DNA from: Parcubacteria group bacterium
GTDB lineage: Bacteria > Patescibacteriota > Patescibacteriia > UBA1558 > GWA2-36-10
Direction: 5' to 3'
NCBI GenBank assembly: GCA_003104935.1
Contig: PQAE01000011.1
Coordinates: 1-46,407 of the forward strand
DNA length: 46,407 bases
This document shows positions 1 through 46,407 of the stretch, piece by piece. The notes under the pieces were generated by a model, which had not been told where the DNA came from, did not search any database, and was given only the letters and a program-made list of their open reading frames with translations. Each line of letters begins with the position of its first letter. The stretch's first letter is position 1. The position numbers were made by a program, and so were the translations under genes.

Positions 1-303
<303 letters not shown>

Positions 304-340
304 CTAAAAACTTTGAAATTTTTTCACGCAAGTGATTTAA

Positions 341-466
341 ATGAATTTGTTCATGGACATTAAAAAGTCGATGACCGGAACGGTGAAAATCGTTTTGGTC
401 TTCATTGTACTAATTTTATTTTTAGGATTGGTGTTCGCACTGACTCCTCTAAGTAAATTAACATAA
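341..466 (+). CDS. putative 41-aa single-TM small protein in the 23S-5S spacer
   Basis: Manual translation MNLFMDIKKSMTGTVKIVLVFIVLILFLGLVFALTPLSKLT*; basic N-region followed by a hydrophobic stretch; below ORF-track cutoff. Confidence 0.35.
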   Translation: MNLFMDIKKSMTGTVKIVLVFIVLILFLGLVFALTPLSKLT

Positions 467-497
467 AAACAGTGCTTACTCGGTAAGAGGGCATTGT

Positions 498-613
498 TCT
501 CGTGATGCTAGCGGACTGGTCACACCTGATCCCATTCCGAACTCAGCAGTTAAGCAGTCCAGCGCCGATGGTAGTATTCCTTAAGGGGATGCGAGAGTAG
601 GTCGTCGCGAGAA
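498..613 (+). rRNA. rrf: 5S rRNA
   Basis: CACACCTGATCCCATTCCGAACTCAG, GCCGATGGTAGT, GAGAGTAGGTCGTCGC; ends pair (TTCTCG/CGAGAA); flanking stem GGGCAT/ATGCCC. Confidence 0.96.
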
Positions 614-709
614 CTATGCCCTGTTCCTGAAAAGTAGCGCTGTTTTTTTGTTTCATAAAAAAGGAGGCAGATTGTGATCTGTCTCCTTTTCTTTTCCGGG
701 CGAGCTCGT

Positions 710-862
710 CTAGAGGGGTTTAAAGTTCTTGCGGCCGCGCGTCGTGCGGCAAAGCTGTTCCTTTTTCAGGCGCCGGAGAATTTTCTCCATGTTGGAGAAA
801 CGGCGCAATATGTAGCGCCGCAACTCCTGGGGAGTGAAATTCACTCGGGTATAAGTGTTCAT
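710..862 (-). CDS. small basic hypothetical protein (50 aa)
   Basis: Manual translation MNTYTRVNFTPQELRRYILRRFSNMEKILRRLKKEQLCRTTRGRKNFKPL*, preceded by AAGGAG SD. Confidence 0.5.
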   Translation of the reverse strand: MNTYTRVNFTPQELRRYILRRFSNMEKILRRLKKEQLCRTTRGRKNFKPL

Positions 863-965
863 TACACGCTCCTTGACTGGCAGTGGCTACTGGGGATGAT
901 ACGTTTGACGTAAGTATTATAGTATAGTCGGATTTTTTTAAAGAGTTTTTTCTACTAGGTTTCGA

Positions 966-1127
966 CTATTTATAATTAATTTTTTTATCAGTTATAAATA
1001 CTTTGTTTTTTTTGAGAATTGGATTAACAATGGTTGCATTGTCTGCCATGACAACTTCAATGTTGCTCATTTTTTTGCTGGTTTTTGATATTTTTGTCAG
1101 TTTTTCGATAAAATATTTGAGTTTCAT
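966..1127 (-). CDS. small hypothetical protein (53 aa) downstream of the DpnI-like gene
   Basis: MKLKYFIEKLTKISKTSKKMSNIEVVMADNATIVNPILKKNKVFITDKKINYK*; starts 8 nt after the DpnI stop, same strand. Confidence 0.5.
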   Translation of the reverse strand: MKLKYFIEKLTKISKTSKKMSNIEVVMADNATIVNPILKKNKVFITDKKINYK

Positions 1128-1134
1128 AAACTTG

Positions 1135-1908
1135 TTAATTAATCAATCTATATTTTCCTTTAGCAATAAAATCTAAATATCCTTTATCTCTTAAAATTTG
1201 TAATTGTTGCCTGATTTTATCTTTAATGTGTTTATTATTTGGATGTAATTTGTCTAAATCCTTTTCAAACTTATACAAATCGTTTAGAGTAAATTTTTTC
1301 ATAGCCAATCTATCAATACAGAGCATTGTGTCTAACAGCCATCCTTTAGCGGAAAACTCTTTTTCCTCCCTCAAAAATAGTGTTTTTTTCCATTCAGACA
1401 AAACTTTATTTTTTGGCTCTGCTCGCCTATTTTTAATAAGGAATATTTTTCCAATTGTCGGTATACTGTTGAGCAATATGTTACAACCAACCCAACCCGC
1501 ACGGCGGGCCGTCGAGGCTAAGGGTATTCGTTTTTCTATTATTTCCGGTATAAAAAAATGTTTTGGAATAACCAGAAGGTTTTGTACGTTGAAATTTTGT
1601 AAATCATAGTTAAGTATAAAAAGGTTTGGGTTGTGGCTTTCCCGCAGTCTTTCAATCATTGTCCGAAATGCGCCGTCAGCAATTTTTTTACCAATGGATT
1701 CTTTTTTGCTTTTTAATTCATAATCTTCTTTGCAACTTGAACAAAAAAAGTCGGCGACTGGCCTATTGTTGCCGTATTTATCAAGTTCTGCGTGCCCACA
1801 ACTAGGACAGTAGACTTGATTATCTACCCAATGTTCAGTTAATACTCTAATTTTTTGAGAAGGGCTAGCATACCTTTCTGCTAGGCTTGTTTTGAAAGAT
1901 AGATGCAT
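1135..1908 (-). CDS. dpnI: DpnI/Dam-replacing family methyl-directed restriction endonuclease
   Basis: SQKIRVLTEHWV, CPSCG..NNRPVADFFC..C zinc motifs, YELKSK, RRAGWVGCNI, C-terminal winged helix HPNNKHIKDKIRQQLQILRD. Confidence 0.9.
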   Translation of the reverse strand: MHLSFKTSLAERYASPSQKIRVLTEHWVDNQVYCPSCGHAELDKYGNNRPVADFFCSSCKEDYELKSKKESIGKKIADGAFRTMIERLRESHNPNLFILNYDLQNFNVQNLLVIPKHFFIPEIIEKRIPLASTARRAGWVGCNILLNSIPTIGKIFLIKNRRAEPKNKVLSEWKKTLFLREEKEFSAKGWLLDTMLCIDRLAMKKFTLNDLYKFEKDLDKLHPNNKHIKDKIRQQLQILRDKGYLDFIAKGKYRLIN

Positions 1909-2037
1909 TTAATCTTCAATAGTATGGTTTAATTTTCATAAAACTATAAACATTTTGGCACTTTTTAGACAAAAAGTAAAGCATAAAATTGGCATTGAGG
2001 AGTTGTTTTTAGGCAGTCTTTTTGCTAAGCTTAAAAC

Positions 2038-3309
2038 ATGCGAAAAATCATAGACCTGCATATACATTCCAAGTATTCCCGGGCTACATCCAAACATTTT
2101 GACTTAGCTAATATGGTCAAGTGGGCCGAGATCAAAGGCGTAGATATTATCTCCTGCGCTGATTTTACACACCCGGTTTGGTCTAAGGTTTTGCAGGATA
2201 ATTTAATAGAAGATCAACCGGGTAGCGGGATTTATAAATTAAGAAATAGTCAGACTGCAGTAAGATTTTTATTAGCCACAGAAGTTTCTTGTATTTACAG
2301 CCAGGGCGGACAGACCAGGAGATTACATCTTTGCGTCTTGATGCCATCCCTGGAAGCAGTGGCAAAGTTTAATAAATTACTTACTGTGGCCGGCGGTAAA
2401 CTCGGCTCAGATGGCCGACCGATTTTAGGAATGAGTGCCAAACAAGTTTTGCGCATTATGCTGGAAGCCGATCCGCGGAGCCTGATGATACCGGCTCATG
2501 CCTGGACACCGTGGTTTGCCGTGTTTGGATCCAAGTCCGGCTTTAATTCTCTGACGGAATGTTTTGAAGAACTGACGTCGCACATCCGAGCCATAGAGAC
2601 CGGCCTATCATCCGATCCGGCGATGAATTGGCAGTGGTCTGATCTGGATAATATCACCCTGATTTCCAACTCTGATGCCCACTCCGGCCCCCACATCGGC
2701 CGGGAAGCCAACGTGATGGATCTGGAGGAGGTTACATATCAGGAAATAGCGGATATTATTACCAAAAAAGACCGGAAAAAATTTTTATACACTATTGAGT
2801 TCTATCCGGAAGAAGGGATGTATCACTGGGACGGCCATCGGCTCTGCAATTTTAGCTGCAGCCCGGCCGACACCAAGAAAAAATACAAGGGAATTTGCCC
2901 CCAGTGTAAAAAGCCATTGACCATCGGTGTTTTAAATCAAGTCGATAAATTAGCGGACCGACCGCTGGGGTCTGAAAAGACCTCTAAACACATTCCCTAC
3001 AAAAGTATTATCCCTTTGCCGGACATTATCGCCGATTTTTATAATATCAATCGCAGTAGTAAGAAAGTGGACGCACTATTTCAAGATATTATCTCACGAG
3101 CGGGCAATGAGTTCAAAGTACTTTTGGACTTGGGCGCGGAGGATCTAAGGAAACTGATGCCCGAAAGTCTGGCCGTCGGGCTTATCCGTAGTCGAGAAAA
3201 TAAGATCAAGCTCATCCCGGGATTTGACGGTCAATACGGCCGGGCGGAAATATTTTCCCCGACGGAGAAGAAAGAGGCGAAGCTAAATAAACAGGAGAGT
3301 TTGTTTTAA
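2038..3309 (+). CDS. Endonuclease Q family (PHP domain plus Zn finger)
   Basis: DLHIHSKYS, PAHAWTPW, ETGLSSD, SNSDAHS, DGHRLC..CPQC, PGFDGQYG. Confidence 0.88.
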   Translation: MRKIIDLHIHSKYSRATSKHFDLANMVKWAEIKGVDIISCADFTHPVWSKVLQDNLIEDQPGSGIYKLRNSQTAVRFLLATEVSCIYSQGGQTRRLHLCVLMPSLEAVAKFNKLLTVAGGKLGSDGRPILGMSAKQVLRIMLEADPRSLMIPAHAWTPWFAVFGSKSGFNSLTECFEELTSHIRAIETGLSSDPAMNWQWSDLDNITLISNSDAHSGPHIGREANVMDLEEVTYQEIADIITKKDRKKFLYTIEFYPEEGMYHWDGHRLCNFSCSPADTKKKYKGICPQCKKPLTIGVLNQVDKLADRPLGSEKTSKHIPYKSIIPLPDIIADFYNINRSSKKVDALFQDIISRAGNEFKVLLDLGAEDLRKLMPESLAVGLIRSRENKIKLIPGFDGQYGRAEIFSPTEKKEAKLNKQESLF

Positions 3310-3364
3310 TCATTATTTGTTTGGCCCGCGGCCGCGCTCAGCGCGGCCGCGAGCTTTATTTAAT

Positions 3365-3408
3365 AAATAAAAAAAGACCCCCTTACTCCACTGGGTGTAA
3401 AGGGATCT
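3365..3408 (-). terminator. intrinsic terminator after the small basic ORF
   Basis: Minus-strand imperfect hairpin GATCCCTTTAC..GTAAGGGGGTC followed by a T-run. Confidence 0.6.
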
Positions 3409-3427
3409 CTAATGCTTCAAAAATAGC

Positions 3428-3511
3428 TTATTTCCTACTCTTTTTTCTCTTATGAGTCTTTCTTTTAGCTACCTTTTTAACCTTTTTAGCTTTCTTTCTC
3501 TTTTTTGCCAC
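3428..3511 (-). CDS. 27-aa Lys/Arg-rich peptide
   Basis: GTG start preceded by a perfect SD AAAGGAGGT; (M)AKKRKKAKKVKKVAKRKTHKRKKSRK*; terminator downstream. Confidence 0.7.
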   Translation of the reverse strand: MAKKRKKAKKVKKVAKRKTHKRKKSRK

Positions 3512-3554
3512 GTTCTCCACCTCCTTTCAAATTCCTATTTTTTATTTTAATTAT

Positions 3555-3812
3555 TTATGTTGGCTGGATTCTAAAAACGGTCTTAAAAAACCAGCGTAGT
3601 ATGGGTTCGGTCTGATTCGTCATGTATAAGAGGGCACCGATAATAATGATCGTGCCGATTAGCTTGTAGGCCAGGCGACTACCGCCTTCTCCACCCAAAT
3701 GCTGTTCGGCAAATCCGATACGACCGAAGTTGTATAAGAACCATTCTGTTTTCCAAACGAAGACAAAGCCGATTAATGTAAATATAGTTCCGACGATTAT
3801 TCTTCCTAGCAT
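3555..3812 (-). CDS. small 2-TM membrane protein
   Basis: ORF track; two hydrophobic helices around GRIGFAEQHLGGEGGSR. Confidence 0.75.
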   Translation of the reverse strand: MLGRIIVGTIFTLIGFVFVWKTEWFLYNFGRIGFAEQHLGGEGGSRLAYKLIGTIIIIGALLYMTNQTEPILRWFFKTVFRIQPT

Positions 3813-4093
3813 AGTCTGACAATCTCTAGCTAGAATTATAGCACATTTTTAAAATGTTGAGAATACCCCGAACAAATTTTTGTGAAAATTTTGCAAGGCA
3901 AGGCTCTAGTGGAATGATTTTTCGGTAAATTTTTTGTCTGAGTGAGGTAGGTCGGCAATTATTTGTAAAAAAATATCAATTTATTATCTGTTTAATAGTA
4001 TTTTTGGAAAACAAAAAAACAATTTTGGGAAATTGTCTTTGGAAATAATATTTGTGGCTTAGCCATCCGTAGCTCAGGCAGTGAGCGAAGGAT

Positions 4094-4120
4094 AGTGGAC
4101 AGCAAGGGATTTGAACGCCT
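4094..4120 (-). pseudogene. tRNA 3' fragment (T-loop plus acceptor strand)
   Basis: Minus strand reads GGCGTTCAAATCCCTTGCTGTCCACT; no D-arm or anticodon arm upstream; followed by palindrome ATCCTTCGCTC..GAGCTACGGAT. Confidence 0.45.
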
Positions 4121-4179
4121 AACTCCTCGACTCTGTAAAGACGCCTAGTGTTTATGGGGCAAATGTAAATATGTTATTC

Positions 4180-4256
4180 TGGTGGGCGCTTGGGGATTCG
4201 AACCCTAGACCTTCTCGGTGTAAACGAGACGCTCTAACCAGCTGAGCTAAGCGCCC
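4180..4256 (-). tRNA. tRNA-Val(TAC)
   Basis: Full cloverleaf GGGCGCTTAGCTCAGCTGG..TTTACAC..GTTCGAATCCCCAAGCGCCCACCA. Confidence 0.95.
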
Positions 4257-4257
4257 A

Positions 4258-4472
4258 TGGTGGACTATATCCCGCCACGGCGGGATGACCTCCGCGTTGC
4301 CTGCCCGCCATTGTCATCGGCTGGTGGAGATAGCCGGACTTGAACCGGCGACCTTCTGCTTGCAAAGCAGGTGCTCTACCAATTGAGCTATATCCCCGAC
4401 AGGCGATGGCAGGCGGGCAAACGCGGCGCTCCCTGCCTACCGGCAGGCAGGTACCAACTAAGCTAACAGCCC
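4258..4472 (-). pseudogene. split outer tRNA-Ala containing a nested tRNA and palindromic insertions
   Basis: Acceptor GGGCTGT/ATAGTCC-ACCA with G3:U70; 20-bp palindrome in D-loop (4432-4451); anticodon loop interrupted by 4300-4417; T-arm replaced by hairpin ATCCCGCCGTGGCGGGAT (4269-4286). Confidence 0.85.
4322..4397 (-). tRNA. tRNA-Ala(TGC), intact, nested
   Basis: GGGGATATAGCTCAATTGGTAGAGCACCTGCTTTGCAAGCAGAAGGTCGCCGGTTCAAGTCCGGCTATCTCCACCA. Confidence 0.95.
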
Positions 4473-4518
4473 ACGATTTGACCTGCCCCGCCCGCGGGCG
4501 GGACAAGCCCCGAATAAA

Positions 4519-4604
4519 TGGTGGGCGGAGAGGGACTTGAACCCTCACAGGATTGCTCCCACAGGCACCTCAAGCCTGCGTGTATACCATTTCACCACCC
4601 GCCC
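4519..4604 (-). tRNA. tRNA-Leu(GAG)
   Basis: Cloverleaf with long variable arm; anticodon arm CAGGC-TTGAGGT-GCCTG; CCA end. Confidence 0.94.
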
Positions 4605-4679
4605 GTAACTACACGCCCGCCAAAGGCGCGGCGTAGATACCAATTTTATTATTTGTCATCATTTTTTTGGAAGCGGTCA

Positions 4680-4724
4680 TCCCGCCAAAGGCGGGACGCG
4701 TCTACCAAGTTTCGCCATTCGCCC
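4680..4724 (-). pseudogene. 5' fragment of a Leu-like tRNA ending at a palindrome
   Basis: GGGCGAATGGCGAAACTTGGTAGACGCG followed by TCCCGCCTTTGGCGGGA where the anticodon arm should be. Confidence 0.7.
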
Positions 4725-4732
4725 TCTTGGTT

Positions 4733-5113
4733 TTATATTTTGACTTCCTTGAGTTTTTTGGAAAAATGACGGAGATAACCCAGATTTGCCCGACGGACCT
4801 CTGCCTTTTTGACGGCCTCAATCTTAGCTATTGAGGGAGAGTGTAGAGGAAATATTTTTTCTACCCCAATACCGTCAGATATTTTGCGGACAGTAATAGT
4901 AGCACCTATCTCGCGACTGTGTCTTTTGGTCAAAATCATGCCTTCATAGACCTGGATTCTTTCCTTGTCTTCGCCTTTAGACCCTTTTTCCTTGATTTTT
5001 TCGTGCACGCGAACAGTCATTCCTGGTTTAAGATCATTCACCGGGTAAGCCGTATCCTTTTTAGCGGTCTTAGCCTTTACTTCTTTTTCAGAATGTTTTT
5101 TATCCTCGCTCAT
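4733..5113 (-). CDS. rplS: 50S ribosomal protein L19
   Basis: PGMTVRVHEKIKE..KERIQVYEG, TITVRKISDGIGVEKIFPLHSP, VRRANLGYLR. Confidence 0.97.
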   Translation of the reverse strand: MSEDKKHSEKEVKAKTAKKDTAYPVNDLKPGMTVRVHEKIKEKGSKGEDKERIQVYEGMILTKRHSREIGATITVRKISDGIGVEKIFPLHSPSIAKIEAVKKAEVRRANLGYLRHFSKKLKEVKI

Positions 5114-5194
5114 TTCTTTGTTTATTATATCTTATAAAAAAAGCCATTATAGCAATAATGACTACCATATTCTAACGTTATTTGTGCCTTTTGT

Positions 5195-5227
5195 CAACCC
5201 CGTTAGAGACAATGCCTCTAACGGGGT
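5195..5227. repeat. palindromic repeat of the CCCGTTAGAG..CTCTAACGGG family
   Basis: AACCCCGTTAGAGACAATGCCTCTAACGGGGT; related copies near 21437-21506, 25590-25622 and 26140-26206. Confidence 0.75.
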
Positions 5228-5256
5228 CAACCCTGTTAAATAGTTCAATTACATCT

Positions 5257-5823
5257 CTATTTAACCTCTTTTTTGATTATTTTCAGCAACCTTGCCAGGG
5301 TCTGCTCAAAGCGGCCATTATAGTTTTTAATTTGGTAATCAAAATATGGGGCTTGGCTTATTTCTTTAGCCGCAGTGCGCAAACGAATATTTTTTACTCT
5401 GCGAGGAGTGCCACGCTGTTCCAAACGGCGGGCTAAAAACGTCAGACTATCGGGCAGGATGAAGATACTAACAGTATTAGCTAGTTTTTTACGGATGAGA
5501 TTAGCGCCTTGGACGTCAATATTTATCAAAACATGGTGTTTCTTCAGATGACGTTTCAGGGTAGCGGCGTCAGTGCCGTAGTAGTTATTGTAAACCTCAG
5601 CCCATTCTAATAATTTCCCGTTCAGGATCAGTTTTTTAAACTCAGTTCGGGTGACGTAGTGCATTATTTTATCCTCCGACATTTTGGTTCTTTTGGGCCG
5701 GGTAGTGTAGGTAGTGCTGGGCCGGAAGTTTTTTAGTTTTTTTAAAATTGCTTTAGCCAGAGAGCTTTTACCCACAGCCGAAGGGCCGGTGATTATAAAT
5801 GGCCGGTATATTTTGGCAATCAT
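5257..5823 (-). CDS. gmk: guanylate kinase
   Basis: P-loop GPSAVGKS, TTRPKR, LEWAEVYNNYYGT, IDVQGA. Confidence 0.93.
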   Translation of the reverse strand: MIAKIYRPFIITGPSAVGKSSLAKAILKKLKNFRPSTTYTTRPKRTKMSEDKIMHYVTRTEFKKLILNGKLLEWAEVYNNYYGTDAATLKRHLKKHHVLINIDVQGANLIRKKLANTVSIFILPDSLTFLARRLEQRGTPRRVKNIRLRTAAKEISQAPYFDYQIKNYNGRFEQTLARLLKIIKKEVK

Positions 5824-5829
5824 AAAATA

Positions 5830-6744
5830 TTATTTTAGGGTCAAAAGGAATTTTTTTAATTCAAGAGGTAGGGCCGAATGATAGCGCATTTTTTTTCCCT
5901 GCAAGTCACAAAATTCCAAGGTAGCGGAATGCAGAAATATCCTCTGATCCAGAGTTTTTTTCTTCTTGCGCAGGTCCCTGGTCTGATAAAGTTTATCGCC
6001 GACTACCGAGTGTCCGATGCTAAAGAGGTGGGCGCGGATTTGGTGGGTGCGGCCGGTCATAATCTGTACCTTGAGCAAGCTAAAGTTGAAAAATCTTTGT
6101 TCAATCTGGTAAGTAGTGTAGGCCTCCCGCGCCAGCGGATCACTAGCGACTACCTTCATCAGGCCGGTTTTTTTGTTGCGTACCAAACCGGTTTTTATCT
6201 CCCCGTCATCGTTTAGCATCCGTCCATGGACCAGTACGGTATACTCTTTTTTTACCTTTCTATCCTGGAATTGTTTTTTGATATTAGTAAAAGATTTTTG
6301 GTTCAGGGCTACGACCATCAGTCCCGAAGCCTCACGATCCAGACGGTGAACGATTCCCGGACGACTGTGGTCATCACCGACTTTTTTTAAGTCGGGGAAT
6401 TTTTTTAGTAGCCATTGTACCAGGGTATTGGTTTCTTTTTTGTCGGTCGGATGGACCAGGAGGCCGGAGGGCTTATTAATTATTAGATAATCTTTAGTCT
6501 GGCCAATAATTTTCGGCTCGATAATATGCTCGCTAATTTTTTCTTTATTAACCGTGTTGTGAAAGCTGATCTTATCTCCCGGTTTAAGCCAGTGGTGGAC
6601 GGAAGAAATCTGTCCATTAAGCAGAACTTGTCCGCTTAAGATTTTTTTTTGTATCTGACTGCGGCTAAGAGTAGAAATTTGGGATTGCAAAAATTTATCC
6701 AATCTTTCTTTTCCGGTATTTTGATAGATAAATATTTTTTTCAT
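5830..6744 (-). CDS. RluA/RluD-family pseudouridine synthase with S4 domain
   Basis: RLDKFL S4 domain, INKPSGLLVHP, GIVHRLD, TGRTHQIRAH; start placed at 6744 (ATGA overlap with upstream stop). Confidence 0.93.
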   Translation of the reverse strand: MKKIFIYQNTGKERLDKFLQSQISTLSRSQIQKKILSGQVLLNGQISSVHHWLKPGDKISFHNTVNKEKISEHIIEPKIIGQTKDYLIINKPSGLLVHPTDKKETNTLVQWLLKKFPDLKKVGDDHSRPGIVHRLDREASGLMVVALNQKSFTNIKKQFQDRKVKKEYTVLVHGRMLNDDGEIKTGLVRNKKTGLMKVVASDPLAREAYTTYQIEQRFFNFSLLKVQIMTGRTHQIRAHLFSIGHSVVGDKLYQTRDLRKKKKTLDQRIFLHSATLEFCDLQGKKMRYHSALPLELKKFLLTLK

Positions 6745-9700
6745 CGATTTATCCACGCCTCAATAGTCCCATTGCCCGAGGGGTTATAACCACTCCTAAT
6801 CTCTAAGCCATCGCTATAGTGATCGCCGTCAGTATCTGGGTTGTTGGGGTTAGTCAGCCAGACCTTAGTTTCTTCGTAATTGGATAGGCCATCACCGTCG
6901 CTATCCGTCAGATCTCCCAGGCTACCAGGACTAGCTCCTAATAATTCTGCCTCCGTGACACCAGGTCGAAAGCTAGCTAAGGGTTTTTCCAGACTGATAA
7001 TATCATAACCATCAGTGTAATTGTCGAGATTATTCAGGGCGATAGCATTGTTGGGATCAAACCGGTTCAGTTTTAAAACACTAATGCTAGTAAACTTTCT
7101 TTTTTTATTAGCCACCAGATAAAAGTAATTGTTATTATATTTAGCCAAAACACCGTTGGGCCAAGTTCTATCTAGGGGGGCGCCAATTAGGTAAGAAGTA
7201 GAGAAAAATCCCGGGATTACATCCTGTACTTGAGACATCCAGTTGTTGCCATACAGACTACCGGCCAGCGCGGCCGTCAATACATGCCTTAAAACGCCAC
7301 CCGGCTCCACAGCATATATTTTGGAAGTATCGGGGTGCGTAATCAGCTTGGTGCCGGCTCGGTAGGGCATGACCCCGCCGTTAGCATAAGTATCTAATTT
7401 TGTCAGACTCACTCTTTGCACCTTATTAAAATCACTGTACCAGGTAGAGTAAGTCTTAGAATCAGGAAAAACATACTTCTTTCCGTTATTAGCAATGTAG
7501 TATACAGCCGCTCCTTTCACTCCTTGCAGAGCCAAAAGGGCACCGGTATCAAGGTTGTCAATTCCCTGGGTTGGCGGCGGTGGCGTGACCGCACTACAGC
7601 TTTGTGTCAAAGGCGGTCGCCCACTAGTAGTGCCGCAGTTATTACTATCGGCGCAGGTTTTAGTTTGGGTATTATTGACGCAAGCTGACCAAGCGGAGCA
7701 AATCCAATTTGGTGTACAATTTGGCGGCGGTGGCGTGACCGCACTACAGCTTTGTGTCAAAGGCGGTCGCCCACTAGTAGTGCCGCAGTTATTACTATCG
7801 GCGCAGGTTTTAGTTTGGGTATTATTGACGCAAGCGCTCCAATCACCACATTGCCAATTAGGTGTACAAAGCACGACGCAGGCCTGCGTCAGAGCCGGGC
7901 GATTATTGGTAGTGCCGCAGTTGTTGAGGTCAGTGCAGGTCCGGGACTGGGTATTATTGGCGCAAGCTGACCAATCTGAGCAGGACCAGTTTTCAATACA
8001 AGGCAAGGCGGTTGACTCGATAGCGCCGATATCCGGACCATTACCGATAAAATTATCGTTTATTCCGGGTAAAAGCACCCCACTATCAATCAGAGGACTT
8101 CCGTTTATAGGAGTAAAATCATTAGCGCCGGGATTAGCCAGTTTGGGATTAAGCGATTGGCCATGGCTCTCCTGATTGCTAGCCGACTTAAATAAAGCCA
8201 GAGTGGTATAAGGCGTATTTGTCCAGACAGTAAAACGGCAATTTTGGCCGCAGAGACTCTGGCGGTCGGTAAATAAACTGTCGTAATCCATGTCTAAAGT
8301 TATCGGCGGGTTGCTGTGGCTAGTGTTGATATCTTCAAAAACATAGCCCTCGCCCCAGCCAGAGCTCTCGTTACCGCTAGAATAAAAAACGTTGTTGCGT
8401 AATATGGCTTTGAGACCAAAGGACGTTCTCCAGATGCGAAACAGGGCCATAAAGTCAGCGGTGCGATTATAGACGGTATTATGGAAAACTAGGGTTTGAC
8501 CGATCGAGGTTTGGATATCCACATTGTATTTTAAGGCACTCTGAAAAATATCGGATAAAATATTACGCACTACCCAGGTCGGGCCGATGCTTACCGGAGC
8601 TAAAGATATTCCGGACTGGGCGGCAGTGGCGCGGGCCACCCGATATACTTTATTATTAAATATGCGTAGATTGATATTTGCTCCCTCCGGCTCGATCGCA
8701 TCATCGCCGATGTCATAGAGGTTGTTATCATTAATATCGCTTTCCTTATTAAAATTCACATTAGCTAAATCCCAAAAAATACTCATCATAATACCGTTAA
8801 AAACATCATTAATAGTATTACGGCGAACGATATTACTGCGTCCGGCAAACAGGGTTATGCCGTCACTTTCTACATCATTGAGTTTCACCGAAGACCAGGG
8901 CCACTCCGACACCTTGGAGTCGTAAATTTTATTATTCTGTATCAGGTTGCCGTAAACCATAGCGCCGTTGGCAGTATTTTCGCCTAGCATTACACCAGAA
9001 CCGTTATGGTGTAGTATATTTTTTTCTACCGTATTATCATGACTACCGACATTGGTACCGAAAAAATGTATACCAATATGATTAAAGGCGATATCAAAAC
9101 CGCGAATGACAACATTGCTAACGTCAGTCATCTTAATTCCCGAACTGTTGCGTTTGACAACATGCATGACGTGACTATCCGGGTCATCGCTGTTGGGCAG
9201 CTTGATGTATAGGCGTTTTTTAGAACTATCGTACCAGTAACCACCGCTAACATTTGAAGCGCAACAACCGGTAGCGCAGTTTGAAGAACAATATAGGCCG
9301 TTGATAAAATTGCTAAAAGTTTGGACGGAACTATTGTAGGGATAATACCAGTAGGCGTAAATTTTTTCGTTTGCCATAGCCACATAGATCGGATTATCTG
9401 CTCCGGCCGTCCAGGAATCTAGGGTGGTATAATACACGCCGGCATTGGCCGGAATGTGATCGTCGGGTAGCCAGTTGTCCTTGGTGTCGATGACGGCCAA
9501 CTCAGCTTCTCCGCCCTCTATTTTTGCAGGATTAGCGCCGGGATTAGTGGCCTGTTGAGCGGATTCAAATATGATTGGGCTATTACTGGTGCCGGAACGG
9601 GAAATAATAATATTTTCATTGTAGGTGCCGGACTGGACCAAAATCCGGTCGCCGGCCTGAGAAATATTGGCGGCATGCTGGATGGTTTTTAGCGGCGACG

Positions 9701-10235
9701 CCGGATCAGTGCCCAGATTAGCATCGTTGCCGCCGGGGTCAACATAAAGAGTGCGGCTGGTCGAACCGCCCACAAAATCGGGCCGGGTGGTAGCACTGCC
9801 GGTTTTTACAGTCCCGCTACCGCCATCCGCATCAGTGACCGTGGCTCTAAAATCATAGGCGGTGCCGGGGCTTAAAAACATTAAACTTCCGTTATAATAG
9901 GTGTAATTAGTTGTTCCGATCAGGCGGTTATAGCTGCGCGGGGGAGTATAAGCTAATTTCCAGGTGCTATCGCCTGTTTTTTTATACTCCAAAGTAAAGC
10001 TGGCATTGAGGTTGTCGTCTCCTGCATTGATTATTTCTACACCAATACTTTCAATAGTCGGAGTACCGATAATCGCCTGCGGCCGGCTAGCGTTGTCTCC
10101 GGCAGCCAGATGTATAAAAAAACCGCGCACTACTATCTCTTTGCCAAATATAGCTATAGTAAAGACGCCGACTAAAAAAGTAAGATAATAAGGCCAATAA
10201 TTTCTGTGTCCGAATTTTTTTAAGTAGTTGAACAT
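6741..10235 (-). CDS. large secreted/membrane-anchored right-handed beta-helix protein with TSP1-like Cys repeats and C-terminal Ca-binding repeats
   Basis: N-terminal TM; FN3-like domain (LSPGTAYDFRATVTD); YVDPGGND..PLKTIQHA..GDRILV pectate-lyase-like start; three WxCxxWSAC repeats; DSDGDGL/DTDGD repeats. Confidence 0.85.
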   Translation of the reverse strand: MFNYLKKFGHRNYWPYYLTFLVGVFTIAIFGKEIVVRGFFIHLAAGDNASRPQAIIGTPTIESIGVEIINAGDDNLNASFTLEYKKTGDSTWKLAYTPPRSYNRLIGTTNYTYYNGSLMFLSPGTAYDFRATVTDADGGSGTVKTGSATTRPDFVGGSTSRTLYVDPGGNDANLGTDPASPLKTIQHAANISQAGDRILVQSGTYNENIIISRSGTSNSPIIFESAQQATNPGANPAKIEGGEAELAVIDTKDNWLPDDHIPANAGVYYTTLDSWTAGADNPIYVAMANEKIYAYWYYPYNSSVQTFSNFINGLYCSSNCATGCCASNVSGGYWYDSSKKRLYIKLPNSDDPDSHVMHVVKRNSSGIKMTDVSNVVIRGFDIAFNHIGIHFFGTNVGSHDNTVEKNILHHNGSGVMLGENTANGAMVYGNLIQNNKIYDSKVSEWPWSSVKLNDVESDGITLFAGRSNIVRRNTINDVFNGIMMSIFWDLANVNFNKESDINDNNLYDIGDDAIEPEGANINLRIFNNKVYRVARATAAQSGISLAPVSIGPTWVVRNILSDIFQSALKYNVDIQTSIGQTLVFHNTVYNRTADFMALFRIWRTSFGLKAILRNNVFYSSGNESSGWGEGYVFEDINTSHSNPPITLDMDYDSLFTDRQSLCGQNCRFTVWTNTPYTTLALFKSASNQESHGQSLNPKLANPGANDFTPINGSPLIDSGVLLPGINDNFIGNGPDIGAIESTALPCIENWSCSDWSACANNTQSRTCTDLNNCGTTNNRPALTQACVVLCTPNWQCGDWSACVNNTQTKTCADSNNCGTTSGRPPLTQSCSAVTPPPPNCTPNWICSAWSACVNNTQTKTCADSNNCGTTSGRPPLTQSCSAVTPPPPTQGIDNLDTGALLALQGVKGAAVYYIANNGKKYVFPDSKTYSTWYSDFNKVQRVSLTKLDTYANGGVMPYRAGTKLITHPDTSKIYAVEPGGVLRHVLTAALAGSLYGNNWMSQVQDVIPGFFSTSYLIGAPLDRTWPNGVLAKYNNNYFYLVANKKRKFTSISVLKLNRFDPNNAIALNNLDNYTDGYDIISLEKPLASFRPGVTEAELLGASPGSLGDLTDSDGDGLSNYEETKVWLTNPNNPDTDGDHYSDGLEIRSGYNPSGNGTIEAWINR
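7571..7835. repeat. intragenic direct repeat, 150-bp period
   Basis: 7571-7685 identical to 7721-7835 (115 bp); a third diverged copy follows at about 7880-7995. Confidence 0.9.
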
Positions 10236-10316
10236 GGATATTTTACGGTTTAATTTTAACAGAAATAGGAGGATAAATAAAGGAAAATAAAAAAGACCTT
10301 TTTGGTCTGGTCATCA

Positions 10317-10391
10317 TGGTGCCCTCGGCAGGAGTCGAACCCACATTTCTTGGTCCGAAGCCAAGCGTGATATCCATTTCACTACGAGGGC
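10317..10391 (-). tRNA. tRNA-Arg(TCG)
   Basis: GCCCTCGTAGTGAAATGGATATCACG-CTTGG-CTTCGGA-CCAAG..GTTCGACTCC..CGAGGGCACCA. Confidence 0.92.
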
Positions 10392-10476
10392 GAAATTCAA
10401 TTTTCCGGCGCGCCACGCGCTAAGTGTATTAATTTTGACTGGCGCGCCACGTGGCCAAGCTCAGCTTGGCTTTACG

Positions 10477-10552
10477 TGGTGCGCCCAGTAGGATTCGAAC
10501 CTACGACCGTTTGCTTAAGAGGCAACTGCTCTACCAACTGAGCTATGGGCGC
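10477..10552 (-). tRNA. tRNA-Lys(CTT)
   Basis: GCGCCCATAGCTCAGTTGGTAGAGC..CTCTTAA..GGTTCGAATCC..TGGGCGCACCA. Confidence 0.95.
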
Positions 10553-10605
10553 GAATTATAGCAAGTTATTTTCTCCCCCAATCAACATGGCCTTTGGCTA
10601 AATTG

Positions 10606-10649
10606 ACCAACCGCCTGTCCCGAGCGCAGTCGAGGGAAGCTATGGGCGC
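10606..10649 (-). pseudogene. 5' fragment of tRNA-Lys interrupted by a palindrome
   Basis: GCGCCCATAGCT[TCCCTCGACTGCGCTCGGGACAGG]CGGTTGGT; shares upstream AATTC with the intact copy. Confidence 0.75.
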
Positions 10650-10697
10650 GAATTTATAAACAAAAATATAGCTTAATTTAGCTATACAGCATCGCCA

Positions 10698-10726
10698 AAT
10701 ATAACACAATATTTTTATATTTTCAA
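10698..10726 (-). promoter_or_regulatory. sigma70-like promoter for the tRNA-Lys/Arg cluster
   Basis: TTGAAA-17 bp-TATATT on the minus strand. Confidence 0.5.
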
Positions 10727-10734
10727 GTCCCCGG

Positions 10735-11763
10735 CTAAATATTAGTGAGATAAGCCATGGCTACATTTTCTTCAATTTGCCCGCTGTCTAAGAGCGATTT
10801 AATGTCTTGTTCCATCGTAAACATGCCTTCATCAGAGCTGGTTTGAATCACGGTTTTTATTTGAGGTATTTTATTTTCCCGAATGATATTGGCTATGGCC
10901 GGAGTATTGACCAAGATTTCCCGGACGGCTATCCGGCCGCCGCCGCGTTTGGGCAAAAGCTGTTGGGAAATAATACCGCTCAGGGAAATGGATAATTGCA
11001 GTCGCACCTGAGATTGCTGGTGGGGCGGAAAGACATCAATGATACGGTCGATAGTCTGGGAGGCATTATGGGTATGCAAAGTTGCTAGCACCAAGTGTCC
11101 GGTTTCCGCCAGGGTAATAGTAGCGCCCATGGTTTCCAGGTCGCGCATCTCGCCAACCATAATCACATTAGGATCCTGGCGCAGGACGTGTTTGAGCGCG
11201 GCATGAAAGCTGAGCATATCCGTGCCCAGTTGTCGTTGCATGATAATGCTCTTGGCGGGCGTGTGCACAAACTCTATAGGGTCTTCCAAAGTTATGATTT
11301 GGGAAAAACGGGTTTGGTTGATTTTTTCCACCATAGCGGCTAGGGTAGTAGATTTACCGCAACCGGTCGGACCGGTGACCAAGATCAGTCCGCTGGTGCG
11401 GGCTACCATGTCATGAACAATTTTTGGCAGTCCCAAATCGTCCATCGTGGGGAGAGTAGTGGATATAACGCGGGCTACCAGACCGACATTGTCTTTTTCC
11501 CAGTGAAGATTAACGCGGTAACGAGAGTACTCAGGAATTTCATAGGAGATATCTAGTTCGCGGTCGCGGATAAACTGGTCGCGTTGGCGGTCGGTGAGGA
11601 TACCGAAAATTAATTTCTTAGCCAGCTCTTTATTAACCACTATTTTATTGGCCATGATTTTGAGTTCGCCATCAATCCTCAAGATCGGGGGTTTGCCCAC
11701 GATAATATGTAGGTCGGAGGCGCCTTCCTTAGTGGCGGCTTTAAATAAATCGTTAATTAACAT
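10735..11763 (-). CDS. pilT: type IV pilus retraction ATPase
   Basis: ASDLHI, GPTGCGKST, TLEDPIE, LRQDPNVIMVGEMRD, AETGHLVLATLHT, IIRE motif. Confidence 0.93.
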   Translation of the reverse strand: MLINDLFKAATKEGASDLHIIVGKPPILRIDGELKIMANKIVVNKELAKKLIFGILTDRQRDQFIRDRELDISYEIPEYSRYRVNLHWEKDNVGLVARVISTTLPTMDDLGLPKIVHDMVARTSGLILVTGPTGCGKSTTLAAMVEKINQTRFSQIITLEDPIEFVHTPAKSIIMQRQLGTDMLSFHAALKHVLRQDPNVIMVGEMRDLETMGATITLAETGHLVLATLHTHNASQTIDRIIDVFPPHQQSQVRLQLSISLSGIISQQLLPKRGGGRIAVREILVNTPAIANIIRENKIPQIKTVIQTSSDEGMFTMEQDIKSLLDSGQIEENVAMAYLTNI

Positions 11764-11847
11764 TTTTGTTTGTTTAATTTTTCATCTTCATTATAGCACA
11801 TTTGCGTATAAAATTAAAAAATCCTCGGCTATTAACCGAGGACTTAA

Positions 11848-12378
11848 TTATTTACTTAGGGCCAATTTTTTATACCTGCGGTCATGCCAGTGCCGGACAT
11901 AATCATAGGCCGTGAATAAAATAATGCTGTAAAATAGATTACTGAGGACGGTGTTTCTAAAAAAAGGTACGGCCAGAGTAAAGCATTGGAGTAGGCCGCC
12001 TAAGTCGTGGCTGTACCAAGTGCCAAAAAACCAGACCGCGCCATTGGTCAGTAGAAAGAAAAGTACGGCCGAGCCCAGACTGGCATTAGCGACGCCGATA
12101 AAACTCACCTTATTTTTTAAGCAAAGTCCGATCAGGCCGGTCAAAGCCAAGGAGCCATAGACGGAGAGCATGATTGGCCAGGCATAAAAGCCGATTATAA
12201 AGTCGGAAATCAACAAGGCTAGCAGCGGGAAAAATAAAAAAACTCTTTTAGAATGATAAGCGCCGCTAAAGAGCAGTAGGCTGGCTAGCGGGGAAAAATT
12301 AGGGGCATGGGGCCAGAGCCGGGCCGCTAAGACAGCGACGATGATAAATAGAGTTAATAATAAATTACTCCTAGACAT
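11848..12378 (-). CDS. DUF6580/BtuM-like solitary S-component, probable cobalamin transporter
   Basis: ARLWPHAPNFSPL, LLISD, FFLLTNGAVW, AVPFFRN; multi-TM; gene context. Confidence 0.72.
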   Translation of the reverse strand: MSRSNLLLTLFIIVAVLAARLWPHAPNFSPLASLLLFSGAYHSKRVFLFFPLLALLISDFIIGFYAWPIMLSVYGSLALTGLIGLCLKNKVSFIGVANASLGSAVLFFLLTNGAVWFFGTWYSHDLGGLLQCFTLAVPFFRNTVLSNLFYSIILFTAYDYVRHWHDRRYKKLALSK

Positions 12379-12383
12379 GATTA

Positions 12384-12857
12384 TTAGTATTTAGATTCCT
12401 GGAAAACCCACTTAACCTTGTCGCTGGCCTGGGGAAAATATTTGATTGCACTTAGCTGTGGCATCTGGCCGTTGATATAGTATTGCCAGTATTTATTATC
12501 CGTGCCATTGGCTGTATTGTCTATCTTGGTCACCAAAATTCCCAGTTCGCCGTAGTCTTTCCATTCAAAAGCCCAACTTTTTTGTTCCAGCGCGCCCTTA
12601 GTGATGGCAAAGAGACTATAACTGGCATTAGCTGGATATTCATATGCGACCGTCTCTGTGCGCTGGTCATTAAAGACAAAATCTATGTTAATTGTAGCCG
12701 TGGGCTCTTTAGCTATCTGCTCGTTGACTACCTGATTTATTTCATTAGAGATTTCTCCGCCCTCCACCGACTTATTTTGTTTGGAATTGGTCTGCCAAAT
12801 ATAACCGATGCCCAGCACGATTACTACTAGCGCCAAAATGTTAATGATTTTTTTCAT
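12384..12857 (-). CDS. DUF4430 (transcobalamin-like) membrane-anchored protein, probable B12 binding
   Basis: N-terminal anchor; GILVTKID..NGTDNKYWQYYING..DKVKW. Confidence 0.78.
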   Translation of the reverse strand: MKKIINILALVVIVLGIGYIWQTNSKQNKSVEGGEISNEINQVVNEQIAKEPTATINIDFVFNDQRTETVAYEYPANASYSLFAITKGALEQKSWAFEWKDYGELGILVTKIDNTANGTDNKYWQYYINGQMPQLSAIKYFPQASDKVKWVFQESKY

Positions 12858-12879
12858 AGTTTTATTTTATAAATTAAAT

Positions 12880-13422
12880 TTAATATTCTATTCCCGGCCG
12901 GGCACCTAATCCTTTATTGATGTAGTGCTTCAGCGGTTTCATCTCCGTGACCAGATCAGCTAGTTCGATTATTTCCGGAGGAGCATAGCGGCCGGTAAGC
13001 ACTAGCTCTAATTTTTCCGGTTTGAGGCCTATCAATTCTAATACATTTTCCAGTTTTAGCAAACCCGTCTTAATAGTGGTATTGACTTCGTCTAAGATCA
13101 GCAGGCTGAGATCACTTTTTATCCACTTTTTTGCCAGCGCCAGGGCTTTTTGGGCTTCGGCTAAATCTCCCGGTTCATTTTTAAAGCGGAAACCCTTTCC
13201 GGCGGTCATTCTTGGCAAGCCAAAGACCTGATACTGCAGTCCGTCTTTTTTCAAATCATCTAAAATTTTCCTTTCGCCGTAATAGGCGCCGCCTTTGTCA
13301 AAGAAAATCATCCCTACTTTTAAGCCATTGCCGATAGCGCGCATAGCCAGCCCTAAAGCGGCAGTGGTTTTACCCTTACCGTCGCCGGTATAGACTTGGA
13401 TTTGGCCACTTTCTGTTTTCAT
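12880..13422 (-). CDS. cobO: cob(I)alamin adenosyltransferase, CobO/BtuR type
   Basis: YTGDGKGKTTAALGLAMRA, LILDEV, ELVLTGR, ADLVTEM..KH..ARPGIEY. Confidence 0.93.
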   Translation of the reverse strand: MKTESGQIQVYTGDGKGKTTAALGLAMRAIGNGLKVGMIFFDKGGAYYGERKILDDLKKDGLQYQVFGLPRMTAGKGFRFKNEPGDLAEAQKALALAKKWIKSDLSLLILDEVNTTIKTGLLKLENVLELIGLKPEKLELVLTGRYAPPEIIELADLVTEMKPLKHYINKGLGARPGIEY

Positions 13423-13429
13423 ATTATTT

Positions 13430-13595
13430 AGCGTCTCCCGTCCCGCAATAAATGCGGGATAAACTATGGCGGGAGTCCAGTTCTACTGTCATTCCGGCCG
13501 AGCCTGCCCCGTAACCGAGCCTAAGCGAGGTGTACGGGGAGCCGGAATCTCAAGGCTTCGTGGTTTTGAGATTCCCGCTTTCGCGGGACTGACAC
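13430..13595. repeat. cluster of nested palindromic (REP/RPE-like) repeats
   Basis: CTCCCG..CGGGAG; GTCATTCCGG..CCGGAATCTC..GAGATTCCCGCTTTCGCGGGACTGAC. Confidence 0.7.
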
Positions 13596-13651
13596 TCTGG
13601 TTGGTTTTTATTTTTAGATTATTGCCTGCATGGTGCGGAGATAACCTCCGG

Positions 13652-13750
13652 TCATTTCATGTCGCAAGCACCCTTGCCCGCCTTCGCCCAGGCTTCGGCG
13701 GACGGCGGGTACAGTTGTTTAATAAACCACATTAGAATAATTAAGAACAA
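13652..13750 (-). pseudogene. degenerate duplicate of the nrdJ 3' end
   Basis: ATTTCATGTCGCAAGCACC occurs at 13654 and 13757 (encodes GACDMK-stop); the downstream copy is interrupted by palindrome CCCGCC..GGCGGG. Confidence 0.7.
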
Positions 13751-13754
13751 GCGA

Positions 13755-16688
13755 TTATTTCATGTCGCAAGCACCTTTGAATCCGCACATTTTAGAGCAT
13801 TCAGTACAACCACCCATCTTGACCATCACGCCCAGTTTGCACTGGGGGCAGATCTGACCGACGCCGGGGCCATATTTTTGTTCTTCTTTTTCTTCTTCCA
13901 TTAATTCCAGGTGTTTGAGCGGGTTTTGCATTTCCATCATTTCTATTTTATCCGGATTAATATCTTTAGCCTGTTCTTGTATTTTTTCTTCCTCGCTTTT
14001 ATGGCCGTTATAAGCCAGATTTTTCTTTTCCGTATTAGCGTCAGTGGAAAGCACCTGCTCGTTGCGACTATTGTCGCGGTAAATGGTCACGCCTTTACAA
14101 CCCAATTCATAGGCCTGTTCATAGAGCTCGGCGGTTTGTTCCACGCTAAAGTTAGTAGGGGCGTTGGCCGTTTTGGAAATAGAGGAATCAGTCCATTTTT
14201 GCACAGCGGCTTGGACTTTGATGTGCTCCAGGGGTGTTAGATCCAGGGCGCTGGCGAAAAACAAAGGCAGAGAACCGTTGTGCTTGTATTTATCAGCCAA
14301 GGGAATAAAGACCTCATGAAAACCGAGGCGGCTTTGGCGGAAAAATTTAAAAGCATAATAGGGTTCGATGCCGGTAGAAGTACCGAGCATGGAGCCGACG
14401 GTACCGGTAGGAGCCTGGGTGGTCAGCGTAACGTTTCTGATGCCATTTTCCCTGATCATCTCGCGGACGTCTTCCGGCAAAGTCTGGGTAAAGCCGGACT
14501 CTAAAAATTTATTAGCTTCAAATTTGGGAAAAGGCCCTTTTTCTTTGGCCAAGCGGGACGATTCTTTGTACATCTCGGTGGTGATAGTCTTATAGATGCT
14601 GTCGATAAAATCCAGAGCTTCGTCCGAGCCATAGCGCAGGCGCAGTTTGATCAGTAATTCGCCCAGACCCAAGGTGCCGCCACCGACACGGCGTTCGTTT
14701 TTTTGATTTTCTTCATTTTCCTCAAAGTGGTAAGGGGTGAGGTCAATCACATTGTCTAAAAACCTGGTGAGAACGCGGGAAGATTGTTTAAGCTCTTCCC
14801 AATTCATCTCATAGACCGGTCCGAGCTCATCTTCGCCCATGGGTTTAGCAAAAGAAGCCAGATAAAGATGACCCAGATTACATACGCCCCAGCCGGGCAA
14901 ACCCTGTTCGCCGCAGGGATTGGTGCTGATGATCTTATTGAAATAATAAGAGTTACTCATCTTATTATAGCGCTCCATAAAGACCACGCCGGGTTCGGCC
15001 GAAGCATGCGCGGAAGAAACGATTTTTTCCCAGAGGTCTCGCGCTTTGATCGTTTTATAAATTTTAGTGGGATAACCCATGGCTTTCCAGGCCTGTAAGT
15101 CACCGTCCCAGATATTGTCATAGATATCGTTGTAGGCCGGATGCTCGTAGTCGGGAAACTCCAGATTCCAGTAATCATCTTTTTTTAGGGCCTCCATAAA
15201 GGTGTCGGAAACCATGACGGAAATATTGGCGTTTTCAATGCGGCCGGAAGTATTTTTAGAAGTGATAAACTCCAGCACATCTGGATGCCAGTCCCATTGC
15301 ATCAGCATCAGTGCCCCGCGTCGACTGCCGCCTTGTTCGATTAGTCCGGTAACAAAGGAAAATAGGCCGCCCCAGGAAACCGAACCTGAGGATTTGCCGT
15401 GCACCCCTTTTACATAGGCGTAGTGCGGGCGCAAAGCAGATAAAGACATGCCCACGCCGCCGCCGCGGGACATGATTTCTACCATCTGATACAGAGAATC
15501 GCGGATAATTCCTTTGCGGGAGTCGCGCGGGCTGGGTACGACATAGCAGTTAAATAAAGTCAGGTTAGAAGTATAGTTGCCATGCTGATCCACGTTGGCC
15601 CCGGTCATGATGCGGCCGCCCGGTTGAATATGCTTTTTGTTTAATTCTTCCAGGAAAAGCTCCAGATATTTACTGCGGTTTTCTTCCAGAGGTTCCACAG
15701 AAGCCACGGCCTTGGCAATGCGGCGGTGGGCATCATCGATGGACTCGCGGGGCTTATCGCATTTATAGAGGTCCTGGCGAAAGTCAAAATTATTTTTAAC
15801 GTCGGCATAAAGGCCGGTGATCATATGCAGTAACACTTCATCTTGGCCGATTATTTGTTTGACTATACCCAAATCTTTTTTGGGGTATTTACGGTCTTCT
15901 TTGGTGATGACGATGACTAAGTCACCGAGCTCGATAGTTTCTTTTTTATCCTTGATGGAGTAGCGGTCCAGAAAAATAATCCGACCCAATTCGTCAAACT
16001 GCTGAGAGGTATTTAAAATATGCTTGGCCTGTTTGCTAAGCTTGATATTCTTTTGTTCCAAATCCCGAACTTCGGGTGAAGTGACGGCTTTGCCCTGTTC
16101 CAGGCGCAGACGGCGCCGTTCTTCGCGGTAGAGAATAAAAGCTTTGACGGTCTTGGGCCAGTTGTTTTGGATCAAGACGATCTCGATGACATCCTGGACC
16201 TGTTCCACTGTAGGAATATTAGTTTCGCTATATTTGTGTTCCAAAATATCGACGACTTTTTCCGTCAGGACTTTAGATTCATCGCCGTTAAATTCGCCGG
16301 CGGCTTCCCCGGCTTTACGGATAGCCTGCCAGATCCGGTTTTTATCAAAATCAGCGATGGTGCCATCGCGCTTGATAATTTTTCTAGCTTCGGGAAATAT
16401 TTTTTGTTGAGCGTTTATTTTTTGGCCGCGTGTTTTAGAATAAATCTTGGCTACTTGGGGTAGATCATTGTCTAAAAGCACGATGTTGACCGCACTGCGG
16501 ATGTCGTCGGAAGTGATGTGTTCTCGTCCCTGATAGTTAGTCTGCAAGTAGGCCTCGACCTGTAAGGTAAATTTGTCGGACAGGGGATTATCCTTGAGTC
16601 CGGAGTTAATGATCGCCTGTCGCAAAGAGGCCTTAATCTTGTGCGGATCAAATTGCTCAATTTGTCCGTTTCTTTTGATGACTTGCAT
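13755..16688 (-). CDS. nrdJ: adenosylcobalamin-dependent (class II) ribonucleotide reductase with two ATP cones
   Basis: Two [VI]IKRxG ATP cones, PGGRIM, LFNCYV, GGSRRGA, TNPCGEQ, CNLG, APTGT..GIEP, ISKTAN, C-terminal CxxC..CxxC. Confidence 0.95.
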   Translation of the reverse strand: MQVIKRNGQIEQFDPHKIKASLRQAIINSGLKDNPLSDKFTLQVEAYLQTNYQGREHITSDDIRSAVNIVLLDNDLPQVAKIYSKTRGQKINAQQKIFPEARKIIKRDGTIADFDKNRIWQAIRKAGEAAGEFNGDESKVLTEKVVDILEHKYSETNIPTVEQVQDVIEIVLIQNNWPKTVKAFILYREERRRLRLEQGKAVTSPEVRDLEQKNIKLSKQAKHILNTSQQFDELGRIIFLDRYSIKDKKETIELGDLVIVITKEDRKYPKKDLGIVKQIIGQDEVLLHMITGLYADVKNNFDFRQDLYKCDKPRESIDDAHRRIAKAVASVEPLEENRSKYLELFLEELNKKHIQPGGRIMTGANVDQHGNYTSNLTLFNCYVVPSPRDSRKGIIRDSLYQMVEIMSRGGGVGMSLSALRPHYAYVKGVHGKSSGSVSWGGLFSFVTGLIEQGGSRRGALMLMQWDWHPDVLEFITSKNTSGRIENANISVMVSDTFMEALKKDDYWNLEFPDYEHPAYNDIYDNIWDGDLQAWKAMGYPTKIYKTIKARDLWEKIVSSAHASAEPGVVFMERYNKMSNSYYFNKIISTNPCGEQGLPGWGVCNLGHLYLASFAKPMGEDELGPVYEMNWEELKQSSRVLTRFLDNVIDLTPYHFEENEENQKNERRVGGGTLGLGELLIKLRLRYGSDEALDFIDSIYKTITTEMYKESSRLAKEKGPFPKFEANKFLESGFTQTLPEDVREMIRENGIRNVTLTTQAPTGTVGSMLGTSTGIEPYYAFKFFRQSRLGFHEVFIPLADKYKHNGSLPLFFASALDLTPLEHIKVQAAVQKWTDSSISKTANAPTNFSVEQTAELYEQAYELGCKGVTIYRDNSRNEQVLSTDANTEKKNLAYNGHKSEEEKIQEQAKDINPDKIEMMEMQNPLKHLELMEEEKEEQKYGPGVGQICPQCKLGVMVKMGGCTECSKMCGFKGACDMK

Positions 16689-16766
16689 GGCAGTCTTTAT
16701 TTAAAGGGAGGATTTTTAAGCGATAAAAAAAGGCAAAAATTTACCAAAGCCGGGAACGAGGTTTAA

Positions 16767-16814
16767 ACACTATATGTAGTGTTTAAAAACATTATAACAC
16801 ACAAGATGTAGAGG
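16767..16814. promoter_or_regulatory. tandem NrdR boxes
   Basis: ACACTATATGTAGTGT (16767-16782) and ACACAAGATGTAGAGG (16799-16814), 32 bp apart, matching acaCwAtATaTwGtgt upstream of nrdJ. Confidence 0.85.
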
Positions 16815-17004
16815 GAGCAAATTTTTGCTTTTTGTCTTCGCCCCGGTGCTTTTTAGCCGGTTACCAGGGGTCTAAATATTATAAAGTCTTTCTTTGGAAA
16901 TGTCCAACCCCGCCATAATCGGCTCTAAAATTAGCCCATATTTTAGCTGTTGTCAGTCGCTGATGTTTTTGCTATGCTGTAGCTGATTATAAATACTAAG
17001 AATT

Positions 17005-17202
17005 ATGGCTAATTTTTTCAAAAACAGGAGACGGGCGGGTAATTATGCGCCAAAAAAACCGGCACGCACGACTAAAGCTGAGGATCTGATGGATCCGATC
17101 CTATATAGTGGCGGTTTAGATCTTGCCAAGTTTCCGATTTTGCCGATTGAAAAAGAACATAAACCAGAGGAAGAACCGGAAAATCCCCTGAACAAAAGAT
17201 AA
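17005..17202 (+). CDS. small hypothetical protein
   Basis: ORF track 65 aa, divergent from nrdJ, intergenic position. Confidence 0.55.
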   Translation: MANFFKNRRRAGNYAPKKPARTTKAEDLMDPILYSGGLDLAKFPILPIEKEHKPEEEPENPLNKR

Positions 17203-17253
17203 TTTTTTTGGAGAATAAAAAAACATCTTCGGCATAATTTTGCTGGATGTTTT

Positions 17254-18612
17254 TTAAATTAAATCTAAAGCCGAGCCGCTAGTCAGTATTTGGCAATCAA
17301 ATTTTAATTCACGGGATATTTTATCTTTAAAAATCGGCAAAATATTTTTATCGCCATGGCCGAGTAAGACCAGGCGCGGTTTTTTGAAATGTCTCAACCA
17401 TTCTAAAAGATCGTTTTGATCAGCGTGAGCGGAAAAGGCGTCAATCTGTTCTACATTGGCTTTGACGGGGATAATATTATCGAAGTAATGAAAGTCAAAG
17501 GCGCCGTGCGTGAGATGATGACCAAGTGTACCGGCCACCTGGTAACCCATAAATAAAATATTGTTGCGGCTATCCGGGGCATAGCGAGCCAAATGATGTA
17601 GGATGCGTCCGCCCTCGGCCATACCCGAGCCGGCCAAAATAATTTTTGGCGTGGGCGCGGAGTTAATGGCTTGGGATTGCTCGAGTTGGTTGGTTATCTT
17701 GAGGTGTGGAAAATTAAAAATATCATTGTCTCGAGCCAGATCTTGCTGAGCCGAATAGTTAAGCAACTCGCGGTGATGATTATAGATACGCGTGGCGCTC
17801 ACCGCCATGGGACTATCCAGATAGACCGGCACTCGCCAATCCAGGTGGGTTTCATAATAATCATTGAGCACTTGTAAAACGTCCTGGGTGCGCTCAACGG
17901 CAAAAACGGAAATAAGTAAAGTTGAATTTTTCAAGACAGTTTTTTTTACAACTGATAATAATTTTTCATTTCTTTGGGGAGCTCCCTCGTGTCGGCGGTT
18001 GCCGTAAGTCGCTTCGCAGATGACATAGTCAGCTTCACTCAGATAATCAACATCTTTGACCAGGGGCATATTTTTAGCGCCTAGGTCTCCGGAAAAGATA
18101 ATGGTCTTGCCGGCCGCCTTGACCTCGATAATTGCGGAACCCAATATGTGGCCGGCATCGTGCAGAGTAAAATTGATATTATTGTTTAATTTTTGATTTT
18201 GATAATAATCAATGGCCTGCCAATGGCTATACAATTTTTTTAAATCGCTCAAAGTATAAATCACCGGCAGTTTATATTTCTGGGCCCGCTCTTTCATGAT
18301 AAAAAAATTGTCATCCAGGACAACCTGGGACAGTTGGCTAGTAGCCTCGGTAGTATAAACTGAGCCGGTATAACCTCGAGCGTAAAGCAGGGGCAGGCGG
18401 CCACAATGATCCAGGTGGGCATGAGTGAGAATCACGGCGTTAAGCTGGGCCGGATTAAAGCCAAACTTCTCGCCGTTTTTCTGATAATTTTCCGGTGAAC
18501 CTTGAAAAAATCCGCAATCAATCAGCAGTTTAAAGTCGCCTATTTGCAGGAGATGGCAAGAACCGGTAACTTCACCGGCCGCGCCGTAGGATGTGAGCTT
18601 GAGAGCGGGCAT
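17254..18612 (-). CDS. MBL-fold beta-CASP nuclease (YSH1-like)
   Basis: GAAGEVTGSC, THAHLDHCG, AGHILGS, SGDLG, EATYG, AFSAHAD, HGD. Confidence 0.92.
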   Translation of the reverse strand: MPALKLTSYGAAGEVTGSCHLLQIGDFKLLIDCGFFQGSPENYQKNGEKFGFNPAQLNAVILTHAHLDHCGRLPLLYARGYTGSVYTTEATSQLSQVVLDDNFFIMKERAQKYKLPVIYTLSDLKKLYSHWQAIDYYQNQKLNNNINFTLHDAGHILGSAIIEVKAAGKTIIFSGDLGAKNMPLVKDVDYLSEADYVICEATYGNRRHEGAPQRNEKLLSVVKKTVLKNSTLLISVFAVERTQDVLQVLNDYYETHLDWRVPVYLDSPMAVSATRIYNHHRELLNYSAQQDLARDNDIFNFPHLKITNQLEQSQAINSAPTPKIILAGSGMAEGGRILHHLARYAPDSRNNILFMGYQVAGTLGHHLTHGAFDFHYFDNIIPVKANVEQIDAFSAHADQNDLLEWLRHFKKPRLVLLGHGDKNILPIFKDKISRELKFDCQILTSGSALDLI

Positions 18613-18655
18613 TTTTTGTTTTAGATTTTTGTTTTTATGGGAGGCTCAGCAGAAC

Positions 18656-18967
18656 TTATCGATCAAAGCCCCCGCTAAACATCATTGAAATGACGGCTAT
18701 TACGGCATAAATTACAGGTATGGCTATAAACACCCAAATACTGAAAGTAGACTGCCGATATTCGGGTGAGGTGGTGGCCTTTTTTGAACCACGGCCAATT
18801 ATGAGTTTCACTAGCCACATAGGTACCATGACTACGCCGATTAAAAGTAGTGCTATTACAAGCGTTGCAATAAAGTAATGGTATTTTATACTGTAATAAA
18901 AGTATGGCGAATAAAGCGCTAGACCTCCAAGAACTACCGCAATTTTTAAACTCCTTTTTAATTTCAT
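18656..18967 (-). CDS. membrane protein, hypothetical
   Basis: Three hydrophobic segments; overlaps the CYTH stop. Confidence 0.65.
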   Translation of the reverse strand: MKLKRSLKIAVVLGGLALYSPYFYYSIKYHYFIATLVIALLLIGVVMVPMWLVKLIIGRGSKKATTSPEYRQSTFSIWVFIAIPVIYAVIAVISMMFSGGFDR

Positions 18968-19560
18968 AAATTTTTCATTAATCTATTTAGAAAAGGATTT
19001 TTCATTTTGAAAACAATCAGAGGAGTCTGACGATTAATTTTCTTTAAAGGTATTTTGTATTTGGCGGCATATTGATAATCAACCGAGCCAAACATCGCCT
19101 GGCGATAATCAAATCCCAATTTTCTGGCTACATTGCGGATCGCCTTTTCCGACCGTCCTTCTATCTCCACAAAGGGTTCCAAAAATGGCCATTCGTCAAT
19201 AGTTATTTCTACGGCAGCGATTTTCCACAACTCCCTTTTAGATTCTTGGTAGGCTTTGGGCTGACAACCGATGAGTTTCAGTAGTTCACTAGCTTGCTCA
19301 AAATTATCGACCGTCAGACAAATTTCTTTTTGATCAGTTAGCCGTTGGCCAATGACCGCCTTGAGACTGAGCGTGATTTTTTTGGCCTCTTGCCGGACTC
19401 GGAGCCAGTGACCCCGCCGGTCTTTTTCTTTGGGCAACAAAAAAACATTTCTTTTTTGTAAAAATTCCGGATAGATTAGTTTGGCACCCGCATGGCGCAA
19501 ACGGCGGCGCACGTCATTTTTATTTACCTTGGTAAAAGTAGCTTCGTATTCTATCTGCAT
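18964..19560 (-). CDS. CYTH-domain protein
   Basis: N-terminal IEYE, WLRVR, TLSLK, KRELW, ITIDEWP..FVEIEG. Confidence 0.85.
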   Translation of the reverse strand: MQIEYEATFTKVNKNDVRRRLRHAGAKLIYPEFLQKRNVFLLPKEKDRRGHWLRVRQEAKKITLSLKAVIGQRLTDQKEICLTVDNFEQASELLKLIGCQPKAYQESKRELWKIAAVEITIDEWPFLEPFVEIEGRSEKAIRNVARKLGFDYRQAMFGSVDYQYAAKYKIPLKKINRQTPLIVFKMKNPFLNRLMKNL

Positions 19561-19631
19561 GGCACTATTATATCATTTTTCCGGATTAAAATAAAAAAGC
19601 CCATACTATTTTGTACGGGACTTTTTTAATG

Positions 19632-19970
19632 TTAAATTTTTCGACTTTCCAGAATGCCAACTCGTAGCTCCAGAGGTTTGATACGATCATTGATAACCAC
19701 TTCGCTGATGGCGTCTAGTAAACTATTGTGATGGCTGGCCAGCATATCCTCCATTTTTCTTTCAATTTTTTTATCCAATCTATTTTCCAACTGGACTAAG
19801 CGCTGATCAGCGTAGTCCTTGAGATCGTTTTTTGTAGAGGCCAGGGAAACATCAACGTGTTTGCGCAAAGCGCCAACTTCATTTTTTAATAGCGACACCG
19901 AAGTTTCCACCCGGGCTAGCTGGGCGGAGAGAGGTTGATTATTCTGGTGAATTTTTAGGCTTTTCTTCAT
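19632..19970 (-). CDS. coiled-coil hypothetical protein
   Basis: Heptad-like composition, STKNDLK motif. Confidence 0.65.
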   Translation of the reverse strand: MKKSLKIHQNNQPLSAQLARVETSVSLLKNEVGALRKHVDVSLASTKNDLKDYADQRLVQLENRLDKKIERKMEDMLASHHNSLLDAISEVVINDRIKPLELRVGILESRKI

Positions 19971-20062
19971 AAGCTTAAATTAGTTAATTAGTAGAAATAA
20001 TTTTAATCTTATTTTTTTGTGTTGTCAAAAAACAGAGGGTTAGTGGCTTCTGTTTTTTAAGC

Positions 20063-20713
20063 CTAAATTTTTCCCACCAGGTCCATTCCCGGCTTTAGGG
20101 TTTTTTCTCCCGGGTGCCAATTGGCCGGACAAACCTGATCGCCATATCTATGGACAAATTGGGCGGCCTGCAGTTTTCTGAGAAGTTCCTCAGAGTTACG
20201 GCCGATGCCGTTAGCATTCACTTCCATAGTCATTAATTTTCCTTCCGGATCAATGATAAAAGTACCGCGCAGAGCCATGCCTTCGTCCTTGATGTAGACT
20301 CCATAAGAAAAACTAATCTCCGCTGTAGGATCAGCCAGCATGGGGAATTTTATTTTTTTGATTTGTTCCGAAGAGTCGTGCCAGGCCTTGTGTACAAAGT
20401 GCGAATCGGTAGATACGGACAAAATTTCCGTATTTAGTTTTTTAAACTCCTCATATTTGTCAGCCAAATCACCGAGCTCGGTGGGACAGACAAAAGTAAA
20501 GTCCGCCGGATAGAAAAACAACACTACCCACTTACCTTTATAGTCGGAGAGTTTGATTTTCTTCTCCTGGTCTTCGTGATAGGCCGTGGTCTCAAAAGCA
20601 GGGGCCATTTCATTTATAGTCGGCGTGTGATTGTGCCAAAGATTGCAGCCGCAGTTGTTGCCATTGCAATCACAATCACCGCCGCAACCCTCATGTTTTG
20701 TATGGTCATTCAT
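20063..20713 (-). CDS. ahpC: 2-Cys peroxiredoxin with Cys/His-rich N-terminal extension
   Basis: FFYPADFTFVCPTE, GRN, VCPANW; start moved to MNDHTK (SD GAAAGG). Confidence 0.93.
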   Translation of the reverse strand: MNDHTKHEGCGGDCDCNGNNCGCNLWHNHTPTINEMAPAFETTAYHEDQEKKIKLSDYKGKWVVLFFYPADFTFVCPTELGDLADKYEEFKKLNTEILSVSTDSHFVHKAWHDSSEQIKKIKFPMLADPTAEISFSYGVYIKDEGMALRGTFIIDPEGKLMTMEVNANGIGRNSEELLRKLQAAQFVHRYGDQVCPANWHPGEKTLKPGMDLVGKI

Positions 20714-20822
20714 ATTATTATTCCTTTCTTTTAAATAACGCTTCTGCGAGTCCAGCGTGACTGGACGGAGCAGTCTCATTGAGATTGCCGCGCCCTTATG
20801 GGCTCGCAATAGCGGATATTAA

Positions 20823-21461
20823 TTATTTATTTTTTGTATAATTGTCATTGGCCTTGGCCCAATTTATAATCGGCCAGAAAGCTTCGACAAACTCCACTCT
20901 TCTATTTTGATATTTTAGATAGTAAGCGTGTTCCCAGATGTCCAGAGTCATTATCGGCCGATGTCCCAGACTAAGCGGACTATCTTGATTAGGAGTTTTT
21001 TCAATTATTAATTTTTGACCATCCCAGGACAGCCAGCACCAACCTGAGCCAAAGACACTCACGGCCATTTTAGAAAAGTCCTCTTTAAATTTTTCAAAAG
21101 ATCCAAAGGTGCTGTCTATGGCCTGAGCCAATTCGCCTTCGGGCCGATTATTATCCCGAGGCGCGCGCATGATTTCCCAGAAAAAGCCGTGATGATAGTG
21201 TCCGCCTCCATGATTACGTACCGCCGGGCGAATTTCTTCCTTGACCTGGCTAAGGTCAGAGAGAATCTCCTCAATGTTTTTCTCTAAAAGATCCGGCTGA
21301 GCTTCTATGGCTTTGTTTAGATTGGTAGTGTAAGTGGCGTGATGCTTATCATGGTGGATATGCATAGTAGTCTCATCGATGTAGGGTTCCAGGGCATCAT
21401 AGGCATAGGGCAAATCGGGGGTAATAAATTGTTTCAGCCCGTTAGAAATTTTGTTATTCAT
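20823..21461 (-). CDS. sodA: Fe/Mn superoxide dismutase
   Basis: LPYAYDALEP, HHDKHHATY, NHGGGH, FGSGW, NQD, DIWEHAYY. Confidence 0.93.
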   Translation of the reverse strand: MNNKISNGLKQFITPDLPYAYDALEPYIDETTMHIHHDKHHATYTTNLNKAIEAQPDLLEKNIEEILSDLSQVKEEIRPAVRNHGGGHYHHGFFWEIMRAPRDNNRPEGELAQAIDSTFGSFEKFKEDFSKMAVSVFGSGWCWLSWDGQKLIIEKTPNQDSPLSLGHRPIMTLDIWEHAYYLKYQNRRVEFVEAFWPIINWAKANDNYTKNK

Positions 21462-21539
21462 ATATTTTTATTTAATGTTTGAGGTCCGTTAAAATTTCTA
21501 ACGGGATTCATAGGTTTATCGTTAATTATTATTAATTTG

Positions 21540-21628
21540 TTCGAGCGCCGCCGCGTCGGACGCGGCGTAGTCGAGAACTGCTATTTTAAACTTCTCGACT
21601 CATCCCGCGCAGCGGGATTTGTTCGAAG
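21540..21628. repeat. nested palindromic repeat
   Basis: TTCGAGC..CGCCGCGTCGGACGCGGCG..GTCGAGAA/TTCTCGAC..GTTCGAA. Confidence 0.65.
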
Positions 21629-21636
21629 AAAACAGG

Positions 21637-22314
21637 TTAACCAAAATATTTTTCCGAGTAAAAGCGGATCAGCTGCTCTACTTCTGGTATTAGTTCCGGA
21701 TGGCCGATACCGACTTTAGTCTTTTTCTGCACCGCATCAAGGTCTTTAGCCCCCTCCAGCACCGCTTCTTCAATATCGCGGTCAGTAACCCTGGCAAACT
21801 TATCGACCATTCTGGCAGATTCCTCGATTATCCGCGATTTTTGTTTGGTGCGCACAAAATAATTATTAATAGCACTACGCAGAGCCTTATCTCCCAGTAC
21901 TGAGCAGTGTATTTTTCTGACCGGTAATGTTCCTAGGCGCTGAGTAATATCTTGCGGTCGTATTTTCAGGGCTTGATCTACTTTCATACCGCCTTTTTCT
22001 GTCACCATCACCGAAAGCATAGAAGTGGCGGCGATAGCACTGCCACAACCAAAAGTCTGCCACTTCATTTTTTTTAGGCGGTCAGTTTTCTGATCTATCC
22101 AGACCCAGATCTTCATCATGTCGCCGCAGGCCGGTGAACCGACCATGCCCAGGCCGCTGTAGCCGGATATTTTATTGGCGTCAGTGACTAAATTTTGGGG
22201 ATGGAAAAAATGATCTTTGACGATATTAGTATAGACCCAGGATTCTTTGCAGTCTTGGGGTACGATATCTATATCTTGAGCCACACTCTTTTTTTGTTTG
22301 ACTTTGACGCGCAT
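21637..22314 (-). CDS. nifU: NifU/IscU Fe-S scaffold with degenerate C-terminal BFD-like domain
   Basis: GSPACGD, FGCGSAIA, LPVRKIHCS. Confidence 0.9.
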   Translation of the reverse strand: MRVKVKQKKSVAQDIDIVPQDCKESWVYTNIVKDHFFHPQNLVTDANKISGYSGLGMVGSPACGDMMKIWVWIDQKTDRLKKMKWQTFGCGSAIAATSMLSVMVTEKGGMKVDQALKIRPQDITQRLGTLPVRKIHCSVLGDKALRSAINNYFVRTKQKSRIIEESARMVDKFARVTDRDIEEAVLEGAKDLDAVQKKTKVGIGHPELIPEVEQLIRFYSEKYFG

Positions 22315-22321
22315 AAATAAA

Positions 22322-23587
22322 TTAGCTTAGATTAATTATTTTCCGGGGAGCATTTTTAATAGCGCGGTTCACTTCATCCGGATCGATCTTCACCGGCGAG
22401 GCTTGGCGCAGGCGCTTCACAATGCCGGGCAACTTGGACATTAGATATTCTAAATCTTTTTTAGCAGTGCTTTTGCCAAGTGTAAAGCGCATAGACCCGT
22501 GAGCTACTTCATAGGGACAGCCCAGGGCGCGAATCACATGGGAGGGTTCCAGAGTGGTGGAGGTACAAGCCGAGCCGGTCGAAGCCTGGATGCCGACTTC
22601 ATCCAGATAGAGAAGCATAGCCTCGCCCTCTACATCTAAAATAGAAACATTGACGTTGTTGGGCAGGCGAGTAGAGGGATGACCATTGAGCCGAGTTTTA
22701 GGTATTTTACTTAGGATTTCCTTTATCAGCCAATCGCGTAATTTTATCAGCCGGGCGTTTTCTTTAACTTTATTTTTGTTGATTAATTCTAAGGCTTTAC
22801 CAAGGCCGACGATGTCGGGTACATTTTCCGTGCCCGAGCGCAGATTATTTTCCTGACCGCCGCCGTCAATAAGCGGAGTCAGCGGTGTGCCGCGCCGGAC
22901 ATAGAGCACGCCGACGCCTTTTGGTCCGTAGATCTTACTGCCATTTAAGCTGAGCAAGTCCACGTGCAATTTATGGACATTAAGGTCCAGAGCGCCGGCA
23001 CCCTGGCAAGCATCCGTATGAAAGAAAATCCGCGGCAATTTTCTAGCCAGTCTTTCGGTGTTTAATTTTTGCAAATAAGCGCCTATTTCCCGGATAGGTT
23101 GGATGGTGCCGATCTCATTATTAGCCATCATTATAGAAACTAGCACAGTATTATCTCGGATCGCATCCTTGAGAGCGGGCATCATCACGATTCCCTGGTC
23201 GTCTACCGGTAAGATAGACACTTCTTGATTTTGCTTTTTTATACTTTCGGCCGTATGTAATACAGCATGATGTTCAATAGCGGAAGTGATAAAATGATTA
23301 GTCTTTTCGGCGATTTTTACAGCCGACAGCAGACCCTTTATCGCCAGATTAATGCTTTCCGTGCCGCCAGCGGTGAAAAAAATTTCATCCGGTTGGCCAG
23401 ATAAATTATTGGCGACAATTTGTCGACTTTGGTTTATGGCTTTTTTACTGGTTTGACCTAAACGATAAAGACTGGACGGATTACCAAAATATTCTGTCCA
23501 ATATGGCGCCATTGCCCGCACCACCGCCGGATCCGTGGGAGTAGTGGCGGCATGATCTAAATAAATTTGCCTGCCCTTTCCTTTCAT
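22322..23587 (-). CDS. iscS: cysteine desulfurase
   Basis: IYLDHAATTP, GNPSS, NNEIGTIQP, KIYGPKGVG, RSGTEN, STGSACTS. Confidence 0.95.
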   Translation of the reverse strand: MKGKGRQIYLDHAATTPTDPAVVRAMAPYWTEYFGNPSSLYRLGQTSKKAINQSRQIVANNLSGQPDEIFFTAGGTESINLAIKGLLSAVKIAEKTNHFITSAIEHHAVLHTAESIKKQNQEVSILPVDDQGIVMMPALKDAIRDNTVLVSIMMANNEIGTIQPIREIGAYLQKLNTERLARKLPRIFFHTDACQGAGALDLNVHKLHVDLLSLNGSKIYGPKGVGVLYVRRGTPLTPLIDGGGQENNLRSGTENVPDIVGLGKALELINKNKVKENARLIKLRDWLIKEILSKIPKTRLNGHPSTRLPNNVNVSILDVEGEAMLLYLDEVGIQASTGSACTSTTLEPSHVIRALGCPYEVAHGSMRFTLGKSTAKKDLEYLMSKLPGIVKRLRQASPVKIDPDEVNRAIKNAPRKIINLS

Positions 23588-23596
23588 TATTAGTTA

Positions 23597-23818
23597 TTAT
23601 TTAGCTATTGGCGGATGAATCTGTGTGCCGTCATCTTCAAAGATCCTAATGGCGTTGACCGGACAGCTCTGGGCGGCCTGCAAAATAGTTTCCTTGGTAT
23701 CGCCGGTAGGATTTTTTATAATAGCGATGCCCTCGGAGTCCAGCTCAAAGGTGTTAGGGGCCACGGCCACGCAAGAGGCCACGCTGATACAAAGCTCGCG
23801 ATCTACTTCAATACGCAT
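23597..23818 (-). CDS. ferredoxin, probable [3Fe-4S] type
   Basis: CISVASC..SCPVNAI; second canonical Cys replaced by Val. Confidence 0.88.
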   Translation of the reverse strand: MRIEVDRELCISVASCVAVAPNTFELDSEGIAIIKNPTGDTKETILQAAQSCPVNAIRIFEDDGTQIHPPIAK

Positions 23819-23843
23819 ATTTTTTTAGTTAATTGTTATTTGC

Positions 23844-23915
23844 CCGTCATTCCCGCGAAAGCGGGAATCTACAATATTATTTGTGGTTCCTCGGGTTAAA
23901 CCCGAGGAAGACGGG
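23844..23915. repeat. palindromic repeat, GTCATTCCCGCGAAAGCGGGAATC type
   Basis: CCGTCATTCCCGCGAAAGCGGGAATC..TTCCTCGGGTTAAACCCGAGGAAGACGG. Confidence 0.75.
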
Positions 23916-23926
23916 AGTAATTTATC

Positions 23927-24361
23927 TTAATGAATGTTTTTGAAATGATTTAGACATGGCTCCCGATTTTGGCAGGTGGCGCAGATGCCGAAGAGATCCA
24001 GTTTAAATCCGCCGATCTTATAATTTTTATTGGGCAGATAATTTTTACGTAGCGGATATTTGGGCAGGTTATAAATTTTTTTGCAACTATGGCAGATAAA
24101 ATGATCGTGGTCTTTGAGGTGGCCATCAAAACGACTAGGGCCGTCGGGCACATTTATTTCTTCGGCCAAATTATTTTTTACTAAAAAATTTAGGTTGCGG
24201 TAGATCGTGGCCAGAGAAACGCGTGGTAGAGTCTTTCGGACATCTTTATAGATATCTTCAGCTGTGGGGTGACTAAAATCATGCCGCAAGACCGTCAAGA
24301 CGATCTGGCGAGGTCTGGTCAAGCGGGTTTGAGCGGGAAAAAGATGGTAGGCTGAGTTCAT
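23927..24361 (-). CDS. fur: Fur/PerR-family regulator
   Basis: RLTRPR, HPTAEDIY, SLATIYRNL, HDHFICHSC, GICATC. Confidence 0.92.
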   Translation of the reverse strand: MNSAYHLFPAQTRLTRPRQIVLTVLRHDFSHPTAEDIYKDVRKTLPRVSLATIYRNLNFLVKNNLAEEINVPDGPSRFDGHLKDHDHFICHSCKKIYNLPKYPLRKNYLPNKNYKIGGFKLDLFGICATCQNREPCLNHFKNIH

Positions 24362-24366
24362 TTCTT

Positions 24367-24412
24367 ATTGATAATCATTATCAATAGTATAGTATTTTAT
24401 AAATAAGGTCAA
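24367..24412 (-). promoter_or_regulatory. Fur box overlapping the fur promoter
   Basis: Perfect palindrome ATTGATAATCATTATCAAT (24367-24385); TTGACC-17-TACTAT on the minus strand (24412-24384). Confidence 0.85.
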
Positions 24413-24415
24413 ATA

Positions 24416-24444
24416 TTGACAAAATATCAAAAATATACTATCAT
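24416..24444 (+). promoter_or_regulatory. sigma70 promoter for the putative DGR target
   Basis: TTGACA-17-TATCAT. Confidence 0.65.
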
Positions 24445-24675
24445 TATATATTAAAACAAAGTACCTTTAAAGCTACATAATACTTGCATATTTTGGCTAG
24501 CCATAGCTATAAAAGCCTAATAACCTATTACCCCAAATTTATTAAGGGTTTGTTGATTCACTTCATATTGATAGAGTAATATTGGACTTTTATAGCTATG
24601 GCTACCAAAGCGGAGCCCTCTGGCGGACCAAAGGACGTGTTCACCGTGAACGAGTCCAAACAAAAAGGATAGACC

Positions 24676-25233
24676 ATGTCTAGCCTGTATTCCATCGGTC
24701 AGATGAACCAGCTCGGCGATGCTCTGGAAGCCGCCGAGTACACTCCCGATGAAGTGACCAAGTTGCGCAACTACCCGGAACTTTCCAGCTTCAAAGCTGT
24801 GCTGAACGGTCTGGCCCAGATCGTCGTCATCAAACACATCGTCGATCTCGACGCCAACCCCTTCGTGCCTGACGGCTGGAAGGTCGAGGAGCACATCCGT
24901 GGTGGGAAGTTGGAGTTCGACCCCAAGAAGGTTGCCCTCCATCTGGACGAGGGACAGCAGAATGGCCGCTGGGTCGTCGGCAACGAGCTTCGCAAGAAGC
25001 TCAAGAACCGGTCGGTCTACAACGCCAACCTGCTGGAGTTCTATCTGACCCACCCGAACCTCATCCCCGAGGAGTGGAAAGGAAAGTACACCTACTTCTG
25101 GGGTACCATCTACCGCAACTCCAGCGGCGACTTGTACGTCCGCTGTCTCTCCTGGGGTGGCCAGCAGTGGGACTGGCGCTGCCACTACCTGGACTACTAC
25201 TTCAGCGACGTCCCCGCGGCGGTCTGCAAGTAA
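24676..25233 (+). CDS. probable DGR variable (target) protein, C-type-lectin-like C-terminus
   Basis: SD AAAGGA; GC-rich codon usage unlike neighbours; C-terminus FWGTIYRNSSGDLYVRCLSWGGQQWDWRCHYLDYYFSDVPAAVCK built mostly from NNC codons; hairpins after the stop. Confidence 0.65.
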   Translation: MSSLYSIGQMNQLGDALEAAEYTPDEVTKLRNYPELSSFKAVLNGLAQIVVIKHIVDLDANPFVPDGWKVEEHIRGGKLEFDPKKVALHLDEGQQNGRWVVGNELRKKLKNRSVYNANLLEFYLTHPNLIPEEWKGKYTYFWGTIYRNSSGDLYVRCLSWGGQQWDWRCHYLDYYFSDVPAAVCK

Positions 25234-25313
25234 CATATAGCACTTAGTGCTTTGGTTCTTAGGACTTACCCTTAAGTCCTTTGACCTTAGACTTTGTAGC
25301 TATACAAACACGA

Positions 25314-25352
25314 GAGGCCTCATACAGAAATGTGTGGGGCTTCCTTCTTTTT
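25314..25352 (+). terminator. intrinsic terminator
   Basis: GAGGCCTCATACAGAAATGTGTGGGGCTTC followed by a pyrimidine/T-run. Confidence 0.6.
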
Positions 25353-25364
25353 AATTAAAAATCG

Positions 25365-25483
25365 CGGCCAGCCGCCTGAGTAGCCGTCATTGCGAGCCCG
25401 TCAGGGCGTGGCAATCTAAAGGCTTGTAGATTGCTTCGTCGCAAAGAGCTCCCCGCAATGACTATGAACAAATGCGGCTGGCC
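25365..25483. repeat. palindromic repeat, GTCATTGCGAG..GCAATC..GATTGC..CGCAATGAC type
   Basis: Nested within GGCCAGCCGC..GCGGCTGGCC; a related copy lies at about 20740-20815. Confidence 0.7.
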
Positions 25484-25492
25484 ATTTTTATA

Positions 25493-25521
25493 TTGACAAA
25501 AGCCTTTTTTTGTGATATACT
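25493..25521 (+). promoter_or_regulatory. near-consensus sigma70 promoter
   Basis: TTGACA-17-TATACT with TGn extended -10. Confidence 0.75.
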
Positions 25522-25887
25522 GTAGATGTAAGTTGAAATTGGCTTAACCGCGTTTGACGCGGTGGCCAATTTTTTATTAGCAAGTTTTCATCCCGTCAGA
25601 GGCTATAGCCTCTTTACGGGGTTAGCCCCAAAGCTATTAACTGTTGTTTGACAATTGAATAAATAAGAGACCAAAGCGCACTTAAATGTGGGCTAAAAAT
25701 GAGTAAAAAAAGCTAATGACTATGTTGATTATGATAGACCCTAGGCCCTTTGTATAGGCCCGGCACTCAAATCATAACTACATTAGTCAAAAAATCCAAT
25801 TAATTAATAACGCTAACAGGCAATCGTCTTGTGGCCGGAAAAAATATCCGCCAGAGGCGGATCAGCCTTTGGCTGAAAAACAAAAAT

Positions 25888-26043
25888 ATGGAACAAGTAG
25901 TTAACGCCCAAGGTAAGGTGACTGAGTTAAAAATCAGATCATTTCATCATTGTGGTTGGATGGCTAATCCCACAGTGGAAAGCCATCAGTATTGGTCCAT
26001 TCTGACACTTTTTCTTTTTAGTATCATGGTGTTAGCGGCCTAG
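25888..26043 (+). CDS. small membrane protein (51 aa)
   Basis: MEQVVNAQ..WSILTLFLFSIMVLAA; ATG at 25888. Confidence 0.5.
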   Translation: MEQVVNAQGKVTELKIRSFHHCGWMANPTVESHQYWSILTLFLFSIMVLAA

Positions 26044-26062
26044 AAAACTAAATAACAATAAT

Positions 26063-26125
26063 ATGAAAAAAATAATTTTCGTCCTATTGTTATTTAGCTG
26101 GGCAACCTATACATTATATTGCTAA
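26063..26125 (+). CDS. putative 20-aa hydrophobic peptide
   Basis: MKKIIFVLLLFSWATYTLYC*. Confidence 0.3.
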   Translation: MKKIIFVLLLFSWATYTLYC

Positions 26126-26205
26126 AGAAAAATCGTGTGAATCCTGTGAGAGATTTATTAACTGACAGGATTCGGGGGAATAATTAATAATTAATCTCTA
26201 ACAGG

Positions 26206-26370
26206 ATGAATATCAAAGGCCAAATATCAAAATTATTTCATAAAAAAAGAGAAATAATATTGGCTCCTAACCATGCTTTAGTGAGCCAAGTGGCGCGTGA
26301 GCAAGCACTAATAAATAATTGGCTGGCGTTAAAACAAGCCTCACTCAAAATAAGGGGTTCGCCAATTTGA
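26206..26370 (+). CDS. small hypothetical protein (54 aa)
   Basis: MNIKGQISKLFHKKREIILAPNHALVSQVAREQALINNWLALKQASLKIRGSPI*. Confidence 0.4.
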   Translation: MNIKGQISKLFHKKREIILAPNHALVSQVAREQALINNWLALKQASLKIRGSPI

Positions 26371-26408
26371 TAATTTGAGATTAACCAGCCAGGTTAATCC
26401 ACTGCAAT

Positions 26409-26443
26409 AAGGGTTTAAGCTCTGATGAGTTTAAGCCCTTTTT
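26409..26443 (+). terminator. intrinsic terminator
   Basis: AAGGGTTTAAGCTC-TGAT-GAGTTTAAGCCCTTTTT. Confidence 0.65.
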
Positions 26444-26665
26444 GTATTTATTCAAACGTCGTCTCCCGACTTGATCGGGAGTCCAGCCACTTTGCTCATT
26501 AAATAATTAATGGATTAAACAATATATATTCGTTGGATCGTCTGGCCAAGCCAGACGAACGCTGATTTCTCAGGATTTAATGCTATTTTGTCGGGCAAAT
26601 TTTGTATTAGATAATATTAGTCGTTTTTGCTATAATACTACTATCTTAGCGAAACAAAAATAGTT

Positions 26666-28393
26666 ATGATGCAAAAGAATAATTTGAGTTGGAAAATAGG
26701 CGGTGAGGCCGGGTTTGGTATCAAGTCCGCCGGCCTGATGTTTGCCCAGATTTTTATGAAGGCGGGCTACGAGATTTTTGATTATACCGAATACCCGTCG
26801 CTGATTCGCGGCGGACACAATACTTACCAATTAATTGTAGACACTCGTCCAGTTAATAGCGTGTCGAGAGAGGTCGATGTTTTGGTAGCGTTAAATATAA
26901 ATACTATTAATCAGAACGCTGATGAACTATCTAGCGGCGGACTGATCATCTATGATAGCGACAAATTTAAGATGCCAGCCAAGTATCAGGAACATTCCTT
27001 TGGTATTCCGTTGTCCACAATAGCTAAAGAGGCCGGTAATGAGCTCATGCGCAATGTCGCCGCCATCGGCGCCACTTTGGCTCTAGTCGGTCAAAAACTA
27101 GATATCGCCGGACGGATCGTCAGGGAAAATTTTCAGAGAAAAGGAGGGGCGGTAGTAGCGAATAATATCAAAGCGCTCAAAGCCGGCTATGATTATGTCT
27201 TAAAAAATCACCCGGTTAATTTTATTTGCGTTCTGCCTACCCGCCCACCCAAAGATAATATTTTGATTGCCGCTAATGAATCTTTGGCGCTGGGCGCCTT
27301 GGCCGCCGGGCTAAATTTTTATGCTGGCTATCCCATGACGCCATCGAGCACGATCTTGCAGTATCTGGCTACGGTAGCTCAGCAGGTAGGAATAGTAGTT
27401 AAGCATGCCGAAGATGAAATCTCCGTGATCAATATGGCTCTGGGCGCGGCTCATGTCGGTGCTAGAGCGATGATCGCCACCTCGGGCGGCGGTTTTGCTT
27501 TGATGGTAGAGAGTTTGGGTCTGACGGGTATTACGGAAACGCCGCTAGTTATCGTCAATGTCCAGCGGCCCGGACCGGCCACGGGTTTACCTACCTGGAC
27601 TGAACAGGGGGATTTGCAATTTGTCCTGCGGGCGGCACAGGGAGATTTCCCCCGTATCGTTTTGGCACCGGGCGACGCTCAAGAAGCTTTTGAACTGGGA
27701 GCGGAAGCTATGAATCTGGCCGAGATCTATCAGTTGCCGGTGATTATCCTGTCGGACAAATTTATCGCTGAAGGGATCACTACTAATAAAAGATTAACCA
27801 GAAAAGGGATAAAAATTAACCGCGGTAAATTACTCACTACTTCTCAATTGACCAATATAAAAAAATATCAACGTTATAAATTAACGGCCGATGGTATCTC
27901 CCCGCGCACTGTGCCGGGGATGTCTCAGGGATTATTTATCGCCAATAGCGATGAACATGATGAATATGGTTTTTCTTCGGAAAGCGGGACTAATCGCGTG
28001 GCGCAAGTAGATAAGCGTCAGCGTAAGCTAGAAACTCTGGCCAAAAAAATACCCCGCCCCAAAATCTACGGCAATCTTAAAGCGAAAAAATTAATCGTGA
28101 TTTGGGGTTCTACTAAAGGTGTGGTTTTGGATGCTTATAATGAATTGCCGGAAAAACAGCAGAAGAAAATAAAAATAATGCACCTGCAATATATCTGGCC
28201 TTTAGCCAAAAATTTTATTCAGGAGGCATTAAAAAAATCTAAGGATGTGCTATTAATTGAAAATAATAGTAATGCGCAATTGGGCCAATTGATCGCCCAG
28301 GAAACCGGTGTATTGATAAAGAACAAAATTTTAAAATATGACGGTCGGCCATTTTTCCGCGAAGATATCCGCCGGGCCCTGCACAATTTTTAG
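26666..28393 (+). CDS. korA: 2-oxoacid:ferredoxin oxidoreductase alpha subunit (gamma-alpha fusion)
   Basis: GGEAGFG, YPSLIRGGH, GYPMTPSS, EDEI, TSGGGF, QRPGPATGLPT. Confidence 0.92.
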   Translation: MMQKNNLSWKIGGEAGFGIKSAGLMFAQIFMKAGYEIFDYTEYPSLIRGGHNTYQLIVDTRPVNSVSREVDVLVALNINTINQNADELSSGGLIIYDSDKFKMPAKYQEHSFGIPLSTIAKEAGNELMRNVAAIGATLALVGQKLDIAGRIVRENFQRKGGAVVANNIKALKAGYDYVLKNHPVNFICVLPTRPPKDNILIAANESLALGALAAGLNFYAGYPMTPSSTILQYLATVAQQVGIVVKHAEDEISVINMALGAAHVGARAMIATSGGGFALMVESLGLTGITETPLVIVNVQRPGPATGLPTWTEQGDLQFVLRAAQGDFPRIVLAPGDAQEAFELGAEAMNLAEIYQLPVIILSDKFIAEGITTNKRLTRKGIKINRGKLLTTSQLTNIKKYQRYKLTADGISPRTVPGMSQGLFIANSDEHDEYGFSSESGTNRVAQVDKRQRKLETLAKKIPRPKIYGNLKAKKLIVIWGSTKGVVLDAYNELPEKQQKKIKIMHLQYIWPLAKNFIQEALKKSKDVLLIENNSNAQLGQLIAQETGVLIKNKILKYDGRPFFREDIRRALHNF

Positions 28394-28404
28394 AAACAAA
28401 CTCT

Positions 28405-29262
28405 ATGACGGAAAAAGATTATCTTACTACTTATAAAAGCACCTGGTGTCCGGGTTGCGGAAATTTTGGTTTGGCTATCGCCATGCGTAAAGCTTTGGCG
28501 GAATTAAATTTGGATCCGGCCAAAGTATTGATCGTCTACGGCATCGGTTGTTCCGGCAACGGTGTTAACTTTACCAAGACTTATGCCTGGCACTCACTGC
28601 ATGGCCGGGCCGTGCCGACCGCTATCGGCGCCAAGCTGGCTAATAAAGATCTGACGGTCATCGCTATGGCCGGTGATGGTGACGGCTTGGGCGAAGGTAT
28701 GGGACATTTTATCCATGCTATTCGGGGAAATGCCGATGTTACCTACGTAATTCACGACAATAAAACCTATAGTCTGACTACCGGCCAGGCCGCGCCTACT
28801 TCTGATCGGGGCTTTAAAGCCAAGACTACGCCCGAAGGAGTGATCGAAGAAATGGCTAATCCGGTCAGTCTGGCTCTGGCCGCCGGCACCTCTTTTGTGG
28901 CACGCGGTTTTGCCGGCAATGCCGAACATCTTAAAGAAATTTTCAAAGCGGCGATTACACATCGGGGATTTTCCGTGGTGGATGTTTTTCAACCATGCGT
29001 AACTTTTAACACAGTCAATACTTTTAAATGGTTTTTTGACCGGCTGTATAATATTGATCAGGACGCTACCTATAATAAAAATGATCTCAGTCGCGCGTTT
29101 AAGGAAAGTTTAATTTGGGGAGCTAAGATTCCTTATGGTATTTTTTATCAAAACAACCGGCCGACTTACGGTGATGAATTACCCCAGCTCCGGGGCGCCG
29201 CCTTGGTTAAACGGCCAATGACCGTGCGCGATATTGATCGTTTGGTCAAATCTTTTGCCTAA
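28405..29262 (+). CDS. korB: 2-oxoacid:ferredoxin oxidoreductase beta subunit
   Basis: WCPGCG, GIGCS, HGRA, TPP-binding GDGD, QPCVTFN. Confidence 0.92.
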   Translation: MTEKDYLTTYKSTWCPGCGNFGLAIAMRKALAELNLDPAKVLIVYGIGCSGNGVNFTKTYAWHSLHGRAVPTAIGAKLANKDLTVIAMAGDGDGLGEGMGHFIHAIRGNADVTYVIHDNKTYSLTTGQAAPTSDRGFKAKTTPEGVIEEMANPVSLALAAGTSFVARGFAGNAEHLKEIFKAAITHRGFSVVDVFQPCVTFNTVNTFKWFFDRLYNIDQDATYNKNDLSRAFKESLIWGAKIPYGIFYQNNRPTYGDELPQLRGAALVKRPMTVRDIDRLVKSFA

Positions 29263-29277
29263 TAATTAATCAAATAT

Positions 29278-29760
29278 ATGCGGGACAAAAAAGGTTTTAC
29301 ATTAGCATCGCTAGTAGTGACCATCGCTCTAGTGGTAATACTGAGCGCCCTGGTTTTTATCTGGATTGACCCTATTGCTAAGGTCAGGGCCGCCAAGGAT
29401 GCCGTCAGACAAAATGACGTGCTGACCATAAATTTGGCTATGGTCAAATATGCCAACGATCACAACGGCTCCTTGCCTCTTTCGGCCACATTGACGACTG
29501 CCAAAAAAGTCTTATGTTCCACGGCGGCCAATATAGATTGTGACGGCGAAACAGAGGCCTGTCTGATTATCAGCGATAATGATTTTTTCCAAGGGTATCT
29601 GGGTACCCTGCCGGTTGATCCGGATCTGACCAGTACAGCGAACACCGGGTATTATATGAAGAAAGATAGCGGCGGTAACCTACAGATCGGTTCTTGTATC
29701 AGCAGTAGTGTCTACATTTCTGGCGGTGGTAAAGGCGACAGCGAGCACGAGGTGTTATAA
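29278..29760 (+). CDS. type IV pilin/pseudopilin-like protein
   Basis: KKG|FTL prepilin site, hydrophobic helix, LPVDP; lacks Glu5. Confidence 0.8.
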   Translation: MRDKKGFTLASLVVTIALVVILSALVFIWIDPIAKVRAAKDAVRQNDVLTINLAMVKYANDHNGSLPLSATLTTAKKVLCSTAANIDCDGETEACLIISDNDFFQGYLGTLPVDPDLTSTANTGYYMKKDSGGNLQIGSCISSSVYISGGGKGDSEHEVL

Positions 29761-29842
29761 TAATAATTTAAAAAAGTTCTCCCCTTCAGGAGAATTTTTT
29801 TATTTTTAGTCAACTGTGTTATAATATAGCTGATAAATAGTT

Positions 29843-32800
29843 ATGATTAGCGAAAGAATCCATCATTATTTGGGCCTGTTTTTTATCCTATCTTTGATTT
29901 TGACACAGTCTTTAGTTTATGTGGCGGTGACGGCTCAGGACAGTATGGAAGTGGGCAGTAATCGGGGCAGTACTTTCCGAGCGATATTTATTCAGCCGAC
30001 AGCCGGCCAGACTATCACCATCGGTCAGCTAGTGTCTTTTCAGGCTCAGCTATCGCCGGTAAATAATTATTCGGCCGTCACTTTTAGTGTTCAGCCAAGT
30101 ATCGGGGGTTCGTCTTTAAATTTTGAAAGCAGTTTGCAGAGCGACGGCAGTTGGAAAGCAAATAATGTCTGGGACACTAGTCTGTTGGCCCCGGGTAATT
30201 ATAATTTAAAAGCGTCGGCCAGCATCTATGATACGGCTGGCTTGCTACAAAATTCTTATGTTTCGGCGGCGCAGAACGTGGTTTTGATTGAGCCGGTGGC
30301 CAATCCCGGTGGTAATAGCACCTCTTCGGATAGCGGATTGCCTCCGGCCGGAAACCCGGCGCCTATCAGCGCCGTTTCCAGCTGGCGCAGTCCCCAAGAA
30401 GGTCAGACTATTAGTCTAGATAAAAATAAAGGGGAAAAAAATATAAAAATAGAATTGTCGATTAATAAAAGTTCGGATTTTACTATTAACCGGGTGGCCT
30501 ATGACATTTATTATCGGGCCAGTAGCGCCCAGGAATTTTCACGGCTGGTAGATAACCTCAGTCTGACCGATAACCAGAGTACCAGCACGCAATATTTATA
30601 CAGTACCTTGCTGGACGCCGGCCAATATGCCTCCGGAGATTATAAATTGCGTTCCCGCGCCGAAGTGGTAGGTAGCGGCGCTACTACTACCCAATCTTTG
30701 GAACTAAGCGCTTTAAATTTTAAATTAAATGTGTTGGCACTGTCACTACCGATGGCCAAGTTCAGCAGTCCACTTGAAGCCCAAGTTTTGAGCAGTCCGA
30801 CCGGCATCACCCTGGAATTATCTCGCGCTTTGGACACCGGCCATAGTCTGCGGGCTTATCTGATTGAAAAAAATCTGGCTACTAGTCCGGTTTTATCAAA
30901 ATATACAAACAGAATAATTCCCTTGGCAAATAGTAGTGATAAGCCCTTAAATTATAAAGGGATTTTAGAACCGGTTAAATATCCGGCCGGAGATTATAGT
31001 CTCTTGGTTTATGATTTGACGGCGGCTAAAGAGATTTTAATCGGTTCGGTCAGCATCAAATTAGCGGCTTTAAGCGCTAATCAAATAATCGTCATGACTT
31101 CTCCGGAGAGCGGATCGGCCATCAAGGAAAATTCCGTATATTTTAGTATCCGGACCGCGGCTTTAGCCGATGCTTTGGACCTGGAGTTAATCAGCGCCGA
31201 GAGTCCGGCTATCAGCACCGGCGAGATCGCCATTGAGAAAACCGACGGGACTAATTGGAATAAGACACTATGGTTAGACGATTCCTTTATAGACGGTTTA
31301 TATAATGTGATTATCAATACCCAACTCGCTCCCCAGCAACAGGCCACGACTACGCCCAGTTTACAGGCCCGCTACTCGTTGTTTTTAAATCGCCAAAAAG
31401 AAAGTCTGGATACCAAGAGCGTCAGTTTAATTTTGGACACTCCTCAGGCCCAGTCCAACACTGGTCAGGACTTTGGTTTTACCGGCTTGGTAAATGTGTC
31501 GGCGACGTCTAATATCCGGTCGGGGCAGGTTTATTTTGTCTTAAAAAACAGTTTAGAAAAAAATGAAGCTTTGCGGCTAGTTCATAATAATATCCAAGAA
31601 GTCACCGGCGCCAATAATGCCGTTAGTTATAAATACGGATCAATTTTTGATACCAGCGCTGTGGCCAACGGAAATTATTATCTGTCGGCAGAGATATACT
31701 ATAATAATAAATTAATTACCACTTCTGATCAGAAGTTAATTTCGGTCTATAATGTGGTTGTCATAGAGGACAGCTTGACCCTGGATGATAAGGATGTTTC
31801 TCTGCAGTGGCTTAAAACATACAAGTTGCAAACGGAGTTTAATAAAATAGTTATTTATATTCTCAGTAATCTGCGGCCGCGGCCGGAAGCATTAACTCTG
31901 GCTTTGCGCGATGAACAGAGCAACACCCTGGATCAGATAACCTTTCAGACTATCGGCGCGCAAACGGCATTTAAACTGGGTTTTTTAGATAACATCAATA
32001 GGCCGGCGCTACAAGCTTACCGCGGTATATGGCTGGCCAGCGATGTAAAGAAATTCTCCGCCAATCCGGTCTTGAACCTGGCTTATATAGACAGTGACGG
32101 TCAGATCAAAGCCCAGAGCAACCGTCAGAAGTTTGTCATAAAAAACAATGAAATTCAGGCCGAAGCCGATACTTATGCGGCCACGCCGGAAGATAATGCT
32201 CTGCTCCAGCCCACGGTCGAATCCACCAGCACTATAGCTCAGGCCAATATCGTCCTGCCAAATAATTTAGCAGTCGGTCTGACTACTACCTGCGCACAAA
32301 TGGGCATAACCAAAGAGCAATCCTGTCAGTCCTGGAAGGCTATGCTTGAGGACAGTGTCGATAGTCGTTGCCGGCAACAAAATATTTTTACCGGTGTTGC
32401 TTGCGAAGATTATCTCAACCGAACAATAGTGGATCTGGAGTGTCAGGCCCAGGGTTTGGTCGACCGTGAGCGCTGTAAAGATTATCTGATGGAAAAGTAC
32501 GGCGGACAGGTCGGTTGCCGTCTGCCGAATCAGTCTAGTTGCAATGGCATTTTGCGCGAACAATATCTGAATCGTTTGGTTTTGAATCAAAAGGACGCAG
32601 TCCTGGTAAAGGAAGCGATAGGATCGTTACTTGGTCAAACTCTGAACTTAGCTCAAATACAAAATCAATTGACGGCCAAAGGAGCGGTTAATCTGCAGTG
32701 GTCGCTCAGACCCGACGGCTCCGAAAGAGTCTTATTAGCTCCGGCGCAAAGCATCACTATCCTAGAACAGTCCGATCAGTTGACAGTAAATGGCGAGGTA

Positions 32801-33481
32801 ATCCTGATTACCGACAGCGACGGTGACGGATTGCCTGATGATTTGGAAAGATATTATGGTACCGATCCTAATAAAGCCGACAGCGACAACGACAGTTATA
32901 GCGATAGCACGGAAATAAAAAATTTATTTAATCCTTTGGGCGAGGGATCGCTGAGCAAAGAAAATACGCCCCTGGACCAGACCTTATTCTACAGTCATCT
33001 TCTGGAACAACCGCAGGTATTTAGCAATAAACAAAGTAGCGATATTAAAGTGAGTGCGATTGATAACATTGCTCCTGGTATCATCAAGCTCAGCGGACAG
33101 GCACCGGTTAATTCTTGGGTCAATATTTATTTCTACAGTAGTATGCCGCTACTGGTGACCACGCCGGCGGACGCCAGCGGCCAATGGCAATATACCCTGA
33201 ATCAAGCCCTAGCTGATGGTAACCATCGACTGTATGTCGCCAACATAGATAACGGCGGAAATATCGTCCGGCAGTCCGCGCCCTTATCCCTACTCATCAA
33301 AGACAAGCAGGCGGTCAGCCCGGCAGAATATTTTGATATTGGGGAAACAAAAAAAGCCGCCAATGACAGCTTATTAATTTACTATATTGTCGGCGGGATA
33401 GTTTTATTAGCCCTGTTGCTGATACCGACCATATTTTTTCTGAGGCGCAAACAAAATTTGCCGCCCAGCCAGCCTTTATAA
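29843..33481 (+). CDS. large surface protein: Ig-like repeats, Cys-rich region, Ca-binding repeats, C-terminal TM anchor
   Basis: Signal peptide; repeated (S)P..G / D...GxY beta-sandwich units; DSDGDGLPD..DSDND; C-terminal TM followed by RRK. Confidence 0.85.
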   Translation: MISERIHHYLGLFFILSLILTQSLVYVAVTAQDSMEVGSNRGSTFRAIFIQPTAGQTITIGQLVSFQAQLSPVNNYSAVTFSVQPSIGGSSLNFESSLQSDGSWKANNVWDTSLLAPGNYNLKASASIYDTAGLLQNSYVSAAQNVVLIEPVANPGGNSTSSDSGLPPAGNPAPISAVSSWRSPQEGQTISLDKNKGEKNIKIELSINKSSDFTINRVAYDIYYRASSAQEFSRLVDNLSLTDNQSTSTQYLYSTLLDAGQYASGDYKLRSRAEVVGSGATTTQSLELSALNFKLNVLALSLPMAKFSSPLEAQVLSSPTGITLELSRALDTGHSLRAYLIEKNLATSPVLSKYTNRIIPLANSSDKPLNYKGILEPVKYPAGDYSLLVYDLTAAKEILIGSVSIKLAALSANQIIVMTSPESGSAIKENSVYFSIRTAALADALDLELISAESPAISTGEIAIEKTDGTNWNKTLWLDDSFIDGLYNVIINTQLAPQQQATTTPSLQARYSLFLNRQKESLDTKSVSLILDTPQAQSNTGQDFGFTGLVNVSATSNIRSGQVYFVLKNSLEKNEALRLVHNNIQEVTGANNAVSYKYGSIFDTSAVANGNYYLSAEIYYNNKLITTSDQKLISVYNVVVIEDSLTLDDKDVSLQWLKTYKLQTEFNKIVIYILSNLRPRPEALTLALRDEQSNTLDQITFQTIGAQTAFKLGFLDNINRPALQAYRGIWLASDVKKFSANPVLNLAYIDSDGQIKAQSNRQKFVIKNNEIQAEADTYAATPEDNALLQPTVESTSTIAQANIVLPNNLAVGLTTTCAQMGITKEQSCQSWKAMLEDSVDSRCRQQNIFTGVACEDYLNRTIVDLECQAQGLVDRERCKDYLMEKYGGQVGCRLPNQSSCNGILREQYLNRLVLNQKDAVLVKEAIGSLLGQTLNLAQIQNQLTAKGAVNLQWSLRPDGSERVLLAPAQSITILEQSDQLTVNGEVILITDSDGDGLPDDLERYYGTDPNKADSDNDSYSDSTEIKNLFNPLGEGSLSKENTPLDQTLFYSHLLEQPQVFSNKQSSDIKVSAIDNIAPGIIKLSGQAPVNSWVNIYFYSSMPLLVTTPADASGQWQYTLNQALADGNHRLYVANIDNGGNIVRQSAPLSLLIKDKQAVSPAEYFDIGETKKAANDSLLIYYIVGGIVLLALLLIPTIFFLRRKQNLPPSQPL

Positions 33482-34123
33482 GTTCAATTTTTTTATCGCC
33501 TGGGGAATATCGGCAGATTTTTGCAGATATGACCCGATAGCCAGGGCTGAAGCCCCGGCCTTTTTTATGGTTAGGGCGGTTTTTTCATTGACCCCGCCGT
33601 CGACGATGATGTTTAGCCGGGGGTAGAGTCGGCGCAAACTTTTTATTTTTGTCAAAACACTCTTTTGAAAAGCTTGTTTTTCCCGGCCGGGGATGACACC
33701 CATGATTTGTACGGCGTCAAAATATTTGACAATTTTTTTTATTTTATTGACCGGAGTTTCGGGGTTGATCGCCAGACCAACTTTTACTTTTTTTTGGTGC
33801 AGGTATTGAGCTAGGCAGATTTGGGAGCGCTCATCCGATTCGGCCTCATAGTGCCAGATAATCTGGCGGACATTTTTTAATTTTAACCAGGGCAAGATAC
33901 GGGCGGAAACACCTTTGACCATCAGATGGATCTCTAAGCGGTGATTTTGGGCGAGCGGACGGACACAACTGGGCCGGATATTATTTTTGATCGGCACCAA
34001 ATATCCGTCCATGATATCGATCTGAACATATTTAAAATAGGGAGCTATTTTTTGCCAGCGTTTTTTAAAGTCTGTGCCGTTTTTAGCTAAAACAGCGGGA
34101 ATGATTTTTATTTTTTTTATCAT
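33476..34123 (-). CDS. rpe: ribulose-phosphate 3-epimerase
   Basis: IDIMDG, HLMV, GLAINPET, MGVIPG, VDGGVN; start at the ATGA overlap with rpiB. Confidence 0.9.
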   Translation of the reverse strand: MIKKIKIIPAVLAKNGTDFKKRWQKIAPYFKYVQIDIMDGYLVPIKNNIRPSCVRPLAQNHRLEIHLMVKGVSARILPWLKLKNVRQIIWHYEAESDERSQICLAQYLHQKKVKVGLAINPETPVNKIKKIVKYFDAVQIMGVIPGREKQAFQKSVLTKIKSLRRLYPRLNIIVDGGVNEKTALTIKKAGASALAIGSYLQKSADIPQAIKKLNL

Positions 34124-34548
34124 GCCAGTTTTTTGATGCGACGGCAATGACGGGCTAGCCCGGAAAAAGGGGTTTTGACCCAGAGCATGATTATTTTTTC
34201 CATCTGACTCTGGTTAAAGTCCCAGACCGGCAGACAGAGCACATTGCTGTCCTCGTCCAAACGGCCGTGTTTGACCGTCATGGTCGAATAACCGACTATG
34301 GCCCGGACATTTTTAAAGCGATTAGCCATCATGGCCATGCCCTGGCCGCTACCGCAAAAAAGCAAACCCTGGTTAGCCGGATTGAAACTAATTTTTTGCG
34401 CCACTTTTTTAGCCCAGTCCGTATAATCGTCGTTTTTATCAAATTTGGCATTACCCAAATCTTTCCACGCGATATTATTTTTTGTCAAAAAAGCTTTAAT
34501 ATTTACTTTGGCCGCATAGCCGTTGTGATCTGAGCCGAGATAAAGCAT
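34120..34548 (-). CDS. rpiB: ribose-5-phosphate isomerase B
   Basis: GSDHNG, DDY, CGSGQG, ANR, NVLCL, RHCRRI. Confidence 0.92.
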   Translation of the reverse strand: MLYLGSDHNGYAAKVNIKAFLTKNNIAWKDLGNAKFDKNDDYTDWAKKVAQKISFNPANQGLLFCGSGQGMAMMANRFKNVRAIVGYSTMTVKHGRLDEDSNVLCLPVWDFNQSQMEKIIMLWVKTPFSGLARHCRRIKKLA

Positions 34549-34623
34549 AAGTTTGTATTAGCGTTAAAGGTTTATTATAGCCATATTTTAGCATATTTAT
34601 CGGTTAAAATGAAACTTTGGTCA

Positions 34624-34652
34624 TTGACTTACCCGCGGTTTTTTAGTATGCT
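34624..34652 (+). promoter_or_regulatory. sigma70 promoter for the tRNA-Arg/His cluster
   Basis: TTGACT-17-TATGCT. Confidence 0.65.
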
Positions 34653-34673
34653 ATGCTGTGTTTATTATATTGC

Positions 34674-34972
34674 GTCCCGGTAGTTCAATGGATAGAATAG
34701 GAGCCTTCCCCCGCAAAATAAACGAGCGAAGCGAGAACCTATAAAAGAGGGTCCCGCAACACTAAAGTATTTTACGCGCCCATAGCTCAATGGATAGAGC
34801 AACAGCCTTCTAAGCTGTAGGCTGCACGTTCGAGTCGTGCTGGGCGCACCAAATAGCAATATGTGCGGGGTCCTCGCAAATATAAGTACTCGCTATAGCT
34901 CGTACACATTTGCGGGATAAGCTCTAGATTCAGGTTCCCCCGGACTACGATCCGGGGCTGGCCGGGGCACCA
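34674..34972 (+). pseudogene. split outer tRNA-Arg(TCT) containing a nested tRNA
   Basis: 5' half GTCCCGGTAGTTCAATGGATAGAATAGGAGCCTTC (34674-34708); insert 34709-34917; 3' half TAAGCTCTAGATTCAGGTTC[CCCCGGACTACGATCCGGGG]CTGGCCGGGGCACCA. Confidence 0.88.
34776..34851 (+). tRNA. tRNA-Arg(TCT), intact, nested
   Basis: GCGCCCATAGCTCAATGGATAGAGCAACAGCCTTCTAAGCTGTAGGCTGCACGTTCGAGTCGTGCTGGGCGCACCA. Confidence 0.94.
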
Positions 34973-35034
34973 TCCTGCGCCTGCGGGCTTCGGATGGCTT
35001 TGCCACAATAGTTTAGAGTAAAGTTTAATTTCGT

Positions 35035-35109
35035 GGTGGCTATAGTTTAGCGGTAGAACAGCGGGTTGTGGTCCCGCTGGCCTGGGTTCGACTCCCAGTA
35101 GCCACCCCA
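35035..35109 (+). tRNA. tRNA-His(GTG)
   Basis: G-1:C73, anticodon arm GCGGG-TTGTGGT-CCCGC, GGTTCGACTCC, CCA. Confidence 0.95.
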
Positions 35110-36711
35110 TCGTGTGAGAACGGAGGTTAAAACCTCTGTTTTTGCTTTGTTTAAAGGCGTTTTATGCGGTTCTAACCTTAGGTATTCCGCCTCTAAGGCA
35201 GGGTAACCATTTTTAATAGGCACGAGCCACTCATTGGGCTCAATAGTTAGCTTTCCGTCCCTGATTATAGGGCTTTTACCTAAGGCCAAGAGTATCTCTC
35301 GCTTTAGTTCTAACCCCTTGTCGCCTTTTGCCGTTAGAAACGCCTTACGGGCATAAGTGGCGAAAGTAAATGTTTTTTCAGTAAGCTCCAGCCATTTTTC
35401 CGCTCGGTTTTCAGTTTCCCTTAAACCACCTTTTAGTTTATCTATTTCCGCTTGAAGTTCTTGTTTCTCCTTGAGGAAAGCTTGGTCATCAATAAGTTGG
35501 CGGTATCTCATTTTAGTTAGTTCGTCCAATTCATTTTGAGTTTGCGTCAAAGTTTTGTGTTGCATTTCGTAGATTTTGGCTCGGTCTTCAATCTCGGTGT
35601 CGTTCTTTTTATTTAGTCCCTCTAAAGCCCACTCTAAAAATTCAGGTAGTATAGTATATTTATCTATTTCCTTTTCAATTAGGAGCTCCAAATCTTCCTC
35701 CCTTATGTTTTTCCTTTGGGAGCAGGGGACATCTTTTTTTCGGCGTGTGCAGTGATAGTAAGTAAAGGTTTTTAACTCCCCAGTTTTCTTTATAACTTTA
35801 GTATGACTTTCGGCTGTATGGAAGCATCCACACTCGCCGCATACTATAGCTCCCGTAAAAGCAAATTTATGCGTTTGCGGTCTTATTTTTCCCCTTCGGC
35901 CAAGAACAGATTGAACCCTATCATATTCTTCATTTGTAATCATTGGTTCGTGCTTGCCTTGATAGTGCAGGCCACTACTTCGGGTGATGATGCCCGTATA
36001 AAAACGATTAGTAAAAATTCTATAAATTCCACTTTGAGAAAGCTTATTGTCCGTGCTTTTTCTTATTTTTCTTGTTCTAAAGCCCCAGTCGTCAGTGGCC
36101 ATTTTTAGGATTTGGCGGGCGGTGTAATTTCCCGTGAGCATTGTGTCCCACATCCTACGGACAAGATTAAAACGCTCTGGGTCTTTGGTTATGGTGTGCT
36201 TTATCGTGTCGTTAAGATAACCTAAGGGAGCTATGTTTGGCATCCAACCCTTTTCCAATTTACTTTGCAGGCCTCTCTTAGTATTTTTGCTTAAATCTAT
36301 TATAAATTGGTTGGCCACGCCGCTCTCAACACTAAATAGCAGGACATTGTCTTCGGGGAGGTATTGGCGGTCAATAGTTTGGATAGATTTAAGTGTCCCT
36401 TGCTGTAATAGCCAGCTTAGTTTGCCACTATCAATCGGGTTGCGGGAGAGGCGGTTTATTTGCCAGCATAAAATACCATCGGCCTCGTTGTTTTCAATTC
36501 GCTGTATTATTTCCTCAAATATAGGACGATTATTTGGCTTCTTGGCTGACTTCGCCTCGGTATAAACTTTTTTTATAGTCAGACCAGAATCATTAGCGAA
36601 TTTTTTGAGGCGATTTATTTGGTCATCTATACTTTGAACTTGGCGGTCTTCTGATTCGGAGCTTTTTCGGGCGTAGAGAAAGTATTTAATTTTAGTGCTG
36701 TTTAGTGCCAT
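35047..36711 (-). CDS. large serine recombinase
   Basis: YARKSS catalytic Ser, RLSRN, recombinase domain (PLGY; GKHEPMI), Zn ribbon CGECG..YYHC, coiled coil; C-terminus runs antisense through tRNA-His. Confidence 0.95.
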   Translation of the reverse strand: MALNSTKIKYFLYARKSSESEDRQVQSIDDQINRLKKFANDSGLTIKKVYTEAKSAKKPNNRPIFEEIIQRIENNEADGILCWQINRLSRNPIDSGKLSWLLQQGTLKSIQTIDRQYLPEDNVLLFSVESGVANQFIIDLSKNTKRGLQSKLEKGWMPNIAPLGYLNDTIKHTITKDPERFNLVRRMWDTMLTGNYTARQILKMATDDWGFRTRKIRKSTDNKLSQSGIYRIFTNRFYTGIITRSSGLHYQGKHEPMITNEEYDRVQSVLGRRGKIRPQTHKFAFTGAIVCGECGCFHTAESHTKVIKKTGELKTFTYYHCTRRKKDVPCSQRKNIREEDLELLIEKEIDKYTILPEFLEWALEGLNKKNDTEIEDRAKIYEMQHKTLTQTQNELDELTKMRYRQLIDDQAFLKEKQELQAEIDKLKGGLRETENRAEKWLELTEKTFTFATYARKAFLTAKGDKGLELKREILLALGKSPIIRDGKLTIEPNEWLVPIKNGYPALEAEYLRLEPHKTPLNKAKTEVLTSVLTRWGGYWESNPGQRDHNPLFYR

Positions 36712-36727
36712 TTGGTGCTTTTTTAAC

Positions 36728-36845
36728 TTAAAGGGACGGTCTGGTTGACCCAGTCGCTATCCACGAGGATAAGTTTCTGGCAGACCGCCCCTTAAAGGGC
36801 AGAAGCTTATAAAAAATCTCGTGGATTATCTGCAATTGGGTCAAC
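36728..36845 (-). ncRNA. structured leader upstream of the recombinase
   Basis: Three-segment hairpin 36744-36845; loop 36781-36795 complementary to 36728-36743. Confidence 0.5.
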
Positions 36846-36949
36846 GTTATTATTATAACATTATTTTTCATTTTTGGCAAAGTGGTTAGATGGGGTAGGT
36901 GTTTATAAAATCCAATATTTTCTGATGTTTTTTACCAAACGAACCCATT

Positions 36950-37489
36950 TTAATCTTTGGAAATATTAACATCTATTGCAATGGGCGCAGGCGGCCTGCC
37001 TCCCGCACGGGCAGATTGTATTCGCTGTAATTCGTGCAGAGCTTTGTAAATACTTCGTTCAATGGCGGTTTCATACCGCAGTAAAGTTTCTGTATCGTTA
37101 TTAACAATCATATTACTTACTGCTCTTCGTTCTATTTGTTTTGGTGTGGTGTAGCAACTGGTAAGAGTATCAGAAAGGCAGTTTTCCTTTTGCCATTCCA
37201 TTGTTTCTCTTTCCACTTCCAGCAAGCGTCTTAGCCGCCAAACATTGGCAATAATTCTATCAACAAGCAACACCTCTACTTCTCCCGTGGGCATTAACTC
37301 GGCTCGCAGACGTTTTCCAAGCTCCTCAAGATTTTTTTCGTCCTCGTCCGAAAGCAAAACCTCTTTGCTCAATAGCCCGTGCTTTATGGCATTATACCTA
37401 CTCACCTCTTTGCCTTCTTCTGTTTTTACGCCGCCAAGCTTAGCATTTTCTCTATTGGCCTCTAATTGTTTTTGTGATACTTCGCCCAT
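36950..37489 (-). CDS. hypothetical island protein
   Basis: SQKQLEANRENAKLGGVKTEEGK..NAIKHGL; LLRYE..ALHEL. Confidence 0.8.
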   Translation of the reverse strand: MGEVSQKQLEANRENAKLGGVKTEEGKEVSRYNAIKHGLLSKEVLLSDEDEKNLEELGKRLRAELMPTGEVEVLLVDRIIANVWRLRRLLEVERETMEWQKENCLSDTLTSCYTTPKQIERRAVSNMIVNNDTETLLRYETAIERSIYKALHELQRIQSARAGGRPPAPIAIDVNISKD

Positions 37490-37621
37490 ATTTTATAGTA
37501 TTATTTACCTACCAGATATATAACCTTTATCTTATAGGAAAACTATTAAGTTACCTTATAGTTAAATATAGTTAAGTTAATTATATATTATTAACTATAT
37601 ATAATTGTAAGTTTAATATAG

Positions 37622-37933
37622 CTATTCCAAATCAAATCTTTTTTTGTGGTGTTCTTCGGATTGCAGTTTATACTCGTCCCAGATTTTCGCTTCCAGTTCT
37701 TTCCATAACTCTTTATTGGGCATAAAAAACATAGGATGATAACGGCCACCGCTATCTTTGTAAGAGGGGGGTGTTAGCCATAGTTTTTGACCCCTATCAT
37801 TTTCGTATTCGGACTCTGAAACCCTAAAACCTTTTATCACAAAATCACCAAAGTTTAGTCCGATAATGGCTTTTAATTTTTGGGATTCAATAAACTTGAT
37901 TTTGACCAGAATTTCGTCTTTGTTAATTGTCAT
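37622..37933 (-). CDS. SpoVG-like nucleic-acid-binding protein
   Basis: LKAIIGLNFGDFVIKGFRV..LWLTPPS..GRY pattern. Confidence 0.6.
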   Translation of the reverse strand: MTINKDEILVKIKFIESQKLKAIIGLNFGDFVIKGFRVSESEYENDRGQKLWLTPPSYKDSGGRYHPMFFMPNKELWKELEAKIWDEYKLQSEEHHKKRFDLE

Positions 37934-37985
37934 AGTAATTTATTAGCTGTTTGTAAAATAAAATTGAATTTGGGCTATTGTGGTT

Positions 37986-38213
37986 CTATTTTTGGTTGTC
38001 CTCAGGGGGTCTTGCGGGGGTATAGAGATGGGCTAAAATGCCTTTCTTGTCCTTTGGGGAAAAGCAACCTTTTTCCACCAGTTTATTAAACCAGCGAGCA
38101 ATGGCCTGTTTGCTAAAATTTTGCCCTTCTATCGCAGAGAAAAAACAGACATAGGAGCTCCAGTAGGGATTTCTGCCTCTAATTTTTGCAAATCTTCTCT
38201 CAATAGATTTCAT
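37986..38213 (-). CDS. hypothetical island protein
   Basis: ORF track; start reassigned to MKSIERRF. Confidence 0.65.
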   Translation of the reverse strand: MKSIERRFAKIRGRNPYWSSYVCFFSAIEGQNFSKQAIARWFNKLVEKGCFSPKDKKGILAHLYTPARPPEDNQK

Positions 38214-38244
38214 AATTGTAATGTTAATTTTTAGTATTTTCCTG

Positions 38245-38415
38245 CTACTTTTTTTGTAGCTGTTGATATTCAAGAGTCGTCATTGGTTTATAAATTAACT
38301 CAATGAGTCGAATGAGTTTTACACCTTGTTCAAACGCTTCCTCTCGGCTGATTTCTTTGCCAAAGCGGGTTTTATAAAGCGTTTGGTATTTTGTTATTTG
38401 CTCATCAGACAGCAT
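38245..38415 (-). CDS. small hypothetical island protein (56 aa)
   Basis: Manual translation MLSDEQITKYQTLYKTRFGKEISREEAFEQGVKLIRLIELIYKPMTTLEYQQLQKK*; tightly packed in the operon. Confidence 0.7.
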   Translation of the reverse strand: MLSDEQITKYQTLYKTRFGKEISREEAFEQGVKLIRLIELIYKPMTTLEYQQLQKK

Positions 38416-38419
38416 AGGT

Positions 38420-38686
38420 TTATTCCGAGTAAATGCGGTTTTTGAGCATTTTCACATTGTCAAAAAACGCTCTCGCCTTAATTTCCAAGCGGTCTGCCCA
38501 GTAATCATCCACGACCTTTTCAATGCCGATGGTTCGGCGAAAAATAAATTGAACCTTTTTGGGGTTGGTCTTGTCCAAAGAAACAAGCTCAAAACCAGCC
38601 GTTACTAACGAAGCGGCCGCTCCCAAGTCAAAGGTTTGTAGGTATTTGGTGAAGTCATCTATCGGGCCTTTTAATTTTCTGGTCAT
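38420..38686 (-). CDS. DUF5659-like small protein
   Basis: TFDLGAAASL..GFEL..KVQFIF pattern. Confidence 0.6.
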   Translation of the reverse strand: MTRKLKGPIDDFTKYLQTFDLGAAASLVTAGFELVSLDKTNPKKVQFIFRRTIGIEKVVDDYWADRLEIKARAFFDNVKMLKNRIYSE

Positions 38687-38817
38687 TTAATTTTGTAAGT
38701 TAATTGGTTAAATTATCCAGCTCCGTAGCACTGGCTGATAAAAAAAGCCAAAGCGTATTCTGCTTTGACTTTACTAAAACATTGGGTGAGTCAATTACGG
38801 CTCAATTGGTCTAAATA

Positions 38818-39735
38818 TCAATAATTTCGTTTGATAGTTTTTTCTTGCCAAGTAAATAGGTTGTCGTTGGTATTTATGATTTCTTTTATTCTTTTATTTA
38901 GGGCATCCATAGCATCATAAACTATGCGCCAATTTTCTCTGGTTGGTGATGGTTTGCCATAGTATGCCTCATAATATCCAGTCATTTTTTCATAGATTAT
39001 TGACCAATCAACAGGTTCATTTATTTTATATTCATACATTGCGCGACAAAGATAGTGCTCATTTTTGAATTGTGGCAATGGAACAGCGCGGTCTTCAACA
39101 AATATAGTTATTTTTTCATCATCAAAACTTATTTTTTTGTTAAATAAGTTAGTTTTTATGGGAGTTTCTGGTGAAGATTTAGCCGTATCGGGCACAATCT
39201 TTACATCACTATCTATGTGTCCCCCAACTATTTGAATAGGTATCGGTCTTTTAATCTGTTGTTGAATAGTGGCGGGCGAGAACATTTCAGAAACTAAATT
39301 TTGTAATTCTGCACCAACAGGCATATTTTCTCTCTCTTTCTCTCTCTTCTTTCGTCTATCCTCACTGGCCTCTATTAGTTCTTTTGTTGCCCCCACAATC
39401 TTACCATTGGATAGGCAGTAACCATCATATTGTAAATAATCGTTAAAATTATCTTGCATCTCAAGAGATTTTTCTTTATCTCCATTATGCATTAGGGGGT
39501 GGACAGCTTCCTCAATGATTTGAAATAGCGTTTTTGCATCTTCTATGTTTTGTGAGGAAGCGAATTTTGATAAGACGGCATAGACCATTTTCCATTTTGT
39601 ATTAGGATACTCAATAATTTCTCGCCCAACACCGCAGTTCACAAGAAACTCTACCAGACCCTCGCCACTGGACAGGTTGCTAATTTGTATCGCAATCAAT
39701 TCAAGAGATTTTGGTCTTATAATTTGTGGAGGCAT
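38818..39735 (-). CDS. hypothetical protein, possible C-terminal winged-helix regulator
   Basis: 305-aa ORF divergent from the HTH gene; C-terminus VDWSIIYE..VYDAMDALNKRI. Confidence 0.65.
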   Translation of the reverse strand: MPPQIIRPKSLELIAIQISNLSSGEGLVEFLVNCGVGREIIEYPNTKWKMVYAVLSKFASSQNIEDAKTLFQIIEEAVHPLMHNGDKEKSLEMQDNFNDYLQYDGYCLSNGKIVGATKELIEASEDRRKKREKERENMPVGAELQNLVSEMFSPATIQQQIKRPIPIQIVGGHIDSDVKIVPDTAKSSPETPIKTNLFNKKISFDDEKITIFVEDRAVPLPQFKNEHYLCRAMYEYKINEPVDWSIIYEKMTGYYEAYYGKPSPTRENWRIVYDAMDALNKRIKEIINTNDNLFTWQEKTIKRNY

Positions 39736-39820
39736 TAAATTTTAGATAATTGTCATATAATATTGCAAGTAAAATTAACTTGCTGTATAATAATGTTAGC
39801 AAATGTTAAGTAATAAATCA

Positions 39821-40024
39821 ATGGCAAAACAAGCTAAAAACGAACAAAAAATGCCAGAACTTCTATCGCTAAAAGAGGCGTCAGAAATTTTAAAATGCCA
39901 CCCAAACACTTTGCGGAAGTGGGATAAAAAAGGTATTTTAGTTGCCGTTCGTTTTGGAGAAAGAAAAGACAGGCGTTATAGAAAAGAAGATATTTTGAAG
40001 TTACTAAACCAAAAGAAAAGATGA
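39821..40024 (+). CDS. excisionase/MerR-like HTH protein
   Basis: LLSLKEASEILKCHPNTLRKWDKKG..RRY. Confidence 0.85.
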   Translation: MAKQAKNEQKMPELLSLKEASEILKCHPNTLRKWDKKGILVAVRFGERKDRRYRKEDILKLLNQKKR

Positions 40025-40087
40025 TATAAATAATTAACAATTTAATTGCCTAACCCTCGTAAAGTAAAATTCCGAGGTATGGCATAA

Positions 40088-40225
40088 AACTCCCAACCAC
40101 GATAGTAAGCTCCTCATTGAGCACTCGTGGTTGGGTCAGTGGCCGAAAGGTTATTGGGTGGCCCGAAAGGGTTGCCGCTCGTGGGGGGCTTTCTGTTTCC
40201 ACGAGCACTAAATCCCAACCACAAA
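40088..40225 (+). ncRNA. structured multi-hairpin leader upstream of mod
   Basis: Stems CCCAACCACGA/TCGTGGTTGGG, two GAAA-capped hairpins, GCTCGTGG/CCACGAGC; second CCCAACCAC just before the ATG. Confidence 0.6.
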
Positions 40226-41896
40226 ATGTCAAACAATCAACCAACACAAAATCTACTTAAGGAAGTTGAAAATCTTAAAGATGAAATAAAACAGCTCAAA
40301 TCACGAAAGCGATATGGGCTTGTTTGGGAAGAAAAGCCAGAACAGGTAGTTGAATTATGCAAAGAAAAGTTGCCTGTTTTAGCCGAGGACAGAGAAAGAG
40401 AAATCAAATCTGACGGCGACAAGCCAGTAAATATTCTTATTGAGGGAGATAATTACCACGCTCTCTCTGTTTTGAATTACACCCACGAAAAAAAGATTGA
40501 TGTAATTTATATTGACCCACCGTATAACACGGGTGCTAAGGATTGGAAATACAACAATAATTTTGTAGATATAAACGATTTATGGCGACACAGCAAATGG
40601 CTTTCAATGATGAAAAATCGCCTTGTATTAGCAAAGAAACTTCTTAAACAAGATGGAGTTCTTATCTGTTCTATTGATGAAAATGAACAGGCACATCTTG
40701 GCGTGCTTTTAGAAGAACTATTCCAAAACCACGAAATACATTGCATTACAATCGTGCATAACCCACGAGGAGTGCAGGGCAAAAACTTTTCATATTCTCA
40801 CGAGTATACCTTTTTTGTTTTTAGAAAAGGTGTGGAAGTTATTGGAAGTAAACAGCGTGAGGAGGTGTTAGAAGAAGAGTTGAGAGACCACGGCGGCGAG
40901 TCATTAAGAACTGACGCCAAAAATTGCTTCTATCCAATTTTGGTTAAAAACGATAGCATTGTTGGTTTCGGCGATGTCCCACTTAAAAATTTTCATCCAA
41001 ATGGTAAAAATGTTCAAAGAAAAGATAAAACGATTGAAGTTTGGCCTATTGATGTGAGGGGTGTTGAAAGGAAGTGGGTATTTGCACGCAATACGGTTGA
41101 AGAAATTAAAAACAAGTTATTTGTTGCTAAAAAGAAAAATGGCCAGATTGATATTTTCCGCCGAAAGGATACTCAAAAACCAAGAACTGTTTGGATAGGA
41201 AAAAAATATGATGCAAGCACTTTCGGTTCAAAGATAGTTAATGGCTTAACAGGAACTCTATTTCCATTCCCGAAATCCTTATACAACACAAAAGATTGTC
41301 TTGAGTGTGTTGTAAAACAGAGAAAAAAAGCTGTTGTTCTAGATTATTTTGCTGGTTCTGGCACAACTGGCCACGCAGTAGCTTTATTAAATAAAGAGGA
41401 TAACGGCAATCGTCAATTCATTCTTTGCACAAACAACGAAAACGGAATTGCTCAAGATATTTGTTATCCAAGAATTAAAGCGGTTATTAAAGGAAATAAA
41501 GAATATAAAGATATTACGGGCATAACAAGTAATCTAAAATACTTCAGAACGGATTTTGTTGATGGTGCAACAACCGATAAAAATAAGAAAAAGCTCGTTG
41601 ATAAGTCAACAGAAATGCTCTGTCTGAAAGAGGATTGTTTTGAGAAAGTGAAAACGGGCAGGCATTTTGATATGTTCAAAAATCCCAAAGGGAAATATCT
41701 GGGAATAATTTATGACGATAATGGAATTGAAAACTTCAAGAAAGAGGTAAAAAAGCTCAACAAGAATTTTGTTGTTTATGTTTTCTCGCTTGATGATAGT
41801 GCGAGAGAAGAAGAGTTTGAGGATATGAAAAACCTCGTTGAATTAAAGCCAATTCCTGCGGTCATATTAAATGTTTATAAACGTATATTCAAATGA
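40226..41896 (+). CDS. mod: Type III R-M adenine methyltransferase
   Basis: YGLVWE, IEGDN, IDPPYNTG, FPKS, DYFAGSGTTG; start set at MSNNQ. Confidence 0.92.
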   Translation: MSNNQPTQNLLKEVENLKDEIKQLKSRKRYGLVWEEKPEQVVELCKEKLPVLAEDREREIKSDGDKPVNILIEGDNYHALSVLNYTHEKKIDVIYIDPPYNTGAKDWKYNNNFVDINDLWRHSKWLSMMKNRLVLAKKLLKQDGVLICSIDENEQAHLGVLLEELFQNHEIHCITIVHNPRGVQGKNFSYSHEYTFFVFRKGVEVIGSKQREEVLEEELRDHGGESLRTDAKNCFYPILVKNDSIVGFGDVPLKNFHPNGKNVQRKDKTIEVWPIDVRGVERKWVFARNTVEEIKNKLFVAKKKNGQIDIFRRKDTQKPRTVWIGKKYDASTFGSKIVNGLTGTLFPFPKSLYNTKDCLECVVKQRKKAVVLDYFAGSGTTGHAVALLNKEDNGNRQFILCTNNENGIAQDICYPRIKAVIKGNKEYKDITGITSNLKYFRTDFVDGATTDKNKKKLVDKSTEMLCLKEDCFEKVKTGRHFDMFKNPKGKYLGIIYDDNGIENFKKEVKKLNKNFVVYVFSLDDSAREEEFEDMKNLVELKPIPAVILNVYKRIFK

Positions 41897-44079
41897 TTAA
41901 ACTAAAAGATTACCAACAACAGGCGGCGGAAAATTTGCACAGAAAAATTGAAAGCTCATTAAGGTCTTCCGAAAATGAGGTGGTCGTTTTTCAAGCTCCG
42001 ACGGGTTCTGGTAAAACCGTTATGGTTTCAGAGATGCTGAAAGAAATTACAAGAAACAGAAAGGACGATAAAAGGTTTTCTTTTGTCTGGATTTCGGTGA
42101 GAATGTTGCACGAGCAAAGCAAAGAAAAACTGGAAAAATACTACGAAGACGACAGAACCCTAAAGTGTTCGTATTTTGAAGATTTGGAAGACCGAAAAAT
42201 AGCCGAAAACGAAATTCTATTTATTAACTGGCACAGTATAAATAAAAAAGACATAAATATTTTCGTCCGAGAAAACGAGCAGGACAATAACCTAAATACC
42301 ATTATAAAAAGGACTAAAGATGACGAAAGGACAATCGTTTTAATCATTGACGAAAGCCATCACACGGCTGGCTCGGAGAAATCCAGAGAGCTTATTGAAG
42401 TCATCGGCCCGAAGGTAACTTTAGAGGTTTCTGCTACGCCGCACTTGGAAGAAAGTGCCGCAGAAAAAGAGAAAGTCCGCTTGTCGGATGTCAAGGCGGA
42501 AGAAATGATTAAATCCGAAATATCTGTAAACCCAGAATTTCTTGATATTAAAATTGGCATAAAAAGCTCGGATGAAGTTGTTATTGAGGAAGCCCTTAAA
42601 AAGCGAGAGGAGCTGGCCAAAATGTATAAAAAAGAGAAAGCAAAGATAAACCCACTAATGCTTATCCAACTTCCAGACAACAGAGCTGGTCTTGTAGGCA
42701 AAAAAGAAGAAGTCATTAAGATATTGGACAAAAAAGGCATAACAGAAAAAAACGGCAAGCTCGCCGTCTGGTTATCAGAGGACAAATCAGACACCCTACC
42801 AAACATTGAAAAGAACGATAATGAGGTTGAAGTTCTAATATTCAAGCAGGCAATCGCCTTAGGTTGGGATTGCCCCAGAGCTTCAATTCTGGTGATTTTT
42901 AGAGAGTCAAAGAGTTTTACGTTCACCATTCAAACAATCGGCAGGATAATGCGTATGCCTGAATTGAAGTATTACTCAAAAGAGTCAGAACTTAATAAAG
43001 GTTTTGTTTTTACGAATTTAGCAAATATAGAAATTACCGAGGATTATGCCAAAGATTATGTAACGGTTTTTGAAGCAAAAAGAGACAATAAACTTTATAA
43101 AAATATTGCTCTGCCGTCAATCTTCTTAAGGCGGCAGAGGGAGCGAACTCGTTTATCTGGAGAGTTCGGCAAGTTTTTTATGGCAATAGCAAAAAGCAAT
43201 GATTTGCGACAGAAAGTAAATCTCAGGCCGTCAAAAATCATCAGCCCCATAATAGCTGACGGGAGAATTGTCGATATTGATAAATCTGGCGAGATTGAAC
43301 GGAAGGGCACAATTAACATCGCCTTAAATGAGAAAGAACTGCAAGAAAGATTTGATAAGTTTATCGTTCAAAACTGCACTCCTTACGCTCCCGCCGACTC
43401 CAGCGACAGAATGAAAACGGCAATTTATCAATTTTTCAATCAGGAGTTTAAGTTTGCAAAATATGACCCCAAAGTGCAGACAATTGTTCTTGGTAAAGAA
43501 AATATCCAGTTGTTTATAGATATAATTAACTTGGCAAAAGAGAAGTATAGAAAAGAGATTGTTGAAAAACTTGCCGAGAAAAGAGAGCTAACCGAAACCC
43601 CAGAATGGGAAGTGCCGATTGTGATAACCTACAACAGCAGGTATCATCAAGAAGAACAGCCGCTCTCGGTTATGAGGCCGTTTTATACGGCAAAACAGAG
43701 TGAGCCAGAGAGGATGTTTATTGATTTTCTAAATAGCTCAAAAAAGGTTAAGTGGTGGTTTAAGAATGGCGAGGGAGAAATTAAGTATTTTGCAGTGTTG
43801 AGACCAGATGACCAAGCATTTTATCCCGATTTCATAATTCAGTTTAAGGACGGGAGCGTAGGCATATTTGACACAAAGTCAGGGCGAACAGCCGAGACGG
43901 GAGACGCCGCCCCCAGAGCCGAGGCACTACAGAAGTTCATTAAGAGGCAAATCAAGAGCGGTAGGAAGCTAGTAGGTGGCATTGCTATTTATGTTAATGG
44001 CACTTGGCGATACAACGACAATGTAAGATACGACTATAATCCGAAAGATTTATCAACGTGGAAGGTCTTGGATTTATAA
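41893..44079 (+). CDS. res: Type III R-M restriction subunit
   Basis: APTGSGKT, IIDESH, SAT, GWDCPR, QTIGRIMR, FYPDF..DTK nuclease motif; ATGA overlap with mod. Confidence 0.9.
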   Translation: MIKLKDYQQQAAENLHRKIESSLRSSENEVVVFQAPTGSGKTVMVSEMLKEITRNRKDDKRFSFVWISVRMLHEQSKEKLEKYYEDDRTLKCSYFEDLEDRKIAENEILFINWHSINKKDINIFVRENEQDNNLNTIIKRTKDDERTIVLIIDESHHTAGSEKSRELIEVIGPKVTLEVSATPHLEESAAEKEKVRLSDVKAEEMIKSEISVNPEFLDIKIGIKSSDEVVIEEALKKREELAKMYKKEKAKINPLMLIQLPDNRAGLVGKKEEVIKILDKKGITEKNGKLAVWLSEDKSDTLPNIEKNDNEVEVLIFKQAIALGWDCPRASILVIFRESKSFTFTIQTIGRIMRMPELKYYSKESELNKGFVFTNLANIEITEDYAKDYVTVFEAKRDNKLYKNIALPSIFLRRQRERTRLSGEFGKFFMAIAKSNDLRQKVNLRPSKIISPIIADGRIVDIDKSGEIERKGTINIALNEKELQERFDKFIVQNCTPYAPADSSDRMKTAIYQFFNQEFKFAKYDPKVQTIVLGKENIQLFIDIINLAKEKYRKEIVEKLAEKRELTETPEWEVPIVITYNSRYHQEEQPLSVMRPFYTAKQSEPERMFIDFLNSSKKVKWWFKNGEGEIKYFAVLRPDDQAFYPDFIIQFKDGSVGIFDTKSGRTAETGDAAPRAEALQKFIKRQIKSGRKLVGGIAIYVNGTWRYNDNVRYDYNPKDLSTWKVLDL

Positions 44080-44245
44080 TCACGCATCAGGGAAAAAAGC
44101 TGGATGGGTTGACATCTTGGTATTTATCAGTTAAACTACTGAGTCATTTAACTATCTGGTCTTTTATGATATAATTATAATATCAAGGAAAGCCCGTTTA
44201 TGAGGGTGACAAACCATCATAAATTTATAGTATTTAGCTATATTT

Positions 44246-44803
44246 ATGGGCAAGAACCAAAAAATAGAAAAATTGAACACAGAGGACTATATCCTTTATA
44301 TTCTTAATAGATTAGAACCTCAAAAAAGTGATAAGATTAGATTAAATAAAATCGCTTTCTTTGTTGAGTTTGCGTATATTTTTTATAATAATAAAGTTTT
44401 GTCAGAAGCAAATTACGCGGCCATTGATAAGGGCCCAGTGATTGATGGTTACGACACAATTTTGAAATCTATGGCCAACGAAGGCAAAATTAAAATAGAT
44501 GGTTATGTTTTGCGGCCACTTAAATCATCGGAAGTTAATTTAACGGAGAATGACGTAGTTTTTATAAACGGAATAATTGATAAGTATTCTGCCTTTAATA
44601 AAGACGAGCTTATTGCGTTGTCTCACGCCACTGATTCCTATAAAATTACCACCAACAATGAGAAAGATATGGGTGGCATCATAAACAAAAAGTTAGCTTT
44701 CCTTGAAACATTTTTTCAAGAATCAGAAGGAGAGGATGATGATAAGGATGAAGACACGCTCCCCGAGCTTGATAGGAAAAAATTAGTAGAATATGAATTT
44801 TAG
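44246..44803 (+). CDS. Panacea (DUF4065/SocA-like) antitoxin
   Basis: RLNKIAFF, GPV, LIALSH; acidic tail. Confidence 0.75.
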   Translation: MGKNQKIEKLNTEDYILYILNRLEPQKSDKIRLNKIAFFVEFAYIFYNNKVLSEANYAAIDKGPVIDGYDTILKSMANEGKIKIDGYVLRPLKSSEVNLTENDVVFINGIIDKYSAFNKDELIALSHATDSYKITTNNEKDMGGIINKKLAFLETFFQESEGEDDDKDEDTLPELDRKKLVEYEF

Positions 44804-45116
44804 TTTTGATGGATATAAAATTTTATTGGAGCAGAAACTTCAAAAAAGTATAAAAAACAACCTCCCGCAACAACTTAAGGAGGTTTTTGAATCAAAGCTA
44901 AAGTATCTATCTAAAAATCCATCCTATCCAAGCTTGAACACTAAAAGGTATGGTGTTAGCAAAAAAATACTAATAAAATTGGGAGTCAGTGAAGTATGGG
45001 AGTTTTATATAAACGGAAAAGAATATCGTTGTATCTTCTACGTTTCACACGGTGAAAAAATTATAATAATAGCTTATGTGGGCAATCATCAGCAGATAAA
45101 AAATAAATACTGTTAG
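44793..45116 (+). CDS. RelE/ParE-superfamily-like toxin
   Basis: NPSYPSLNT, VWEFYIN..YRCIF, VGNH; overlaps the antitoxin end. Confidence 0.7.
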   Translation: MNFSFDGYKILLEQKLQKSIKNNLPQQLKEVFESKLKYLSKNPSYPSLNTKRYGVSKKILIKLGVSEVWEFYINGKEYRCIFYVSHGEKIIIIAYVGNHQQIKNKYC

Positions 45117-45297
45117 TGGTTATCTAAAGTCGGGTATATAAATATATTCATCTTGCTGTTGGATAATCATTCTAACATCCCTGACTATGCGACCCCATCA
45201 GAGAATCATTCCAATCGGAATGTTTTTTTGATTTATTGTAGCTTTACAAGGAGATATTTCTGGAATATAATGCTTCATATAAACTATTCCCATAGTT

Positions 45298-46308
45298 ATG
45301 AAAATAAAAAATATTCTACCGCCATCATTAAAACCTGGGCAGGCAATAGCAGTAATTGCTCCATCCAGCCCGGTTAGTGGTGTTTGTAAAGGGGAGACTA
45401 TTAAAAGGGGCTACGATTATCTAAGGGAAAGGGGCTATAAAATAATAGAAGGTGAATCAGTAAAAAGGTTAAGTAAAAAACACACAGCTGGGTCGGTTTC
45501 CATGAGAGTTGAAGAAATTCATAGTTTTGTAAAGAGAACAGACGTGGGCTGTATAATGGCTTTTTGGGGCGGGTATAACTGTAATCAGTTGCTGGATAAG
45601 TTAGATTACAAACTAATAAAACAATATCCAAAAATCTTTATTGGATTTTCTGACATAACAGCATTAACCACAGCGGTAACAACTAAAACCGGGTTAGTCA
45701 CCTTTTCAGGGCCAAGCGTGATATCGTTTGCCAAACCAACCCCTTTTCAGTATACTTGGGACTATTTTTGTAAAACCTGCATTAACCCTAAAGATTTTTG
45801 TCCCATAAGTGATTCTCTTCAATATTCTGATGATGCATATTACTTAAGAAAAGACGATAATCATCGTATAAAAAAGCATAACAAGGGAATGCGCATATTT
45901 AAAAATGGTCGGGCAAAAGGAAAAATAATAGTGGGCAATCTTCAAACCCTCTTGCTACTAAATGGCACAGAGTATCTTGGAGATTTTAAAAATAAAATCC
46001 TTTTTTTAGAAGAGGATGAATCTATAAACATAGCTTATTTTGATAGGTGCCTAGTGCAATGCGAGCAGTTGGGCTGGTTTAAAAAAATATCGGGCTTAGT
46101 TTTTGGTCGTTTTACCGAACAAACAAAGATAACTGAAAGCATTTTATTATCACTTTTTAAGGAACGTTTCAATCAAATTGATTTTCCTATTCTGTATAAC
46201 GCTGATTTCGGGCACTCCGATCCTATGTTTACGATTCCAAATGGAGGCGAGGTAAAGATTAACACTGCCGCAAAAGTAAAAATTATATTTAAAAAAGCGG
46301 TGGTATAA
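45298..46308 (+). CDS. S66 LD-carboxypeptidase/MccF-family peptidase
   Basis: VIAPSS, GGYN, GFSDITAL, GNL, LFLEE, FGH (Ser-Glu-His triad). Confidence 0.9.
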   Translation: MKIKNILPPSLKPGQAIAVIAPSSPVSGVCKGETIKRGYDYLRERGYKIIEGESVKRLSKKHTAGSVSMRVEEIHSFVKRTDVGCIMAFWGGYNCNQLLDKLDYKLIKQYPKIFIGFSDITALTTAVTTKTGLVTFSGPSVISFAKPTPFQYTWDYFCKTCINPKDFCPISDSLQYSDDAYYLRKDDNHRIKKHNKGMRIFKNGRAKGKIIVGNLQTLLLLNGTEYLGDFKNKILFLEEDESINIAYFDRCLVQCEQLGWFKKISGLVFGRFTEQTKITESILLSLFKERFNQIDFPILYNADFGHSDPMFTIPNGGEVKINTAAKVKIIFKKAVV

Positions 46309-46323
46309 TTTTAGTTGATTAAT

Positions 46324-46407
46324 ATGATCAAAAAGGAATTAACACCTAACTTAGTTAGACAACTTCCCTATAACAATTTTGTGGGTGCAAGGTACCGTTT
46401 TTTTAGA
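46324..46407 (+). CDS. partial ORF running off the window
   Basis: MIKKELTPNLVRQLPYNNFVG.. starts shortly after the S66 stop. Confidence 0.4.
   Translation, partial: MIKKELTPNLVRQLPYNNFVGARYRFFR

What the first reader, a model, noticed from the sequence alone, without database searches (positions are those of the whole stretch)
4258..4472. Second nested tRNA: tRNA-Ala(TGC) inside the anticodon loop of a palindrome-riddled tRNA-Ala
Seen (minus strand): GGGCTGTTAGCTTAGTTGGTA[20-bp palindrome]GAGCG-CCGCGTTTG[CCCGCCTGCCATCGCCTGTC-intact tRNA-Ala-GCCGATGACAATGGCGGGCAGG]CAACGCGG-AGGTC[hairpin]ATAGTCCACCA. The outer gene keeps the Ala determinant G3:U70. The junction is compatible with 35/36 (outer TGC), although an alternative boundary after base 33 would give GGC. 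Inner and outer sequences differ, so this is not a simple tandem duplication. The architecture matches the Arg locus 30 kb away but with unrelated arm sequences, which argues for a repeatable mechanism (inference).
Basis: partly seen in the sequence, partly recalled or inferred. Interest (0 to 1): 0.88.

Follow-up and report, generated by a model that had tools for sequence, protein, structure and literature searches.

The report
tRNA gene nested in dead tRNA
A small inverted-repeat DNA cassette carrying its own alanine tRNA gene has inserted into the anticodon loop of the resident alanine tRNA gene and replaced it, and similar cassettes occur in many small-genome bacteria.

Summary
On the minus strand, 4472-4258 is a tRNA-Ala(UGC) gene with three lesions. 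They are a 20-nt palindrome in the D loop (4451-4432), a 118-nt cassette at anticodon position 35|36 (4417-4300), and a GC hairpin in place of the T-loop core (4284-4271). The cassette holds an intact tRNA-Ala(UGC) at 4397-4322.

Outside these lesions the outer gene matches an uninterrupted metagenomic tRNA-Ala in 62 of 63 nt. It also has the acceptor type of the syntenic genes in 10 relatives, while the inner gene does not. The outer gene is therefore the dead resident gene and the inner one a foreign replacement.

Contigs from an independent study bridge the structure. The cassette ends (CCCGCCTGCC...GGCGGGCAGG) occur in 17 of 401 sampled genomes of the phylum. In 20 of 22 places they enclose a tRNA nested, co-oriented, in an outer tRNA with no discordant anticodon. 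Two congeneric genomes show a filled and an empty site differing by exactly one cassette, with no target duplication.

The D-loop palindrome is the nearly invariant signature of a small GIY-YIG nuclease cassette found in at least 118 public genome stretches. The mobilising enzyme of the tRNA cassette is unknown. My six literature searches found no description.

The parts
4258..4472 (-). Outer tRNA-Ala(UGC): the resident gene, now a pseudogene with three lesions
   Evidence: Read. Outside the lesions it is 62 of 63 nt identical to the uninterrupted tRNA-Ala of L191. Its 5' 48 nt are on average 84.4% identical (maximum 91.7%) to the syntenic Ala(TGC) of 10 relatives. It is not called by ARAGORN after excision or by Rfam. 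The custom Ala model gives only 9.0 and 7.5 bit pieces.
4432..4451 (-). 20-nt palindrome CCTGCCTGCCGGTAGGCAGG inserted in the D loop between GGTA and GAGC
   Evidence: Boundaries come from L191. The same palindrome in the same D-loop context occurs in at least 118 public genome stretches, 125 instances. A GIY-YIG ORF follows 2-44 nt downstream in 65 of the 125. Here it stands alone, without an ORF.
4300..4417 (-). 118-nt cassette inserted at anticodon position 35|36 of the outer gene: left arm, tRNA, right arm
   Evidence: Boundaries come from L191. Ends CCCGCCTGCC...GGCGGGCAGG are found in 17 of 401 genomes of the phylum, with 0 hits for the reversed control. A precise filled/empty difference of a sister cassette is seen in congeners.
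4398..4417 (-). Left arm CCCGCCTGCCATCGCCTGTC (A end)
4322..4397 (-). Inner tRNA-Ala(UGC): intact, with CCA encoded, and the only Ala(UGC) gene of the genome
   Evidence: ARAGORN. Rfam 74.3 bits. Custom Ala model 80.0 bits. Its acceptor GGGGATA/TATCTCC is unlike the GGGC type of all 10 relatives. Its best match in the phylum sample is a cassette-borne Ala(GGC) of another family, at 88%.
4300..4321 (-). Right arm GCCGATGACAATGGCGGGCAGG (B end, complementary to the left arm with one C.A mismatch and one G.T pair in the 10-nt core)
4269..4286 (-). Hairpin ATCCCGCCGTGGCGGGAT in place of the T arm. The 14-nt core 4271-4284 replaces the 13 nt CGGTTCGAATCCG seen in L191.
   Evidence: The same type of replacement occurs in 5 tRNA remnants of this genome, in 1 of 400 other genomes of the phylum sample and in 0 of 40 relatives.
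34674..34972 (+). Second nested locus: outer tRNA-Arg(UCU) pseudogene. It carries a 209-nt insert at 34709-34917 at position 35|36, which holds the intact tRNA-Arg(TCT) at 34776-34851. The T loop is broken by a hairpin at 34938-34957.
   Evidence: The outer acceptor GTCCCGG resembles the relative's Arg(TCT) GTCCCTA; the inner acceptor is GCGCCCA.
4680..4724 (-). Remnant of the 5' part of a class II (Leu-like) tRNA (4724-4697), followed by hairpin TCCCGCCTTTGGCGGGA (4696-4680), upstream of the intact tRNA-Leu(GAG) at 4519-4604
   Evidence: The 28-nt comparison gave 64-86% identity to the Leu(GAG) 5' ends of relatives, but my slice was offset by 2 nt.

Best explanation
The outer sequence is the lineage's original tRNA-Ala(UGC) gene, inactivated at the DNA level.

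A 118-bp non-autonomous cassette inserted precisely between anticodon positions 35 and 36, without target duplication. The cassette consists of imperfect inverted-repeat arms around a complete, foreign tRNA-Ala(UGC) gene. The inner gene is co-oriented with the resident gene. I infer that it is transcribed from the resident tRNA-cluster promoter and released by ordinary 5' and 3' tRNA processing. It now supplies the cell's only tRNA-Ala(UGC).

The disrupted outer gene is free to decay and carries two further element footprints. One is the 20-bp D-loop palindrome that marks a widespread small GIY-YIG nuclease cassette. The other is a CCCGCC...GGCGGG hairpin replacing the T-loop core, which I infer may be a collapsed older cassette.

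Shown: the three lesions and their exact borders; the outer gene is of the resident type and the inner of a foreign type; the cassette family recurs; a filled and an empty site exist in congeners; inner and outer always share type and orientation.

Inferred: how the inner gene is expressed; which enzyme moves the cassette; and why the target is always the same isoacceptor. That rule could reflect survival only when the lost gene is rescued, or targeting guided by homology.
For: (1) L191 carries the uninterrupted form of the outer gene. It is 62 of 63 nt identical outside the lesions, which are +20 nt, +118 nt and a 13-to-14-nt T-core replacement.

(2) All 10 relatives whose syntenic locus is complete have a plain Leu(GAG)-Ala(TGC)-Val(TAC) cluster. 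The outer 5' 48 nt average 84.4% identity to them, against 77.7% for the inner. For the 14 acceptor nucleotides the figures are 77.1% and 56.4%.

(3) The best phylum match of the inner gene is a cassette-borne Ala(GGC) in another family, at 88%.

(4) The arm pattern hits 17 of 401 genomes and 22 places, with 0 hits for the reversed control. Twenty of the 22 places hold a tRNA. By my reading, all 20 are nested and co-oriented in an outer tRNA. Sixteen of the 20 have a readable outer anticodon identical to the inner one, and none is discordant. Twelve sit in the D arm and 8 in the anticodon loop.

(5) G211 has the cassette inside Thr(CGT). Its congener G193 has the uninterrupted orthologue at the syntenic Gly(CCC)-Thr site. 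The difference is exactly the 110-nt cassette, with no duplication.

(6) The outer gene is non-functional by several tests. The T-loop core is gone. ARAGORN finds nothing in 6 excision variants. Rfam gives no hit at E up to 10. The custom Ala model gives 9.0 and 7.5 bits for the two pieces, against 80.0 for the inner gene.

(7) The genome holds Ala GGC, CGC and one UGC, which is the inner gene.

(8) Independent contigs bridge the locus.

(9) The same genome has other nested or remnant-flanked tRNAs: Arg and Thr, Val, Gly, Asp, Ala(GGC), Asn, fMet and Tyr. It also has 9 small GIY-YIG ORFs.
Against: - No transposase or nuclease lies in or next to this cassette. Only 2 of 22 cassette loci have a GIY-YIG ORF within 1.5 kb, so the mobilising activity is not identified.
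- There is no same-genus genome to show an empty site at this very locus. The filled/empty pair comes from another genus and another tRNA.
- tRNAs are short, so the 'foreign' origin of the inner gene rests mainly on the acceptor stem and on one 88% match.
- After excision, 10 of 20 outer genes elsewhere are still called as tRNAs by ARAGORN (offsets within 2 nt). RNA-level use of some outer genes is therefore not excluded in general.
- The invariance of the 10-nt arm core in my set is partly by construction, because it was the search pattern.
- I had no RNA data.
Confidence: 0.85

Rival explanations
1. Nested gene with RNA-level excision. The insert acts as an intron that is itself a tRNA. RNase P and 3' processing free the inner tRNA, and the outer halves are ligated or held together by the arm helix. 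One transcript would then give two functional tRNA-Ala molecules.
For: The RNA folds as a nested cloverleaf with a long helix formed by the arms and the outer anticodon stem (z = -4.49). The insert sits in the anticodon loop, where tRNA introns are known. Elsewhere, 10 of 20 outer genes are still called as tRNAs after excision. Arm pairing is kept while arm sequences differ.
Against: - Here the outer T-loop core is replaced and the D loop carries a 20-nt hairpin.
- No tRNA is called after excision.
- No tRNA splicing endonuclease (PF01974) is found in a genome rated 100% complete.
- The junctions lie inside a continuous helix, not in a bulge-helix-bulge.
- No group I intron is found by Rfam.
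- Inner and outer always have the same anticodon, so the outer adds no decoding capacity.
- Twelve of 20 cassettes sit in the D arm.
Confidence: 0.04
2. Local rearrangement without a mobile element. The tRNA-Ala gene duplicated, and palindrome-driven recombination or repair then placed one copy inside the other. The palindromes would be generic GC-rich repeats of this genome.
For: The genome has many GC-rich hairpins near tRNA genes. The T-arm hairpin type is almost confined to this genome: 5 places here, 1 of 400 other genomes of the phylum sample and 0 of 40 relatives.
Against: - The inner gene has a different acceptor type from the outer gene and from all 10 relatives.
- The same arm ends enclose tRNAs of at least 8 amino-acid types (Ala, Lys, Thr, Val, Gly, Ile, Leu, Cys) in 17 of 401 genomes across many families.
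- A precise filled/empty difference exists in congeners.
- The D-loop palindrome is shared almost letter for letter with at least 118 public genome stretches under titles from several phyla.
Confidence: 0.05
3. Exapted scaffold. The insertion was a DNA event, but the outer halves and arms are now kept because the long flanking helix helps processing or stability of the inner pre-tRNA, as the processing stalks of rRNA operons do.
For: A second GCC/GGC helix is conserved in the arms at positions 14-16 (paired in 14 of 19, 16 of 18 and 13 of 18 cassettes), with variable bases in between. The fold is strong. All 20 nested cases are co-oriented.
Against: Outer genes decay in different ways. Extra hairpins, truncations and unreadable anticodons occur in 4 of 20. 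Most tRNAs of the genome have no such arms. I had no RNA data.
Confidence: 0.05
4. Assembly or binning artefact that joins reads from two organisms' tRNA-Ala genes.
For: The genome is a metagenome assembly. tRNA genes are conserved and attract contigs of other organisms; depth spikes at 4341-4402 (table 2).
Against: Contigs from a second study cover 4265-4823 (1 difference) and 4221-4460 (0 differences) without joints at the junctions. The same architecture is seen in independent assemblies of other genomes.
Confidence: 0.01

Closest known systems
Phage T4 SegB, a free-standing GIY-YIG homing endonuclease in a tRNA gene cluster (PMC2330249; abstract and outline seen)
   Same: It is a GIY-YIG nuclease gene sitting among tRNA genes. 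Its recognition site includes the conserved T-psi-C motif of tRNA genes, and it spreads together with neighbouring tRNA genes. This resembles the palindrome + GIY-YIG + tRNA cassettes whose D-loop signature is present in the outer gene.
   Different: SegB is a two-domain protein of a phage. The ORFs here are about 80-100 aa, catalytic domain only, in cellular genomes. They are tied to a nearly invariant 20-bp palindrome in a duplicated tRNA 5' part. At this locus no ORF is present, and the tRNA cassette itself encodes no protein.
Integrase-borne genomic islands, plasmids and viruses that integrate into tRNA genes and restore them, including the model of archaeal tRNA gene disruption in Caldiarchaeum (PMC3293823; abstract seen)
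   Same: Mobile DNA lands inside a tRNA gene, brings sequence that keeps a working tRNA, and leaves tRNA fragments behind.
   Different: Those elements are kilobases long, encode a recombinase, and replace only the part of the tRNA that overlaps the attachment site, giving direct repeats. Here the element is 104-133 bp in the 20 nested cases. Its only cargo is a complete tRNA gene. It has inverted rather than direct repeats, makes no duplication, and leaves both halves of the old gene around the new one.
Disrupted archaeal and eukaryal tRNA genes: introns at canonical and non-canonical sites, split and permuted tRNAs (seen in the search listing; details recalled)
   Same: They have inserts in anticodon or D loops and helices flanking the insert.
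   Different: Those depend on a bulge-helix-bulge motif and the EndA splicing endonuclease, and they yield one tRNA. Here EndA was not found, there is no bulge-helix-bulge, the insert is itself a tRNA, and the outer gene is degraded.
Miniature inverted-repeat elements and REP-like palindromes of bacteria (recalled, general knowledge)
   Same: They are short, non-autonomous and GC-rich, with inverted-repeat ends, many copies, and 'empty' hairpin forms.
   Different: The cargo is a functional tRNA gene. The target is always a tRNA gene of the same type. There is no target duplication. No Y1/RAYT, IS110 or TnpB gene is present in this genome.
Insertion sequences and homing endonucleases in rRNA genes of CPR bacteria (PMC11270868; passages seen)
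   Same: They occur in the same kind of organisms, insert in conserved RNA genes, and GIY-YIG proteins are among the encoded ORFs.
   Different: That work concerns rRNA genes; the word tRNA occurs 0 times in its main text. rRNA inserts are removed or tolerated in the RNA, whereas here the interrupted gene is replaced.
Synthetic 'cleave and rescue' selfish elements
   Same: The logic is the same: an essential gene is destroyed and a resistant copy of it is supplied by the element.
   Different: Those are engineered with Cas9. No nuclease has been tied to the natural cassette here.

Membership tests
Functional bacterial tRNA (Rfam RF00005), asked of the outer gene | Covariance-model score at or above the gathering threshold (29 bits) | tested here: not met
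   Rfam at E up to 10 over 4100-4800 lists only the inner Ala, Val and Leu. The custom Ala model gives 9.0 bits (4411-4472) and 7.5 bits (4258-4306). The excised form could not be scored with a covariance model because only stored sequence can be searched. ARAGORN found nothing in 6 excised variants.
Functional bacterial tRNA, asked of the outer gene | T arm with the conserved GTTCRANYC loop | tested here: not met
   The 13-nt core CGGTTCGAATCCG of the uninterrupted form (L191) is replaced by CCCGCCGTGGCGGG.
Functional bacterial tRNA-Ala, asked of the outer gene | Acceptor stem with the G3:U70 identity pair and the UGC anticodon | tested here: met
   GGGCTGT/ATAGTCC gives G3:T70, and the loop is TTTG|CAA.
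Functional bacterial tRNA-Ala, asked of the inner gene | Full cloverleaf, G3:U70, UGC anticodon, score above threshold | tested here: met
   ARAGORN. Rfam 74.3 bits. Custom model 80.0 bits. GGGGATA/TATCTCC gives G3:T70.
Protein-spliced tRNA intron (archaeal/eukaryal type) | EndA splicing endonuclease in the genome | tested here: not met
   PF01974 gave 0 matches in the window's genome, which is rated 100% complete. The control search rang in 4 archaea.
Protein-spliced tRNA intron | Bulge-helix-bulge at the two junctions | tested here: not met
   In the predicted fold both junctions lie in a continuous helix. This is a prediction only.
Group I intron in a tRNA anticodon loop | Ribozyme core recognisable by a covariance model, and sufficient size | tested here: not met
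   No intron family appears in Rfam at gathering score or at E up to 10. The insert is 118 nt, of which 76 are the tRNA.
GIY-YIG cassette with D-loop palindrome (described here) | 20-bp palindrome CCTGCCTGCCGGYAGGCAGG between GGTA and GAGC of a tRNA D loop | tested here: met
   4451-4432. The same context occurs in 125 public instances.
GIY-YIG cassette with D-loop palindrome | GIY-YIG ORF within about 50 nt downstream | tested here: not met
   No GIY-YIG match lies on contig C11. The outer gene continues normally after the palindrome, so only the palindrome is present.
Integrase-type integrative element at a tRNA gene | Recombinase gene in the element, and a direct repeat of the tRNA part at the far end | tested here: not met
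   The 118-nt cassette has no ORF. The outer halves abut exactly at 35|36 with no repeat. The nearest recombinase-like match in the window is at 36247-36681, 30 kb away.
Classical IS/MITE | Terminal inverted repeats | tested here: met
   The arm cores CCCGCCTGCC / GGCGGGCAGG pair in 9 of 10 positions (8 Watson-Crick pairs, one G.T pair and one C.A mismatch), followed by a second GCC/GGC helix.
Classical IS/MITE | Target-site duplication | tested here: not met
   None at this locus when compared with L191, and none in G211 compared with G193.
IS200/IS605, REP/RAYT or IS110 hairpin-dependent elements | Y1 transposase, TnpB or DEDD transposase in the genome | tested here: not met
   PF01797 0, PF07282 0 and PF01548 0 matches in the window's genome.

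The most novel reading that the evidence does not exclude
The nested tRNAs may be the visible trace of a natural 'destroy and rescue' system that continually replaces tRNA genes. Tiny cassettes whose only cargo is a tRNA gene would land in conserved loops of tRNA genes. Only hits on the gene of the same isoacceptor are survivable, because the cargo rescues the loss. Trans-acting nucleases, with the abundant catalytic-domain-only GIY-YIG proteins as first candidates, would break uninterrupted alleles and so drive the cassettes through populations and across lineages. The GC hairpins left in the dead genes would be collapsed cassettes. This would be a new class of selfish element, and a major route of horizontal tRNA gene turnover in small-genome bacteria.
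Probability: 0.25. Interest if true: 0.95.

Novelty: new variant of a known kind. Interest (0 to 1): 0.85.

Why it matters
Bacterial tRNA genes are usually treated as stable, vertically inherited landmarks and as passive landing sites for large islands. Here the tRNA gene itself is the cargo. A 104-133 bp cassette replaces the resident gene from within, leaves both halves of the old gene as a dated fossil, and does so repeatedly. Three generations of Thr(CGT) lie on one contig.

Several things follow if this holds:

- It would explain pseudo-tRNA fragments and odd 'tRNA with insert' calls in small-genome bacteria.
- It warns that tRNA-based phylogeny and codon-usage inference in these lineages can be confounded by transfer.
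- It gives annotation pipelines concrete motifs: the two arm cores and the 20-bp D-loop palindrome.
- It makes a testable case for a natural destroy-and-rescue element and for a function of the very common, uncharacterised small GIY-YIG proteins.

Tried and rejected
- **ARAGORN intron mode.** With introns of 0-400 nt allowed it produced only chimeras of neighbouring tRNAs and did not call the outer gene.
- **Alignment with MAFFT.** Aligning the 215-nt locus with uninterrupted Ala genes matched them to the inner gene, not the outer. It was useless for the borders, which I then fixed by slice-wise comparison.
- **Link between the tRNA cassette and GIY-YIG.** Only 2 of 22 cassette loci have such an ORF within 1.5 kb. 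No long armed cassette with an ORF inside was found in 2.09 Mb of held sequence. I do not claim the link.
- **Phage carriage.** The D-loop palindrome with its ORF is in 1 viral contig. The arm pattern is in 6 viral contigs, none with a tRNA. There is no support for phages as the main vector.
- **Arm asymmetry as a conserved rule.** In held sequence only the A/B combination encloses tRNAs, but that set was fetched with that pattern. The degenerate search added 3 tRNA-holding cassettes with other end combinations, which I read by eye from the match strings. The ends are never perfectly complementary in the 23 cases, but the sample is small.
- **T-arm hairpin as a widespread signature.** Rejected. 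There are 5 places in this genome, 1 of 400 other genomes of the phylum sample, and 0 of 40 relatives.
- **Expression.** No RNA holder was listed. The one RNA run laid covered only 2 of 30 bins with a contig of another organism's tRNA. This says nothing about expression.
- **Other ideas rejected.** Group I intron, archaeal-type intron, integrase island, IS200/REP, IS110 and TnpB were considered and rejected; see the membership tests.
- **Not verified.** I did not check that the ORF at 4733-5113 is rplS.
- **Not available.** Supplementary files of papers were not consulted.
- **Literature.** Six searches found no description of the palindrome string, of nested bacterial tRNA genes or of GIY-YIG/tRNA cassettes. 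The library holds open-access papers and preprints only, so prior description elsewhere is not excluded.
Full report
**What is there.**
The pieces, in order, are:

- GGGCTGT-TA-GCTT-AGTTGGTA (4472-4452);
- a 20-nt perfect palindrome, CCTGCCTGCCGGTAGGCAGG (4451-4432);
- GAGC-G-CCGCG-TTTG (4431-4418);
- a 20-nt arm (4417-4398);
- an intact tRNA-Ala(TGC) with encoded CCA (4397-4322; ARAGORN; Rfam 74.3 bits);
- a 22-nt arm (4321-4300);
- CAA-CGCGG-AGGTC;
- an 18-nt hairpin, ATCCCGCCGTGGCGGGAT (4286-4269), where the T arm should be;
- ATAGTCC-ACCA (to 4258).

tRNA-Val starts one base later, and tRNA-Leu(GAG) lies upstream. As RNA the 215 nt fold into a nested cloverleaf. The arms extend the outer anticodon stem into a long helix (MFE -106.7 kcal/mol, z = -4.49).

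**The outer sequence is a real tRNA-Ala gene with three exact lesions.**
I scanned metagenome contigs with the 21-nt 5' end of the outer gene. Two of the five stretches found carry uninterrupted tRNA-Ala(TGC) genes (L191, L193). Slice by slice, the outer gene equals the L191 gene in 21 of 21, 14 of 14, 15 of 15 and 12 of 13 nt. That is 62 of 63 nt; the first 21 were forced by the pattern, so 41 of 42 are free.

The differences are exactly three:

- +20 nt between GGTA and GAGC in the D loop;
- +118 nt between TTTG and CAA, that is, anticodon position 35|36;
- 14 nt (CCCGCCGTGGCGGG) in place of the 13-nt T-arm core CGGTTCGAATCCG.

There is also one C-to-T change in the acceptor 3' strand. This settles the junction at 35|36, so the outer anticodon is UGC and not GGC. 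No target duplication was made.

**Outer is resident, inner is foreign.**
All 10 relatives of the same family whose syntenic locus is complete have a plain Leu(GAG)-Ala(TGC)-Val(TAC) cluster (an eleventh locus, L003, is cut after Leu). Their Ala genes all start with GGGC, as do the outer gene and this genome's Ala(GGC) and Ala(CGC) genes. The inner gene starts with GGGGATA.

| Region compared with the 10 relatives | Outer | Inner |
|---|---|---|
| 5' 48 nt, mean identity | 84.4% (max 91.7%) | 77.7% (max 83.3%) |
| 14 acceptor nucleotides, mean identity | 77.1% (max 92.9%) | 56.4% (max 64.3%) |

(All figures.)

In a 401-genome sample of the phylum, the best match of the inner gene (88%) is a cassette-borne Ala(GGC) in another family (G378). 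In G105 the roles are swapped: a GGGGATA-type Ala is the outer gene and a GGGCTGT-type Ala the inner. These tRNA alleles therefore move between lineages.

**The outer gene is dead and dispensable.**

- It has no T loop.
- ARAGORN calls nothing in six excision variants or in intron mode.
- Rfam gives no hit at E up to 10.
- A model built from the 10 syntenic Ala genes scores the inner gene at 80.0 bits. The outer gives only two weak pieces of 9.0 and 7.5 bits.
- The genome, rated 100% complete, has Ala GGC, CGC and a single UGC, which is the inner gene.

**Not an artefact.**
Contigs of two runs from a different study cover 4265-4823 (1 difference) and 4221-4460 (0 differences) with no joint at the junctions.

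**The cassette is a family.**
The arm cores, CCCGCCTGCC ... GGCGGGCAGG spaced 80-125 nt apart, occur in 17 of 401 sampled genomes of the phylum, at 22 places. The reversed-pattern control gave 0. Among 40 relatives the pattern occurs in 1.

Twenty of the 22 places hold one tRNA gene. By my reading of the flanks:

- All 20 sit inside an outer tRNA in the same orientation.
- Twelve are in the D arm (after GGYAGA or GGTA) and 8 are in the anticodon loop (34|35 to 37|38).
- In 16 of 20 the outer anticodon is readable and identical to the inner one. In 4 it is obscured by further inserts. None is discordant.
- The arms can face either way relative to the tRNA (3 one way, 17 the other).

Beyond the 10-nt core there are about 3 variable bases and then a second GCC/GGC helix. 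With degenerate ends, 26 of 401 genomes match. Three more tRNA-holding cassettes appear with other end combinations. In none of the 23 are the two ends perfectly complementary (the three additions were read by eye).

**Direct evidence of insertion.**
G211 has a 110-nt cassette inside Thr(CGT). Its congener G193 has the uninterrupted orthologous gene at the syntenic Gly(CCC)-Thr site. The difference is exactly the cassette from core to core, with no duplication. G211 also keeps a 3' remnant of the allele that a third congener, G152, still has. Replacement there has been serial.

**The D-loop palindrome belongs to a second, ORF-bearing cassette.**
The context GGTA + palindrome + GAGC first turned up in two genera of the same family at 92-95% identity. 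Their record titles include Patescibacteria of many classes, Omnitrophota, Planctomycetes, Bdellovibrionales and others.

The palindrome is nearly invariant. It sits in a duplicated tRNA 5' part. In 65 of 125 instances (64 of the 117 with at least 300 nt of downstream sequence) a GIY-YIG ORF follows 2-44 nt downstream on the same strand. These account for 65 of the 76 GIY-YIG regions in those loci. One such ORF scores 53.1 bits on PF01541. An intact tRNA of the same type follows the palindrome in 80 of 125 instances (criterion of at least 75% identity over 14 nt). The types are mostly Asn, Phe, Thr and Lys, with four Ala(TGC).

At our locus only the palindrome is present, and no GIY-YIG match lies on this contig. 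The genome has 9 small GIY-YIG ORFs elsewhere. Several lie next to tRNA remnants, for example an fMet remnant + ORF + tRNA-Met on C8, and a Tyr remnant + ORF + tRNA-Tyr at the start of C6.

**The T-arm hairpin is local.**
Replacement of the T core by CCCGCC-N(2-4)-GGCGGG is seen in 5 tRNA remnants of this genome. It occurs in only 1 of 400 other genomes of the phylum sample and in 0 of 40 relatives. Its half-sites resemble the first six bases of the arm cores. I suggest, as inference only, that it is a collapsed older cassette.

**How it most likely works.**
- Shown: a DNA insertion at a tRNA loop; no duplication; cargo is a complete tRNA of the same isoacceptor; same orientation; patchy distribution; alleles that cross lineages.
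- Inferred: the inner gene uses the resident promoter and is freed by RNase P and 3' processing. The same-type rule arises either because only a hit on the matching gene is rescued by the cargo, or because targeting uses homology.
- Unknown: the enzyme.

The genome lacks Y1, IS110 and TnpB transposases and EndA. It has tyrosine and serine recombinases, but none at the cassette. GIY-YIG ORFs are near only 2 of 22 cassette loci. T4 SegB shows that a GIY-YIG nuclease can recognise a conserved tRNA-gene motif (PMC2330249, abstract). This makes a trans-acting nuclease a reasonable but untested candidate.

**Comparison with what is known.**
The logic resembles integrative elements that restore the tRNA gene they disrupt (PMC3293823, abstract) and free-standing homing endonucleases. 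The anatomy resembles a MITE. It fails the defining tests of each:

- no recombinase and no direct repeat;
- no ORF;
- no target duplication;
- no splicing endonuclease or bulge-helix-bulge;
- no ribozyme.

Six literature searches found nothing on the palindrome, on nested bacterial tRNAs or on GIY-YIG/tRNA cassettes. The paper on insertions in CPR rRNA genes does not mention tRNA. The library is open-access only.

**Verdict.**
The nested gene is the trace of a small, widespread and apparently undescribed tRNA-replacement cassette. My confidence in the DNA-level replacement reading is 0.85, and the mechanism of mobility is open. I rate it as a new variant of known tRNA-targeting mobile DNA. 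There is a fair chance (0.25) that it is a distinct destroy-and-rescue class.

Noticed in passing
window 4680-4724 (-): A 5' remnant of a class II, Leu-like tRNA (GGGCGAATGGCGAAACTTGGTAGACGCG) is followed by hairpin TCCCGCCTTTGGCGGGA, upstream of the intact tRNA-Leu(GAG). The Leu gene of this cluster seems to have been replaced too.
   Followed up: partly
window 4100-4175 (-) and 34966-35010 (+); also contig C4 about 50260-50310: Downstream of tRNA-Val there is a tRNA-3'-like stretch (...GGCGTTCAAATCCCTTGCTGTCCAC). It is followed by a recurring hairpin motif, ATCCTTCGCTC...GAGCTACGGATGG, which is also seen after the Arg locus and after a tRNA cluster on C4.
   Followed up: no
window 40047-40176 (+): A LOOT RNA (RF03000) match of 80.3 bits, well above the gathering score of 46.4.
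   Followed up: no
window 36247-36681 (-): A serine recombinase domain (PF00239, 71.6 bits) in a 569-aa open frame, about 1.2 kb from the Arg/His tRNA locus.
   Followed up: no
G000 contig C6 10395-10730 and 10143-10361: Three generations of Thr(CGT) lie together. An intact inner gene sits in an armed cassette inside the D loop of an outer gene. The outer gene also has a 47-nt insert in its anticodon loop. A further, heavily deleted remnant with a T-arm hairpin follows, and a 100-aa GIY-YIG ORF comes directly after it.
   Followed up: partly
G000 contig C6 1-400: tRNA-Tyr, missed by ARAGORN's list, lies at the contig start behind a GIY-YIG ORF and a Tyr 5' remnant. The remnant has the same about 47-nt CCACCGCC... 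insert in its anticodon loop. The same insert type occurs in relatives (L015/L090, L088).
   Followed up: partly
G000 contig C2 74799-74895: ARAGORN calls a tRNA of undetermined type here. In intron mode it becomes Lys(TTT) with a 21-nt insert in the anticodon loop. It may be another interrupted tRNA.
   Followed up: no
G000 contig C3 77309-83906: Two tRNA-Thr(GGT) copies, each with a tyrosine recombinase gene beside it. This looks like an ordinary integrative element at a tRNA gene.
   Followed up: no
L046, L075, L098, L105 (public genomes): These tRNA genes (Ile, Phe, Asn, Gly) are complete except for the 20-nt D-loop palindrome. Whether such genes still work was not examined.
   Followed up: no
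L185 and L187 (viral contigs): 'Empty' arm elements (CCCGCCTGCC + 13 nt + GGCGGGCAGG) are repeated next to a conserved flank and have no tRNA inside.
   Followed up: no
window 4180-4256 (-): The neighbouring tRNA-Val(TAC) scores higher (88.9 bits) than the inner Ala (80.0 bits) on the model built from the relatives' Ala genes. Val and Ala genes of this lineage are unusually alike.
   Followed up: no

What the first reader, a model, noticed from the sequence alone, without database searches (positions are those of the whole stretch)
34674..34972. Matryoshka tRNA: intact tRNA-Arg(TCT) inside the anticodon of another tRNA-Arg(TCT)
Seen: deleting 34709-34917 rejoins GGAGC-CTTC|TAA-GCTCT, an Arg(TCT) anticodon arm, with the break unambiguously between anticodon bases 2 and 3 (35/36). 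The 209-bp insert holds a complete, sequence-divergent tRNA-Arg(TCT). It is flanked by ~50-bp imperfect inverted arms (CCCGCAAA..ACGAGC..GCGAG..GAGG..CCCGCA, mirrored on the right), so the transcript could fold with both outer halves juxtaposed. The outer T-loop is also replaced by a 20-bp palindrome. Ordinary island integration gives an intact tRNA plus a 3' fragment, not 5' half / intact tRNA / 3' half. Inference: a small non-coding, palindrome-bounded element that targets an anticodon and carries a replacement of the same isoacceptor, or repeat-mediated rescue of a damaged tRNA.
Basis: partly seen in the sequence, partly recalled or inferred. Interest (0 to 1): 0.9.

Follow-up and report, generated by a model that had tools for sequence, protein, structure and literature searches.

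The report
tRNA gene nested inside its twin
A working arginine tRNA gene, wrapped in two mutually complementary arms, sits exactly inside the anticodon of an older copy of the same tRNA gene, and the same Russian-doll layout recurs for other tRNAs in this tiny bacterium, pointing to an undescribed way in which tRNA genes are replaced.

Summary
Window 34674-34972 is the clade's usual tRNA-Arg(UCU) gene, found uninterrupted beside tRNA-His in many relatives. Here it is split cleanly between anticodon bases 35 and 36 by 209 nt: a 67-nt arm, a complete divergent tRNA-Arg(UCU) (74 bits, the genome's only one), and a complementary 66-nt arm. The outer T loop carries a 20-nt palindrome.

Independent contigs from three sequencing runs span the junctions. 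The same cassette sits at the same break in three other genomes. Two of them share identical left arm and inner tRNA although their flanking genes are only 67-74% identical, which indicates recent transfer.

The outer copy is damaged differently in each genome. It is not a group I or archaeal-type intron, and the genome lacks RtcB and the tRNA splicing endonuclease.

The case is not isolated. The same genome holds four more same-anticodon nested pairs (Ala, Asn, Ile, Thr). Two have termini resembling a 20-bp perfect palindrome that occurs in 155 of 401 sampled genomes of the class and often sits in tRNA loops. Homing-endonuclease genes occupy several of these loci.

Best reading: a palindrome-armed DNA cassette delivers a replacement tRNA into its cognate gene. 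How it moves is not shown.

The parts
34624..34652 (+). Promoter-like site (TTGACT, 17 nt, TATGCT) upstream of the outer 5' half. It is the only such site in 34500-35200.
   Evidence: One site found; shuffles give a mean of 1.2, so this is a consensus match only. That it drives the whole unit is an inference.
34674..34708 (+). Outer tRNA-Arg(UCU) 5' half, positions 1-35: acceptor GTCCCGG, D arm GTTC/GAAT, anticodon-stem strand GGAGC, loop CTTC.
   Evidence: (33 of 33 and 34 of 35 identical to intact genes in L003 and L031).
34709..34775 (+). Left arm of the cassette, 67 nt. Conserved blocks: CCCCGCAAAAT, GAGCGAAGCGA, GGTCCCGCAACAC.
   Evidence: It is 78% identical to the left arms of G003, G004 and the G029:C48 contig.
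34776..34851 (+). Inner, complete tRNA-Arg(UCU) with encoded CCA. It is the only tRNA-Arg(tct) that ARAGORN finds in the genome.
   Evidence: (74 bits).
34852..34917 (+). Right arm of the cassette, 66 nt, complementary to the left arm. Conserved blocks: TGCGGGGTCCTCGCAAAT and ACATTTGCGGGA.
   Evidence: (73-74% identical to G003 and the G029:C48 contig).
34918..34972 (+). Outer tRNA-Arg(UCU) 3' half, positions 36-76: TAA, GCTCT, variable loop, damaged T arm, acceptor CCGGGGC, A, CCA.
34938..34957 (+). 20-nt palindrome in the outer T loop, standing where relatives have 5 nt.
   Evidence: Removing 15 nt there lets ARAGORN call a 75-nt tRNA at a relaxed threshold.
35036..35109 (+). tRNA-His(GUG), the conserved downstream neighbour. 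A terminator-like hairpin follows at 35114-35145.
34120..34548 (-). rpiB, the conserved upstream neighbour that anchors synteny with the empty and filled alleles.
   Evidence: LacAB_rpiB, E 5e-34.
4258..4472 (-). A second nested pair in the window. The outer tRNA-Ala(UGC) keeps G3.U70 and the loop TT TGC..A A. It is split at 35/36 or 36/37 by a cassette with termini CCCGCCTGCC..GGCGGGCAGG that holds the intact tRNA-Ala(UGC) at 4322-4397. The outer D loop carries a 20-nt palindrome (4432-4451). The outer T arm is replaced by a GC hairpin (4270-4285).
   Evidence: fold -107.1 kcal/mol.

Best explanation
What it is. The locus is the resident tRNA-Arg(UCU) gene of this lineage. A roughly 205-nt non-coding DNA cassette has cut it at anticodon position 35/36. 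The cassette consists of two mutually complementary arms enclosing a complete, functional tRNA-Arg(UCU) gene of a different sequence type.

How it most likely works.
- The inner gene now does the decoding.
- It is most likely transcribed from the old gene's promoter, together with tRNA-His.
- It is probably released by RNase P and 3' processing from a long leader/trailer helix formed by the arms.
- The outer halves are relics. They decay, or acquire further palindromic insertions, differently in each genome.

Mobility. The cassette moves between genomes as DNA into the same site. The conserved tRNA halves on either side give ready-made homology for allele replacement.

Why inner and outer match. 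An insertion into a tRNA gene is tolerated only when the cargo is the cognate tRNA.

Wider setting. This is one instance of a lineage-wide turnover of tRNA genes. GC-rich palindromes, with or without a tRNA at their centre, enter tRNA genes at 21/22, 35/36 and 55/56. Free-standing homing-endonuclease genes (LAGLIDADG, GIY-YIG) colonise the same loci.

Shown versus inferred. Shown: the anatomy, the recurrence, the empty alleles, the transfer signature, the damage to the outer copies, and the lack of known splicing features. Inferred: co-transcription, processing, the selection filter, and the agent of insertion.
For: Anatomy and empty allele.

Same cassette, same CTTC|..|TAA break, in four loci: G000, G003, G004 and the G029:C48 contig.
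- These were the only true hits of the arm pattern in the genome-contig scan, which gave 3 true and 2 chance hits of 5.
- The metagenome scan gave 2 records with the contig lengths of the G003 and G004 contigs and 3 chance hits of 5.
- By BLAST of the left arm, full-length matches were found in 3 of 401 genomes sampled across the class.

Transfer signature.
- G003 and G004 have left arm and inner tRNA 100% identical. The best alignments in their flanks are only 67-74% identical.
- The G000 cassette differs by 22-27% from the others. It nevertheless sits in an almost unmutated local gene.

The inner gene is needed. It is the only tRNA-Arg(tct) among the 46 tRNAs found.

The outer copies are defective, each differently.
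- G000 has the T-loop palindrome.
- G003, G004 and G029:C48 have about 11 extra nt between the D arm and the anticodon stem.
- G004 has lost the 3' half.
- Excised forms are not called as Arg tRNAs at the default threshold.

Generality in G000.
- Five nested same-anticodon pairs: Arg-TCT, Ala-TGC, Asn-GTT, Ile-GAT, Thr-CGT.
- 14 of 46 tRNAs have own-type fragments within 350 nt.
- Long leader/trailer helices with z below -4 occur for only 4 of 45 tRNAs, three of them nested.

Link to palindromes.
- The Thr and Ala cassettes end in half-sites 9 of 10 identical to the halves of CCTGCCTGCCGGCAGGCAGG.
- That palindrome occurs in 52 of 86 genomes of the order and 155 of 401 of the class.
- It sits at 21/22 or 35/36 of tRNA fragments.

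Endonuclease genes at these loci.
- A LAGLIDADG ORF lies between tRNA-Arg and tRNA-His in 3 of 86 genomes of the order, including the nested G004 allele.
- GIY-YIG ORFs lie between a 5' tRNA fragment and the intact tRNA in L072, and in G000 on contig C8. L073 has the same layout, but its ORF was not run against Pfam.

One promoter-like site lies upstream of the outer half and one terminator-like hairpin after tRNA-His.
Against: - No enzyme that moves the cassette was identified. G000 has no homolog of the LAGLIDADG protein and no Y1 transposase.
- There is no target-site duplication and no shared crossover base at the junctions.
- Only four loci carry this particular cassette, so covariation in the arms is thin: 1 compensatory pair among 3 sequences. 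The arms could be kept by DNA-level or by RNA-level constraints.
- Several outer copies keep perfect stems with compensatory differences from the inner copy, for example Thr-CGT. That is unexpected for old junk. It means the insertions are recent or the outer copies still matter.
- In Asn the inner and outer parts are 100% identical over the matched 20 and 33 nt. In Ile a 38-nt outer stretch is 97% identical to the inner gene. Both fit local duplication or gene conversion as well as import.
- No RNA data could be laid on the locus. The one RNA run showed only a foreign tRNA-like contig.
Confidence: 0.58

Rival explanations
1. Homology-guided repair product rather than a discrete mobile element. 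A double-strand break in a loop of the resident tRNA gene is repaired by copying a whole cognate tRNA gene, with its leader and trailer, from a sister or imported copy. The break could come from a homing endonuclease or from cleavage at the centre of an inserted palindrome. The result is a nested duplication. The arms are simply the donor's flanks plus the palindrome halves.
For: - Inner and outer are always cognate, 5 of 5 loci, as a homology-guided choice of donor would predict.
- Asn inner and outer parts are identical.
- LAGLIDADG and GIY-YIG genes sit at these loci.
- The Thr and Ala cassettes look like a palindrome split at its centre.
- Tandem and partial copies of many tRNAs lie next to intact ones.
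Against: - The same arms, with conserved sequence blocks, flank different inner tRNA types in four loci. G003 and G004 share them at 100% identity. Together these point to a unit that travels as a whole.
- The long complementarity of the arms is not explained by copying ordinary flanks. Only 4 of 45 tRNAs in the genome have such flanks.
Confidence: 0.2
2. A true intron. The cassette is removed from the transcript and the outer halves are joined, so that one transcript yields two tRNA-Arg(UCU) molecules.
For: - The break is precise and lies in the anticodon loop, where bacterial group I introns sit (whole text of preprint 10.1101/2020.01.27.920355).
- The arms bring the two splice sites together.
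- G.U pairs in the GGGTCCC/GGGGTCC segment pair only on the tRNA strand.
- The acceptor, D and anticodon stems of the G000 outer copy are intact.
Against: - No Rfam family other than tRNA reaches its gathering score at E up to 10 in 34600-35040. In particular there is no Intron_gpI match.
- The base before the 5' site is C and the last inserted base is A, not U and G.
- Only 133 nt of the insert are not tRNA.
- No bulge-helix-bulge can be drawn: GCCU against GCGG (read).
- No RtcB and no tRNA splicing endonuclease in a genome scored 100% complete. The controls rang in 10 and 4 of the 14 control genomes.
- Even after excision the outer gene lacks a normal T loop in G000 and has extra bases or no 3' half in the other three loci.
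Confidence: 0.1
3. A functional composite RNA. The outer tRNA-like shell, with acceptor stem and CCA, is kept as a scaffold or processing platform that stabilises or regulates expression of the inner tRNA.
For: - Outer acceptor stems stay perfectly paired and co-vary: G1-C72 becomes C1-G72 and G6-C67 becomes U6-G67 in the G029:C48 contig.
- The 5' fragments stay identical or nearly identical to the adjacent intact gene in 6 of 8 related loci read.
- The T arm is replaced by GC hairpins of the same length, 16-18 nt against 17.
Against: - Most relatives do without it, having uninterrupted genes.
- G004 has lost the outer 3' half altogether.
- The lesions differ from genome to genome.
Confidence: 0.07
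4. Assembly or binning artefact.
For: - The genome is a metagenome assembly.
- One of the related loci, G029:C48, is a 1524-nt contig that probably belongs to another organism than its bin.
Against: - Contigs from three runs cover both junctions without a difference.
- The architecture recurs on contigs of 161.6 kb and 191.8 kb in other genomes.
Confidence: 0.01

Closest known systems
[quoted passage not shown]
   Same: - A precise insertion in the anticodon loop of a tRNA gene.
- Some introns of this kind are mobile through homing endonucleases.
- They are frequent in uncultured phyla.
   Different: - No ribozyme core and no Rfam match.
- C at -1 and A as the last base.
- The cargo is a whole tRNA gene.
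- The host gene is left defective.
Integrative elements that target tRNA genes and carry a copy of the displaced part (recalled: Williams 2002). Also the archaeal model of tRNA gene disruption by a mobile element (PMC3293823, abstract read).
   Same: - A mobile DNA enters a tRNA gene.
- The element itself restores function.
- A fragment of the old gene is left behind.
   Different: - Those leave one intact gene plus one fragment and carry an integrase.
- Here a whole gene lies between both old halves, the arms are inverted repeats, and there is no recombinase and no shared core sequence at the junctions.
Small GC-rich palindromic mobile DNAs: yeast mitochondrial GC clusters (PMC4478555, search listing and start of abstract seen), conserved GC-rich palindromes flanking tRNA genes in Neurospora mitochondria (recalled), bacterial REP/REPIN and Rickettsia palindromic elements (recalled)
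   Same: - Short GC-rich palindromes in many copies in an AT-richer genome.
- They lie at hairpin tips and next to or inside RNA genes.
- They are patchy between relatives.
   Different: - None of these is known to carry a tRNA gene at its centre or to sit in the cognate tRNA gene.
- No RAYT-type transposase in G000.
Free-standing homing endonucleases in tRNA gene clusters, such as phage T4 SegB (PMC2330249, search listing and start of abstract seen)
   Same: Nuclease genes sit between tRNA genes and drive preferential inheritance of the neighbouring tRNA region.
   Different: - T4 shows no nested genes.
- Here the nuclease gene is missing from 3 of the 4 Arg cassette loci.
Archaeal split, permuted and multi-intron tRNA genes (PMC4033280 and PMC3978253, search listings seen)
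   Same: tRNA genes are interrupted at several defined positions. The halves are brought together by complementary flanking sequences.
   Different: - Those are rejoined by the splicing endonuclease and a ligase at bulge-helix-bulge motifs. Neither the motif nor the enzymes are present here.
- A working copy sits inside the interrupted one.

Membership tests
Group I intron in a tRNA anticodon loop | Conserved catalytic core detectable by the Rfam Intron_gpI model | tested here: not met
   at E up to 10 over 34600-35040 the matches are the tRNA and one sub-threshold minus-strand hit to RF04354. There is no Intron_gpI match.
Group I intron in a tRNA anticodon loop | U (rarely C) before the 5' splice site, paired in P1, and G as the last intron base | tested here: not met
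   C before the site and A as the last base, in all loci with a complete right junction.
Archaeal-type (bulge-helix-bulge) intron or split tRNA | Two 3-nt bulges separated by a 4-bp helix at the splice sites | tested here: not met
   Read: the required 4-bp helix would pair GCCU with GCGG, which gives 1 Watson-Crick pair.
Archaeal-type (bulge-helix-bulge) intron or split tRNA | tRNA splicing endonuclease and an RNA ligase (RtcB) encoded in the genome | tested here: not met
   no match in G000 (completeness 100). The controls matched in 10 and 4 of the 14 control genomes.
Integrase-mediated island at a tRNA gene (tyrosine or large serine recombinase) | One intact gene plus one direct-repeat fragment, with an identical core or crossover sequence at both junctions | tested here: not met
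   both halves flank the intact gene and no base is shared at the junctions. A large serine recombinase gene does lie at 35120-36711, but beyond tRNA-His.
MITE (non-autonomous DDE transposon) | Terminal inverted repeats | tested here: met
   CCCCGCAAAAT .. ATTTGCGGGA, and complementarity along the whole arms.
MITE (non-autonomous DDE transposon) | Target-site duplication, and many copies per genome | tested here: not met
   No duplication at CTTC|..|TAA. There is one copy, plus one 17-nt partial match on contig C4.
REP/REPIN with RAYT, or IS200/IS605 derivative | A Y1 transposase in the genome, and subterminal hairpins at each end | tested here: not met
   no Y1_Tnp in G000; present in 3 of the 5 palindrome-rich genomes tested, 2 of them over the cut-off. 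The arms pair with each other, not within themselves.
Homing-endonuclease cassette (intron-less homing) | An endonuclease gene inside or beside the inserted DNA | tested here: inconclusive
   A LAGLIDADG ORF stands beside the truncated right arm in G004, and beside uninterrupted tRNA-Arg genes in G022 and G052. There is none in G000, G003 or the G029:C48 contig.
Homing-endonuclease cassette (intron-less homing) | Cleavage of the empty allele at or near the insertion point | not testable with these tools
   Needs the enzyme and a DNA cleavage assay.

The most novel reading that the evidence does not exclude
A class of Patescibacteria harbours a family of tiny palindromic DNA elements that enter tRNA genes at fixed structural positions (21/22, 35/36, 55/56). 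The elements can carry a whole tRNA gene at their centre. A loaded element that lands in its cognate gene complements the damage it causes. It is therefore a self-rescuing parasite of tRNA genes, and a vehicle for horizontal replacement of tRNA genes. This would be a new kind of disrupted tRNA gene and a new kind of mobile element.
Probability: 0.38. Interest if true: 0.92.

Novelty: categorically new. Interest (0 to 1): 0.88.

Why it matters
- tRNA genes are among the most conserved genes, and how they are exchanged or replaced is poorly understood. Here a complete replacement gene is delivered into the very gene it replaces. The old halves remain as a datable scar.
- Relatives hold empty and filled alleles, so the process can be followed directly in populations.
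- The layout adds a fourth kind of disrupted tRNA gene (nested) to the intron-containing, split and permuted kinds, and it does so in Bacteria.
- It links the nested genes to a 20-bp perfect palindrome conserved across a whole class of ultrasmall bacteria. That palindrome did not occur in any paper of the searched library.
- It warns annotators that tRNA finders see only the inner genes and miss a layer of tRNA-derived sequence.
- If an enzyme inserts DNA at defined positions of tRNA-shaped DNA or RNA, it would be a new structure-guided insertion activity.

Tried and rejected
Tried without result, or considered and rejected.

- Group I intron, archaeal-type intron, integrase att duplication, large-serine-recombinase insertion, MITE and REP/RAYT were each tested. 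At least one defining feature failed for each (see the membership tests).
- ARAGORN in intron mode did not call the outer gene in the region. On the whole genome it gave only an odd 97-nt tRNA on contig C2 and an implausible Cys call with an 835-nt intron.
- Phage origin. The right-arm motif had 0 matches in viral contigs. BLAST against phage records matched only the tRNA part.
- Wider family of the Arg cassette.
  - The genome-contig scan added 2 chance hits in coding DNA. The metagenome scan added 3.
  - BLAST of the left arm over a class-wide sample gave only short weak hits besides G000, G003 and G004. Those inspected were coding or unrelated DNA.
  - The right-arm motif with up to 1 mismatch occurs in 3 of 39 family genomes, plus a second hairpin in G000 on contig C4 near 3027-3054 whose meaning stays open.
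- Fragments of the Arg or His tRNA elsewhere in G000: none.
- Enzyme hunt.
  - No homolog of the LAGLIDADG protein in G000.
  - No Y1 transposase in G000, and only 3 of 5 palindrome-rich genomes have one.
  - Other transposase families were not searched.
- RNA evidence. The single RNA run laid (X21) gave one foreign tRNA-like contig over 34778-34817 and nothing else. This says nothing about expression or splicing.
- Literature. No paper held the terms (the two palindrome strings) or 77 in a way that describes this. Searches gave only the analogues cited.
- Supplementary files were not opened. The table of intron types in preprint 10.1101/2020.01.27.920355 is an image and was not seen, so an Arg(UCU) intron type listed there cannot be excluded.
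Full report
**1. What is in the sequence**

The window is contig C11 of a 975,546-base, 12-contig genome, scored 100% complete. Record titles of two related loci call them Patescibacteria group MAGs.

At 34674-34972 the + strand reads as follows:
- a 35-nt tRNA 5' half: acceptor GTCCCGG, D arm GTTC/GAAT, anticodon-stem strand GGAGC, loop bases CTTC;
- 209 nt of insert;
- a 55-nt 3' half: TAA, GCTCT, variable loop, an abnormal T arm, acceptor CCGGGGC, discriminator A, CCA.

The insert starts with C and ends with A while the exon junction is C|T. The break therefore lies unambiguously between positions 35 and 36.

Inside the insert ARAGORN and Rfam find a complete tRNA-Arg(tct) at 34776-34851, scoring 74 bits. 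The 67 nt before it and the 66 nt after it are complementary over about 55 bp. The duplex energy is -56.9 kcal/mol, z = -7.9 against shuffles, the strongest leader/trailer pairing among the 45 tRNA genes scored.

**2. The outer halves are the resident gene, and empty alleles exist**

A BLAST of 34660-34985 against 61 genomes, G000 included, gave many hits that stop exactly at the break. I fetched twelve of them.
- In 11 of the 12 ARAGORN or BLAST shows an uninterrupted gene. The two halves are contiguous, the T loop is normal, and the match to the G000 halves is 91-100%. tRNA-His usually follows.
- The twelfth (L030) was not inspected further.

The outer gene is thus the common type of tRNA-Arg(UCU) of this order. 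The rpiB / tRNA-Arg / tRNA-His interval without insert is the empty allele.

**3. The same cassette elsewhere**

Three other loci have the same layout with the same CTTC|CCCCGCAAAAT ... ACATTTGCGGGA|TAAGC junctions:
- G003;
- G004;
- the 1524-nt contig G029:C48. Its rpiB is 78% identical to that of G004, and its bin already has an uninterrupted locus on C10. It therefore probably comes from another organism.

A pattern built from the left arm found only these loci. The scan of 185,579 species genomes gave 3 true and 2 chance hits. The metagenome scan gave 2 records with the contig lengths of the G003 and G004 contigs and 3 chance hits. Left-arm BLAST over 401 genomes sampled across the class gave full-length hits in 3.

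The inner tRNAs differ between loci (76-79% identical). In G029:C48 the inner gene is the common type that forms the outer gene in G000.

G003 and G004 belong to different genera. The best alignments in their flanks are 67-74% identical. Their 5' half, left arm and inner tRNA are nevertheless 96.5% identical over 228 nt, and the left arm and inner tRNA are 100% identical. That is the signature of recent transfer.

The G000 cassette differs by 22-27% from the others but sits in a nearly unmutated local gene. This also fits movement.

**4. Is the outer gene still a gene?**

After in-silico excision ARAGORN does not call the G000 outer gene at its default threshold.
- It does so only at a relaxed threshold, or after a further 15-nt deletion in the T loop.
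- G003 and G029:C48 give calls without a proper anticodon, because about 11 extra bases lie between the D arm and the anticodon stem.
- G004 lacks the outer 3' half altogether.

Each genome thus has a different lesion.

The insert is not a group I intron.
- No Rfam family other than tRNA reaches its gathering score at E up to 10.
- C precedes the 5' site and the last inserted base is A.
- Only 133 nt of the insert are not tRNA (compare).

No bulge-helix-bulge can be drawn. The genome has no RtcB and no tRNA splicing endonuclease, while the control genomes matched.

The inner gene is the only tRNA-Arg(tct) among the 46 tRNAs found.

One promoter-like site lies upstream of the outer half and one terminator-like hairpin after tRNA-His. 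Co-transcription of the whole unit is inferred from this, not shown.

**5. Not an artefact**

Contigs assembled independently from three runs cover the junctions without a difference:
- X2, 683 nt;
- X3, 319 nt;
- X1, two contigs overlapping inside the inner tRNA.

X1 and X2 may be the source samples. No joined (empty) form and no informative RNA were seen.

**6. The case is one of many**

BLAST of all G000 tRNAs against the genome showed fragments beside intact genes of the same type. A scan of the flanks flagged 14 of 46 tRNAs. This is an undercount inside tRNA clusters.

Reading the loci gives four more nested pairs with the same anticodon.

- **Ala-UGC**, in this window at 4472 to 4258 on the minus strand.
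  - The outer copy keeps G3.U70 and its loop.
  - The break is at 35/36 or 36/37.
- **Asn-GUU**, contig C8 10439-10656.
  - The cassette TCCCGCT..AGCGGGA replaces the anticodon arm.
- **Ile-GAU**, contig C1 2376 to 2098.
  - The cassette has perfect 18-bp arms and sits at about 48/49.
  - Palindromes lie in the D and T loops.
- **Thr-CGU**, contig C6 10729 to 10488.
  - The cassette sits at 21/22.
  - A second hairpin insert lies at 35/36.

Glu-UUC has an upstream outer part with hairpins at 35/36.

In several 3' fragments the 17-nt T arm is replaced by a 16-18-nt GC hairpin of the form TCCCGCC-NNN-GGCGGGA. About 10 of the short hairpins of this kind lie within 200 nt of a tRNA, whereas about 4% of the genome lies within 400 nt of one.

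**7. A class-wide palindrome**

The outer D loops of Asn and Ala carry a 20-nt palindrome that differs at one base from CCTGCCTGCCGGCAGGCAGG.

In relatives the perfect form sits at 21/22 (GGTA|GAGC) of 5' fragments lying upstream of the intact same tRNA.
- This holds in 8 of 8 loci, but I picked those loci through D-arm similarity, so the count is biased.
- The tRNAs concerned are Thr-GGU, Lys-CUU (twice), Thr-UGU, Ile-UAU, Val-GAC, Thr-CGU and Asn-GUU.
- Two of the loci have further hairpins at 35/36.

Distribution of the palindrome:
- with up to 2 mismatches, in 52 of 86 genomes of the order, up to 51 copies;
- with up to 1 mismatch, in 155 of 401 genomes sampled across the class, up to 54 copies;
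- the reversed control matched in 1 and 3 genomes.

In the richest genome of the order 2 of 16 inspected sites are tRNA-like, one of them at 35/36 of an Ile-UAU copy. The rest lie in AT-rich intergenic DNA after TA.

The Thr and Ala cassettes of G000 end in half-sites 9 of 10 identical to the two halves of this palindrome. They look like the palindrome opened at its centre with a tRNA inside. The Arg and Asn cassettes end in a related CCCCGC/TCCCGC .. GCGGGA pair.

No paper in the library holds the palindrome string.

**8. Nucleases at the loci**

- A 147-aa LAGLIDADG ORF (Pfam E 2.6e-6) lies between tRNA-Arg and tRNA-His in 3 of 86 genomes of the order. They are G004, where it follows the truncated right arm, and G022 and G052, where the tRNA is uninterrupted.
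- G000 has 9 small GIY-YIG ORFs, 3 of them beside tRNAs. One lies between a 5' fragment of tRNA-Met carrying a GC hairpin and the intact tRNA-Met.
- The same layout holds for Lys-CUU in two relatives. The GIY-YIG domain was confirmed for one of them (E 4e-14).
- Downstream of tRNA-His the window holds a large serine recombinase and an island with a type III restriction-modification system. The junctions of the Arg cassette share no crossover base, so this recombinase is not the obvious agent.

**9. Reading**

The best-supported account is a palindrome-armed DNA cassette that brings a replacement tRNA into its cognate gene. The old halves are left as relics (confidence 0.58).

The cognate rule, 5 of 5 loci, can come from selection, from homology, or from both.
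- Selection: only a self-complementing insertion is tolerated.
- Homology: the tRNA halves guide allele replacement or the choice of repair donor.

The main rival is a repair product of nuclease-made breaks rather than a discrete element (0.2). Splicing of the outer gene (0.1) and a scaffold function of the outer shell (0.07) are not excluded. The perfect, co-varying stems of some outer copies are the strongest point in their favour.

**10. Novelty**

Searches for nested or interrupted bacterial tRNA genes, tRNA introns in this phylum, and the palindrome itself found no description.

The nearest analogues each fail at least one defining test here:
- the archaeal disruption model (abstract read);
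- T4 SegB (search listing);
- yeast mitochondrial GC clusters (search listing).

I therefore rate the finding as a new kind of disrupted tRNA gene. How the cassette moves is not yet known.

Noticed in passing
window 4258-4472 (minus strand): A second nested pair. An intact tRNA-Ala(UGC) at 4322-4397 lies inside the anticodon loop of an older tRNA-Ala(UGC). The older copy has a 20-nt palindrome in its D loop (4432-4451) and a GC hairpin in place of its T arm (4270-4285).
   Followed up: partly
window about 4670-4724 (minus strand) and 4476-4511: A 5' fragment of a tRNA-Leu-like gene with a TCCCGCC..GGCGGGA hairpin (4680-4696) lies upstream of the intact tRNA-Leu(GAG). Another GC hairpin (TCCCGCCCGCGGGCGGGG) lies between tRNA-Leu and the outer tRNA-Ala.
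   Followed up: no
related genomes of the order and class; loci L071-L093: The 20-bp perfect palindrome CCTGCCTGCCGGCAGGCAGG occurs in 52 of 86 genomes of the order and 155 of 401 sampled genomes of the class, with up to 54 copies per roughly 1-Mb genome. It sits in tRNA loops and in AT-rich intergenic DNA after TA. The string is in no paper of the searched library.
   Followed up: partly
G000 contigs C8:10439-10656, C1:2098-2376, C6:10488-10729, C5:101950-102260, C9:30475-30750: Further nested or fragment-flanked tRNA genes: Asn, Ile and Thr-CGU are nested. Glu has an upstream outer part with hairpins at 35/36. Asp is followed by two tandem 3' fragments whose T arms are replaced by GC hairpins.
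   Followed up: partly
window 35120-36711 (minus strand) and 36950-46308: Directly after tRNA-His lies an apparent genomic island. It holds a large serine recombinase, a SpoVG-like ORF, a type III restriction-modification pair (40127-44079), a SocA/Panacea antitoxin-like ORF (44246-44803) and an LD-carboxypeptidase.
   Followed up: partly
window 40047-40176 (+): Rfam LOOT RNA match (80.3 bits, gathering score 46.4) at the start of the DNA methylase ORF region.
   Followed up: no
L004 1800-2243; L044 (G022:C7:17688-18125); L045 (G052:C15:4308-4742): A free-standing single-motif LAGLIDADG endonuclease gene occupies the tRNA-Arg(UCU) to tRNA-His spacer in three genomes. It is preceded by a conserved hairpin (TGTGGT..ACCACA).
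   Followed up: partly
G000 C8:9778-9978, C6:10143-10361, C5:29691-29903; L072 414-668: Small GIY-YIG nuclease ORFs sit beside tRNA genes. In two cases the ORF lies between a hairpin-bearing 5' fragment and the intact copy of the same tRNA (Met in G000, Lys-CUU in a relative).
   Followed up: partly
G000 C2:74799-74895 (minus strand): A 97-nt Thr-like tRNA with a 28-nt anticodon loop. It has its own TTGACA / TAATAT promoter-like site and a terminator-like hairpin. Whether it is functional is unknown.
   Followed up: no
G000 whole genome: ARAGORN finds no tRNA-Tyr, tRNA-Ser(UGA) or tRNA-Arg(ACG) in a genome scored 100% complete. They may be unassembled, or interrupted in ways the finder cannot see.
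   Followed up: no
L005 and L006 (G020, G001): In another genus of the family, the type of tRNA-Arg(UCU) that is the inner gene in G000 is the resident gene. It is preceded by a decayed mini-copy: its first 12 nt, a GC hairpin, then an acceptor-like 3' strand. The same upstream flank is repeated.
   Followed up: no
G000 C4 about 3027-3054: A hairpin CCCCGCA TCAAG TGCGGGG followed by TCCTCGCAAT repeats 17 nt of the right arm of the Arg cassette. It lies in an intergenic region full of other hairpins and could be an empty relative of the cassette.
   Followed up: partly
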